DNA of 24,000 nucleotides, taken from assembly GCF_034377285.1 (NCBI RefSeq), contig NZ_CP139715.1, forward strand, positions 4,939,465 through 4,963,464, read 5' to 3'. Made by a program: the position numbers and the translations under genes. Positions within the stretch are counted from its first letter, which is position 1; the number at the start of each line of letters is the position of its first letter. Below are positions 1 through 24,000 of this stretch, piece after piece. Under the pieces are notes generated by a model. It saw nothing but the letters and a program-made list of their open reading frames with translations, ran no database searches and was not told where the DNA came from. The DNA is from Thalassobaculum sp. OXR-137. Its GTDB lineage: Bacteria; Pseudomonadota; Alphaproteobacteria; Thalassobaculales; Thalassobaculaceae.

Positions 1-1
1 G

Positions 2-898
2 GACCGCAACCTGCATCGCGTTCGGGCATTGCTGATGCGGGACAGGTCCGGCTTCGAAGCCGTCATCGATGCCATGGCCCAATCCCCGCATATCGTGATC
101 AGCACGATTGGACGGGGCTTTTCCCAGAAAGAGGACAAGGAACGCGGCGCTGTCATCTCAACAGCGCAAAGTCGCCTGGAACCTTTCGATAGCCCACTGC
201 TTCAAGCGGCGACGAACCATTCGTCGTTCAAAATGGAAGACCTGAAGCGGGAGAACCTGTCGCTGTTCATCATCATCCCGCCGGAGTATGTGGCCGTATA
301 CCAGCCGGTTCTAAGGCTCATGGTGGGCCTCGCCACAGCCGCCATGACACGGGAGGCCAAGCGCCCGAAACATCCGGTGCTGTTCCTGCTCGATGAGCTG
401 CCCGCCCTCGGGCACATGCGCCCCATCGAAGACGGCATCGGCTATCTCGCCGGTTATGGTGCGATCCTCTGGCTGTTCGTGCAGGACCTCGACCAGCTGC
501 AGAAGACCTACGTCAAATGGCGCTCGATGATCGCCAACTGTGCGGTGCGGCAGGCGTTCAACGTGCAGGACACGCAAACTGCGGAGCTGCTTTCCGGCAT
601 GCTGGGGCAACGCACCGTGCGCACGAGAAGCGGCAGCCGCTCCGGGCGGTTCCCGTGGCTCTGGATGGCGACGAACTTCAACGAGACCGTGGCTGAAACG
701 GGACGCCCGCTCCTGTCGCCGGCCGAAATCATGCTCCTGCCGGAAAACCAGATGCTGGTCTTCGTGCAAGGCTGCAAACCGATCCTGGCCGAGAAGGTCC
801 GGTATTTTGCCGACCGGTACTTCCGCAAGCGTTTTGACGCAGCCTTGCCGGATTCCGCTGAACAATCCGCTGGCCTTGGCGCTCACCAAGAGGCGTGA
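2..898 (+). CDS. traG: Type IV coupling protein (TraG/VirD4 family), C-terminal part; 5' end lies left of the window
   Basis: The reading frame is open back to nt 2, with no stop upstream of the track start at 29. The motif LFLLDELPALGHM...ILWLFVQDLDQLQKTYVKWRSMIANC is the conserved T4CP core. It is clearly paralogous to the ORF at 14874-16916. Confidence 0.85.
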   Translation, partial: DRNLHRVRALLMRDRSGFEAVIDAMAQSPHIVISTIGRGFSQKEDKERGAVISTAQSRLEPFDSPLLQAATNHSSFKMEDLKRENLSLFIIIPPEYVAVYQPVLRLMVGLATAAMTREAKRPKHPVLFLLDELPALGHMRPIEDGIGYLAGYGAILWLFVQDLDQLQKTYVKWRSMIANCAVRQAFNVQDTQTAELLSGMLGQRTVRTRSGSRSGRFPWLWMATNFNETVAETGRPLLSPAEIMLLPENQMLVFVQGCKPILAEKVRYFADRYFRKRFDAALPDSAEQSAGLGAHQEA

Positions 899-900
899 TG

Positions 901-2592
901 TCAGTCATCGAACAGATCGAGGTCGAGCCCGAAGGGCCGGCCTCTTTCTTTCGTGCGTTCCCGCTCCAGCTGTCGCTTCTTGTGCATGCGCCAAGCCCGC
1001 TCTAACTGCTCTTTCCGATCATCGGCAAGATTGGCGCGTTTGAGCGCTTTCTCGCTCAGCCGCTCCAGGGCACGTGCACGGGCTGCGATCTTGGCAGCCA
1101 GGCGCTTGCGGAGTTCGGCGGGACTGCCTGCGATATTCTGGATGATCTCCAGTTCCCGTACGGCAGCCTTGGTGCGGCGGCGGGCCTGCTCGATTTCATG
1201 ATGGGCCTGCCCGTGTTTGAGGCGCGCGTCGCGGAGCTTCTGGCGGCGCTGCATGATATAGCGGAATGACTTCTTGGCCTCCGCCCGCTCGCGGGTGCGG
1301 TAATCGCCAATCCGCACCCCCTTGATCGCCCCCAACAGGAAGGGGTCTTTTCGGATGGCGTCTTCGGCCTCCTTGATGCCAAGCTTTTTCTCCAACTCAT
1401 CCCAACGAGCGCGGGCCTTGTTCGCATCCTTGTAGACCTTGGCCAGCCCTTCGAGGAAGCTGGCCTCCCGCTTCGTGATCCAACCTGCCTCCCGCTCGGC
1501 CTGTCTGGCATGCCAGACTTCCTGCTGCTCGGCATAGCGGACCCGACCCTTGCGGCTGCGATAGGCGGCCTCGATCTGTATCCAGTAGCGATAATCCATA
1601 TCGGCCTGGTCGGCACGGCGAACGGCATCGCCTTCCGGCGAGGTGTCGATGTCACCCGCGAGCATGCCCTCGACGGTGCGGCGCTCTTCCGGCTCAAGGT
1701 CACTGGTATCGAGGGCCAGCTGTCCCTCCCGGTCGTCGCGAGCGATCTCGGCCGCACGGCTCGACATGAAGTCGTCGAAGCGCTCCCCGAACCGCTCCTC
1801 CAACGTGTTGAACCTTACCCCCTTACCCATGTCGGAGAGCTTGGCAAACCGCTCGCCGTCGGACAGGATCAGGCCCTGCCCCTTGCGCTCCAGGGTGATG
1901 CCCTTCCGGGTCAGGCGATGGTTCAATTCGGCCCAGGTCCGGGACTGGTAAAAATCGTCCTTCAAACGGCGGCGCAGGTCGGCGGTGGCAACCTTGCCAA
2001 GGGGGATGAGCGCTTCCCGCTCTTCCCGCCGCGCCTTCCAATATTCCCCATCGCTGAGCGCGGGCGCGAGGTCATCGACGTCCCGGCCAAGCTGGCGCTC
2101 GTATTCCCGATTGCGCAGGATATTGAGCCCGTGCTCGCGGGCGAGCTCATGGACAATCCCGGTCAGCCGCTTGCCGTCCTGATGGCGGTCATAGGCGACG
2201 TGCTTTTGCGGATGGATACGGTTCACCAGAAAATGCATGTGCGGATGCTCGGTGTCCTGATGGGAATAGACCATGAGCTGGTGCTCGGTCAGGCCCATGC
2301 GCTCGATGACCTGCTGGGCCACCTTGCGCTTCAGCTCCGGCGTCACCTTCCCCGCCGCCGCGTCCTTCGGATCGAAGGTGATCATGAAGTGATAGGCGGG
2401 CTGTTTGCAGCGGACGGATTTGGCGGCAGTCGCCTCCATCACGGAAGACGCGGCACGGGCGTTGTCGGTGAAGAGATTGCGCACCTCGACAAATTCCACA
2501 CGGTCGGGGCTGAGCCCCTTGATCTCGCCTGCGAGGTAAAGGGCGGATGCCCGGAAGCTCTCCGGCTGTCGGCGTGGAACCTTAAAGCGCAT
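901..2592 (-). CDS. Conjugative relaxase (MobA/VirD2-type relaxase/mobilisation nuclease domain) with long coiled, charged C-terminal region
   Basis: The N-terminal domain has HQDTEHPHMHFLVNRI (HxDxxxPHxH relaxase motif III) and an early Tyr (ALYLAGE). Start chosen at ATG 2592, behind a purine-rich GAGGGGGG stretch. It overlaps the mobC stop by 11 nt, which suggests translational coupling. Confidence 0.85.
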   Translation of the reverse strand: MRFKVPRRQPESFRASALYLAGEIKGLSPDRVEFVEVRNLFTDNARAASSVMEATAAKSVRCKQPAYHFMITFDPKDAAAGKVTPELKRKVAQQVIERMGLTEHQLMVYSHQDTEHPHMHFLVNRIHPQKHVAYDRHQDGKRLTGIVHELAREHGLNILRNREYERQLGRDVDDLAPALSDGEYWKARREEREALIPLGKVATADLRRRLKDDFYQSRTWAELNHRLTRKGITLERKGQGLILSDGERFAKLSDMGKGVRFNTLEERFGERFDDFMSSRAAEIARDDREGQLALDTSDLEPEERRTVEGMLAGDIDTSPEGDAVRRADQADMDYRYWIQIEAAYRSRKGRVRYAEQQEVWHARQAEREAGWITKREASFLEGLAKVYKDANKARARWDELEKKLGIKEAEDAIRKDPFLLGAIKGVRIGDYRTRERAEAKKSFRYIMQRRQKLRDARLKHGQAHHEIEQARRRTKAAVRELEIIQNIAGSPAELRKRLAAKIAARARALERLSEKALKRANLADDRKEQLERAWRMHKKRQLERERTKERGRPFGLDLDLFDD

Positions 2593-3151
2593 CCCCGCCC
2601 CCCTCATCGGGGGACGCATCGGTGTCGGGGTCCTCGTCGATCTGGACGGGCTTTTTGGCGACGGCTTTGTGGAGCGGATCGAGCACCCGGCGCATGATGG
2701 TCAGTGTCTCGTCCCGGTCGGCTGGGTCGATCTCCTTGCCCATGTTTGCCCGCCGCGCCATGGCGTTGATCGCATGCCCGATGCCGTTGATGGCCTCGAT
2801 CTCCCGCTCGATCAGCGGAGCCAGATCGAAGCGGTCGGTGACACGGTTGACCAGCTCGCCGCCGACATAATTTGCCCAGGGGCCATAGGTCTCGTCGCCG
2901 GTCGCCTCGGCCAGCTGACCGAGGTTCGTCGCCATTGAAGTCAGCTCGTAAAGCAGCGCGTCCATGACCTTGTCGCGCTGTGGCCTGACCCGTGGTTTGA
3001 TACCGAGCGCACGGCTGCGGACATAGGTGGCGAAGGGCAGTCCGGCGTCGATGGCGTCGCTCTGAATCTTCCGCCACTCGGCCTCGGTCAGGCGGATATA
3101 ACAGACCTTGGTGCGACGCTCTTCAGGAGCCTTGGGACGCCGTCCGGCCAT
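2582..3151 (-). CDS. mobC: Relaxosome accessory protein MobC
   Basis: The pattern IRLTEAEWRKIQSDA ... TNLGQLAEA resembles the MobC family. It lies immediately upstream of, and overlaps, the relaxase. Start ATG 3151 is preceded by GGGGAGG. The longer track ORF (to 3247) has no SD. Confidence 0.75.
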   Translation of the reverse strand: MAGRRPKAPEERRTKVCYIRLTEAEWRKIQSDAIDAGLPFATYVRSRALGIKPRVRPQRDKVMDALLYELTSMATNLGQLAEATGDETYGPWANYVGGELVNRVTDRFDLAPLIEREIEAINGIGHAINAMARRANMGKEIDPADRDETLTIMRRVLDPLHKAVAKKPVQIDEDPDTDASPDEGGGDAL

Positions 3152-3247
3152 GGGGCTATGCCTCCCCTTCCCCAGACGCCTCGCAGAGCAAGAGGGCTGC
3201 GCTTGAGACCCCGCAAGGGGGTCGAATGCCAGGCCTGTTGAACGCAC

Positions 3248-3360
3248 GAAAATACCCGCTGGACGCCCCTCGGGGGCTGTCCGGCAGGGCAGGCCGCAGG
3301 CCGCCCGTCAGGTATTTTTGTCGATCAACATCCATCTTGCCTCCCTCCTGTCGTTCAAAA
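3248..3360 (+). promoter_or_regulatory. Candidate oriT: long inverted repeat followed by a nic-like CTCCTG/T
   Basis: CGAAAATACC (3248-3257) and GGTATTTTTG (3311-3320) form a 9/10 inverted repeat around a GC hairpin (GGACGCCCC..GGGGCTGTCC). A third AAAAATAC copy lies at 3356-3364. CTCCTG|T at 3345-3351 resembles the MOBP/VirD2 ATCCTG nick core. The site lies upstream of the mobC-relaxase operon. Confidence 0.4.
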
Positions 3361-3554
3361 ATACTCCCCCTCTTATGGGGTCGCCCGCCAGTGGGTTAAG
3401 GATTCAAGATTACAGAACAGGCAATTAGCGCCAGAAAATCTCAACAACACTCTACGGTTTTCAGGGTGCGATTGCAAGTGTCAACAAAAGCCAACAGCCA
3501 GCAACAAAGCGGTGAGAGGTGAGGTTCTACGAGTCTGATGGCGGCGACGGACAT

Positions 3555-3578
3555 GCGAAAGCCCCCGTTCTGGGGGCT
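3555..3578 (-). terminator. Rho-independent-like terminator after the 64-aa ORF
   Basis: AGCCCCC (3560-3566) pairs with GGGGGCT (3572-3578) around a 5-nt loop. On the minus strand it is followed by TTTCGC. Confidence 0.5.
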
Positions 3579-3612
3579 GTCAGGTCCTCGTGAAGCGGAT
3601 GCGCGGAGGGGG

Positions 3613-3807
3613 CTAGTAGCCCCATTGTGCGAGCATCTCGACGGCTGAATCTGGATGAACATTGATGGAGTGCCAGAAGCGAATTTCGCCATGGGCACCG
3701 TCGAAGGGGGCGCGGTCGTAGGCCTCGGTAAAGGCTCCGAGAACATATTCGACGTAATGCTGACAGGTCATGTCCCGTACGATCTGGATTGAAGTTGGCT
3801 GGCTCAT
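3613..3807 (-). CDS. Hypothetical small protein (64 aa), leading-region orphan
   Basis: ATG at 3807 is preceded by GAGGAGA at good spacing. The longer track ORFs (to 4128/4192) run through the conserved leader without an SD. No family recognised. Confidence 0.6.
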   Translation of the reverse strand: MSQPTSIQIVRDMTCQHYVEYVLGAFTEAYDRAPFDGAHGEIRFWHSINVHPDSAVEMLAQWGY

Positions 3808-4060
3808 GGTCGGTCTCCTCTTGGGGTTTTTTGGGCCGCACCGTGCGGCCTTCGTGGCCAAGAGTGGGCAACGGCGAAATAGCCTTCCGCACCCGGAGGG
3901 CCGGAACGAAGTGGAGGATGGCAAGGGCCGTCTTTCTTGAAGCGCAGCGACCGCGAGGAATGGCCAGGATCGGGGTCCCCAAGCGACCCGTCGATTGGGG
4001 TGATCGGCCAGGGGAAGAAAGTCGGTTCGCGCCATTGCGGCAGGCGACGCCGATGCCAGA
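3808..4060 (-). promoter_or_regulatory. Conserved structured leader, copy A (contains a ~50-nt expansion hairpin)
   Basis: Alignable with 4633-4875, 7129-7345 and 14373-14585. SD-proximal hairpin GGCCGCA/TGCGGCC at 3834-3850. Blocks GGAGGATGGCAAGG, GTCTTTCTTG, CGCGAGGAA, GGGGAAGAAAGTCGG and GCGCCATTGCGGC are present. Confidence 0.7.
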
Positions 4061-4401
4061 TTGGCCCCAGATCGAAGGCCCGCATCGGTGTGGTTCGTCC
4101 CCAAGGGGATACCGGGCATGGGCGTCACAAAGCCAATTGCGGGACTGGCTCTTCAGGCAGAACGTCATGGGGTGAGACCGAAGTTCGAGCATGCGGCCTT
4201 ACGCCGTTGTCCAGGCACGCCGTTCTTCTGCTCGTCAACGCTCAGCCGTCAAGGTCGTCAGGGTTGGGCAGGTATCTTTGACCGCAACAGCGACGGCATT
4301 CGAAATACTGCGAGCCCGCCAAGGGGACTCGGCGGCAGTGGATGCACAGGATGCCCCGCCGATGTAACGGCGGGGCGCTGCGTCGAAGTGCTGAATGAGG
4401 A

Positions 4402-4632
4402 TCAGGCGGCCATGCGCCAGTCCGTGGCGGGTCGCCTGTGGCGGCGGGCCTCCATCAGGGCGATGGCGCAGCCGATCGGGGTCATGCCGATGTCGAAGGC
4501 GGTGCTGACATCCCGATACTGTTCCTCGGTGAGATCGGCTTCCGCCTCGATCAGGTAGCTGTCCTCCACGGCGATGACGTATTCGTCCCAGCTCATGTCG
4601 AATTGGTTCACGGTGTTGCTCAATCGGGTCAT
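4402..4632 (-). CDS. Hypothetical small acidic protein (76 aa), leading-region orphan
   Basis: ATG at 4632 is preceded by GGAAGGAGGAAAG. The N-terminal ~50 aa are rich in D/E. The longer track ORF (to 4953) overlaps the conserved leader. Confidence 0.6.
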   Translation of the reverse strand: MTRLSNTVNQFDMSWDEYVIAVEDSYLIEAEADLTEEQYRDVSTAFDIGMTPIGCAIALMEARRHRRPATDWRMAA

Positions 4633-4875
4633 GGTCTTTCCTCCTTCCGGTTTGTCCTGGCCGCGACCGCGGCCTTCCATGGGCAACAGAAGGCGGCGGC
4701 ATAGGCGACCGGACGCACCCCAAGAGGCGCGGAGGGGCAAGGCCCCGACCGGGACTTGAAGTGGGCCGGAACGAAGTGGAGGACGGCGAGGACCGTCTTT
4801 CTTGTTTCGCGAGGAAGGTCGAAGACCGGGGAAGAAAGTCGGGCAGCGCCGTTGCGGCGGGAGACGCCGACGCCA
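4633..4875 (-). promoter_or_regulatory. Conserved structured leader, copy B
   Basis: Hairpin GGCCGC/GCGGCC at 4659-4674. TTCCATGGGCAAC block present. Helix GTCTTTCTT (4795-4803) pairs with AAGAAAGTC (4832-4840) and encloses CGCGAGGAA plus hairpin GGTC-GAA-GACC (4817-4827). GCGCCGTTGCGGCG block present. Confidence 0.7.
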
Positions 4876-5063
4876 CGTTTGCCCAATGAGGAAGGCCCGA
4901 CGGTCACGGCCAGCCGGAAGGATGGAAAGCCCCCGATTGAGCATGCCGGTCACCTCGGCAAGCTGGGCACGTCAGCGGGGTTGCTGGTGGACAGGACCAT
5001 AAGTCGAGGAAGCATCACCGAGATCGTATCGGATGCTGCCAGCGCTCAATTGGAGACACGAAC

Positions 5064-5180
5064 ATGGCTTCGCAGAAACCTGACTGGATGGCCCAGCACC
5101 TAATGATACGGAAACGTCGCCAGGTGACCACGCGGCTTCTGCTGCTGCTCTTGCTGGCCTGTTGCATTGCCGCCCTGTAA
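5064..5180 (+). CDS. Possible 38-aa peptide with basic N-terminus and poly-Leu hydrophobic C-terminus
   Basis: Below the track's size cut-off. ATG 5064 lies 7 nt after GGAGA. Translation: MASQKPDWMAQHLMIRKRRQVTTRLLLLLLLACCIAAL*. Lies 100 nt upstream of the ankyrin gene on the same strand. Confidence 0.3.
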   Translation: MASQKPDWMAQHLMIRKRRQVTTRLLLLLLLACCIAAL

Positions 5181-5279
5181 GGCAAGCCGCAGTTGTCACT
5201 GTCAGTCCCTCTCTCGCGCACCTGCGCATAAGGGTTCACGGCTTGAGCCGGAGGGAATTTAACAAAGTGAGACACGTGC

Positions 5280-6191
5280 ATGCTGGATAAGATTTTTGAT
5301 GCGATAGAAGGCAACGACATCGACGAGCTGAAACGCCTTAAGGAGGCAGGCGGGGACTTCACCCTCGCTAACGAGCATGGCCATACGCCAGCGCATTGGG
5401 CGGCGGGGTCTGGCAATCCAGAGGTGGTGCGCGCTGTCCATGAGGCAGGCGGGGACTTCAACCTCGCTAACGATTATGGCCAGACGCCGGTGCATAGGGC
5501 GGCGGGGTCTGGTAATCCCGAGATTGTACGCGCTGTCCACGAGGTTGGTGGAGACTTCGCCGTCGCTGACAAGTATGGCCGGACGCCGGCGCATAGGGCG
5601 GCGGAGATTGGTAATCCCGAGACCGTGCACGCTGTCCATGAGGCGGGCGGGGACTTCACCCTCGCTGACAAGGATGGTGAGACACCGGCGTATACGGCGG
5701 TGGGGTCCGGTAATCCCGAGATCGTGCGCGCTGTCCATGAAGTAGGCGGGGACTTTACACTCGCTGACAAGTATGGCCGGACGCCAGCGCATCGTGCGGC
5801 GGGGTGTTATATTCCAGAGATGGTGCACGCTGTCCATGAGGCGGGCGGGGACTTCACCCTCGCTGACAATAATAGCCGGATGCCGGCATATTGGGCCGTG
5901 GAGTCTGGTAGTCTGAAGATGGTGAGGCTCGTTGAAGATATCGCCAAAGAGCAGGAGGCAGACAAGCTCCAGACGGCGTTACAGGAGCGGCTTCCTCTGC
6001 CTGAGCCAGACCAGACCAACGAAGATTACCATAGGACCCTGAAGCAGAGGCAAGAGGTGGCCCGTGCTGCTCTGCGTGCGGAGACCGAGGCCAAACTTCG
6101 GAATCATGCCCCCTTGCCTGATCTTGGGCATGATGAAATTGACCCGACTGGTAAGGATGAAGATGACCGTAACGGTACCGATCCCAGATAG
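5280..6191 (+). CDS. Ankyrin-repeat protein (six 33-aa repeats) with charged C-terminal tail
   Basis: The unit G(D/N)..TPaHrAAgSGNPEiVrAVHEaGGDF.lAd repeats six times. It is opposite in orientation to the surrounding leading-region genes. Confidence 0.85.
   Translation: MLDKIFDAIEGNDIDELKRLKEAGGDFTLANEHGHTPAHWAAGSGNPEVVRAVHEAGGDFNLANDYGQTPVHRAAGSGNPEIVRAVHEVGGDFAVADKYGRTPAHRAAEIGNPETVHAVHEAGGDFTLADKDGETPAYTAVGSGNPEIVRAVHEVGGDFTLADKYGRTPAHRAAGCYIPEMVHAVHEAGGDFTLADNNSRMPAYWAVESGSLKMVRLVEDIAKEQEADKLQTALQERLPLPEPDQTNEDYHRTLKQRQEVARAALRAETEAKLRNHAPLPDLGHDEIDPTGKDEDDRNGTDPR
5343..5936 (+). repeat. Six tandem 99-bp repeats (coding, ankyrin units)
   Basis: Units start at 5343, 5442, 5541, 5640, 5739 and 5838, an exact 99-bp period. 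Long identical stretches occur, for example GAGGC(A/G)GGCGGGGACTTCACCCTCGCT. Confidence 0.9.
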
Positions 6192-6267
6192 GCACACGTG
6201 GGTCGAGCGCCAGGATTGAGTTACGGAGAAATAGCCCCTGCCGCACGTGCAACAGGGGCCAGCAGGT

Positions 6268-6756
6268 TTAAGCGTAGGGGATCTCCATCGGGTCCTCGCC
6301 GTGCCATGAGGCTTCGGTGATGAAGTAGCCAAGGCGGTTCACCGTATGAAGCCCGCTGAGGATATAGAGGGTGTCATCGTCAGCCTCGATCAGCGTCCAG
6401 ACGCGGGCCAGGTCGGTCGTCCTGACGATCTCGATCTCGGGGCCGAAGGTCTCGAACAGAAGCCCGTCGCAGGGGGCAGTCGGGACCAGTGGATTGGTCG
6501 TCGGGCGGAAAGTCTCGCACCACTCCGTGAAGCTTATCGAGGGCCGCGCTGGGTCGGGGTCGTCTCCGGTGGCAGCGATGGCCTGAAGCGCGAGAGCATG
6601 GCCCGCCGCAATGCCGTCCGCCTCTTTCCATGCGTCCCAGTCATCGGGATCGTCGGTGGCTTCGGCGGCTGCCAGAAGGCGCTCGGCTTCGTCAGTCAGG
6701 CGGGCGGTTTCCGCATGCAGCTTGTTCAGTTGATCGTCGGTCAAAAGTATCATCAT
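6268..6756 (-). CDS. Hypothetical acidic protein (162 aa)
   Basis: ATG 6756 lies 8 nt after AAGGAA; the track start at 6762 is a TTG. Highly D/E-rich. No family recognised with confidence. Confidence 0.65.
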   Translation of the reverse strand: MMILLTDDQLNKLHAETARLTDEAERLLAAAEATDDPDDWDAWKEADGIAAGHALALQAIAATGDDPDPARPSISFTEWCETFRPTTNPLVPTAPCDGLLFETFGPEIEIVRTTDLARVWTLIEADDDTLYILSGLHTVNRLGYFITEASWHGEDPMEIPYA

Positions 6757-6831
6757 GGTCAAAATTCCTTAATAAAAATGTCTTGGGGTTAAGGCCGCCC
6801 GCCGTGGTGGCGGGCGGCGTTGGTGTCGTCC

Positions 6832-7128
6832 CTAGCGGCTCCAGATGAGGGCGAAGCCCTTGTCCTGCTGCTCGACCAGATTGGCGTAGATCGGAGCGGC
6901 GAAGCTCGGGTCGTCCAGCTTGACCGAGATGTACTCGTTGCCGCCCTTGCTGGTGCGGTGCCAGGCCGCGCCGATTTCGACTGCGCCCGCCTTGATGCGG
7001 AAGTCCGGGGCGGTGTCGGCGGTTTTCTCGACGCTGCTCACGGTGACCTTGGTGGCCTTGAGGCCAAGGGTCTGGATGGTGCCGGCGAAGCCGTTGTCGG
7101 TTTTGGTGAAGGTGCCGATGGTTGCCAT
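6832..7128 (-). CDS. DUF736 family protein (98 aa)
   Basis: MATIGTFTKT..GF.G.I.TL....KV......K....APDFRI.AG.VEIGAAW...SK.G.EYISVKLDDPSF.APIYANL matches my recollection of the DUF736 signature. ATG 7128 is preceded by AAGGAG. Confidence 0.8.
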   Translation of the reverse strand: MATIGTFTKTDNGFAGTIQTLGLKATKVTVSSVEKTADTAPDFRIKAGAVEIGAAWHRTSKGGNEYISVKLDDPSFAAPIYANLVEQQDKGFALIWSR

Positions 7129-7345
7129 GGTGATAGTCTCCTTTGTTTGGTGTCTGGGGGTCGCGCCCTTCGCGACCTTTCCATGGCCAATGTCAGAGAC
7201 CGTCAAAGACCGGGCCTGCACCCGCAGGGACGTAACGGAGTGGGAGGACGGCAAGCGGGCTGTTTCTTGTTTCGCGAGGAATGCGGCAAAGCCGCAGGGG
7301 AAGAAACCGACCGTGCGCCGTTGCAGGCGCGGGCGACGGGCTCAA
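7129..7345 (-). promoter_or_regulatory. Conserved structured leader, copy C
   Basis: Hairpin GGTCGCG/CGCGACC at 7159-7177, compensatory relative to copies B and D. Helix CTGTTTCTT (7260-7268) pairs with AAGAAACCG (7301-7309) and encloses CGCGAGGAA plus hairpin TGCGGC-AAA-GCCGCA (7282-7296). Confidence 0.7.
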
Positions 7346-7586
7346 ATGTGGCCATAAAAGGAAAGGACGTGAGGGGATGCGACCGCACCAAACATGTAGA
7401 AGACTCACCATGGCGGCCTCGATCACCGCCCCCGACAAACGGCGGCCAGCGCGCAATCCCCATGGCCTGAATCACCCTATCGCTGGTGAGGCGGCTCAAG
7501 AAAACGCCCGCCCTGGCTGAAGGCCAAGACGGGTTGTAATCGGCAATGGTGGCCGTCACCGTAACAGGCGGCAAACGGTCAAAATC

Positions 7587-7772
7587 TCAGTCGCGGCGCG
7601 TCCCGCCGAACAGCGCTCCGAACAGCTTGCCCGTCAGCCAGAGGACAAGCATCCCGACTGGAATGACGAAAGGCGCACCGAGCAGCACCCAGCCCACGGC
7701 GTCGATATTGCGCGTGACATTGGCAGCGTATGCGGCCACGGCGATGAGAAGAATGGCGGCGATGATTTGCAT
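7587..7772 (-). CDS. Small membrane protein (61 aa, two hydrophobic segments)
   Basis: Translation: MQIIAAILLIAVAAYAA...WVLLGAPFVIPVGMLVLWL. GGGAGGG lies upstream of the ATG. Sits downstream of the ParB-like gene. Confidence 0.55.
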   Translation of the reverse strand: MQIIAAILLIAVAAYAANVTRNIDAVGWVLLGAPFVIPVGMLVLWLTGKLFGALFGGTRRD

Positions 7773-7786
7773 GGGGAAACCCTCCC

Positions 7787-7832
7787 GAGAATGAAGAAGA
7801 AGGGCGGCACGGGCTGACTACCCGCACCGCCC
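7787..7832 (-). terminator. Imperfect GC hairpin + T-rich tract after the ParB-like gene (terminator or attenuator)
   Basis: GGGCGGCACGGG (7802-7813) pairs with CCCGCACCGCCC (7821-7832) at 10/12 bp. On the minus strand it is followed by TTCTTCTTCATTCTC. Confidence 0.4.
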
Positions 7833-7848
7833 CTGATGCAGACGGGGG

Positions 7849-9681
7849 TCAGGCGGCCACTTGCGTGGTCTCGCCCTCGCCCGAAACGGCGGGCGTGGGG
7901 TCGCCGTCCGTGTCGTCTGCATTGGCCTCGTCTGCCTCCCCTTCCTGCCACGGCAGGTCAGCCCCCTCGGTCACGGCGGGGAACCGCATGGCATCGGGAA
8001 GCCATGCATTCGCCCGCTTGCGCAGTTCTTCGGGCAAGGTCGCATCGTCCTCGGCAGAGCGCTGGAAATGACGGGCAAGGGCAGCGGCCAGCTGGCTCTT
8101 GCTGTAATCCTTCATCCGCCCAAGACGGGTTATCGCCCCGCTTTCCTTGGCGATGGCCTCCAACTGGTCTTTGCGGCGGCGGGTCAGGAACGCCTCGTCT
8201 GGTGTCCAATGCGCCCGCATCGATACGTCCAGATCGGCGGCAACACGGTTGAACAGGCTGTCAGCTGTATCGAGCGCATCCATATTGCCCTGCCCGAAGG
8301 TCAGCGCCGTCAAAAGCAGATGCAGCTGGTCGAGTTCTCCATCGGAGAAACCCTGCACCACCTCATAAAGGGCGGTCGGGTTTTTGACCTCGGCCAGCAA
8401 CGTCTCCCATGCGCCCCGCACGGGTCGGGCGTAGGATTGACGGCGATTATCCGTCACGCCTATCGCCGTCACCATGTCCTGCGCCTCCCGCTCAAGAGCG
8501 GTGTAGCTGGTCGGCTGGTTGTCCTCCCCTGCGAAGTAAGCAAGGGCGGGATGGGCATCGAGGCGCACCCGTCCTGTCCAGTCAAAGCCGTTCAACAGGC
8601 TGATGACGGCCACCTCCTTGGCCTTGCGGGGATTGGTGAGCAAGGTCTCCATCACGGCAAGGCTCTTGTGGGCATTCATCATGCGGATGACAGGCCCCGA
8701 ATATTCGGGCCGCTCCTTGGGGGCGGTCGGTGCGTCTGCGGTTTCCTCGGCAACAGACGGGGACACGTCACGGCGGACAAGACCTTCTCGCACCTCGACA
8801 CGGCCTGACGGCTTGAAGTGAATGACCACCCCGCTGTGTTCGTCTTCCTCGGCCTCACGATATTGCCACCACGGGGCATAGCTTTCGGTCAGCACCTCAA
8901 CAAAGGCGGCGTTTTCCGCATGGTGTTCGGCAAGGGCGGCGACTGCCGCCTCTTGCAGGGTGAAGAACCACTCCACGTCATCGAAGACGGTGTTGTCGTC
9001 ATCGGCGAACAGGTCGGCGGTGAAACTGCCTTCGTATTGTTCCAGCGGAAAGATAGCCAGAGACACGGCGGGCTTTTCGCCCGTGAGCAAGTGACGCAAG
9101 TCGTCGCCGTCATAGTGATAGCCCTGCTCCAGTCGCTCGATAAGCACTCGTTGCTGGTCGTGGGTGCCAAGGGTCAGCGCCTCGGCGGCGGAAAGGGTAA
9201 TCTCCCCTTCCCGCACAAGGGCTTTCACCTCGTCACAGAGAGAGGCCAGCGCCACACGGCGCTTGACGGTCAACACGGACACCCCTGCCTTGGCGGCGAC
9301 ATCCTCAAGGGATGCGCCCGCCCCCAACAGGGTGGCGAAGGCTTCGGCCTCGTCCATGGGGGCAAGCTGCTCCCGCTGTATGTTCTCGACAGTGGCGAGG
9401 CGCAAGGCATCGGCCTCGCTCAAATCCCCCCGCACCTCGACGGGCACGGGATGGTCTTTGGCGATAGCGTTCCGCTCAACCAACAGGGAGAGCGCCCGAT
9501 AGCGCCGTTCGCCTGAAACAATCTCGAACTTGCGCCCCTTCTTGCGCACCACAAGGTTTTGCAAAAGGCCGTCCGTCAGGATGGATGCGGCCAGCCCTTC
9601 AAGGGCGGTGGCATCCATGCTGCGGCGGGGATTGCCCTCGGCGGCGGTGATTTTGGTCAGTGGTATGGTTTGAATGGTCAT
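7849..9681 (-). CDS. Large ParB/Spo0J N-terminal-domain protein (ParB-like nuclease/CTPase fold), 610 aa
   Basis: IVSGERRYRA box together with NPRR and an HTH-like segment. ATG 9681 lies 8 nt after GAGGA; the track start at 9696 lacks an SD. Confidence 0.8.
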   Translation of the reverse strand: MTIQTIPLTKITAAEGNPRRSMDATALEGLAASILTDGLLQNLVVRKKGRKFEIVSGERRYRALSLLVERNAIAKDHPVPVEVRGDLSEADALRLATVENIQREQLAPMDEAEAFATLLGAGASLEDVAAKAGVSVLTVKRRVALASLCDEVKALVREGEITLSAAEALTLGTHDQQRVLIERLEQGYHYDGDDLRHLLTGEKPAVSLAIFPLEQYEGSFTADLFADDDNTVFDDVEWFFTLQEAAVAALAEHHAENAAFVEVLTESYAPWWQYREAEEDEHSGVVIHFKPSGRVEVREGLVRRDVSPSVAEETADAPTAPKERPEYSGPVIRMMNAHKSLAVMETLLTNPRKAKEVAVISLLNGFDWTGRVRLDAHPALAYFAGEDNQPTSYTALEREAQDMVTAIGVTDNRRQSYARPVRGAWETLLAEVKNPTALYEVVQGFSDGELDQLHLLLTALTFGQGNMDALDTADSLFNRVAADLDVSMRAHWTPDEAFLTRRRKDQLEAIAKESGAITRLGRMKDYSKSQLAAALARHFQRSAEDDATLPEELRKRANAWLPDAMRFPAVTEGADLPWQEGEADEANADDTDGDPTPAVSGEGETTQVAA

Positions 9682-9743
9682 AGTTTTAATCCTCATATTG
9701 GGTTGATTGCCCCCAGCCCTGACCGTCAGGGCGGGGGCATGGG

Positions 9744-10106
9744 TCAGGCGACGATGCGCCCCTTGCTTGATGCTTCGGCGGCATAGGCCGTCAGGCTCTT
9801 GGTTGGCTTGAAATGGCGGTCACGCTCGATGGTCAGCCCTGCGGGGCCACGCACGGCGGCAAGCTCCGACAGGCGCACGCTCCCCAGTTCGGGGCATCCG
9901 AACCCAAGGTCACAAAGCCCGAAGGCAATGTCCTCGTCTTCGGGATCGAGTTCGGACATAAGCCACGTTGCCGCTCCCCATGGGCAGAACAGCTTGACCA
10001 CAGGCCAGAAGTCCTGGGTGTTGCCATCGTCGGCCATGCGTTCGGCATTGGCTTTGCCATTTTTCAGCATGCGAGCATGCTGGTCGGATAGGAGAAGCGT
10101 GCTCAT
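9744..10106 (-). CDS. DUF2958 family protein
   Basis: VVKLFCPWGAATWLMSELDPEDEDIAFGLCDLGFGCPELGSVRLSELAAVRGPAGLTIERDRHF fits the DUF2958 pattern as I recall it. GGGAGG lies 7 nt upstream of the ATG. Confidence 0.75.
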   Translation of the reverse strand: MSTLLLSDQHARMLKNGKANAERMADDGNTQDFWPVVKLFCPWGAATWLMSELDPEDEDIAFGLCDLGFGCPELGSVRLSELAAVRGPAGLTIERDRHFKPTKSLTAYAAEASSKGRIVA

Positions 10107-10330
10107 TGTCCCGCCTCCCGTCCGTCATGGTCGGAAAGCCTCATGCTGTCCGTCACCGAGACGAAAAGCGGGCGGATGGTGAAATCCTCCCCGTCCCTGT
10201 TCACGGCGCAGATAGCGGCGGCGGGTACGCCGTCCGCAAAGCAGCTGAACAAGGCAAAGTTGGAATAATCCCCGCTCGTCAGCGCCTCAAAGGCGCTGCG
10301 ATGCTCGGGAGTGATATTGGTTTGGCTCAT
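10103..10330 (-). CDS. Hypothetical protein (75 aa), first gene of the DUF2958-ParB operon
   Basis: ATG 10330 is preceded by GGAAGGA. Its stop overlaps the next gene's start (ATGA). The track extension to 10423 has no SD. Confidence 0.55.
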   Translation of the reverse strand: MSQTNITPEHRSAFEALTSGDYSNFALFSCFADGVPAAAICAVNRDGEDFTIRPLFVSVTDSMRLSDHDGREAGQ

Positions 10331-10760
10331 GTCGGTTTGTCCTTCCGTCGAGTTGTTCAATTCTGCGAAGGACACCCACGCCCCGCGCATGAACCTCTGC
10401 CCAGCGGCGAGCGACGACGACAAACCAGTGACAACAGGGAGAACAGGCGTTCAGGCGGCGAAGCGCCGACATCCGACGGGCTCCAAGAGAGCCGCGCCGC
10501 AAAGCGGCGGCATCCGGCCAACACGGGACCCCCGACTTGATCGGGGGGAACGGAGCGGGCAGGCCGGACGGCGACCTTGGAAAAGACCGGCGGGGTCGGC
10601 ACAAGCTGGACAGAGAGGTTACAAGCGCGAAGCGCAACCCAACAGGTCAACGCCGTCCCGCAGGGACGACATTATGGGGCGTTGCGGGGCATCCCCGCAG
10701 AAGGGGTGACGGAAACGCCGATAGGTGGTTGCAGGCAGGGGAAGGCGTTCCCCGCCTAAA
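10331..10760 (-). other. ~430-nt non-coding, hairpin-dense region upstream of the 75aa-DUF2958-ParB operon
   Basis: At least six short GC hairpins. Examples: GCCGC-AAA-GCGGC, CCCCCGA-CTTGA-TCGGGGG, GCGC-GAA-GCGC, GTCCC-GCA-GGGAC, CGGGG-CAT-CCCCG. There is partial similarity (GGAACGGAGCGGG..GGACGGCGACC..AAGACCGG) to the leader family. Confidence 0.45.
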
Positions 10761-10786
10761 ATTACTACTATTTTTACTATTTTCCC

Positions 10787-10815
10787 TTGTTTTGCGTTTG
10801 GAGAACAGATAGGAT
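10787..10815 (+). promoter_or_regulatory. Candidate sigma70-type promoter of the three-gene cargo operon
   Basis: TTGTTT (10787-10792), a 17-nt spacer, then TAGGAT (10810-10815). It sits in an AT-rich tract with a TACTATTTT direct repeat, about 40 nt upstream of the first ATG. Confidence 0.4.
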
Positions 10816-10855
10816 GACATCAGAATAATCAGCATACGAACGAAAGGACTGCCCC

Positions 10856-11275
10856 ATGCCGGACCTGCGAACCATCGAGATCGACTTCGAAGTACACAAA
10901 ATCATCGAGCTTGAGCGGAAGAGCTTCTCGGAGACCCCAAACGAAGTGCTGCGTCGATTATTGAAGGTGAGTGGAAAGCGCCCCTCACTCCAACCACAGA
11001 AAGCGACAACCGGACGCCCCTGGTCGGGTAAAGGCGTGACGCTGCCACACGGTACAGAACTTCAGATGGATTATAATGGTCGCCAGTACACGGGGGCCAT
11101 CGACAATGGTGAATGGGTTGTTGAAGGTCAGCGGTTCAAGAGCCCGTCCGCTGCGGCTGGTGGTGTCGCTGTGACCAAGAGCGGAAAACATACCAACCTG
11201 GACGGCTGGAACTATTGGCAGGCCAAACGCCCCGGCGATACAGACTGGGTCGCAATAAAGGACATGCGGCGCTAA
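10856..11275 (+). CDS. Small DNA-binding protein: SeqA-N-like ribbon-helix-helix N-terminus + RAMA/DUF4357-like C-terminus
   Basis: RTIEIDFEVHKIIELERKSFSETPNEVLRRLLK aligns by eye with E. coli SeqA residues 2-35 ([33 protein letters not shown]). The C-terminal F.SPSAAAGGV......NLDGWNYW pattern is typical of restriction/methylase-associated RAMA-type domains. AAAGGA SD present. Confidence 0.7.
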   Translation: MPDLRTIEIDFEVHKIIELERKSFSETPNEVLRRLLKVSGKRPSLQPQKATTGRPWSGKGVTLPHGTELQMDYNGRQYTGAIDNGEWVVEGQRFKSPSAAAGGVAVTKSGKHTNLDGWNYWQAKRPGDTDWVAIKDMRR

Positions 11276-11300
11276 AGGCACGCGTCAGGAGAATGAACCC

Positions 11301-12512
11301 GTGGTCGATATAAGCAAGCTGAACAAAGCTGCGCGCGCAGCCCAGAAACTGACCGAGCAGCACCAAGGTACGATCGAGGCGGCGCAACGTATTGCCCACA
11401 GCCCGGCCATGCAGGCCATGAAGGCGCTCCAGGAGAACTCCGCGGTAACTCGATTAATGGCCGATATGGAGCGCCATCAAGCGCTCATTCGTGCCGCACA
11501 AGGGCCATTTGAAGAGTTGCGCAGATCAGGCGTTTTCAACCACGCCTCCGCCCTGCAAGAGCAACTCCGCCCAGTTCGGGAGATAATAGACGCGTTCAAT
11601 GCACGGTTCACCCTGCCGGAGGTGCCCGCCGCGGTGAAGCTCATGCAGGAGTTCCAGCAGAGTCCTGCGGCTGAGGCGATAGCGAGATATGCAACACGGG
11701 CTGACGAGATCCAGCGTGCCATGGAAGCCATGCACACGCCGTGGTTGGATGCGCAAGAGACCCTGCGGTCAGTGACAGGCTTCGCGGAAATACAGGGCAT
11801 TGGCAGAATGCTTGAGAACATGCCTGCCTTTGACGACGCCGTTTGCAAAGCGCTCCGGGTCGATCTTGGCGACTGGCGGGACAAGATTACCTGGCCGGAG
11901 CCGGTGTTGACGGACCTGGTCGCACGTGAGGCCTTTTACGTTGACTTAGGCTTTGACACGTCCCTTACCGACTTCCCGGCCCCGGCGTTTCGAGAAAGCA
12001 CCGAGATCGCCGGCCTGCGACGTGCACCGCCCCCGGTCGTGACCGCCTACGGTGAGCCTATCCCACGCATTGAAACCGATGAGGAAGAGGAAGCATTCAC
12101 CCTGACCAACGTCGCGCACGATTGGCTACAACGTTTTGAGTTCCATCTGAGAAACTTCATCGATGCTCGGATGACTGAAGCTTTTGGCCGAGAGTGGCCG
12201 AAACATCAACTACCGAACGGCGTCTATGATCAGTGGATGGCGAAGCGCGACGCTGCGGTGAAAGCCGGGAGGCAGGCGCTTCAATTGATTGCCTATGCCG
12301 ATTTCACGGACTACGAGCGTGTGATCTGCAAGAAGGATAACTGGCGTCAGGTGTTCCACATCTACTTCGTTCGCCAAGAGAACGTCCGCGAGAGCTTCCA
12401 GCGGCTGCATCCGATCCGCTTAGACACCATGCACGCGCGCCCAATTATTCAGGACGACGAGATACTTCTGTATGTTGAAGTGAAGCGTTTCACTAAAATA
12501 TTTTTTAGCTAA
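11301..12512 (+). CDS. Helical N-terminal domain + C-terminal Swt1-like HEPN domain protein (predicted RNase)
   Basis: GTG start lies 7 nt after AGGAGAA. The C-terminal ~120 aa (FEFHLRNFIDARM..GREW......IAYADFTDYERVI...NW..F...F......F.RLHPIRLDTMHARP) match the Swt1-like HEPN pattern. The Rx4H motif is R373-H378 (nt 12417-12434). Confidence 0.7.
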   Translation: MVDISKLNKAARAAQKLTEQHQGTIEAAQRIAHSPAMQAMKALQENSAVTRLMADMERHQALIRAAQGPFEELRRSGVFNHASALQEQLRPVREIIDAFNARFTLPEVPAAVKLMQEFQQSPAAEAIARYATRADEIQRAMEAMHTPWLDAQETLRSVTGFAEIQGIGRMLENMPAFDDAVCKALRVDLGDWRDKITWPEPVLTDLVAREAFYVDLGFDTSLTDFPAPAFRESTEIAGLRRAPPPVVTAYGEPIPRIETDEEEEAFTLTNVAHDWLQRFEFHLRNFIDARMTEAFGREWPKHQLPNGVYDQWMAKRDAAVKAGRQALQLIAYADFTDYERVICKKDNWRQVFHIYFVRQENVRESFQRLHPIRLDTMHARPIIQDDEILLYVEVKRFTKIFFS

Positions 12513-12523
12513 GGAGTAATTCC

Positions 12524-13396
12524 ATGCAGGATGACGCAAGGTCAGACGATGAAATTCAATTAGCGGCGAGGCATCTCTTCGAAGGTGTTGTGCCAGAACG
12601 CTCTGCTGAGCTGATCGCGCTATGGAAGCAATACCAGCCCAAGTTTCATCTCCTCTCGGATGATGGTCCGGATGGGATGTTTGTCATGGCCGCTGGCCGA
12701 TATCGCGACGTCGCATTCAATCACCGAGCTCTGAGGGCCTTTTGGTTAGCAGCCTTTATCGCGTGGGAAGGCTATCTGCGGGTCCACGAAGTAGCGACGA
12801 ATGGTTCGGCTGATTTCGACCGGTTCGATGACATGGTTAATCTTTTCGCCCGCATACTAGCCGAAGAAGACCCGTCAAGCGTTCCATTGCCGCAAGGCGT
12901 GTCGGAGCCTGGGCATTACACTGATGCGAAGCAATCTCCTCAAGAAAGGGCGGCAGCCGAACTGGCAACCTTTGCCACCGGCTGGGCGTTTCTGCATGAG
13001 ATTAGACATATAAAACACCAGCAGGAAGGTACCGGCGCCGCACCTGATGATCCGGTGGAGAAGCACCACGAGGAAGAGCTGTCGTGCGATGAATATGCAA
13101 CGACTTTCATACTTGATGGTGTCGACCAGTATGCCCAGACCGAAAACGTGGATTCGGAGAAAGTCAGGCAAAAGCGCGAATTGGGCATCTACTTTGCCCA
13201 GTTCGCGATGACCTTAATCGGCGCGGGTTACTGGGACGCGTCGGATACACACCCGGCGATGCAAAAGCGTATAGACGCGACCATTAAGCTAATGGGCGGC
13301 TCAGGGACACGCATGTCTGATGCCGTTGCCCACGCGGCATTTGCAGCCCTTTGGCGTAAATGGCCGGATGCGCCTGGCCCATTTCGGGCCTCATAG
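12524..13396 (+). CDS. HExxH zincin metallopeptidase-like protein (ImmA/IrrE-like arrangement)
   Basis: HEIRH at aa 158-162 (nt 12995-13009) is followed ~20 aa later by EEELSCDEYAT, a possible third ligand or E..A motif. AAGGAG SD overlaps the upstream stop, so the operon is tightly coupled. Confidence 0.65.
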   Translation: MQDDARSDDEIQLAARHLFEGVVPERSAELIALWKQYQPKFHLLSDDGPDGMFVMAAGRYRDVAFNHRALRAFWLAAFIAWEGYLRVHEVATNGSADFDRFDDMVNLFARILAEEDPSSVPLPQGVSEPGHYTDAKQSPQERAAAELATFATGWAFLHEIRHIKHQQEGTGAAPDDPVEKHHEEELSCDEYATTFILDGVDQYAQTENVDSEKVRQKRELGIYFAQFAMTLIGAGYWDASDTHPAMQKRIDATIKLMGGSGTRMSDAVAHAAFAALWRKWPDAPGPFRAS

Positions 13397-13463
13397 TATC
13401 TGCCTAAGTGTTGTCCCCAATACCTCACGGCAACGACACCTCAAAACATGATAGAAAGGCCGC

Positions 13464-14372
13464 CTAAGCGGCGGCCTCGGTGATATCGGTGGCTTGCAGC
13501 CCCGCCAAATAGTCGGTCGCCTTGGCGGCCTGACTTGCGGCGGTGAAGATGGCCTTCTTGTCGGCTTTCAGGACCTTCAGCCAGTTGTCGATGTAGGCGG
13601 CATGGTCGGGGCGCGGTTCCAGCGTGATCCCAAGGTCAGCACAGAGGAAGGCAGCGCCCAGCTCGGCCACGAGTTCTTCGACGGCATAGGCGTCATCGCC
13701 GAAACGTTTGCCGAATTCACGGTCGCAGCGCTTGGCACAGCCGGTCCAATGGGTCAGCTCATGAAGCAGAGTGCCATAGTAGCTTTCCGTCGCCGTGCTG
13801 GTTTCCGTGCCCATGAAGCGCTCGCGCTCGGGCATCTGGATGAAGTCATCAGGGAAGCGGTAGAAGGCGCGGTTGCCACCGTGGCGGATATCGACCCCTG
13901 TGGCTGCGATGAAGGCTTCGGCTGCGTCGTGGATTTGCGCCGGGTCTTTCGGTTCCGGCAATGGCGGGGCTTCGAACCCGTCCACCTGATCGGCGTTAAA
14001 GACGTAGCTGGCGCGGGCCATGAGGCGTTTGCCATGTTCGGTCTCGCCGTCGTCCTTCTGCTCTTCCACGTCGAATTCTTTGTAGAAGACCACGAGGCTG
14101 GATTTCTCGCCCTTGCGGACCTGACAGCCCTTGTTCTGCCATTGGCGATAGGTGCCCCAGGTGCCGGTCGAGAAGCCGCGTGCTTGGGCTGAGGCCCAGA
14201 GGCTGACGACGTTGATCCCGCGATAGGCGTTGGTGGTGTCGATGTTGACGGGGCGGTTCAAGCCTTGGCCTGAGCGGTGCCAGGGCATCTGCCAGTCACC
14301 GGCTCCGGCTTCGATGGCGGCGATGATGGTGTTGGTCACTTGGGTGTAAACGTCTTGGCGTTCGGTCTTCAT
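13464..14372 (-). CDS. ardC: ArdC-type antirestriction protein (ssDNA-binding N-domain + zincin HExxH C-domain)
   Basis: N-terminal pattern W..PW......P.N..T...YRGINV..LW, and C-terminal LLHELTHWTG. ATG 14372 is preceded by AAGGAGAG. The track extension to 14567 runs into the conserved leader. Confidence 0.85.
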   Translation of the reverse strand: MKTERQDVYTQVTNTIIAAIEAGAGDWQMPWHRSGQGLNRPVNIDTTNAYRGINVVSLWASAQARGFSTGTWGTYRQWQNKGCQVRKGEKSSLVVFYKEFDVEEQKDDGETEHGKRLMARASYVFNADQVDGFEAPPLPEPKDPAQIHDAAEAFIAATGVDIRHGGNRAFYRFPDDFIQMPERERFMGTETSTATESYYGTLLHELTHWTGCAKRCDREFGKRFGDDAYAVEELVAELGAAFLCADLGITLEPRPDHAAYIDNWLKVLKADKKAIFTAASQAAKATDYLAGLQATDITEAAA

Positions 14373-14585
14373 GGTCTCTCTCCTTGTCTTTGCGGGCCGC
14401 GCCCATCGCGGCCGTCCGATGGCGACCGGAAAGGCAGGGGCAAAGACGAGCGGCGCACCCGGCACGGGCCGGAGAGAAACGAAGGACGGAGAGCGGGCTG
14501 TTTCTTGCCTCGCGAGGAATGACCAAAGGTCAGGGGATGAAACTGACTGGGAACCGTTGCGCGGCACGGCGTCCCTGCCAGGTCA
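14373..14585 (-). promoter_or_regulatory. Conserved structured leader, copy D (upstream of ardC)
   Basis: Hairpin GGCCGCG/CGCGGCC at 14395-14413. Blocks GGACGGAGAGCGGGCTGTTTCTTGCCTCGCGAGGAA present. Hairpin TGACC-AAA-GGTCA at 14520-14532. Blocks GGGGATGAAACTG and AACCGTTGCGCGGC present. Confidence 0.7.
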
Positions 14586-14873
14586 AGCCAGATATGAGGA
14601 CGGCTCGTGGGCAGCGGTCAGCGACAAGGGCAAGTGAGGCCGGAAGATCAACCCGTAGACGCGGCCCCAAAACGACAACGCCCCCGCGATAGAGGACGGG
14701 GCCGTTGCTTCAGAGATTAATGCACTGGCGTGCGCATCGAAGGCTTATGGACCGCGCCAAAATCCGGCACCTGACAGCCTTCAACGGGCATCTTGTCTGC
14801 CGTTGGGGCAAGCCGCCACAAAATCTAGGCAAACGGCGCAAACCGGGCTAAAAATGGCAGATGGAATCTGTAT

Positions 14874-16916
14874 TTGAGGCTGCAAGGGCAATCGTGGATG
14901 GTCTTCGGAAAACTGTTCGGACGTGGAGGGAATGAGAAGAAGCCACGTCGGCAGACCGAGGATGAGCACTATCGTGCCTGGCGAGAAAGTCTCGATCCCG
15001 AGTGGAACGAGGTTCTCAACATCGTTTTCAAGTCGGAAGACGTCGACCGGGTCTTCAAATCGAGCCTTCAGGTCGCACTCAGCAACAGCGATCTCGATGA
15101 GGCGCGTCGGATTCTTCGCCTGCACATCATGCCGTGCCTGCCGGCACACATTAGGGACCACATCAAGCACGCCGGGCAGCATCAGGCGTGGGCGCACGTC
15201 AATCAGATAGCTGCTGCTGGCGCCTCCTTTGCGCCTGACAAGGTGCCGCACGATGCCTTGAACCTCGGCTGGGTCGAATTCGGTGATGACGGCATGGCGC
15301 AAATACGATTTCAGGGAGAAGGTCACCTGCTGACCGTTGCTCCCACGGGTGCGGGTAAGGGCCGCCGGTTCATCATACGCAATCTGCTGGAGTATGCAGG
15401 CCCCGTGGTGGTGTTCGACCCGAAGGGCGAAAACTATGAGCACACGGCATGGCGGCGCAGCCTGTATGGTCAGGTGTTCAAATGGGCACCCGGTGAAGCC
15501 GATTCCGACTGCTATAACCCGATGGATTTCGTCGAAACGCTGGACGATGCGCGGGTGCTCGCCGACCTGCTCATTGTGCGGATGAGCGCACAGGAGTTCT
15601 GGGATGAATCTGCCACCGATCTGCTCACCGGCCTGATCAGCTATGTGAAGCAGACCAAACCGCCCGAGCGCCAGAATTTGCGCCAGGTCATCAGTGAGTT
15701 GTCAGGTTCGGAAGACGACTTCAAGGCCATGCTCGTAACCTTGCGGGCGACAAAGCGGCGGGACAATGTCGAGCTTGCCAATGTGCTTGAACAGCAATTT
15801 GACAAGATGCGCACGTCAATATCACAAACATTGCGGACGCACCTATCGGCATGGAAGCAGGAAAATGTGGTAAGGACCACGTCCACCACAACGCCGGGCT
15901 TCTCCATGGCGGACATCGTCGGAAACGACTACAACGGCGCCCAGTTCGCCGCCATGGAAGAACGGGCACCGGGCTGGCAGCTCATTGGCGAAAGCGGCCT
16001 CGCCAGAGGCGCGGCGGCGTCGGTATTCATTTCCGTGCAAAGCCACGAAATCCCGACGATGCGTTCCGTGCTCAGGGTCATTCTCGGGCAGATGCTGAAC
16101 GAGTCGATCAAGGCACGGGCCGCGATCGACAAGGCGATGGCGGATGAAGAGGACCTGCCCAAGCGCTTCCCGCACTGGCCGGTCATGTATCTCTTCGATG
16201 AGCTGCCGCAGTTGGGTTACATGCCCCTGATCGAAAACGCCGTGGCGATTGCGCGGGGCTACAATATCCGCCTTTGGCTGTTTACCCAGGATCTGGCGCA
16301 GCTGAGTGAGGTCTATCCCAAGTGGCGCAGCATCGTCGCCAACTGCCGCAGCCAGATATATTTCAAGCCCAATGATCCGACCACAGCAGAAGAGATTGCC
16401 AGCCGTCTTGGACGGCGCAAGGACATCTGGGGCGGTGAGGACTGGGTGGCCTCGCCACAACGTCTGATGAGCCGGGAGTTCTGGGAGGACGCCGTCATAT
16501 TTCAGGACGGCCTGTCGATACGGGCGCATCTGCACAAGCTCTTTGGGGCCGACCAGAGACTTGAAGAGTGGATGGAGGAGCAGAAGGCCATGTTTGGCGA
16601 TACGGTTCATCGGGCACCTCCGGCACCCGAACCGCCTGATCTGACCTTTATCGACGAAATGGAGCCTGTAGCGGAAGCCGCGCCCGCAATCTCCGAACCC
16701 TCAAAAAAGAAAAGCCCCGAAAAAGGGAATGCCGACGGTCGGGATTATTCCGAATACAAAGGCGAATACGCCGCCCTTCGGACCAAGGCGAAAACCAGAA
16801 AGCAGAACCAGACAAACAAGGCCAATCCAGAGACTGCCGAACAGGTGCCTGAGAGGCCAGTAGAATCATCCGACGAACCAAAGGGCAGACCTATGCCGCC
16901 GACGTTCGACGAATGA
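14874..16916 (+). CDS. Second TraG/VirD4-like coupling-protein ATPase paralogue, no obvious N-terminal transmembrane segment
   Basis: Walker A APTGAGKG. LYLFDELPQLGYM...IRLWLFTQDLAQLSEVYPKWRSIVANC parallels the ORF at 2-898. The first ~130 aa are hydrophilic. The track start is TTG 14874; an in-frame ATG at 14898 is an alternative. Confidence 0.8.
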   Translation: MRLQGQSWMVFGKLFGRGGNEKKPRRQTEDEHYRAWRESLDPEWNEVLNIVFKSEDVDRVFKSSLQVALSNSDLDEARRILRLHIMPCLPAHIRDHIKHAGQHQAWAHVNQIAAAGASFAPDKVPHDALNLGWVEFGDDGMAQIRFQGEGHLLTVAPTGAGKGRRFIIRNLLEYAGPVVVFDPKGENYEHTAWRRSLYGQVFKWAPGEADSDCYNPMDFVETLDDARVLADLLIVRMSAQEFWDESATDLLTGLISYVKQTKPPERQNLRQVISELSGSEDDFKAMLVTLRATKRRDNVELANVLEQQFDKMRTSISQTLRTHLSAWKQENVVRTTSTTTPGFSMADIVGNDYNGAQFAAMEERAPGWQLIGESGLARGAAASVFISVQSHEIPTMRSVLRVILGQMLNESIKARAAIDKAMADEEDLPKRFPHWPVMYLFDELPQLGYMPLIENAVAIARGYNIRLWLFTQDLAQLSEVYPKWRSIVANCRSQIYFKPNDPTTAEEIASRLGRRKDIWGGEDWVASPQRLMSREFWEDAVIFQDGLSIRAHLHKLFGADQRLEEWMEEQKAMFGDTVHRAPPAPEPPDLTFIDEMEPVAEAAPAISEPSKKKSPEKGNADGRDYSEYKGEYAALRTKAKTRKQNQTNKANPETAEQVPERPVESSDEPKGRPMPPTFDE

Positions 16917-16993
16917 CCTGAGACGCCGCCTATTGCGTCTCACCCCCTTCATAGCCCCTTGCCGAGGGTGCAACGCAAACAGGAGTAAGTTGA

Positions 16994-17161
16994 ATGGACG
17001 CCATACGTTGGGTTTTTGACAATTTGGTGCTGACAATCATTCTGGTCGTCGGCTTCATCGTCGCGATCAACCTGCTTTTCATGAAGAAGAACAAGGAAGT
17101 CTTCAACCGTGAAAAGGAACGCACTATCGCTCGGCGTCGAGCGGAACGGGGTGAGGACTGA
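16994..17161 (+). CDS. Possible 55-aa single-pass membrane protein
   Basis: Below the track's size cut-off. ATG lies 8 nt after AGGAG. Translation: MDAIRWVFDNLVLTIILVVGFIVAINLLFMKKNKEVFNREKERTIARRRAERGED*. Confidence 0.45.
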   Translation: MDAIRWVFDNLVLTIILVVGFIVAINLLFMKKNKEVFNREKERTIARRRAERGED

Positions 17162-17182
17162 CCGGCACCCGATCAGGCCGAG

Positions 17183-17445
17183 TTATCCACAAGCCGAAAT
17201 CGCGAAATCGCGTTTTTATAAGTTTTAAATAGGTTTTAATAAGTTTTAGGGGTCGAAAATCGACCTCTAAACAAGGCTGGTTGCGGGTTCCAAAGTATAC
17301 AATGTCCGCAATCTCCACTTTTTTGTCCGCAATCTCCACTCGAATGTCCGCAATCTCCACTTTTTTGTCCGCAATCTCCACCGGACTGCACTTGTAGAAC
17401 CGACATTATCCACATTCGGTTGGATCATAGTGGAGATTGCGGACA
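17183..17445. other. Iteron-type vegetative origin (oriV): DnaA box - AT-rich tract - 4 iterons - DnaA box - inverted iteron
   Basis: Perfect TTATCCACA at 17183-17191 and 17406-17414. AT-rich 17214-17252 carries three (A/T)AAGTTTTA-like repeats. Iterons at 17303-17381. An inverted iteron copy lies at 17430-17445, 10 nt from the repA stop. Confidence 0.8.
17303..17381 (+). repeat. Four direct 16-bp iterons TGTCCGCAATCTCCAC at exact 21-bp spacing
   Basis: Copies at 17303-17318, 17324-17339, 17345-17360 and 17366-17381. Confidence 0.9.
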
Positions 17446-17455
17446 ATTGTTATGT

Positions 17456-18439
17456 CTAACCCGTCAGGATTTGGGGACGGCAACGCATGCAAAGCTGTGG
17501 CCCTTCGATGCCAGAAACTTCATAGAGCTCATATCCGGGGAGAGCGTTGTCAGCGATCAGAGCACGTAGATCATGCGTGAATTTGTTCAAGGGGCGCGTC
17601 GATCCGCTTCGCGTGTGAACGGATGCAAAGGAATAGATAGCCTCGTTTTTGCCTGCCGCCTTGCGAGCAAGGCGGTAGACAAACCGCGCCAGGCCTTTCT
17701 TCAACAGGAAGTAATCCGGATCAACGGTCAAAACCTCCGGATTGGTGTGCATGGTCACTGCGTCGTACATCCAGTCGGGGATGATGATCTCGACGGTCCC
17801 GATCCTCCCGGTATCCGTCTTGGAAATAACATCCGCACCTGCGATGAGAGGAAAGTAGCCTGTACGACGGGACTTTTTAGCGCCTGTGTTCTGAGCTATT
17901 TCAATGAATGTACCTTGAAGGCGGCGCAGCGCCTCTGCCAACATGTCGTAAGAGCAACCGCCTCTGGAGACACGGCAGAACTTGAAAATTTCGACGCTGC
18001 TGGGACGAAAGAACTTCGCCGGTTTGGGCACTCGGCCTTGCCGATATAGGCGTGTCTGCTCCGCTAGATGGCTGACCATCATCAACACGATGTCATAGTC
18101 CATGATCGTCGCCATGCCATGGGCACCACCGGCCACGGTGATCGTAACGCCGGGCAGCTCGTGTCGAATGATGTCGCCTTTGCGTGTCTGGCTTTTGGCC
18201 AGACGGAAGACGGCGATGTCCATCAGGTCGAGACCGTCCTTGATCGGGACGTCCTGAATCGTCGGGACAAAGAAATCGGGCTGGTTGTCGTTTGCAGGCG
18301 GCTTGCGAAATACGCCAGTGGCCTTCGCAACAGCATCTCCGGGTCCGATGTCCAGAATATCGCCAAGAGAGCCTAGGCGCTTCCGCAGGCTGGCATCTCG
18401 CACTGAAGCCGTATCCGACGTTTTCTTGGGTGCGCTCAT
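17456..18439 (-). CDS. repA: Replication initiator protein A (RepA, RPA family of alphaproteobacterial plasmids/ICEs)
   Basis: DFFVP...D.P.KD..D.M....F.L.K......I.HE..GV.I.V.....GMATI.DYDI.L pattern, adjacent to the iterons. Its start overlaps the upstream gene's stop (ATGA). Confidence 0.85.
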   Translation of the reverse strand: MSAPKKTSDTASVRDASLRKRLGSLGDILDIGPGDAVAKATGVFRKPPANDNQPDFFVPTIQDVPIKDGLDLMDIAVFRLAKSQTRKGDIIRHELPGVTITVAGGAHGMATIMDYDIVLMMVSHLAEQTRLYRQGRVPKPAKFFRPSSVEIFKFCRVSRGGCSYDMLAEALRRLQGTFIEIAQNTGAKKSRRTGYFPLIAGADVISKTDTGRIGTVEIIIPDWMYDAVTMHTNPEVLTVDPDYFLLKKGLARFVYRLARKAAGKNEAIYSFASVHTRSGSTRPLNKFTHDLRALIADNALPGYELYEVSGIEGPQLCMRCRPQILTG

Positions 18440-18765
18440 TTAGCTGTGCGCTCCTTGCCACGCTCACGCTCAAATGATTCCAGCATCCGTTTCAGCAGCT
18501 CCTCGCCGCTGGCGACGTCAAGCTCATAGGCAAGCCGCCAGAACCGGTCCTTAATCTCGGGGCGGGTCGCGATGTTCAGCTGCGCGGTGCGTGGTGACGG
18601 GCGGCGATAGCAACGTCCGTCGAACGGCATGGGTTGGTGCCCCTCTCGGGCGGTGAAGCCGAGCTCGGATGCAGCCTGACGGGCAACGCCGGCATCGCTG
18701 CGATTGGCGGATTTGGGTTCAAAGTCATCCAGATTGAGGGCGGGTCGGTTACGCGGCTCTGCCAT
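18436..18765 (-). CDS. Small partition/centromere-binding protein with C-terminal ribbon-helix-helix (ParG-like)
   Basis: ATG 18765 lies 7 nt after AAGGAG and overlaps the parA 3' end. The C-terminal QLNIATRPEIKDRFWRLAYELDVASGEELLKRML looks like a strand-helix-helix. It sits between parA and repA. Confidence 0.6.
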   Translation of the reverse strand: MAEPRNRPALNLDDFEPKSANRSDAGVARQAASELGFTAREGHQPMPFDGRCYRRPSPRTAQLNIATRPEIKDRFWRLAYELDVASGEELLKRMLESFERERGKERTAK

Positions 18766-19447
18766 CGTTGGTCTCCTTGCTTTTCTTGATTGTGTCGATG
18801 ACGGCGGCGGCGACCGCCTCCGCATTTTCTATTGCGGCCTCCGGATTGTGGGCCTCCGCCCGGCTCAGATCGTAGATCGTGCCGCCGAACTGCATCATGG
18901 CCCGGAATGCGGCCCGCTCGGTGAGCTCGATAGGCAGGACAGGCACACCGTTCTGCGCCATGGCGTCCTGAAGATGGGCAAGGTCGCGGGAACGGATCGC
19001 CGGCGACGTGGCCGTGAACAGGACGGCATGGGGAATGACACGCCGATAGGCTTGCTCTTCCCGCCGGATCAGACTGATAACACGGGCGGTTTGGTCGGCA
19101 TCGAGCTGGCTGCCACGCATCGGCACGATGACCAGATCCGCCCGGCCGATGGCATAGGACATGGCAAGGTTGGCGGAGCCTTCCAGATCGACCAGAACGA
19201 AGGCGCTTCGGGCAGCCGCCTCGTCGATGGCGTCAAGGATGGAGGTCTCACCGAGATCGGGTACGATGTCGAGGGAGGCTGGCAAACGCTCGGGGTCTCG
19301 GGCCGCCCATGCCTTAATGGGCTGGTTGGGATCGGCGTCCAACAGGGAGACGGTCGAACCCGCTTGGGTCAGAACCTGGGCGATTGTGAGAGCGGAGGTC
19401 GTCTTGCCGACGCCGCCCTTTGAATTGGCGAATACAATTGTTGGCAT
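18749..19447 (-). CDS. parA: ParA-family partition ATPase
   Basis: Deviant Walker A, SKGGVGKTT, at the N-terminus, followed by DADPNQP. Confidence 0.9.
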   Translation of the reverse strand: MPTIVFANSKGGVGKTTSALTIAQVLTQAGSTVSLLDADPNQPIKAWAARDPERLPASLDIVPDLGETSILDAIDEAAARSAFVLVDLEGSANLAMSYAIGRADLVIVPMRGSQLDADQTARVISLIRREEQAYRRVIPHAVLFTATSPAIRSRDLAHLQDAMAQNGVPVLPIELTERAAFRAMMQFGGTIYDLSRAEAHNPEAAIENAEAVAAAVIDTIKKSKETNDGRAA

Positions 19448-19458
19448 TTTTTCTTTTC

Positions 19459-19514
19459 AGAATACCAAACCCCGCAATCGCCAAGCAAGAACATATTCAC
19501 TATTTGTTCACTGC
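19459..19514 (-). promoter_or_regulatory. Candidate parA promoter and operator repeats
   Basis: On the minus strand: TTGCTT (19488-19483), an 18-nt spacer, then TATTCT (19464-19459). Upstream lies a direct repeat AGTGAA.A..T x2 at 11-bp spacing (19493-19514). Confidence 0.35.
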
Positions 19515-19794
19515 ACGGCCAAACACGGGTCATCGGCTTGGCGCCCGGCGGAGACTTCCAAGGCGGGCACGTCATAGAGCGTAGGCATGGAATAGGCAGC
19601 TATGCGCCACCTAGGCACTAGTCATGGCTTGCCGAGTGGCGTGCTATTTGCCGTGATCGGTACGAGGAGTCGGCCGCTTTCATCGGATAGTTCAAGGGTA
19701 CTAACAATCACAGTCTGCATTGCTAGGACATTCGGGCAGCTCGCTCGGGTGCTGCTTCAAGATAACGGCCGATAACAGCGCGCGTCGAGTTGCC

Positions 19795-20601
19795 TTAGAC
19801 GTAAATCCAAACGAGCAAAAAGACACCAAGAATGAGCCGGTAGACGACAAACGGCATAAAGGTCGCTCGCCGCAACCAACTCATCAGAAAGGCAATGGCC
19901 AACAACGCGGCGATGAATGAGAACCCGGCCGCGATGATGGCATCACCCTGAAGGGCCGCATCACCTGATTGCCACAGATCCACACCAGCCATCGTACCGG
20001 CGGCGGCCGTCGTCGGGATCGAAAGGAGAAGCGAGAACCTTGCCGCCGCCTCTCGGCGGAATCCGAGAAGCAAGGCGGCTGTCATGGTGATTCCGGAGCG
20101 GCTCACGCCGGGCACCAGCGCCAGGGCCTGGGCAAGGCCGATCAGAACGGCGACACGCAACGTCATTCGGTCAAAGGCGAGGCCCGTCTGGGCCGCAACC
20201 GAACGGTCGGCAACCCAAAGCAAAACGCCAAATCCGATGGTAGTCACGGCAATAAGGAGTGGGTCACGCCAATCAGTCGCGACGGTGGACGCAAGCGCAA
20301 ACCCAGCGAGGACGACAGGCATGGTGGCGAGGGCCACCTGTAGCGCCAGCCGCGCGTCACTGGTTTGGGTATTGCCACGCAAGAGTTGGAAACCGCCCTG
20401 CACCATTGCAGCGGTTTCACGGTGGAAGTAGAGCATGACGGCTGCCAGTGTGCCGATATGCATGGCGACGTCGATTGCCAGTCCCTGATCCGGCCAGCCT
20501 GTTAGAGCGGGAACAAGAATGAGGTGCGCCGAGGAACTGATGGGCAGGAACTCGGTAATGCCCTGCACCACGGCGAGCACTATCAATTCAAACCAACCCA
20601 T
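19795..20601 (-). CDS. uppP: Undecaprenyl-diphosphate phosphatase (UppP/BacA)
   Basis: VQGITEFLPISSSAHL N-terminal signature and a polytopic membrane profile. ATG 20601 is preferred over the GTG at 20607. Confidence 0.85.
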   Translation of the reverse strand: MGWFELIVLAVVQGITEFLPISSSAHLILVPALTGWPDQGLAIDVAMHIGTLAAVMLYFHRETAAMVQGGFQLLRGNTQTSDARLALQVALATMPVVLAGFALASTVATDWRDPLLIAVTTIGFGVLLWVADRSVAAQTGLAFDRMTLRVAVLIGLAQALALVPGVSRSGITMTAALLLGFRREAAARFSLLLSIPTTAAAGTMAGVDLWQSGDAALQGDAIIAAGFSFIAALLAIAFLMSWLRRATFMPFVVYRLILGVFLLVWIYV

Positions 20602-20685
20602 CAGCACAATGCCTCAGAGAGATGTGCCACGGCGCAGCGGAGGACAGGTAACGAAGAAGGAATCATTCCAGAATTCTCCGACGAA

Positions 20686-21657
20686 TTACAGCCAGCCGCG
20701 GCGCTTGAAATAGACATAAGGCAGAATGGCGGAAGCGATCATCAGGCAAATTGCGAAGGGATAGCCGACCAGCCATTTCAGTTCGGGCATATATTCGAAG
20801 TTCATACCGTAGATCGAGGCGATCAGTGTCGGCGGCAGGAAGACGACCGCTGCCACCGAGAAAATCTTGATAATCGCATTCTGCTCGATATTGATCATGC
20901 CGAGCGTGGCGTCGAGCAGGAAGGTAACCTTCTGGGACATGAACCCGGAATGATCGGAGAGTGACCGGATGTCGCGCGAAAGTGTTTTGATCCGTTCACG
21001 CGAGTCCTTGCTGCTTTTCTGCTGGAGAGTCGCCTGCCCGAGATACCCGGCTAGCCGTTCCAGCGTCACCAGACTGTCGCGGACGTTAGAGGTCAGGTCT
21101 CCCTTGCGGCCGATCGACTCGATGATAGTCTGAAGGTCCGCACTTTTCGTGGGCTTGCCACTTGTCTTTCGGAAGATGCTACGGGAAATTGCGTCGATGT
21201 CGCGCCCGGCGCGCTCAAGTATATCCGCCAGCCTGTCCACCACGGCCTCAAGCAGCGCAATCAGCACACCTTCAGCTGTGTCGCAGCCCATTGCGACCTT
21301 TTCAGCACGAACTGGAAAGGTCCGGAAGGCGCGCGGTTCGTGGTAGCGCACGGTAACCAGGTGCGTTGCCGTCAAAACGAACGTCACAGGGTGCATGTCC
21401 ACATCGTCGCCATCGGCGTTGGCCGGCAGAATCGCTGTCATGAAGGACGCACCATTTTCCGTGTAGAGGCGAGAGGAAATCTCGATTTCCTCCATCTCCT
21501 CCTTGGTCGGGATGTCCAAGGCCAGTTTCTGTTCGAGTTCCGCTTCTTCGGCTGAAGATGGATCGACCAGATCGATCCACACCGCATGCCCGACGTCATC
21601 CACCTTTTCTCCTAGCGGTTTCAGACGTCCAGCGTCGGTGGCAAAAGATCTCATCAT
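20686..21657 (-). CDS. corA: CorA-family magnesium/cobalt transporter
   Basis: YGMNF (GMN) motif in IYGMNFEYMPEL, followed by a final TM helix and a KRRGWL C-terminus. Confidence 0.85.
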   Translation of the reverse strand: MMRSFATDAGRLKPLGEKVDDVGHAVWIDLVDPSSAEEAELEQKLALDIPTKEEMEEIEISSRLYTENGASFMTAILPANADGDDVDMHPVTFVLTATHLVTVRYHEPRAFRTFPVRAEKVAMGCDTAEGVLIALLEAVVDRLADILERAGRDIDAISRSIFRKTSGKPTKSADLQTIIESIGRKGDLTSNVRDSLVTLERLAGYLGQATLQQKSSKDSRERIKTLSRDIRSLSDHSGFMSQKVTFLLDATLGMINIEQNAIIKIFSVAAVVFLPPTLIASIYGMNFEYMPELKWLVGYPFAICLMIASAILPYVYFKRRGWL

Positions 21658-21975
21658 GGCGAATTTCCCGGATGTTAGAGGGGAACGCCGTGAAGGCGCC
21701 TTTGGTTATCGTGTTACTGCATTTTAATGTTATTTGTTTGAAATAACAAAATATTAGCTAAGAAAATACGAAGACGATCAAGTCGGATTTCGATCTCGGT
21801 GGTCGGCGGCAGTTCATAGGCAGCCCCCAGGTGAACGGGTGCCGGTAGTGTCGCTGGATGCAATCGGAACAAGGCGCAATCTGATAGTCGATCTGTTGAC
21901 CGATGATCAGGACCCTTTGTTGGCTGTGATGGAAACAAGTGGGGAGCAACTGCCCCTAAAGTGCCCCTGAACAGC

Positions 21976-22008
21976 AAAAAGCCCCGATCCGAAGATCGAG
22001 GCTTTTTT
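21976..22008. terminator. Bidirectional rho-independent terminator just 3' of the tRNA fragment
   Basis: AAAAA, then GCCCCGATC (21981-21989), CGAA loop, GATCGAGGC (21994-22002), then TTTTTT. The stem pairs at 8/9 bp. Confidence 0.7.
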
Positions 22009-22037
22009 GTTTTTTGCTGTATTATCAGCTAGATAGT

Positions 22038-22084
22038 TGGTTGCGGGAGTAGGATTTGAACCTACGACCTTCAGGTTATGAGCC
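22038..22084 (-). other. 5'-truncated initiator tRNA-Met (CAU) fragment = attachment-site core
   Basis: The minus strand reads GGCTCATAACCTGAAGGTCGTAGGTTCAAATCCTACTCCCGCAACCA. That covers the anticodon loop, 3' anticodon stem, variable loop, T-arm, 3' acceptor strand and CCA, and resembles tRNA-fMet. The sequence 5' of it (ggggaattgtgccaaaaataggttttcgctt) cannot supply the acceptor, D-arm or 5' anticodon stem. Confidence 0.8.
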
Positions 22085-22097
22085 AAGCGAAAACCTA

Positions 22098-22236
22098 TTT
22101 TTGGCACAATTCCCCAACAATTCTCAACACTCATATAGCTGTTATTGCTTATATTTTTTACTCACCACGCTTGGCCATCATTGAGGTTTGTTGATTGTCA
22201 CTGTGCCAAAAATGTGCCAAAAACGCTTTGGGCACA
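22098..22236. promoter_or_regulatory. GTGCCAAAAA repeats between att core and int (candidate arm-type integrase/Xis sites)
   Basis: Inverted copy TTTTTGGCAC at 22098-22107. Direct copies at 22203-22212 and 22214-22223, with an 11-bp period. A degenerate inverted copy CTTTGGGCACA lies at 22226-22236. Confidence 0.55.
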
Positions 22237-22265
22237 TTCACTCAGTCCGGCTCCCGAGGCACCCC

Positions 22266-23387
22266 ATGGCGACCATCCAGAAGCGCGAAGGCAAGAAAGG
22301 CCCGTCCTATCGGGTCATGGTTCGGATGAAGGGGTTCCCCGACCAGGTACGTACCTTCAAGCGCCTAACGGACGCCAAGCAATGGGCGCAAGAAACTGAG
22401 ACGGGCATCCGCAAGGGCGAGTTCAAGAATGTTGTGCGCACGGCAGCGAGCAAGACCCTTCAGGACGTGATCGACCGGTTCCGCAAGGAAGTGTTCATCC
22501 ATCGTGCGGAGACAACCAAGCGGGCGGAAGCCTCCTTCGTCGCCCATTGGGAACGGGAGCTTGGCGGCTATGCACTTGCCTACATCACAGCAGACCTGAT
22601 CAGCGAGAAGATGGGTGAGCTGGCAGCGGCGGGCGATGGTCGCCGCAAGCTGACCGATGACGAAAAGCCGAAAAAGCCGCCCCGCCCCAAGAGCCCGAAG
22701 ACGCTGAAACATTACCGCGACACGCTGGCCATGCTGTTCAAGTATGCCATGCAGTGGGGCTGGACCGGCTCAAGCCCATTGGACGGGGTGAACCGGATAA
22801 CGAAGATCAGGAACGAGCGTGCTCGATTCCTGAGCGACGATGAACGCAAGCGACTGCTCGACGCCTGCAAGGCCAGCGATAACGAGCACCTTTATCCCGT
22901 CGTGGTGTTTGCCCTGTCAACGGGCGCACGGAAGGGAGAAATCCTCGGCCTGACACTTAGCGATCTCGACCTGGCTCGCGATACGGCCATCCTGCGGGAT
23001 ACCAAGAACGGCGATACGCGCGCTGTGCCGGTCGTGCATCACCTTCGCGACGTGTTGACTGAGCAAGTCGCCAAGATAGACGCCTTCTACGACGCGCTGG
23101 AAGATCAACCCAAAACCCGCTGGCTGTTCCCCCGTCGGGATGGGCTGGAGCCCATGGATATCCGCAAGGCTTGGGAGAATGCGCGGGATGCGGCCAACCT
23201 GGAAGACTTCCGCTTCCATGACCTGCGGCATTCCACGGCAAGCTACCTTGCCATGAATGGCGCAAGCCTTGTGGAGATTGCCGACATCCTCGGGCATCGG
23301 ACGCTTCAGATGGTGCGGCGGTATGCGCACTTGTCCGAGAGCCACGTGAAGGGTGTCGTGACGCAATTGAATGAAAAGCTTTTCTGA
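22266..23387 (+). CDS. int: Tyrosine site-specific integrase
   Basis: C-terminal catalytic pattern: ARKGE (R), FHDLRHS (HxxR), LGHRTLQMVRRYAHL (H, Y). ATG 22266 lies after GAGG. The track start at 22188 would translate through the arm-type repeats. Confidence 0.9.
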   Translation: MATIQKREGKKGPSYRVMVRMKGFPDQVRTFKRLTDAKQWAQETETGIRKGEFKNVVRTAASKTLQDVIDRFRKEVFIHRAETTKRAEASFVAHWERELGGYALAYITADLISEKMGELAAAGDGRRKLTDDEKPKKPPRPKSPKTLKHYRDTLAMLFKYAMQWGWTGSSPLDGVNRITKIRNERARFLSDDERKRLLDACKASDNEHLYPVVVFALSTGARKGEILGLTLSDLDLARDTAILRDTKNGDTRAVPVVHHLRDVLTEQVAKIDAFYDALEDQPKTRWLFPRRDGLEPMDIRKAWENARDAANLEDFRFHDLRHSTASYLAMNGASLVEIADILGHRTLQMVRRYAHLSESHVKGVVTQLNEKLF

Positions 23388-23439
23388 GGCATAAATTAGG
23401 TTCCTGCTCTTTATAGGCCCCGAGACCATGAGGTTTACC

Positions 23440-23661
23440 ATGGTGGATTACAGGGACCTGGCGACCGTGAAGCAGGTAGCGGTGGAAGCACCGTTCATCA
23501 CGGAAGCCACGCTGCGCTGGTGGATATTCCATGCGGAAACGAATGGATTGAAGCCTGCGCTACTGAAGATCGGTGGCCGCGTCTACATCGACCGCGCCGA
23601 ATTCAACAAGTGGCTGGAGGGTCAGCGTATGGCTCCGAAGCCGTTGAAGACTGCGGCCTGA
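23440..23661 (+). CDS. xis: Excisionase/AlpA-like helix-turn-helix protein
   Basis: LATVKQVAVEAPFITEATLRWWI....NGL.PALLKIGGRVYIDRAEFNKWLE is the HTH_17/excisionase pattern. ATG 23440 lies 6 nt after GAGG; ATG 23428 is an alternative start. Confidence 0.75.
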   Translation: MVDYRDLATVKQVAVEAPFITEATLRWWIFHAETNGLKPALLKIGGRVYIDRAEFNKWLEGQRMAPKPLKTAA

Positions 23662-23681
23662 CAAGGCCCCCTTCCTCGACC

Positions 23682-23715
23682 GAAGCCCCGTCAGTAATGG
23701 CGGGGCTTCTTTCTT
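23682..23715 (+). terminator. Rho-independent terminator after xis
   Basis: GAAGCCCCG (23682-23690) pairs with CGGGGCTTC (23701-23709) around a 10-nt loop, followed by TTTCTT. Confidence 0.7.
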
Positions 23716-23773
23716 CATATGAGAACGACCGCGTCACGGCGGCCATTTCATCAAATACCTGTTGCAAAAGCTT

Positions 23774-23998
23774 TTAGGTGGGTTCGTCGTGGCGGTGCAG
23801 AGTCCGAGATGGAAATTTGCGTTGCCAAGTCTCGATCAGGAATAGCGCGACCGTGCTGGCCGCATGAATAGCCAATCTGGCGATACGGGCATCGACGCGA
23901 GCATACCCTTTCTCCCGACCGTGCGCATCGCCAGCGTGTGTTCGCAGGGCTCCGACCCCTTGGATGACCGTTGCAAGCCCGCCCAAAGTCGTCCGCAC
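23774..23998 (-). CDS. C-terminal part of an Abi_C (abortive-infection C-terminal) domain protein; N-terminus beyond the window
   Basis: LGGLATVIQGVGALRTHAGDAHGREKGYARVDARIARLAIHAASTVALFLIETW matches the Abi_C pattern (lRN..GdaHG....... A.lav..A.....fl.e.w). The frame is open at the right edge. Confidence 0.65.
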   Translation of the reverse strand: MRTTLGGLATVIQGVGALRTHAGDAHGREKGYARVDARIARLAIHAASTVALFLIETWQRKFPSRTLHRHDEPT

Positions 23999-24000
23999 AT

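Follow-up and report, generated by a model that had tools for sequence, protein, structure and literature searches.

Giant hairpins repeated before probable leading-region genes of an alphaproteobacterial integrative conjugative element as candidate single-stranded DNA promoters

Four copies of one giant hairpin

Why should four unrelated genes be preceded by versions of the same structured sequence? The question is raised by a 24,000-nucleotide stretch of Thalassobaculum sp. OXR-137 DNA (the window), for which alignable leaders of 210-250 nt had been predicted directly 5′ of four minus-strand genes. Repeat search, nhmmer and BLAST located the four copies where they had been described. The repeat family occupies 3898-3958, 4763-4823, 7228-7288 and 14466-14526 with 67-74% identity, and copies A and B share a further repeat pair (4011-4082 and 4828-4899, 79% identical). 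An nhmmer profile whose seed included the window's own four copies matched the window at full length four times and no more (7136-7430, 4637-4918, 3814-4107 and 14376-14627), and BLAST against plasmids, which is independent of that seed, led from copy B to 268 records and from copy C to 111. The sequence blocks quoted in the original prediction and the expansion of copy A were likewise found in the sequence or the alignment. The extents had been drawn too short: the element reaches ~50-60 nt further upstream, and each window copy is one hairpin of ~270-300 nt whose base takes in the Shine-Dalgarno sequence.

All four copies were folded as DNA on the + strand. Copy A (3811..4114) is an imperfect giant hairpin of -82.3 kcal/mol (z -4.9), with an apical expansion of ~50 nt at 3961-4011 (+ strand), and stands 5′ of a 64-aa ORF (3613..3807, - strand). 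Copy B (4633..4931; -89.4 kcal/mol, z -5.5) precedes a 76-aa ORF (4402..4632, - strand) and, according to the alignment, carries an additional, optional GC hairpin module at ~4719-4762 (+ strand). Copy C (7129..7409; -88.3 kcal/mol, z -7.3) is followed by a DUF736 gene (6832..7128, - strand; PF05284, E 1.7e-33). Copy D (14373..14641; -71.5 kcal/mol), whose margin over shuffles is only slight (z -1.8) and which is the weakest of the four, is followed by ardC (13464..14372, - strand), encoding an ArdcN domain (PF08401, E 6.5e-41) and a zincin metallopeptidase (PF18818, E 2.8e-53). Neither the 64-aa nor the 76-aa ORF had a match in Pfam or NCBIfam.

With the homologous loci included, the family has 130 members spread over 79 related loci, and the 268 plasmid records belong to Agrobacterium, Rhizobium, Bradyrhizobium and others. 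The genes directly 3′ of the copies are DUF736 (72), ardC (32), the 76-aa family or p76 (17) and the 64-aa family or p64 (9), with no other families; all 17 homologues of the 76-aa ORF and all 9 of the 64-aa ORF have a preceding copy. The leaders orthologous to copy C adopt the same fold in nearly all of loci L001-L071. The median span of the hairpin is 272-283 nt in the 89 copies that were anchored, and pairing in them begins 1-11 nt off the ATG.

Covariation and the folded strand

When all 117 copies were aligned globally with MAFFT, the gaps were too many for a consensus fold to be drawn, and RNAalifold applied to full DUF736 leaders recovered the core helices and nothing more. In 69 homologous cores, 88.3% of the cells pair, versus 76.2% after shuffling and 36-52% when the partners are slid; double changes occur at 23 of 33 pairs, and the covariation score of 0.284, against 0.108, was reached by none of 500 shuffles. 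The covariation postulated for three helices is thus real in these cores, but the helices are not separate local ones and form part of a single large hairpin. These true compensatory changes bear out the proposal of a functional nucleic-acid element whose structure is conserved before unrelated genes. The basal arms differ in sequence among paralogues and keep their complementarity: cognate arms pair with -28 to -35 kcal/mol versus -16 to -25 kcal/mol for non-cognate ones, and only 95 of 1574 non-cognate arm pairs were as good as the cognate.

The kind of mismatch tolerated inside the stems bears on which strand folds. The 1x1 mismatch counts obtained from Watson-Crick-only folds (54:8 with the sense strand folded, 40:32 with the template strand folded) were rejected as not strand-symmetric, and a symmetric arm alignment was therefore used instead. 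With this alignment, isolated stem mismatches read on the template strand were G·T in 136 cases versus A·C in 48, where composition expects 1.01:1. A separate count within the core helices gave 66 and 19. The size of this bias varies with the method (54:8, 40:32, 136:48), and the p76 family does not show it (13:13). At one helix pair, columns 164:259 of alignment A1, the template strand has G·T in 60 of 61 DUF736 leaders, and the RNA equivalent is C·A. The asymmetry is better explained if the transferred DNA strand folds than if an RNA leader does; it could also come from strand-specific deamination. The raw energy advantage of the + strand, seen in 72 of 72 leaders, was dropped as evidence, since in shuffles most of it, ~6 kcal/mol, goes back to base composition.

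Transfer polarity and a promoter-like motif

The strand that is transferred follows from the nick site. A NikA-like accessory gene and a MOBP-type relaxase gene (901..3340, - strand; PF03432, PF21983) are co-oriented with the four genes and lie downstream of them, and a putative oriT is located at ~3340-3600, just upstream of the NikA-like and relaxase genes, where intergenic features are conserved in L001-L018. The search of 3250-3620 found no nick site and no ATCCTG-type motif; GTTG repeats and a CCCCATAAGAGGGG hairpin are conserved there but leave the nicked strand unfixed. Wherever a relaxase was detectable, in ~44 loci, the copies point the same way as its gene and lie upstream of it and of oriT; of these loci ~16 are NikA/MOBP-type and ~28 have a Ti-type TraA, that is, two unrelated transfer systems; the F plasmid has the same layout. 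In the Ti-type locus L081, an RSF1010-like inverted repeat with a nick motif is on the template strand of DUF736 and ardC, and this oriT is RSF1010-related according to PMC4700958. In agreement with the leading-region setting first proposed, the four window genes are probably in the leading region, and we infer that the + strand of the window is the transferred one.

On the + strand, running from the loop to the base of each hairpin, we distinguished a succession of conserved parts. The apical core, which is the best-conserved part and has BLAST matches in 268 plasmid records, occupies 4797..4838 in copy B, where CTTTCTT (4797-4803) and AAGAAAG (4832-4838) form a duplex around CGCGAGGAA and a variable hairpin; the equivalent duplexes are 3932-3938/4015-4021 in A, 7262-7268/7301-7307 in C and 14500-14506/14537-14543 in D, and compensatory changes (CG/GC/UA) were observed. 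Some 14 nt from the core, toward the base, there is a -35-like hexamer, TTGCGG in copy B (4852..4857), inside the conserved block CCGTTGCGG, so that the core holds a UP-element-like position. Its equivalents are 4035-4040 in A, 7321-7326 in C (TTGCAG) and 14557-14562 in D (TTGCGC). This hexamer is conserved in 89 of 117 unique copies, and TTGCGG is paired with a mean probability of 0.77-0.99, its partner strands across the junction being CCGCA and GACGG. After a 16-nt spacer comes a -10-like hexamer with an unpaired A: CACGTT in copy B (4874..4879, A at 4875), CAGATT in copy A (4057-4062, A at 4058), CAAATG in copy C (7343-7348, A at 7344) and CAGGTC in copy D (14579-14584, A at 14580), all on the + strand.

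Counted from the first T of TTGC, the offset of the unpaired A is constant at 23, and this A is retained in 48 of 48 window-type copies and in 31 of 40 Rhizobiales DUF736 copies; in the latter the distance to the bulge is ~20 nt longer. Its paired probability of 0.11 is the lowest point of the whole profile, and a second unpaired zone falls at the predicted +1. Both hexamers were picked by inspection after several alternatives had been examined, and their match to the TTGACA/TATAAT consensus is poor (3/6 for the -35-like, 1-3/6 for the -10-like). Other placements, namely TTGCCC or TTGGCC as -35, an A/T bulge as -10, duplex promoters on the sense strand and CTTGTT on the + strand, were discarded as unconserved across paralogues. 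Closest to the gene, there is the SD-proximal GC hairpin (GGCCGCG/CGCGGCC, 4659..4674 on the + strand in copy B, with equivalents at 3834-3850, 7159-7177 and 14395-14413), whose closing pair covaries (CG:32/UA:19).

Our best explanation, to which we give a probability of about 55%, is that each element would be a single-stranded DNA (ssDNA) promoter of the Frpo/ssi kind, placed on the strand that an alphaproteobacterial integrative conjugative element (ICE) sends into the recipient. When the + strand enters the recipient as ssDNA, each ~280-nt inverted repeat would fold into the long imperfect hairpin, with its 3′ arm serving as a surrogate non-template strand for RNA polymerase. From loop to base this arm would present the AAGAAAG/CTTTCTT duplex, the paired TTGCGG, the mostly paired 16-nt spacer, the motif CAnnTn and an unpaired bulge at +1, and the unpaired A of CAnnTn would stand as though pre-flipped for sigma. 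The host RNA polymerase would initiate at the bulge using the 5′ arm as template, with predicted starts at ~3855, 4680, 7183 and 14419 (- strand), just 5′ of the GC stem-loop. The predicted mRNA would have a leader of 43-55 nt carrying that stem-loop at its 5′ end, with a free ribosome-binding site (RBS), and ArdC, DUF736 and the two small proteins would be expressed ahead of complementary-strand synthesis. With duplex formation the promoter would be gone, and in any read-through RNA the full hairpin would form again, with the RBS hidden inside. What the sequences show are the hairpins with their conservation and covariation, the constancy of their position and orientation, the strand bias of the mismatches and the bipartite motif with its unpaired A; the use of the motif by RNA polymerase, the position of the start sites and the read-through lock are predictions.

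The main rival also begins from the position of the hairpin base. The Shine-Dalgarno sequence, and often the AUG too, is inside the basal stem, with a paired probability of 0.72-1.00 in the full-leader RNA versus 0.26-0.33 in the predicted short transcript. The elements might then be RNA leaders within a long mRNA, where the 5′ arm of the hairpin pairs the Shine-Dalgarno sequence and blocks translation, or RNase III processing or stabilising sites between cistrons. Good folds were likewise obtained for the sense strand (z -4.3 and -6.2), helix covariation is equally explained by RNA, and the single orientation of all the genes makes a polycistronic transcript possible. Against this, the wobble mismatches favour the opposite strand, the A1 pair would be C·A in RNA, terminator-like hairpins are found upstream of copies C and D, the bipartite motif with its unpaired A has no obvious RNA role and no Rfam family corresponds to the element. 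We consider an RNA leader masking the RBS unlikely as the whole explanation; it is compatible with an ssDNA promoter as a second control layer. The initial description as a leader of 210-250 nt with three local helices falls short: the base pairs the Shine-Dalgarno sequence with a far-upstream arm, and both the G·T bias and the bipartite motif point to folding of + strand DNA.

Returning to the ssDNA promoter, such elements have so far been experimentally mapped only in enterobacterial IncF/IncI plasmids, where they turn on anti-defence genes within minutes of entry (PMC11541004, PMC12672017). A distinct alphaproteobacterial family, if real, would make the strategy general and of more than one origin, over a range that includes hundreds of plasmids from Agrobacterium, Rhizobium, Bradyrhizobium and Mesorhizobium together with marine ICEs. 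DUF736 and the two uncharacterised small proteins would then join ArdC as factors of early establishment or anti-defence, and the element would give a sequence-structure signature for leading regions and for transfer polarity where oriT is unknown. The conserved unpaired A and the buried RBS are design features open to direct testing. A wider reading, possible and put forward tentatively, is that of an undescribed GC-rich class of ssDNA promoter with its -11 adenine pre-unpaired, working as a two-state switch (ssDNA promoter, or RBS mask in duplex-derived RNA) and distributed widely among alphaproteobacterial ICEs and among rhizobial plasmids, Ti and symbiosis plasmids included, so that ArdC, DUF736 and the two small proteins would be made only in the entry window.

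Known systems and the remaining explanations

Frpo and ssi1-3 are the class 1 ssDNA promoters of IncF and IncI1 plasmids (Masai and Arai 1997, as relayed by PMC7690428 and PMC11541004). In these accounts the known elements are, as here, imperfect hairpins of ~300 nt on the transferred strand (in our case the strand taken as such), with several copies per leading region before establishment or anti-defence operons (ssb, psiB and ardA there, ardC and DUF736 here) and a gene orientation that makes the transferred strand the template. They also have -35-like and -10-like hexamers on the loop-to-base arm and an A/T-rich segment near the apex. Having one ssDNA promoter per operon and several per leading region is documented in pESBL and F (PMC12672017; 10.64898/2026.01.09.698686). 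By comparison with the window copies, the F Frpo control region upstream of ssb, submitted to the same folding, gave a hairpin of ~315 nt with z -6.3, comparable in size and z-score, and the published F Frpo -35 and -10 could not be placed in this fold from sequence.

The differences from Frpo/ssi are equally clear. The window family is GC-rich, belongs to alphaproteobacterial hosts and is a candidate promoter; its hairpin base reaches the start codon and buries the RBS, whereas the F hairpin stops ~50 nt short of ssb; and the pairing of its -35-like hexamer spans a multi-helix junction, both hexamers being far from consensus. A comparison confined to the F plasmid gave no matches of F 52000-68000 to the element profile (nhmmer) or to the window (blastn). 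Among the ssDNA promoters of pESBL and F, those of classes 2 and 3, located upstream of klcA, ardA and M.EcoGIX, are likewise mutually alike copies before different genes (PMC12672017). They are sequence-unrelated hairpin classes, found since a large stem-loop precedes every leading-region operon, and their transcription starts were mapped by 5′ RACE in transconjugants (PMC12672017). The window family, whose starts are predictions, showed no sequence relationship with them in the F comparison and comes from another host clade. The literature searched contained no published link of DUF736, ardC or Rhizobiales plasmids to ssDNA promoters or hairpins. Our best reading is that the sequence class of these Frpo-like promoters would be new.

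As had been anticipated, the element could not be placed in a named family: a scan of the whole window with 4227 Rfam models gave 0 matches at the gathering score. The comparison suggested with the radC-type motif did not lead to a relationship, since 3600-7500 had no radC match at E<=10 and only microRNA and snoRNA noise. The radC RNA motif is also a conserved structured element near antirestriction and DNA-metabolism genes of mobile elements, but it is unlike the window family in size and architecture. In phage T7, RNase III processing hairpins lie between early genes. They resemble the window copies in being long and imperfect, in standing immediately before early genes directed against the host and in affecting RBS access; the difference is that the T7 hairpins act in RNA, and in the window family the wobble bias speaks for the template strand of the DNA.

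A structure in the transferred strand could also have a function other than promotion, such as a priming signal for the complementary strand, a roadblock to conversion, or a loading site for a transferred ArdC or ParB-like protein. It shares all the structural and strand evidence with the promoter model and has precedents, given that transcripts of Frpo serve as primers for DNA synthesis in vitro (PMC7690428) and that synthesis of the complementary strand is stalled at the stem end of ssp2, an ssDNA promoter of F (10.64898/2026.01.09.698686). The distance of 1-11 nt to the start codon and the co-oriented gene after every copy suggest gene expression instead, and the known systems combine such roles with promoter activity, which makes a purely non-promoter function improbable.

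We considered it distinctly improbable that the copies are a repeated double-stranded promoter/operator module, maybe extruded as a cruciform, through which a common repressor runs a regulon of establishment genes. Common repressors of plasmid regulons are represented by ArdK/StbA in R388 and KorA/KorB in RP4, and repeated operators are frequent in plasmid backbones, as in IncW and IncP regulation. It is in line with this that the highly conserved blocks GGAACGAAGTGGAGGACGGC, CGCGAGGAA and CCGTTGCGG recur before several operons. An operator would not need ~130 bp of paralogue-specific complementarity reaching into the RBS, covariation and strand-biased wobbles are unexpected for duplex recognition, the element is found with two unrelated transfer systems, and no double-stranded sigma-70 promoter above chance was detected upstream of the four genes. 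A MITE-, REP- or RIME-like palindrome, mobile or selfish and intergenic by chance, would account for a long palindromic repeat in several copies per replicon and for optional modules common to copies of different paralogue families, but it is scarcely credible with 130 of 130 copies directly 5′ of just four gene families and all pointing the same way, no dispersal to unrelated sites, outer arms that are gene-specific and include each gene's own RBS, and reverse-orientation matches that are palindromic self-matches only.

The region upstream of the 106aa-DUF2958-ParB operon is also structured (z -4.1), yet it lies outside this family and is not a single hairpin.

Four long hairpins and their relatives

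The four repeats that the original prediction had placed in front of minus-strand genes are real: a profile search of the window returned four full-length matches and no more, each on the minus strand, and both the quoted sequence blocks and the expansion of copy A were found present. The proposed extents hold for the inner part only, since the full element, obtained by folding the ~300 nt that precede each start codon, is one long imperfect hairpin per copy. These hairpins lie at 3811-4114 (copy A, 5′ of the 64-aa ORF; DNA-fold z −4.9), 4633-4931 (copy B, 76-aa ORF; z −5.5), 7129-7409 (copy C, DUF736; z −7.3), and 14373-14641 (copy D, ardC; z −1.8), and in each the basal pairing joins the Shine-Dalgarno region to sequence some 270 nt farther upstream.

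The apical ~100 nt had matches in 268 plasmid records, and copy C in 111; almost all were unannotated intergenic DNA of Agrobacterium, Rhizobium, Bradyrhizobium, Sinorhizobium, Mesorhizobium, and relatives. A set of 79 loci was collected via DUF736, and the stretch of 330 nt preceding the gene was folded. Almost every Rhodospirillales and Rhizobiales locus, down to 48% DUF736 protein identity, showed the same giant hairpin, which was not obvious upstream of DUF736 in low-GC Hyphomonadaceae loci. The profile search of the 79 loci gave 130 true copies (117 unique), every one directly 5′ of DUF736 (72), ardC (32), the 76-aa family p76 (17), or the 64-aa family p64 (9), with a median span of 272-283 nt in all subgroups and a start 1-11 nt from the ATG. 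Matches in reverse orientation were rejected as extra copies, being palindromic self-matches. An optional GC hairpin module of ~45 nt (AGAGGCGCGGAGGGGCAAAGCCCCGACCGGGAC...) occurs in the window at 4719-4762 and, at the same junction, in the DUF736 leaders of the related loci L001, L007, L008, L010, and L017 and the p64 leader of L006; a second optional insert (GAGCGCAGCG) is located after CTTG. That copies of different paralogue families have such modules in common suggests exchange between copies.

To measure covariation, a five-helix structure was drawn by hand and applied to 69 distinct cores (alignment A2). Paired cells amounted to 88.3%, against 76.2% in shuffles and 36-52% with slid partners; both sides had changed in 23 of 33 pairs, and the covariation score (0.284 vs 0.108) was matched by 0 of 500 shuffles. 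The three helices first proposed were thus borne out, and two more were added. Because the outer arms are unalignable between paralogues, duplex energies were compared: near arms gave −28 to −35 kcal/mol with their own far arms and −16 to −25 kcal/mol with those of other families, and only 95 of 1574 non-cognate pairs did as well as the cognate ones. Compensatory change thus maintains the hairpin over its full length, the part over the gene's own ribosome-binding site included; this also counts against a mobile repeat whose copies have their ends in common.

The folding strand and the polarity of transfer

The raw energy advantage of the plus strand (72 of 72 leaders) was discarded as evidence, since shuffles attributed it mostly to base composition, and a first mismatch count (54:8 vs 40:32) was dropped as not strand-symmetric. 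In the symmetric count each sequence was compared with its own reverse complement, taking isolated mismatches with two Watson-Crick pairs per side. The template strand carried 136 G·T vs 48 A·C (1.01:1 expected from composition), a moderate bias in phylogenetically non-independent sequences, which was seen in the DUF736, p64, and ardC leaders and absent in p76. The 29 well-supported core pairs held 66 G·T vs 19 A·C, and one pair was G·T in 60 of 61 DUF736 leaders; in RNA it would be C·A. This bias favours the template DNA strand (the plus strand of the window) over the mRNA as the folding strand, and it speaks against the main rival explanation, an RNA leader hiding the ribosome-binding site, which we consider unlikely. 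Such a leader may also exist alongside a single-stranded DNA promoter, as a second control layer.

In every locus with a relaxase in reach, the element-bearing genes were on the relaxase's strand and upstream of it; about 16 of these relaxases were NikA/MOBP-type, as in the window, and about 28 were Ti-type TraA, with traC-traD-traG in between. The F plasmid has the same layout, from leading genes through oriT to tra genes in a single orientation. At the Ti-type locus L081, an oriT inverted repeat followed by CTGCGCCCTT, which we take to resemble the RSF1010 nick region, reads on the antisense strand of traA, DUF736, and ardC. In transferred strands the inverted repeat is normally placed 5′ of the nick, so the element-bearing genes of L081 would have the transferred strand as their template. 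This oriT is RSF1010-related and located between traA and traC (PMC4700958). A nick site was sought in the window and not found; that the plus strand is the transferred one there is an inference. Upstream of the NikA-like gene, 3340-3500 shows lower GC, GTTG-rich repeats, and a CCCCATAAGAGGGG hairpin, is conserved in L001-L018, and constitutes a putative oriT; the start of the NikA-like ORF is probably near 3337 and not at the listed GTG at 3247.

Promoter-like signature and predicted transcripts

Copies were aligned on the conserved CCGTTGC in the 3′ arm of the plus strand. A GC-rich, poorly conserved spacer of exactly 16 nt separates TTGCGG from the C-A-g-n-T-n that follows, whose A occurs in all 48 window-type copies and in 31 of the 40 Rhizobiales DUF736 copies; the TTGC-to-bulge distance is ~20 nt longer in Rhizobiales copies. 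In partition-function folds TTGCGG had a paired probability of 0.77-0.99 and the conserved A one of 0.11, the minimum of the 80-nt profile, and a second unpaired zone fell 33-38 nt from the hexamer start, the position expected for a sigma-70-type +1. Conservation within the element is highest in the A/T duplex CTTTCTT/AAGAAAG, located ~14 nt to the loop side of TTGCGG, at about the position that an UP element would take. As given in a figure legend, the F-plasmid single-stranded DNA promoter Frpo runs apex, A/T segment, −35, −10, +1, base (PMC11541004 figure legend; PMC7690428), and the putative elements of our hairpin follow the same order. The hexamers match the consensus weakly and were picked after other choices were tried, and the bipartite motif is only suggestive of a promoter signature.

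From the predicted +1, the four window copies would have leaders of 47-55 nt, each opened by a GC stem-loop that is the Shine-Dalgarno-proximal hairpin of the original prediction. The Shine-Dalgarno region had a paired probability of 0.26-0.33 in these predicted short RNAs vs 0.72-1.00 in the whole-leader RNA, which suggests that one inverted repeat could be both promoter and translational lock: as single-stranded DNA it would act as promoter, and from the duplex a read-through RNA would fold the same repeat into the lock. A simple scan upstream of the four genes gave no duplex sigma-70 promoter above chance; it did pick up terminator-like hairpins, which closely precede copies C and D.

Single-stranded DNA promoters of three sequence classes have been described in IncF and IncI1 plasmids, one per leading-region operon, with a replication roadblock reported as a further role (PMC11541004, PMC12672017, 10.64898/2026.01.09.698686). 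Our element, already said to fit no named family, was without match in an Rfam scan; we found no similarity to the F leading region and, in the literature consulted, no paper tying such promoters to DUF736, ardC leaders, or Rhizobiales plasmids. It was therefore filed as Frpo-like in working, outside the known sequence classes, from which it is set apart by its GC-richness, a junction-spanning −35-like hexamer, the unpaired conserved A, and the buried ribosome-binding site. The best explanation, held with a probability of roughly 0.55, is that copies A-D represent a single-stranded DNA promoter of a new class, carried by the transferred strand. The original observation is confirmed and extended, and the structured-leader reading given to it has partial support.

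Gene order and other features of the window

The window belongs to an integrative conjugative element (ICE) of an alphaproteobacterium; its DUF736 protein is identical to that of L001, a locus from an uncultured Alphaproteobacteria MAG. On the minus strand, transcription order runs from ardC (13464-14372) through a DUF2958/ParB-like operon, DUF736 (6832-7128), the 76-aa ORF (4402-4632), and the 64-aa ORF (3613-3807) to the NikA-like gene and MOBP-type relaxase (901-3340). The remaining genes include a T4 coupling protein, RepA, ParA, and a tyrosine recombinase. Beyond the ParA/RepA module, 19795-23387 encodes BacA (undecaprenyl-diphosphatase), a CorA transporter, and the tyrosine recombinase; with no tRNA gene in the window, this content is consistent with an ICE carrying cargo near one end. 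Just upstream of the RepA gene (PF10134, 17456-18439), four tandem 21-nt direct repeats (AATGTCCGCAATCTCCACTTT; 17301-17384, mutual identity 81-95%) are probably iterons. The left-edge ORF 29-898 (+) shares a 61-nt stretch of 70% identity with the coupling-protein (TraG) gene 14874-16916 (+), so the relaxase may have a further T4CP-like gene downstream of it.

Three plus-strand genes (10856-13396) that separate ardC from the DUF2958/ParB operon weakly match RAMA-like, Swt1-like HEPN, and Peptidase U49 (Lit-like) proteins, the first two under Pfam cut-offs and the third not; they look like inserted defence-type cargo in an orientation unreadable from the transferred strand. Amid the minus-strand leading genes, a 303-aa ORF of opposite orientation (5280-6191, +) contains a tandem repeat (5343-5924; 99-nt unit, 5.9 copies, 79% matches) encoding 33-aa repeats, ankyrin-like as judged by eye only, and the overlapping minus-strand ORF 5259-5837 looks spurious. 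Upstream of the 106aa-DUF2958-ParB operon, 10424-10860 (+) has structure above shuffles (z −4.1); it is multibranched, unrelated in sequence to copies A-D, and could be a different element.

What the first reader, a model, noticed from the sequence alone, without database searches (positions are those of the whole stretch)
10787..13396. Three-gene cargo operon (RHH/RAMA-like binder + Swt1-like HEPN + HExxH zincin): candidate undescribed defence or abortive-infection system
A compact plus-strand operon sits between the DUF2958/ParB operon and ardC. It has its own promoter-like element, and its three genes are separated by only 25 and 11 nt with good SDs.

The operon is inverted relative to the surrounding minus-strand backbone genes and is visibly more AT-rich. 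Both features fit an acquired cargo insertion.

- Gene 1 (139 aa) has an N-terminus that aligns by eye with the SeqA N-terminal RHH-like domain. Its C-terminus carries the SPSAAA...GW.YW signature of restriction/methylase-associated (RAMA/DUF4357-type) DNA-binding modules.
- Gene 2 (403 aa) joins a long helical N-domain to a Swt1-like HEPN domain with an intact Rx4H motif (R373..H378). HEPN domains are RNase effectors in many toxin-antitoxin, Abi and CRISPR-accessory systems.
- Gene 3 (290 aa) carries HEIRH followed by an EEE..DEYA motif, as in ImmA/IrrE-type zincins. These act as proteolytic switches in several conflict systems.

I do not recognise this combination of a DNA-sensing or regulatory protein, a HEPN effector and a zincin modulator as a named system.
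Basis: partly seen in the sequence, partly recalled or inferred. Interest (0 to 1): 0.85.

Follow-up and report, generated by a model that had tools for sequence, protein, structure and literature searches.

The report
Stacked Lit protease and HEPN defence genes
A conjugative element carries a real three-gene operon encoding a small DNA-binding protein, an uncharacterised HEPN-type RNase and a distant relative of the known phage-exclusion protease Lit. Because each gene is also found on its own elsewhere, it looks like a small stack of separable anti-phage genes rather than a new three-part system.

Summary
The operon is real: three plus-strand ORFs (139, 403 and 290 aa), gaps of 25 and 11 nt, good Shine-Dalgarno (SD) sequences, and lower GC than the backbone.

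- Gene 1 is SeqA_N-like plus RAMA.
- Gene 2 is a Swt1-family HEPN with an invariant Rx4H.

Gene 3 was mis-classed. It is Peptidase U49, the phage-exclusion protein Lit family, a known single-gene abortive-infection effector, and not an ImmA/IrrE switch.

The trio is not a widely conserved system:
- It recurs, in the same order, in a narrow clade in three different mobile-element contexts.
- Each gene also occurs alone at high identity (g1 70%, g2 71%, g3 86%).
- 0 of 79 other Lit-like loci carry g1 or g2.
- About 70 of 76 g2 loci lack both g1 and g3.

g2 relatives sit in defence and toxin-antitoxin settings (HsdR, Mrr, PIN, MNT, HigB), which supports a defence role.

Best reading: a compact defence islet of separable genes, co-transcribed from gene 1's conserved promoter.

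The least-known part is gene 2. It belongs to a large family (about 670 clusters at 50% identity) whose N-terminal domain has no detectable structural relative.

Verdict: moderate interest; a new variant of known kinds.

The parts
10763..10778 (+). Conserved 16-nt element TACTACTATTTTTACT, about 80-90 nt upstream of the g1 ATG and just upstream of the -35. Candidate operator or activator site belonging to the g1 module.
   Evidence: An exact 16/16 match lies at the same relative position in L001, L055 and L164, although the g1 proteins differ by 6-23% and the g2 proteins by 16-38%. It occurs once in the window, with 0 expected by chance even allowing 3 mismatches. Degenerate TACT/CACTTGA versions lie upstream of solitary g1 genes.
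10787..10815 (+). Promoter-like element: -35 TTGTTT (10787-10792), 17-nt spacer, -10 TAGGAT (10810-10815).
   Evidence: Read directly from the sequence. It scores 8 of 12 and so was not listed by the scan. The aligned positions in L001, L055 and L164 also read TTGAxx-17-TAGxxT. The surrounding 99 nt are 36% GC.
10856..11275 (+). Gene 1, 139 aa. N-terminal SeqA_N-like (ribbon-helix-helix-type) segment (aa 5-39) plus a C-terminal RAMA domain (aa 65-125). A small DNA-binding protein, probably the regulator of its own promoter.
   Evidence: Pfam gives RAMA 7.5e-6, SeqA_N 1.2e-4 and DUF2924 8e-4, all below the gathering thresholds for this protein. Many of the 457 homologues carry precomputed PF18755 and/or PF17206 hits. 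PADLOC PDC-S14 scores 7e-6 over the RAMA part.
11301..12512 (+). Gene 2, 403 aa. A family-specific all-alpha N-terminal domain (about aa 60-255; invariant LGDWR, W198, Y213, GF) plus a C-terminal Swt1-family HEPN domain (aa ~265-403). Rx4H is R373 (12417-12419) and H378 (12432-12434). Predicted latent RNase.
   Evidence: - Pfam HEPN_Swt1 scores 1.3e-5 (25.8 bits, gathering threshold 27.5) for the window protein. All 34 sampled family members hit it, best 1e-11.
- All 34 also hit PADLOC PDC-M34B, best 4.5e-14, over the HEPN part only.
- R373 and H378 are invariant in 115 sequences.
- The AF2 model has pLDDT 81.6 and pTM 0.81.
- The N-domain is always followed by about 145 aa in the listed near-full-length hits, among 670 cluster representatives in total.
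12524..13396 (+). Gene 3, 290 aa. Lit-family zinc metallopeptidase (Peptidase U49) with HEIRH at aa 158-162 (12995-13009).
   Evidence: - Pfam PF10463 scores 2.8e-10, 40.6 bits, above the gathering threshold of 23.9.
- PADLOC Lit scores 1.1e-14.
- NCBIfam Lit PRK09672 scores 2.1e-27, 96 bits, below the equivalog cut-off of 274.
- hhalign of the family against E. coli K-12 Lit gives probability 96% over 221 columns with HExxH aligned.
- BLASTP gives 25% identity.
13451..13477 (.). GC-rich hairpin GGCCGCC-TAAG-CGGCGGCC between the convergent g3 and ardC genes. On the minus strand it is followed by a T-run, so it is the ardC terminator. It may also stop the plus-strand operon transcript.
   Evidence: No other terminator-like site lies on the + strand inside 10856-13396.

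Best explanation
The region is a compact defence islet in a cargo slot of a conjugative/integrative element. The backbone is relaxase, NikA, ParB, DUF2958, [operon], ArdC, T4CP (the type IV coupling protein), RepA, ParA and an integrase.

Three separable genes are transcribed together from gene 1's own conserved promoter.

- **Gene 3** is a Lit-family zinc protease. By analogy with E. coli Lit, it stays latent until a phage late protein appears. It then cleaves a translation factor (EF-Tu in E. coli) and aborts the infection.
- **Gene 2** is an independent latent HEPN RNase. Its family-specific N-terminal domain most likely keeps the RNase off and senses infection. Once on, it would cut cellular or phage RNA.
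- **Gene 1** is a small SeqA_N-like/RAMA DNA-binding protein. It most likely binds the conserved TACT-rich element in front of its own gene and so sets the expression of whatever lies downstream.

Shown here: gene reality, domain identities, catalytic motifs, separability of the three genes, defence-type neighbourhoods, and the conserved upstream element.

Inferred only: latency, triggers, substrates, gene 1's binding site and co-transcription.
For: **Identities**
- g3 is Lit/U49.
- g2 is Swt1-family HEPN with an invariant Rx4H.
- g1 is RAMA plus SeqA_N.

**Separability**
- g3 at 86% identity sits alone beside IS elements (L165).
- g2 sits without g1 or g3 at 71% in a chromosome (L166), at 69% in a Halomonas island with Mrr, MazE/PIN and an AAA_21 ATPase (L289), and at 62% on another conjugative element (L291). 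A 68% relative (L290) also lacks both, although only 666 nt of flank follow g2 there. tblastn confirms the absences.
- g1 at 60-70% sits alone in three unrelated contexts.
- 0 of 79 other Lit-like loci have g1 or g2 within 5 kb.
- Of 76 g2 loci, 3 have g3-like genes and 3 have g1.
- L001 has the same backbone (ParB 69%, ArdC 68%) with g1 at 94% and g2 at 84% but no g3.

**Defence context**
- A type I HsdR gene lies next to g2 relatives in L006 and L025, which belong to a six-protein neighbour cluster from six loci.
- Upstream of g2 relatives are a HigB toxin, an MNT nucleotidyltransferase or a Zeta-like kinase.
- XRE-HTH fusions occur in four g2 relatives.
- Lit-like genes are packed behind ATPases, Fic, TatD, methylase and M78 genes.
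- g2 is absent from IMG/VR viral contigs.

**Single-gene function of Lit**
Reviewed in PMC3014915 and PMC13581612.

**Promoter module**
The 16-mer is exact upstream of g1 in all g1-g2 loci and degenerate upstream of solitary g1 genes.
Against: - The g1-g2-g3 order and tight spacing are kept in three different element contexts at 62-79% identity: the window, L055 next to an integrase, and L164.
- g2 and g3 identities fall together across these loci, which fits selection for linkage.
- A distant Acidobacteriota locus independently has HsdR, g2, then a Lit-like gene 17 nt downstream (L006).
- These points allow some functional cooperation.
- No experiment supports latency, trigger or substrate for any of the three proteins.
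- g3 is only about 25% identical to E. coli Lit and falls far below the NCBIfam equivalog cut-off, so EF-Tu as its target is an extrapolation.
Confidence: 0.55

Rival explanations
1. An integrated three-component abortive-infection system. Gene 1 reads the methylation state or presence of incoming DNA. The Lit-like protease then processes the HEPN protein, for example by removing or remodelling its N-terminal domain, or the two act as obligate co-effectors.
For: - The same gene order and 10-11 nt g2-g3 spacing occur in the window, L055 and L164, in different genomic contexts.
- g2 and g3 identities decline together across the trio loci.
- There is an independent g2-Lit adjacency in L006 and a nearby one in L050.
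- RAMA is a predicted m6A-DNA reader (PMC4738411).
Against: - Every gene is found alone at 70-86% identity.
- From g3's side the linkage is 0 of 79.
- The closest g1-g2 relative, on the same backbone, lacks g3.
- Partners of both g2 and Lit-like genes are highly variable.
- E. coli Lit works as a single gene (PMC3014915).
Confidence: 0.15
2. A toxin-antitoxin-type addiction module that stabilises the conjugative element. Gene 2 is the toxin and gene 1 (or gene 3) is the antitoxin or autorepressor.
For: - HEPN proteins are common TA toxins.
- Some g2 relatives sit beside MNT, HigB or Zeta-like genes or carry a HigA-like HTH.
- g1 is a small DNA-binding protein upstream of g2 with a conserved operator-like site.
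Against: - g2 at 62-71% identity persists with no g1, no g3 and no fused HTH in chromosomes and islands, so it is tolerated without them.
- g1 occurs alone among housekeeping genes.
- No MNT partner is present in the window.
Confidence: 0.1
3. Not anti-phage. The cassette serves the element's own biology. For example, gene 1 may act as a methyl-DNA-binding regulator of transfer or establishment genes next to ardC, with the HEPN and Lit-like proteins acting against competing plasmids or in host manipulation after conjugation.
For: - The cassette sits between ParB/DUF2958 and the anti-restriction gene ardC, a region often expressed early after transfer.
- g2 relatives occur on 19 plasmids and on another conjugative element.
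- Lit-family genes occur on many conjugative plasmids.
Against: - The same trio occurs outside conjugation backbones (L055, L164).
- g2 relatives are typically in R-M/TA islands or in chromosomes.
- The founding Lit is a phage-exclusion protein.
Confidence: 0.1

Closest known systems
Lit (cell death peptidase Lit, Peptidase U49) of the E. coli K-12 e14 prophage: Gol-activated cleavage of EF-Tu
   Same: - Gene 3 is co-linear with Lit over about 220 residues.
- It has the same HExxH and the downstream EE..D..AT and THPA..RI motifs.
- It scores above the Pfam U49 threshold.
- It is carried on a mobile element.
- Homologues are named 'phage exclusion protein Lit family protein' by NCBI.
   Different: - It is only about 25% identical to Lit.
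- It scores 96 bits against the 274-bit equivalog cut-off.
- Here it is the last gene of a three-gene operon, whereas e14 lit stands alone.
- Its trigger and substrate are untested.
Abi2/Swt1-clade HEPN RNases of prokaryotic defence (Anantharaman et al. 2013, PMC3710099) and single-protein HEPN defences such as AbiF and ApeA
   Same: - Gene 2 has a C-terminal HEPN domain with a conserved Rx4H.
- Relatives are embedded next to type I R-M genes and TA genes, as described for this clade.
   Different: - It has a 260-aa family-specific N-terminal domain with no Pfam hit.
- That domain has no significant PDB or BFVD structural match and no similarity to its own HEPN half.
- No member has been characterised, as far as the searches here found.
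PADLOC candidate system PDC-M34 (component B)
   Same: The HEPN part of gene 2 (aa 271-386) and of all 34 sampled relatives matches the PDC-M34B models.
   Different: - The model is about 190 aa and covers only the HEPN part.
- No gene in the operon matches a PDC-M34A component.
- PDC entries are untested candidates, and no paper in the library mentions PDC-M34.
HepT/MntA (HEPN-MNT, type VII) toxin-antitoxin systems
   Same: The toxin is a HEPN RNase. One distant g2 relative (L065) has an MNT-type nucleotidyltransferase just upstream.
   Different: - There is no MNT gene in the window.
- g2 is three times longer than HepT.
- g2 survives alone in genomes.
RAMA-domain proteins, including RAMA fused to SeqA (Iyer et al. 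2016, PMC4738411)
   Same: Gene 1 combines a SeqA_N-like segment with a RAMA domain. The paper lists fusion of RAMA to the SeqA domain among its architectures.
   Different: - It is a free-standing 139-aa protein with no nuclease or methylase attached or adjacent.
- The Pfam scores of this protein are below threshold.
- Binding to methylated DNA is untested.

Membership tests
Lit / Peptidase U49 | Match to the family profile above the curated threshold | tested here: met
   PF10463 scores 40.6 bits against a gathering threshold of 23.9, covering aa 68-255. PADLOC Lit scores 1.1e-14 over aa 22-268.
Lit / Peptidase U49 | HExxH zinc-binding and catalytic motif | tested here: met
   HEIRH lies at aa 158-162. 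H158, E159 and H162 are invariant in 37 homologues. The motif aligns with HEISH of E. coli Lit.
Lit / Peptidase U49 | Orthologue-level (equivalog) similarity to E. coli Lit | tested here: not met
   NCBIfam NF007238 scores 96 bits against a cut-off of 274. BLASTP gives 25% identity over 156 aa. This makes it a family member, not an equivalog.
Lit / Peptidase U49 | Phage-peptide-activated cleavage of EF-Tu (Gly59-Ile60) | not testable with these tools
   This needs biochemistry. The mechanism is taken from PMC3014915.
HEPN superfamily, Swt1/Abi2 clade | Rx4-6H catalytic motif | tested here: met
   The motif is R373-LDTM-H378. Both residues are invariant in 115 aligned homologues.
HEPN superfamily, Swt1/Abi2 clade | Profile match to PF18731 | tested here: inconclusive
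   The window protein scores 25.8 bits against a gathering threshold of 27.5. However, 34 of 34 family members match at E<=1e-3, best 9.7e-12, and NCBI names relatives 'Swt1 family HEPN domain-containing protein'.
HEPN superfamily, Swt1/Abi2 clade | All-alpha HEPN fold | tested here: inconclusive
PADLOC PDC-M34 | Both components (A and B) present | tested here: not met
   There is only a B-type match on g2. g1 and g3 hit PDC-S14 and Lit respectively, not M34A.
   There is no PF06114 hit at E<=1 for g3. True M78 genes were detected with the same tool in L001, L085 and L164.
HEPN-MNT (type VII) or other type II-like toxin-antitoxin pair | Toxin always accompanied by its cognate antitoxin gene | tested here: not met
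   There is no MNT gene in the window. g2 relatives at 62-71% identity lack g1, g3 and a fused HTH.
RAMA domain proteins | Profile match to PF18755 | tested here: inconclusive
   The window protein scores 26.3 bits against a gathering threshold of 35.2. Most close homologues carry a precomputed PF18755 hit, and several also carry PF17206 SeqA_N.
Multi-gene defence system (generic) | Components co-occur across diverse genomes | tested here: not met
   - All three genes occur together only in the window's own clade: L055, L164, and the copies L077 and L163.
- Of 76 g2 loci, 3 have g1 and 3 have g3-like genes.
- 0 of 79 other g3 loci have g1 or g2.
-.

The most novel reading that the evidence does not exclude
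The g1-g2-g3 cassette is a genuine cooperative system, specific to one clade. A RAMA-type DNA reader controls or triggers a pair of effectors, and the Lit-like protease acts on or with the HEPN protein. This would be a protease-gated RNase, an arrangement not described for Lit-family enzymes.

A weaker but likelier novel element is that the gene 2 family is an undescribed single-gene abortive-infection defence. It comprises about 670 clusters at 50% identity, and its N-terminal domain has no detectable structural relative.
Probability: 0.15. Interest if true: 0.65.

Novelty: new variant of a known kind. Interest (0 to 1): 0.38.

Why it matters
- If gene 2's family is a working defence, it adds a widespread HEPN effector with an unknown sensor domain. 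The family spans Alpha-, Gamma- and Deltaproteobacteria, Acidobacteriota, Thermodesulfobacteriota, Gemmatimonadota, Chloroflexota and a candidate-phylum (Berkelbacteria) MAG.
- The cassette shows that a distant Lit-family protease can be recruited behind other effectors on conjugative elements. It gives a natural test of whether stacked abortive-infection genes cooperate.
- Gene 1 is a highly conserved, free-standing SeqA_N/RAMA protein with its own conserved upstream element. It could be a small methyl-DNA-binding regulator worth testing in Alphaproteobacteria.
- None of this overturns current views. It extends known categories.

Tried and rejected
- **Near-identical DNA in PLSDB plasmids:** none found.
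- **Rfam on the whole window:** nothing at gathering score.
- **Flanking repeats as signs of a discrete insertion:** only short chance-level repeats.
- **Fold searches for gene 2:**
  - With the poor first model, only a weak AbiF hit.
  - With the good model, no significant PDB or viral (BFVD) match.
  - Profile against PDB sequences: only a chance Staufen hit, E 0.19.
- **Gene 2's N-domain as a degenerate second HEPN:** hhalign of the N half against the C half gave probability 0.1%. Rejected.
- **The conserved 16-mer in viral contigs:** more than 120 hits, all in AT-rich DNA (median 33% GC) with no g1, g2 or g3 nearby. These are chance matches.
- **Gene 2 relatives in IMG/VR:** none.
- **Literature on PDC-M34:** none.
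- **First Lit literature query:** too generic to be useful.
- **A fixed partner for Lit-like genes:** the upstream genes are heterogeneous.
- **A fixed partner for gene 2:** no neighbour cluster exceeded 6 of about 65 loci.
Full report
**1. Observation**

- g1: 10856-11275, 139 aa.
- g2: 11301-12512, 403 aa, GTG start.
- g3: 12524-13396, 290 aa.
- The gaps between them are 25 and 11 nt.

Each has a plausible ribosome-binding site, and that of g3 (TAAGGAG) overlaps the g2 stop codon.

Upstream lies a 99-nt stretch of 36% GC. It holds TTGTTT, a 17-nt spacer, then TAGGAT (10787-10815). At 8 of 12 matches this falls just below the threshold of the promoter scan.

The operon is 55.6% GC against 60.0% for the rest of the window. 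Its GC3 is 57-67% against 71-76% in the neighbouring backbone genes. It is low, but not the lowest stretch of the window.

The neighbours ParB, DUF2958 and ArdC are on the minus strand.

The wider window is a conjugative/integrative element. It holds a MobA/VirD2 relaxase, NikA, ParB, DUF2958, ArdC, a VirD4/TraG coupling protein, RepA, ParA and a tyrosine integrase.

Near-identical copies exist on two JGI metagenome contigs (L077, L163).

**2. What the genes are**

*Gene 3* is not an ImmA/IrrE-type zincin. It is Peptidase U49, the Lit family.
- Pfam PF10463 scores above threshold.
- PADLOC Lit scores 1e-14.
- NCBIfam's Lit model scores 2e-27, but well under the equivalog cut-off.
- A profile of 37 homologues aligns with E. 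coli K-12 Lit over 221 columns at 96% probability, with the HExxH in register. Pairwise identity is about 25%.
- Lit of prophage e14 is a latent zinc protease. It cleaves EF-Tu when the Gol segment of the T4 major capsid protein is made, aborting infection (PMC3014915; PMC13581612).

*Gene 2* has a C-terminal Swt1-family HEPN domain.
- The window protein scores just under the Pfam threshold, but all 34 sampled relatives hit PF18731.
- R373 and H378 are invariant in 115 sequences.
- The HEPN part also matches PADLOC candidate PDC-M34B.
- The first 260 residues form a family-specific domain with very strongly conserved motifs (PWLD, QGIG, LGDWRD-ITWP, LTDFPAPAF).
- An exhaustive search with that part alone found 670 cluster representatives. 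In the listed near-full-length hits the match is followed by about 145 residues, which is the size of the HEPN domain.
- A model built on 115 sequences is confident (pLDDT 81.6, pTM 0.81). It has no significant match among solved or viral structures.
- Its N half is not a detectable HEPN duplicate.

*Gene 1* combines a SeqA_N-like segment and a RAMA domain.
- The scores are sub-threshold for this protein but recur in its 457 homologues.
- RAMA is a predicted reader of N6-methyladenine in DNA, and fusion to the SeqA domain is among its listed architectures (PMC4738411).

**3. Is it one system?**

*From gene 2's side (76 genomic loci, one genome per species):*
- Only L055 has all three genes.
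- L001 has g1 and g2 only, and L002 has g2 with a partial g1.
- L006 has g2 plus a distant Lit-like gene (28% identity) 17 nt downstream.
- L050 has a frameshifted g2 and a Lit-like gene on the other strand.
- No neighbour family reached more than 6 of about 65 loci. That one includes the type I restriction subunit HsdR (L006 and L025 were scanned).

*From gene 3's side:*
- None of 79 other metagenomic Lit-like loci has g1 or g2 within 5 kb.
- The upstream neighbours are a mixed bag: AAA_13/AAA_21 ATPase, Fic, TatD, M78 peptidase, DNA methylase and integrases.

*Close relatives stand alone:*
- g3 at 86% identity, beside IS elements (L165).
- g2 at 71% in a chromosome between a LysR gene and a HicB gene (L166).
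- g2 at 69% in a Halomonas island with Mrr, MazE/PIN and an AAA_21 ATPase (L289).
- g2 at 62% on another conjugative element (L291).
- g1 at 60-70% at the end of a phage-like cluster, between two giant helicase/ATPase genes, and between leuA and ilvC.
- tblastn confirms the absences.

*On the other hand:*
- The trio recurs in the same order and spacing in L055, beside an integrase and an RNase_T gene.
- It also recurs in L164, behind DUF87, RNase_T and HTH-M78 genes. Neither shares the window's backbone.
- Matching contig lengths in the hit lists suggest further small contigs with g2+g3 or g1+g2+g3. This is inferred, not checked.
- In L001 the cassette genes (94% and 84%) are much closer to the window than the shared backbone is (60-69%). 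The cassette has therefore moved between related elements.

The picture is a facultative, clade-limited linkage of three separable genes.

**4. The gene 1 promoter module**

- A 16-mer, TACTACTATTTTTACT, lies just upstream of the -35 (window 10763-10778).
- It is exact in L001, L055 and L164 at the same place, while the proteins have diverged by up to 38%.
- It occurs once in the window, against zero expected even with three mismatches.
- Degenerate TACT/CACTTGA versions precede solitary g1 genes.
- The element therefore seems to belong to g1, and g2 and g3 ride on g1's promoter.
- That g1 binds it is an inference.

**5. Mechanism**

The most likely model has confidence about 0.55.
- It is a defence islet of independent abortive-infection-type genes.
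- The Lit-like protease and the HEPN RNase are each latent and each self-sufficient.
- g1 is the local transcription regulator.
- The defence reading for g2 rests on three things: its HEPN motif, its neighbourhoods (HsdR, Mrr, PIN, HigB, MNT, Zeta-like kinase, XRE fusions), and its absence from viral contigs. This agrees with what was described for the Abi2/Swt1 HEPN clade (PMC3710099).

Rivals:
- A truly cooperative three-part system (0.15). It is kept alive by the conserved order in three contexts and by the independent L006 adjacency.
- A TA-type addiction module (0.10). It is weakened by solitary g2 genes.
- An element-centred, non-phage role (0.10).

**6. Comparison and novelty**

- Gene 3 is a distant new member of the Lit family.
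- Gene 2 is an uncharacterised HEPN family with a new N-terminal domain.
- Gene 1 is a free-standing RAMA protein.
- The combination is not a named system. It is also not a conserved one.
- I rate it a new variant of known kinds, with interest about 0.38.
- Most of that interest rests on the gene 2 family and on the chance to test whether stacked effectors cooperate.

Noticed in passing
window 10763-10778; L001 5464-5479; L055 5424-5439; L164 6243-6258: An exact 16-nt element, TACTACTATTTTTACT, is conserved upstream of gene 1 across loci whose proteins differ by up to 38%. Degenerate versions lie upstream of solitary gene 1 homologues. It is probably an operator or activator site.
   Followed up: partly
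L162 5001-5420 (between leuA and ilvC); L157; L161: Gene 1 homologues (60-70% identical, about 140 aa) occur as lone genes in housekeeping, phage-like and helicase-rich contexts. The family is unusually well conserved for a small protein. It might be a general SeqA-like methyl-DNA-binding factor in Alphaproteobacteria.
   Followed up: partly
L015 5353-7092 and L018 5432-7239: Gene 2 relatives with an N-terminal XRE-type HTH sit directly behind a HigB-like toxin gene. They occupy the HigA antitoxin position, which suggests a HigA-like HTH fused to the N-domain+HEPN protein.
   Followed up: partly
L065 5525-7023; L039 5303-7056: One gene 2 relative has an MNT-type nucleotidyltransferase just upstream, the classic HEPN-MNT arrangement. 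Another has a Zeta-toxin/AAA_33 kinase overlapping its start.
   Followed up: no
L102-L106, L130 (886-aa AAA_13/AAA_21 ATPase, 8 nt, Lit-like, then a 303-aa unknown); L109-L115 (513-aa Fic protein, 38 nt, Lit-like): Lit-family genes recur as the tightly coupled downstream gene of different large genes. In L103 and L104 the Lit-like ORF runs on into the next gene, giving a 592-aa ORF. These may be distinct Lit-containing multi-gene systems.
   Followed up: partly
L001 7275-8947 (minus strand): In the Amorphus element, which shares the window's backbone and g1-g2, the place of gene 3 is taken by a convergent XRE-HTH plus Peptidase_M78 (ImmA/IrrE-type) gene pair.
   Followed up: partly
window 19795-23387 versus L163 15540-16988: After the ParA gene, the window carries BacA (undecaprenyl-diphosphatase), CorA and a tyrosine integrase. 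The otherwise 91-100% identical contig L163 carries a mer operon (MerR, MerT, HMA) instead, so a second cargo slot has different content.
   Followed up: no
window 10424-10756: About 330 nt of GC-rich sequence lie between the 106-aa minus-strand ORF and the AT-rich gene 1 promoter. It has overlapping long ORFs on both strands but no homologue-supported gene identified here and no Rfam match.
   Followed up: no
L050 5920-7118; L165 6626-7768: The gene 2 relative in L050 is split by a frameshift and is a likely pseudogene. The 86%-identical lone gene 3 in L165 lies directly behind IS3-type transposase genes, a possible route of mobilisation or of loss of the upstream genes.
   Followed up: no

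Follow-up and report, generated by a model that had tools for sequence, protein, structure and literature searches.

The leaders of four genes in the window (the whole 24,000-nucleotide stretch of Thalassobaculum sp. OXR-137 DNA analysed here) are probably copies of a widespread alphaproteobacterial element that works as transferred-strand single-stranded DNA in conjugative plasmids and ICEs. The element may constitute a new class of single-stranded-DNA promoter or initiation element, and we give this reading a probability of roughly 0.55. The structure of the element is real and conserved, its helices covary, and selection has acted on the strand antisense to the genes, which is the + strand of the window, and not on the mRNA strand. 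The folding strand is predicted to be the strand that is transferred during conjugation. An earlier note on this DNA had proposed that the leaders act as single-strand promoters, similar to Frpo of the F plasmid, for the early expression of ardC and neighbouring genes after conjugative entry. The analysis confirms the observation behind this proposal and supports the proposal in part: its predictions that could be checked by computation, including those on strand and polarity, all hold, and promoter activity itself is predicted.

Protein-family scans define a conjugative backbone in the window with the following arrangement:

901-2619, minus strand: relaxase of the MobA/VirD2 type (Pfam PF03432)
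2582-3247, minus strand: NikA/MobC-like accessory gene, reading away from the candidate oriT, as the relaxase does
3246 to 3340, plus strand: candidate oriT with a 28-nt inverted repeat (3246-3273/3294-3321)
3613-3807, minus strand: 64-aa ORF led by element copy A, without a family match
4402-4632, minus strand: 76-aa ORF led by copy B, without a family match
6832-7128, minus strand: DUF736 gene led by copy C (Pfam PF05284, 1.7e-33)
7849-9696, minus strand: ParB-like gene (protein-family scan)
9744-10106, minus strand: DUF2958 gene (protein-family scan)
10856-13396, plus strand: island interrupting the minus-strand run of backbone genes (protein-family scan)
13464-14372, minus strand: ardC, led by copy D (ArdC N-terminal domain PF08401, 6.5e-41)

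The accessory gene and the relaxase (901 to 3247, minus strand) match the Pfam families PF21983, PF05713 (weakly), PF03432 and PF22863. The second domain of ArdC is a zincin-like metallopeptidase (PF18818, 2.8e-53), and the ATG start codon of ardC occupies positions 14372-14370 on the minus strand. The genes past ArdC encode a type IV coupling protein, RepA and ParA. As had been claimed earlier, the mobC-relaxase operon reads away from the candidate oriT, with both genes on the minus strand. The claim that all backbone genes lie on the minus strand and point toward oriT holds for six genes between 3.5 and 14.4 kb, but not for the plus-strand island at 10856-13396.

The RP4-type order on the transferred strand is an inverted repeat followed by the nick region. 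The + strand of the window contains ATCCAT 8 nt past the inverted repeat of the candidate oriT, as read from the sequence, and this layout weakly suggests an RP4-like order. From the gene architecture and the weak ATCC motif, we infer that the + strand is nicked and transferred. The relaxase gene lies in the lagging region and enters the recipient last (PMC11541004), and the transferred strand of each replicon was predicted from the layout of relaxase and oriT by this relaxase-last rule. The layout is unambiguous in eight replicons, the window and seven others (loci L122, L123, L124, L125, L126, L127 and L131), and in all eight the element-led genes lie on the side of oriT opposite the relaxase and point toward oriT. 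The seven others are Aminobacter pUSP3, Hartmannibacter HDIAp1 and a Roseibium plasmid, all of the Ti-type traA/traC layout, a Sinorhizobium plasmid of the Ti-type traC/traD layout, a Methylocystis plasmid, Beijerinckiaceae RH AL1, and an ICEMlSym-like Bradyrhizobium plasmid. In the window and these seven replicons, the gene-antisense strand is the strand predicted to be transferred, in agreement with the polarity proposed earlier. The element-led genes of a Peteryoungia plasmid (L121) are co-directional with the relaxase but distant from it, which is compatible with the rule, and the layout of a Methylocapsa plasmid (L132) is ambiguous owing to two oppositely oriented relaxases. Copies of the element are co-oriented in 35 of the 37 multi-copy loci; opposite orientations occur within L089 and L045.

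Repeat finding and alignment place the four leaders in one repeat family, each member of which adjoins the start codon of a minus-strand gene. The copies and the main parts of copy D are as follows:

3802-4121, plus strand: copy A, upstream of the 64-aa ORF (nhmmer E = 7.8e-24)
4617-4943, plus strand: copy B, upstream of the 76-aa ORF (nhmmer match in two pieces, E = 2.1e-21 and 1e-3)
7120-7418, plus strand: copy C, upstream of the DUF736 gene (nhmmer E = 3.9e-29)
14376-14638, plus strand: copy D, an imperfect hairpin of ~263 nt, the base of which abuts the ardC start codon (nhmmer E = 7.7e-29)
14485-14489, plus strand: 5' side of helix S3 of copy D (GACGG), with its long-range partner CCGTT at 14554-14558
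14498 to 14545, plus strand: core of copy D, comprising helix S4, the unpaired block, the apical mini-hairpin and CAGGGGA
14554 to 14562, plus strand: 3' sides of helices S3 and S2 of copy D (CCGTTGCGC), of which GTTGC is nearly invariant in the family

DNA folding shows each copy as one long imperfect hairpin. Copy A is located ~480 nt from the oriT inverted repeat and contains an insertion of ~50 nt at its apex. Copy B has an additional insertion in the 5' arm and an apical triloop c(GAA)g, and the basal helix of copy C spans the complement of the ribosome-binding site (RBS) and start codon. The fold of copy D has an energy of -64.3 kcal/mol (z = -2.97) on the + strand versus -53.9 (z = -1.72) on the minus strand. 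In its core, positions 14498-14506 pair with 14537-14545 to form helix S4 (CTTTCTT/AAGAAAG in the family consensus), and the conserved unpaired block TCGCGAGGAATG corresponds to positions 14510-14521. The core elements of copy D are invariant or near-invariant columns of the family alignment. The ardC leader described in the earlier note is real but longer than was noted, and extends from 14376 to 14638 rather than ending at 14585. A long foldable element had been said to precede each of the transcription units. This is correct for four of them, whose elements are the family copies, but ahead of the fifth, the DUF2958-ParB operon, lies a foldable region of another kind. Although that region folds well, its sequence is of a different class and shows hardly any conservation in plasmids, and it was rejected as a fifth copy. 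A profile search of the window found no fifth or degenerate copy, including upstream of this operon. The window has no match in Rfam at gathering thresholds, and only chance-level matches at E values up to 10.

Relatives of the element were retrieved with a 17-base core pattern from one genome per species, which yielded at least 120 loci. The window and these loci contain at least 158 copies, as identified by nhmmer with a profile built from the relatives. The hosts among the matches listed are nearly all Alphaproteobacteria (Hyphomicrobiales, Sphingomonadales, Caulobacterales, Acetobacteraceae and Rhodospirillales), and the core pattern is present in only two of 2.9 million viral contigs. It forms part of the backbone of Ti-type plasmids, of symbiosis islands similar to ICEMlSym and of numerous further alphaproteobacterial elements. 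A blastn search identified it in 29 plasmids, in only one of which it overlaps an annotation, that of a hypothetical protein. At least five unrelated gene families are preceded by the element. Among the 146 copies with a callable downstream ORF, the commonest downstream gene is DUF736 (105 copies), followed by a gene for a YAcAr/SLOG-domain protein of ~310 residues, annotated as DUF2493 in RefSeq (32 copies); ArdC is downstream in three copies, and small unassigned ORFs in two, both of them in the window. In elements of the ICEMlSymR7A type, DUF736 (msi110) belongs universally to the backbone (PMC8627217). The downstream genes are typical of leading regions, as the Frpo-like hypothesis predicts. 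We found no literature report of an alphaproteobacterial single-stranded-DNA promoter or of a DUF736/msi110 leader. The family has no Rfam match and no similarity to Frpo, and appears to be a class that has not yet been described.

The conserved structure is a long-range hairpin with a median span of 279 nt. In 124 of 126 copies, the median distance between its base and the start codon is 4 nt, and in 110 of 124 the basal helix takes in the complement of the RBS. Covariation was analysed for a 42-pair structure in 81 cores less than 93% identical, which were aligned with a structure-blind aligner. Standard pairs occupy 90.2% of the cells (42 pairs in 81 sequences) versus 78.9% in shuffled alignments, and 34 of the 42 pairs have changes on both sides. 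The covariation score of 0.348, against 0.165 in shuffles, was reached by none of 500 shuffles, and controls with slid partners scored at most 0.122. Compensatory changes, in which pairing is kept while the sequence changes, were found in 335 cells and indicate intramolecular pairing. The clearest covariation is that of helix S4, which reads CTTTCTT/AAGAAAG in most copies and CTATTTT/AAAATAG in a second subfamily. Helix S3 comprises alignment positions 138-144 paired with 275-281, and its terminal G:T is invariant family-wide (G:U in 81/81 sequences at alignment pair 138/281); in copy D this pair joins positions 14485 and 14558. Consensus folding with G:U pairs forbidden, intended to give a strand-neutral structure, retained only seven pairs, as the constraint was too strict. 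The all-against-all pairing of alignment columns with both types of wobble allowed was noisy, yet pointed to the true helices.

The strand that folds is decisive, because an mRNA leader and a transferred-strand element predict opposite strands. In the 42-pair structure of the 81 sequences, whose phylogenetic relatedness means that the wobble, fold and loop counts given here are not independent, the gene-antisense strand (the + strand of the window) contains 367 G:T wobble pairs versus 58 A:C. When the two constant G:T positions are removed, the numbers are 213 and 58, an excess that could be inflated by strand-biased mutation (C to T on the transferred strand), for which the synonymous-site control in DUF736 codons provided only two usable sites, too few to be informative. 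G:T exceeds A:C at 23 pairs, and the reverse is true for eight (sign test p = 0.011). The share of paired cells is 90.2% when the antisense strand is read and 80.9% when the sense strand is. The wobble result was mirrored by an independent profile alignment, made in the orientation of the genes, with 234 A:C against 51 G:U. The basal helix over the RBS likewise favours the antisense strand, by 147 wobble pairs to 46. By consensus folding (alifold), the antisense strand has energies of -23.6 to -25.3, compared with -5 to -10.6 for the sense strand. When segments of 330 nt from 127 copies were folded singly as DNA, the antisense strand was the more stable one in 119, by a mean of 7.7 kcal/mol, or 3.4 kcal/mol after the shuffle means are removed, and the mean z-scores of the 127 copies are -4.3 for the antisense and -3.2 for the sense strand. 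The earlier note had drawn the same strand conclusion from G:T positions in a single helix (GATGG/CCGTC, ACGG/CTGT). These positions are present, and the conclusion is strongly upheld across the family, but the quoted helix is a local alternative pairing: family-wide, ACGG pairs over a long range with CCGT of the other arm.

The apical loops differ between the strands in the same direction. GNA triloops account for 54 of the 115 apical loops on the antisense strand, 43 of them closed by a C:G pair, and GNRA for nine of the 115. On the sense strand, none of the 115 apical loops checked has the mirror form or is a GNA or GNRA loop. The stability of GCGNAGC-type mini-hairpins is extraordinary in DNA and considerably lower in RNA, and they have been found at initiation sites in single-stranded DNA such as the phage G4 origin, RSF1010 ssiA and the early promoters of phage N4 (PMC13037366). 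The predominance of GNA over GNRA thus fits DNA better than RNA. The asymmetry of the loops, together with the compensatory changes, goes beyond what mutation bias can explain.

Based on the structure of the element, its strand and the predicted polarity of transfer, a mechanism can be proposed. The + strand would enter the recipient 5'-first from a nick near position 3330, and each intergenic segment of ~280 nt would fold back as a hairpin. The apical module, consisting of the helix CTTTCTT/AAGAAAG, the unpaired TCGCGAGGAATG block and the mini-hairpin with a GNA triloop, would be formed at its tip. The hairpin duplex may provide a double-stranded entry site for the polymerase on otherwise single-stranded DNA. 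RNA synthesis would run down the 5' arm, which is the gene template, and produce ArdC, DUF736, YAcAr or small-ORF mRNA before the complementary strand is made. The same RNA could prime the synthesis of the complementary strand, as with Frpo. Conversion to double-stranded DNA would remove the hairpin and switch the element off. Initiation of RNA polymerase on the hairpin, the start site, and early, transient expression are predictions of this scheme. Early expression from the incoming strand enables plasmids to deploy anti-restriction and establishment functions ahead of host defences. The element marks the DUF736 gene, the YAcAr/DUF2493 gene and the two small ORFs as candidate early establishment or anti-defence genes.

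We speculate that the element could represent a fourth class of single-stranded-DNA promoter, alphaproteobacterial and inactive on duplex DNA, that is recognised through its apical module without mimicry of a sigma-70 duplex and is combined with a lock on the RBS; this is possible but doubtful. The features read would be the invariant CTTTCTTG-N-CTCGCGAGGAATG, the GNA mini-hairpin, CAGGGGAAGAAAG, and the GTTGC junction with the invariant G:T. They might be recognised by an alternative sigma factor, by a protein that arrives with the DNA, or by the host polymerase acting in an unusual way. Since the base of the hairpin holds the RBS, mRNAs reading through from the double-stranded plasmid would be translationally silent, and the genes would be on only during entry. 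A consensus scan found no pair of sigma-70 -35 and -10 boxes tied to the elements in either arm of the four copies. The same scan found none in Frpo1 and Frpo2. As it is blind to the boxes of Frpo1 and Frpo2 as well, the scan decides nothing about the presence of a promoter. Two other motifs were considered and rejected. The spacing of a sigma-54 motif (TGGCAC-N5-TTGC, identified by eye) fits copy A only and is not conserved. The bases of an ECF/EcfG-like motif in the 3' arm (GGAAG-N16-CGTT) are conserved, but the length of its spacer ranges between 14 and 18 nt and it lacks the C that is the hallmark of GGAAC, which makes it a weak candidate.

It is rather unlikely that the element serves only for priming of the ssi or sso type, in which a primase or RNA polymerase makes a short primer and the expression of the adjacent gene is not involved. 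Priming alone requires neither the fixation of the hairpin base at the start codon, always in an orientation compatible with the gene sense, nor a set of four copies in 11 kb that lead one transcription unit each, and both of these features therefore argue against it. Furthermore, protein-family scans recognised no primase gene in the window. A strand-specific hairpin of single-stranded DNA is nevertheless what priming would call for, and the apical c(GNA)g mini-hairpins resemble those of the phage G4 origin and RSF1010 ssiA. The sigma-70 scan without boxes and the Toprim-domain proteins encoded near the element in some relatives also agree with priming, and Frpo itself primes DNA synthesis too (PMC12672017).

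A role as an mRNA 5' leader, in which the sense RNA folds and a far-upstream anti-Shine-Dalgarno sequence sequesters the RBS in the manner of a riboregulator or thermosensor, is quite unlikely. It would account for the RBS inside the basal helix and for the CCUCC and UUCCUC motifs on the sense strand, and the sense strand does fold better than shuffled sequence. However, the wobble pairs are on the opposite strand, consensus folding is much weaker for the sense strand, and the basal helix, too, favours the antisense strand. GNA apical loops are antisense and never sense, and there is no match to an Rfam family. An mRNA-leader role could coexist with the function in single-stranded DNA as a secondary silencing of read-through transcripts.

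The folding strand is antisense to the gene, and in copies B and C the + strand contains local hairpins followed by a T-rich run. These features would suit a cis-antisense RNA similar to FinP or Sok, transcribed from the + strand across the leader and pairing with the 5' UTR of the gene, yet we consider this very unlikely. For such an RNA to contain both arms, its transcription would have to begin within the coding sequence of at least five unrelated genes, where no promoter-like site was found. Family-wide, the bases of the terminator-like hairpins, including those of the pairing quoted earlier, take part in the long-range helices S3 and S4, so that the local hairpins are not conserved. The ratio of GNA to GNRA loops (54 to 9) fits DNA better, and a strict relation to the polarity of transfer would be unexpected. 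A feature of double-stranded DNA without a single-stranded function, such as a palindromic protein-binding site or a cruciform- or REP-like repeat, would match a repeated intergenic palindrome with conserved sequence blocks, but is highly improbable, since the compensatory changes indicate intramolecular pairing and a strand-symmetric site cannot explain the asymmetry of G:T versus A:C or of the loops.

The reading that we prefer, a transferred-strand promoter or initiation element, has its closest parallel in enterobacterial plasmids. F and IncI1 plasmids contain three sequence-unrelated classes of single-stranded-DNA promoters with starts mapped by 5' RACE, and the leading regions of IncF and IncI plasmids hold multiple copies of such promoters each (PMC9849209; PMC12672017). 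Like the class 1 promoters, Frpo1 and Frpo2 (ssiD) of F and ssi1-3 of ColIb-P9/pESBL, the alphaproteobacterial element is a long imperfect hairpin of the transferred strand. It resembles class 1 further in its leading-region position upstream of genes templated by the hairpin strand, in the several copies per region, and in the establishment or anti-restriction functions encoded downstream. In the same folding analysis, the transferred strand of Frpo2 had an energy of -89.1 kcal/mol (z = -5.9) versus -81.6 (z = -4.5) for its complement, and that of Frpo1 -93.2 (z = -6.1) versus -86.1 (z = -3.8), in hairpins of ~300 nt that lie upstream of leading genes. The advantage of the transferred strand is thus ~7 kcal/mol, as in the alphaproteobacterial element. 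The parallel with Frpo that the earlier note had drawn is borne out in size, position and strand asymmetry. It was also correct that the element is unrelated to Frpo in sequence: a blastn search with Frpo1 and Frpo2 against the window and the at least 120 loci found no match at E values up to 1, and the best match of the element HMM in the F leading region (E = 0.1) lies inside the ssb coding region.

The two groups differ in other respects as well. Class 1 promoters occur in Enterobacteriaceae, whereas the element occurs in Alphaproteobacteria. The base of the element is at the RBS and start codon, whereas the Frpo2 hairpin is separated from ssb by ~47 nt. Conservation of the apical module, with its GNA mini-hairpin, also sets the element apart from class 1. 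No -35/-10/UP arrangement was recognised in the element, and the consensus scan for boxes was equally negative on Frpo1 and Frpo2.

Phage G4-type origins, RSF1010 ssiA and ssiB, and the sso of rolling-circle plasmids are likewise strand-specific DNA hairpins with c(GNA)g or GCGNAGC-type mini-hairpins, and are active in single-stranded form only. They differ from the element, which is ~280 nt long and fixed at start codons: they either measure a mere 40-150 nt or have no fixed relation to the starts of genes, and are recognised by primase or give rise to a short primer only. The STAXI RNA motif of Rfam and similar motifs are conserved structured elements near the ssb, antirestriction or integrase genes of mobile elements. 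The element differs from them in that the window matches no Rfam family at gathering thresholds, nor above chance level at E values up to 10.

Class 2 (ardA/klcA) and class 3 (M.EcoGIX) promoters of pESBL and F resemble the element as hairpins upstream of anti-restriction genes, and are a precedent for the existence of several independent, sequence-unrelated classes (PMC12672017). In contrast to the element, they are enterobacterial, have starts mapped by 5' RACE, and are described as reconstituting -35 and -10 boxes (PMC12672017). Earlier large-scale searches for such promoters were based on BLAST comparison with five known sequences, together with E. coli consensus boxes (PMC11541004). The wobble-pair asymmetry and GNA loops provide a computational signature of such elements that does not depend on sequence homology. 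In Sinorhizobium meliloti, induction of the pESBL leading genes is poor, and the study that reports this suggests that the promoters go unrecognised there (PMC12672017), which implies that other clades need promoter classes of their own. Early expression from a single strand has so far been demonstrated only for the enterobacterial IncF and IncI plasmids, and the large, well-delimited family of at least 158 copies described here offers a concrete candidate for such a mechanism outside that clade.

The hairpin element that precedes minus-strand genes of the window has a second subfamily, in which the conserved long-range helix S4, usually CTTTCTT/AAGAAAG, is swapped for CTATTTT/AAAATAG and the apical block reads TCGCGATGCAAAG. 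Copies of this subfamily were found at the following loci of the collection scan, and at further loci too:

L108, 5291-5496, second-subfamily copy
L010, 2678-2865, second-subfamily copy
L094, 107-291, second-subfamily copy
L063, 4513-4697, second-subfamily copy

In every such locus, a standard copy of the element lies approximately 2 kb from the second-subfamily copy. Among the matches listed, oppositely oriented copies occur in only two of the 37 multi-copy loci, L089 (443-6157) and L045 (4346-5469), where they may be caused by adjacent elements or inversions. A few contigs with the element, again among the matches listed, are assigned outside Alphaproteobacteria, namely to metagenome-assembled genomes (MAGs) of Thauera (L026), Acidobacteriaceae (L038), and Paludibacteraceae (L059). 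The conjugative element could have moved there horizontally, or the contigs could have been mis-binned.

Upstream of the DUF2958-ParB operon lies an intergenic region (10415-10760) that is outside the element family. It nevertheless folds strongly, the + strand being the more stable at -87.7 kcal/mol (z = -5.0), against -78.8 kcal/mol (z = -4.45) for the minus strand, and its sole plasmid match is a weak one from Magnetospira. The region may be a second element of the transferred strand, unrelated to the family. The leading region is also broken by an island of three genes on the opposite strand:

within 10856-13396, + strand, gene for a RAMA/SeqA-N-like protein
within 10856-13396, + strand, gene for a protein with a Swt1-like HEPN domain (PADLOC PDC-M34B)
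within 10856-13396, + strand, gene for a Lit-like peptidase U49 (PADLOC Lit, 1e-14)

The island has the look of a cargo cassette for defence or abortive infection.

A 99-nt unit is repeated in tandem six to eight times (5244-6023) between copies B and C of the element, with 62-82% identity to the reference copy of the unit. The repeats fall within overlapping open reading frames of both strands, 5259-5837 (-) and 5280-6191 (+), and no family match was found for the translated product.

Two segments of the + strand, 4778-4801 and 7246-7265, score as intrinsic-terminator-like, each with a local hairpin followed by TTTCTTGTTT. These hairpins are not conserved in the family, and they compete with S3 and S4, its conserved long-range helices. 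The 3' arm of the element contains a conserved motif:

14533-14558 (columns 253-281 of A2, the alignment of 81 family cores), GGAAG...CGTT

A G is always opposite the last T of the motif in the element hairpin. The motif is similar to the EcfG/ECF promoter consensus of Alphaproteobacteria, GGAAC-N16-CGTT. Its spacer ranges between 14 and 18 nt within the family, so this likeness may be fortuitous.
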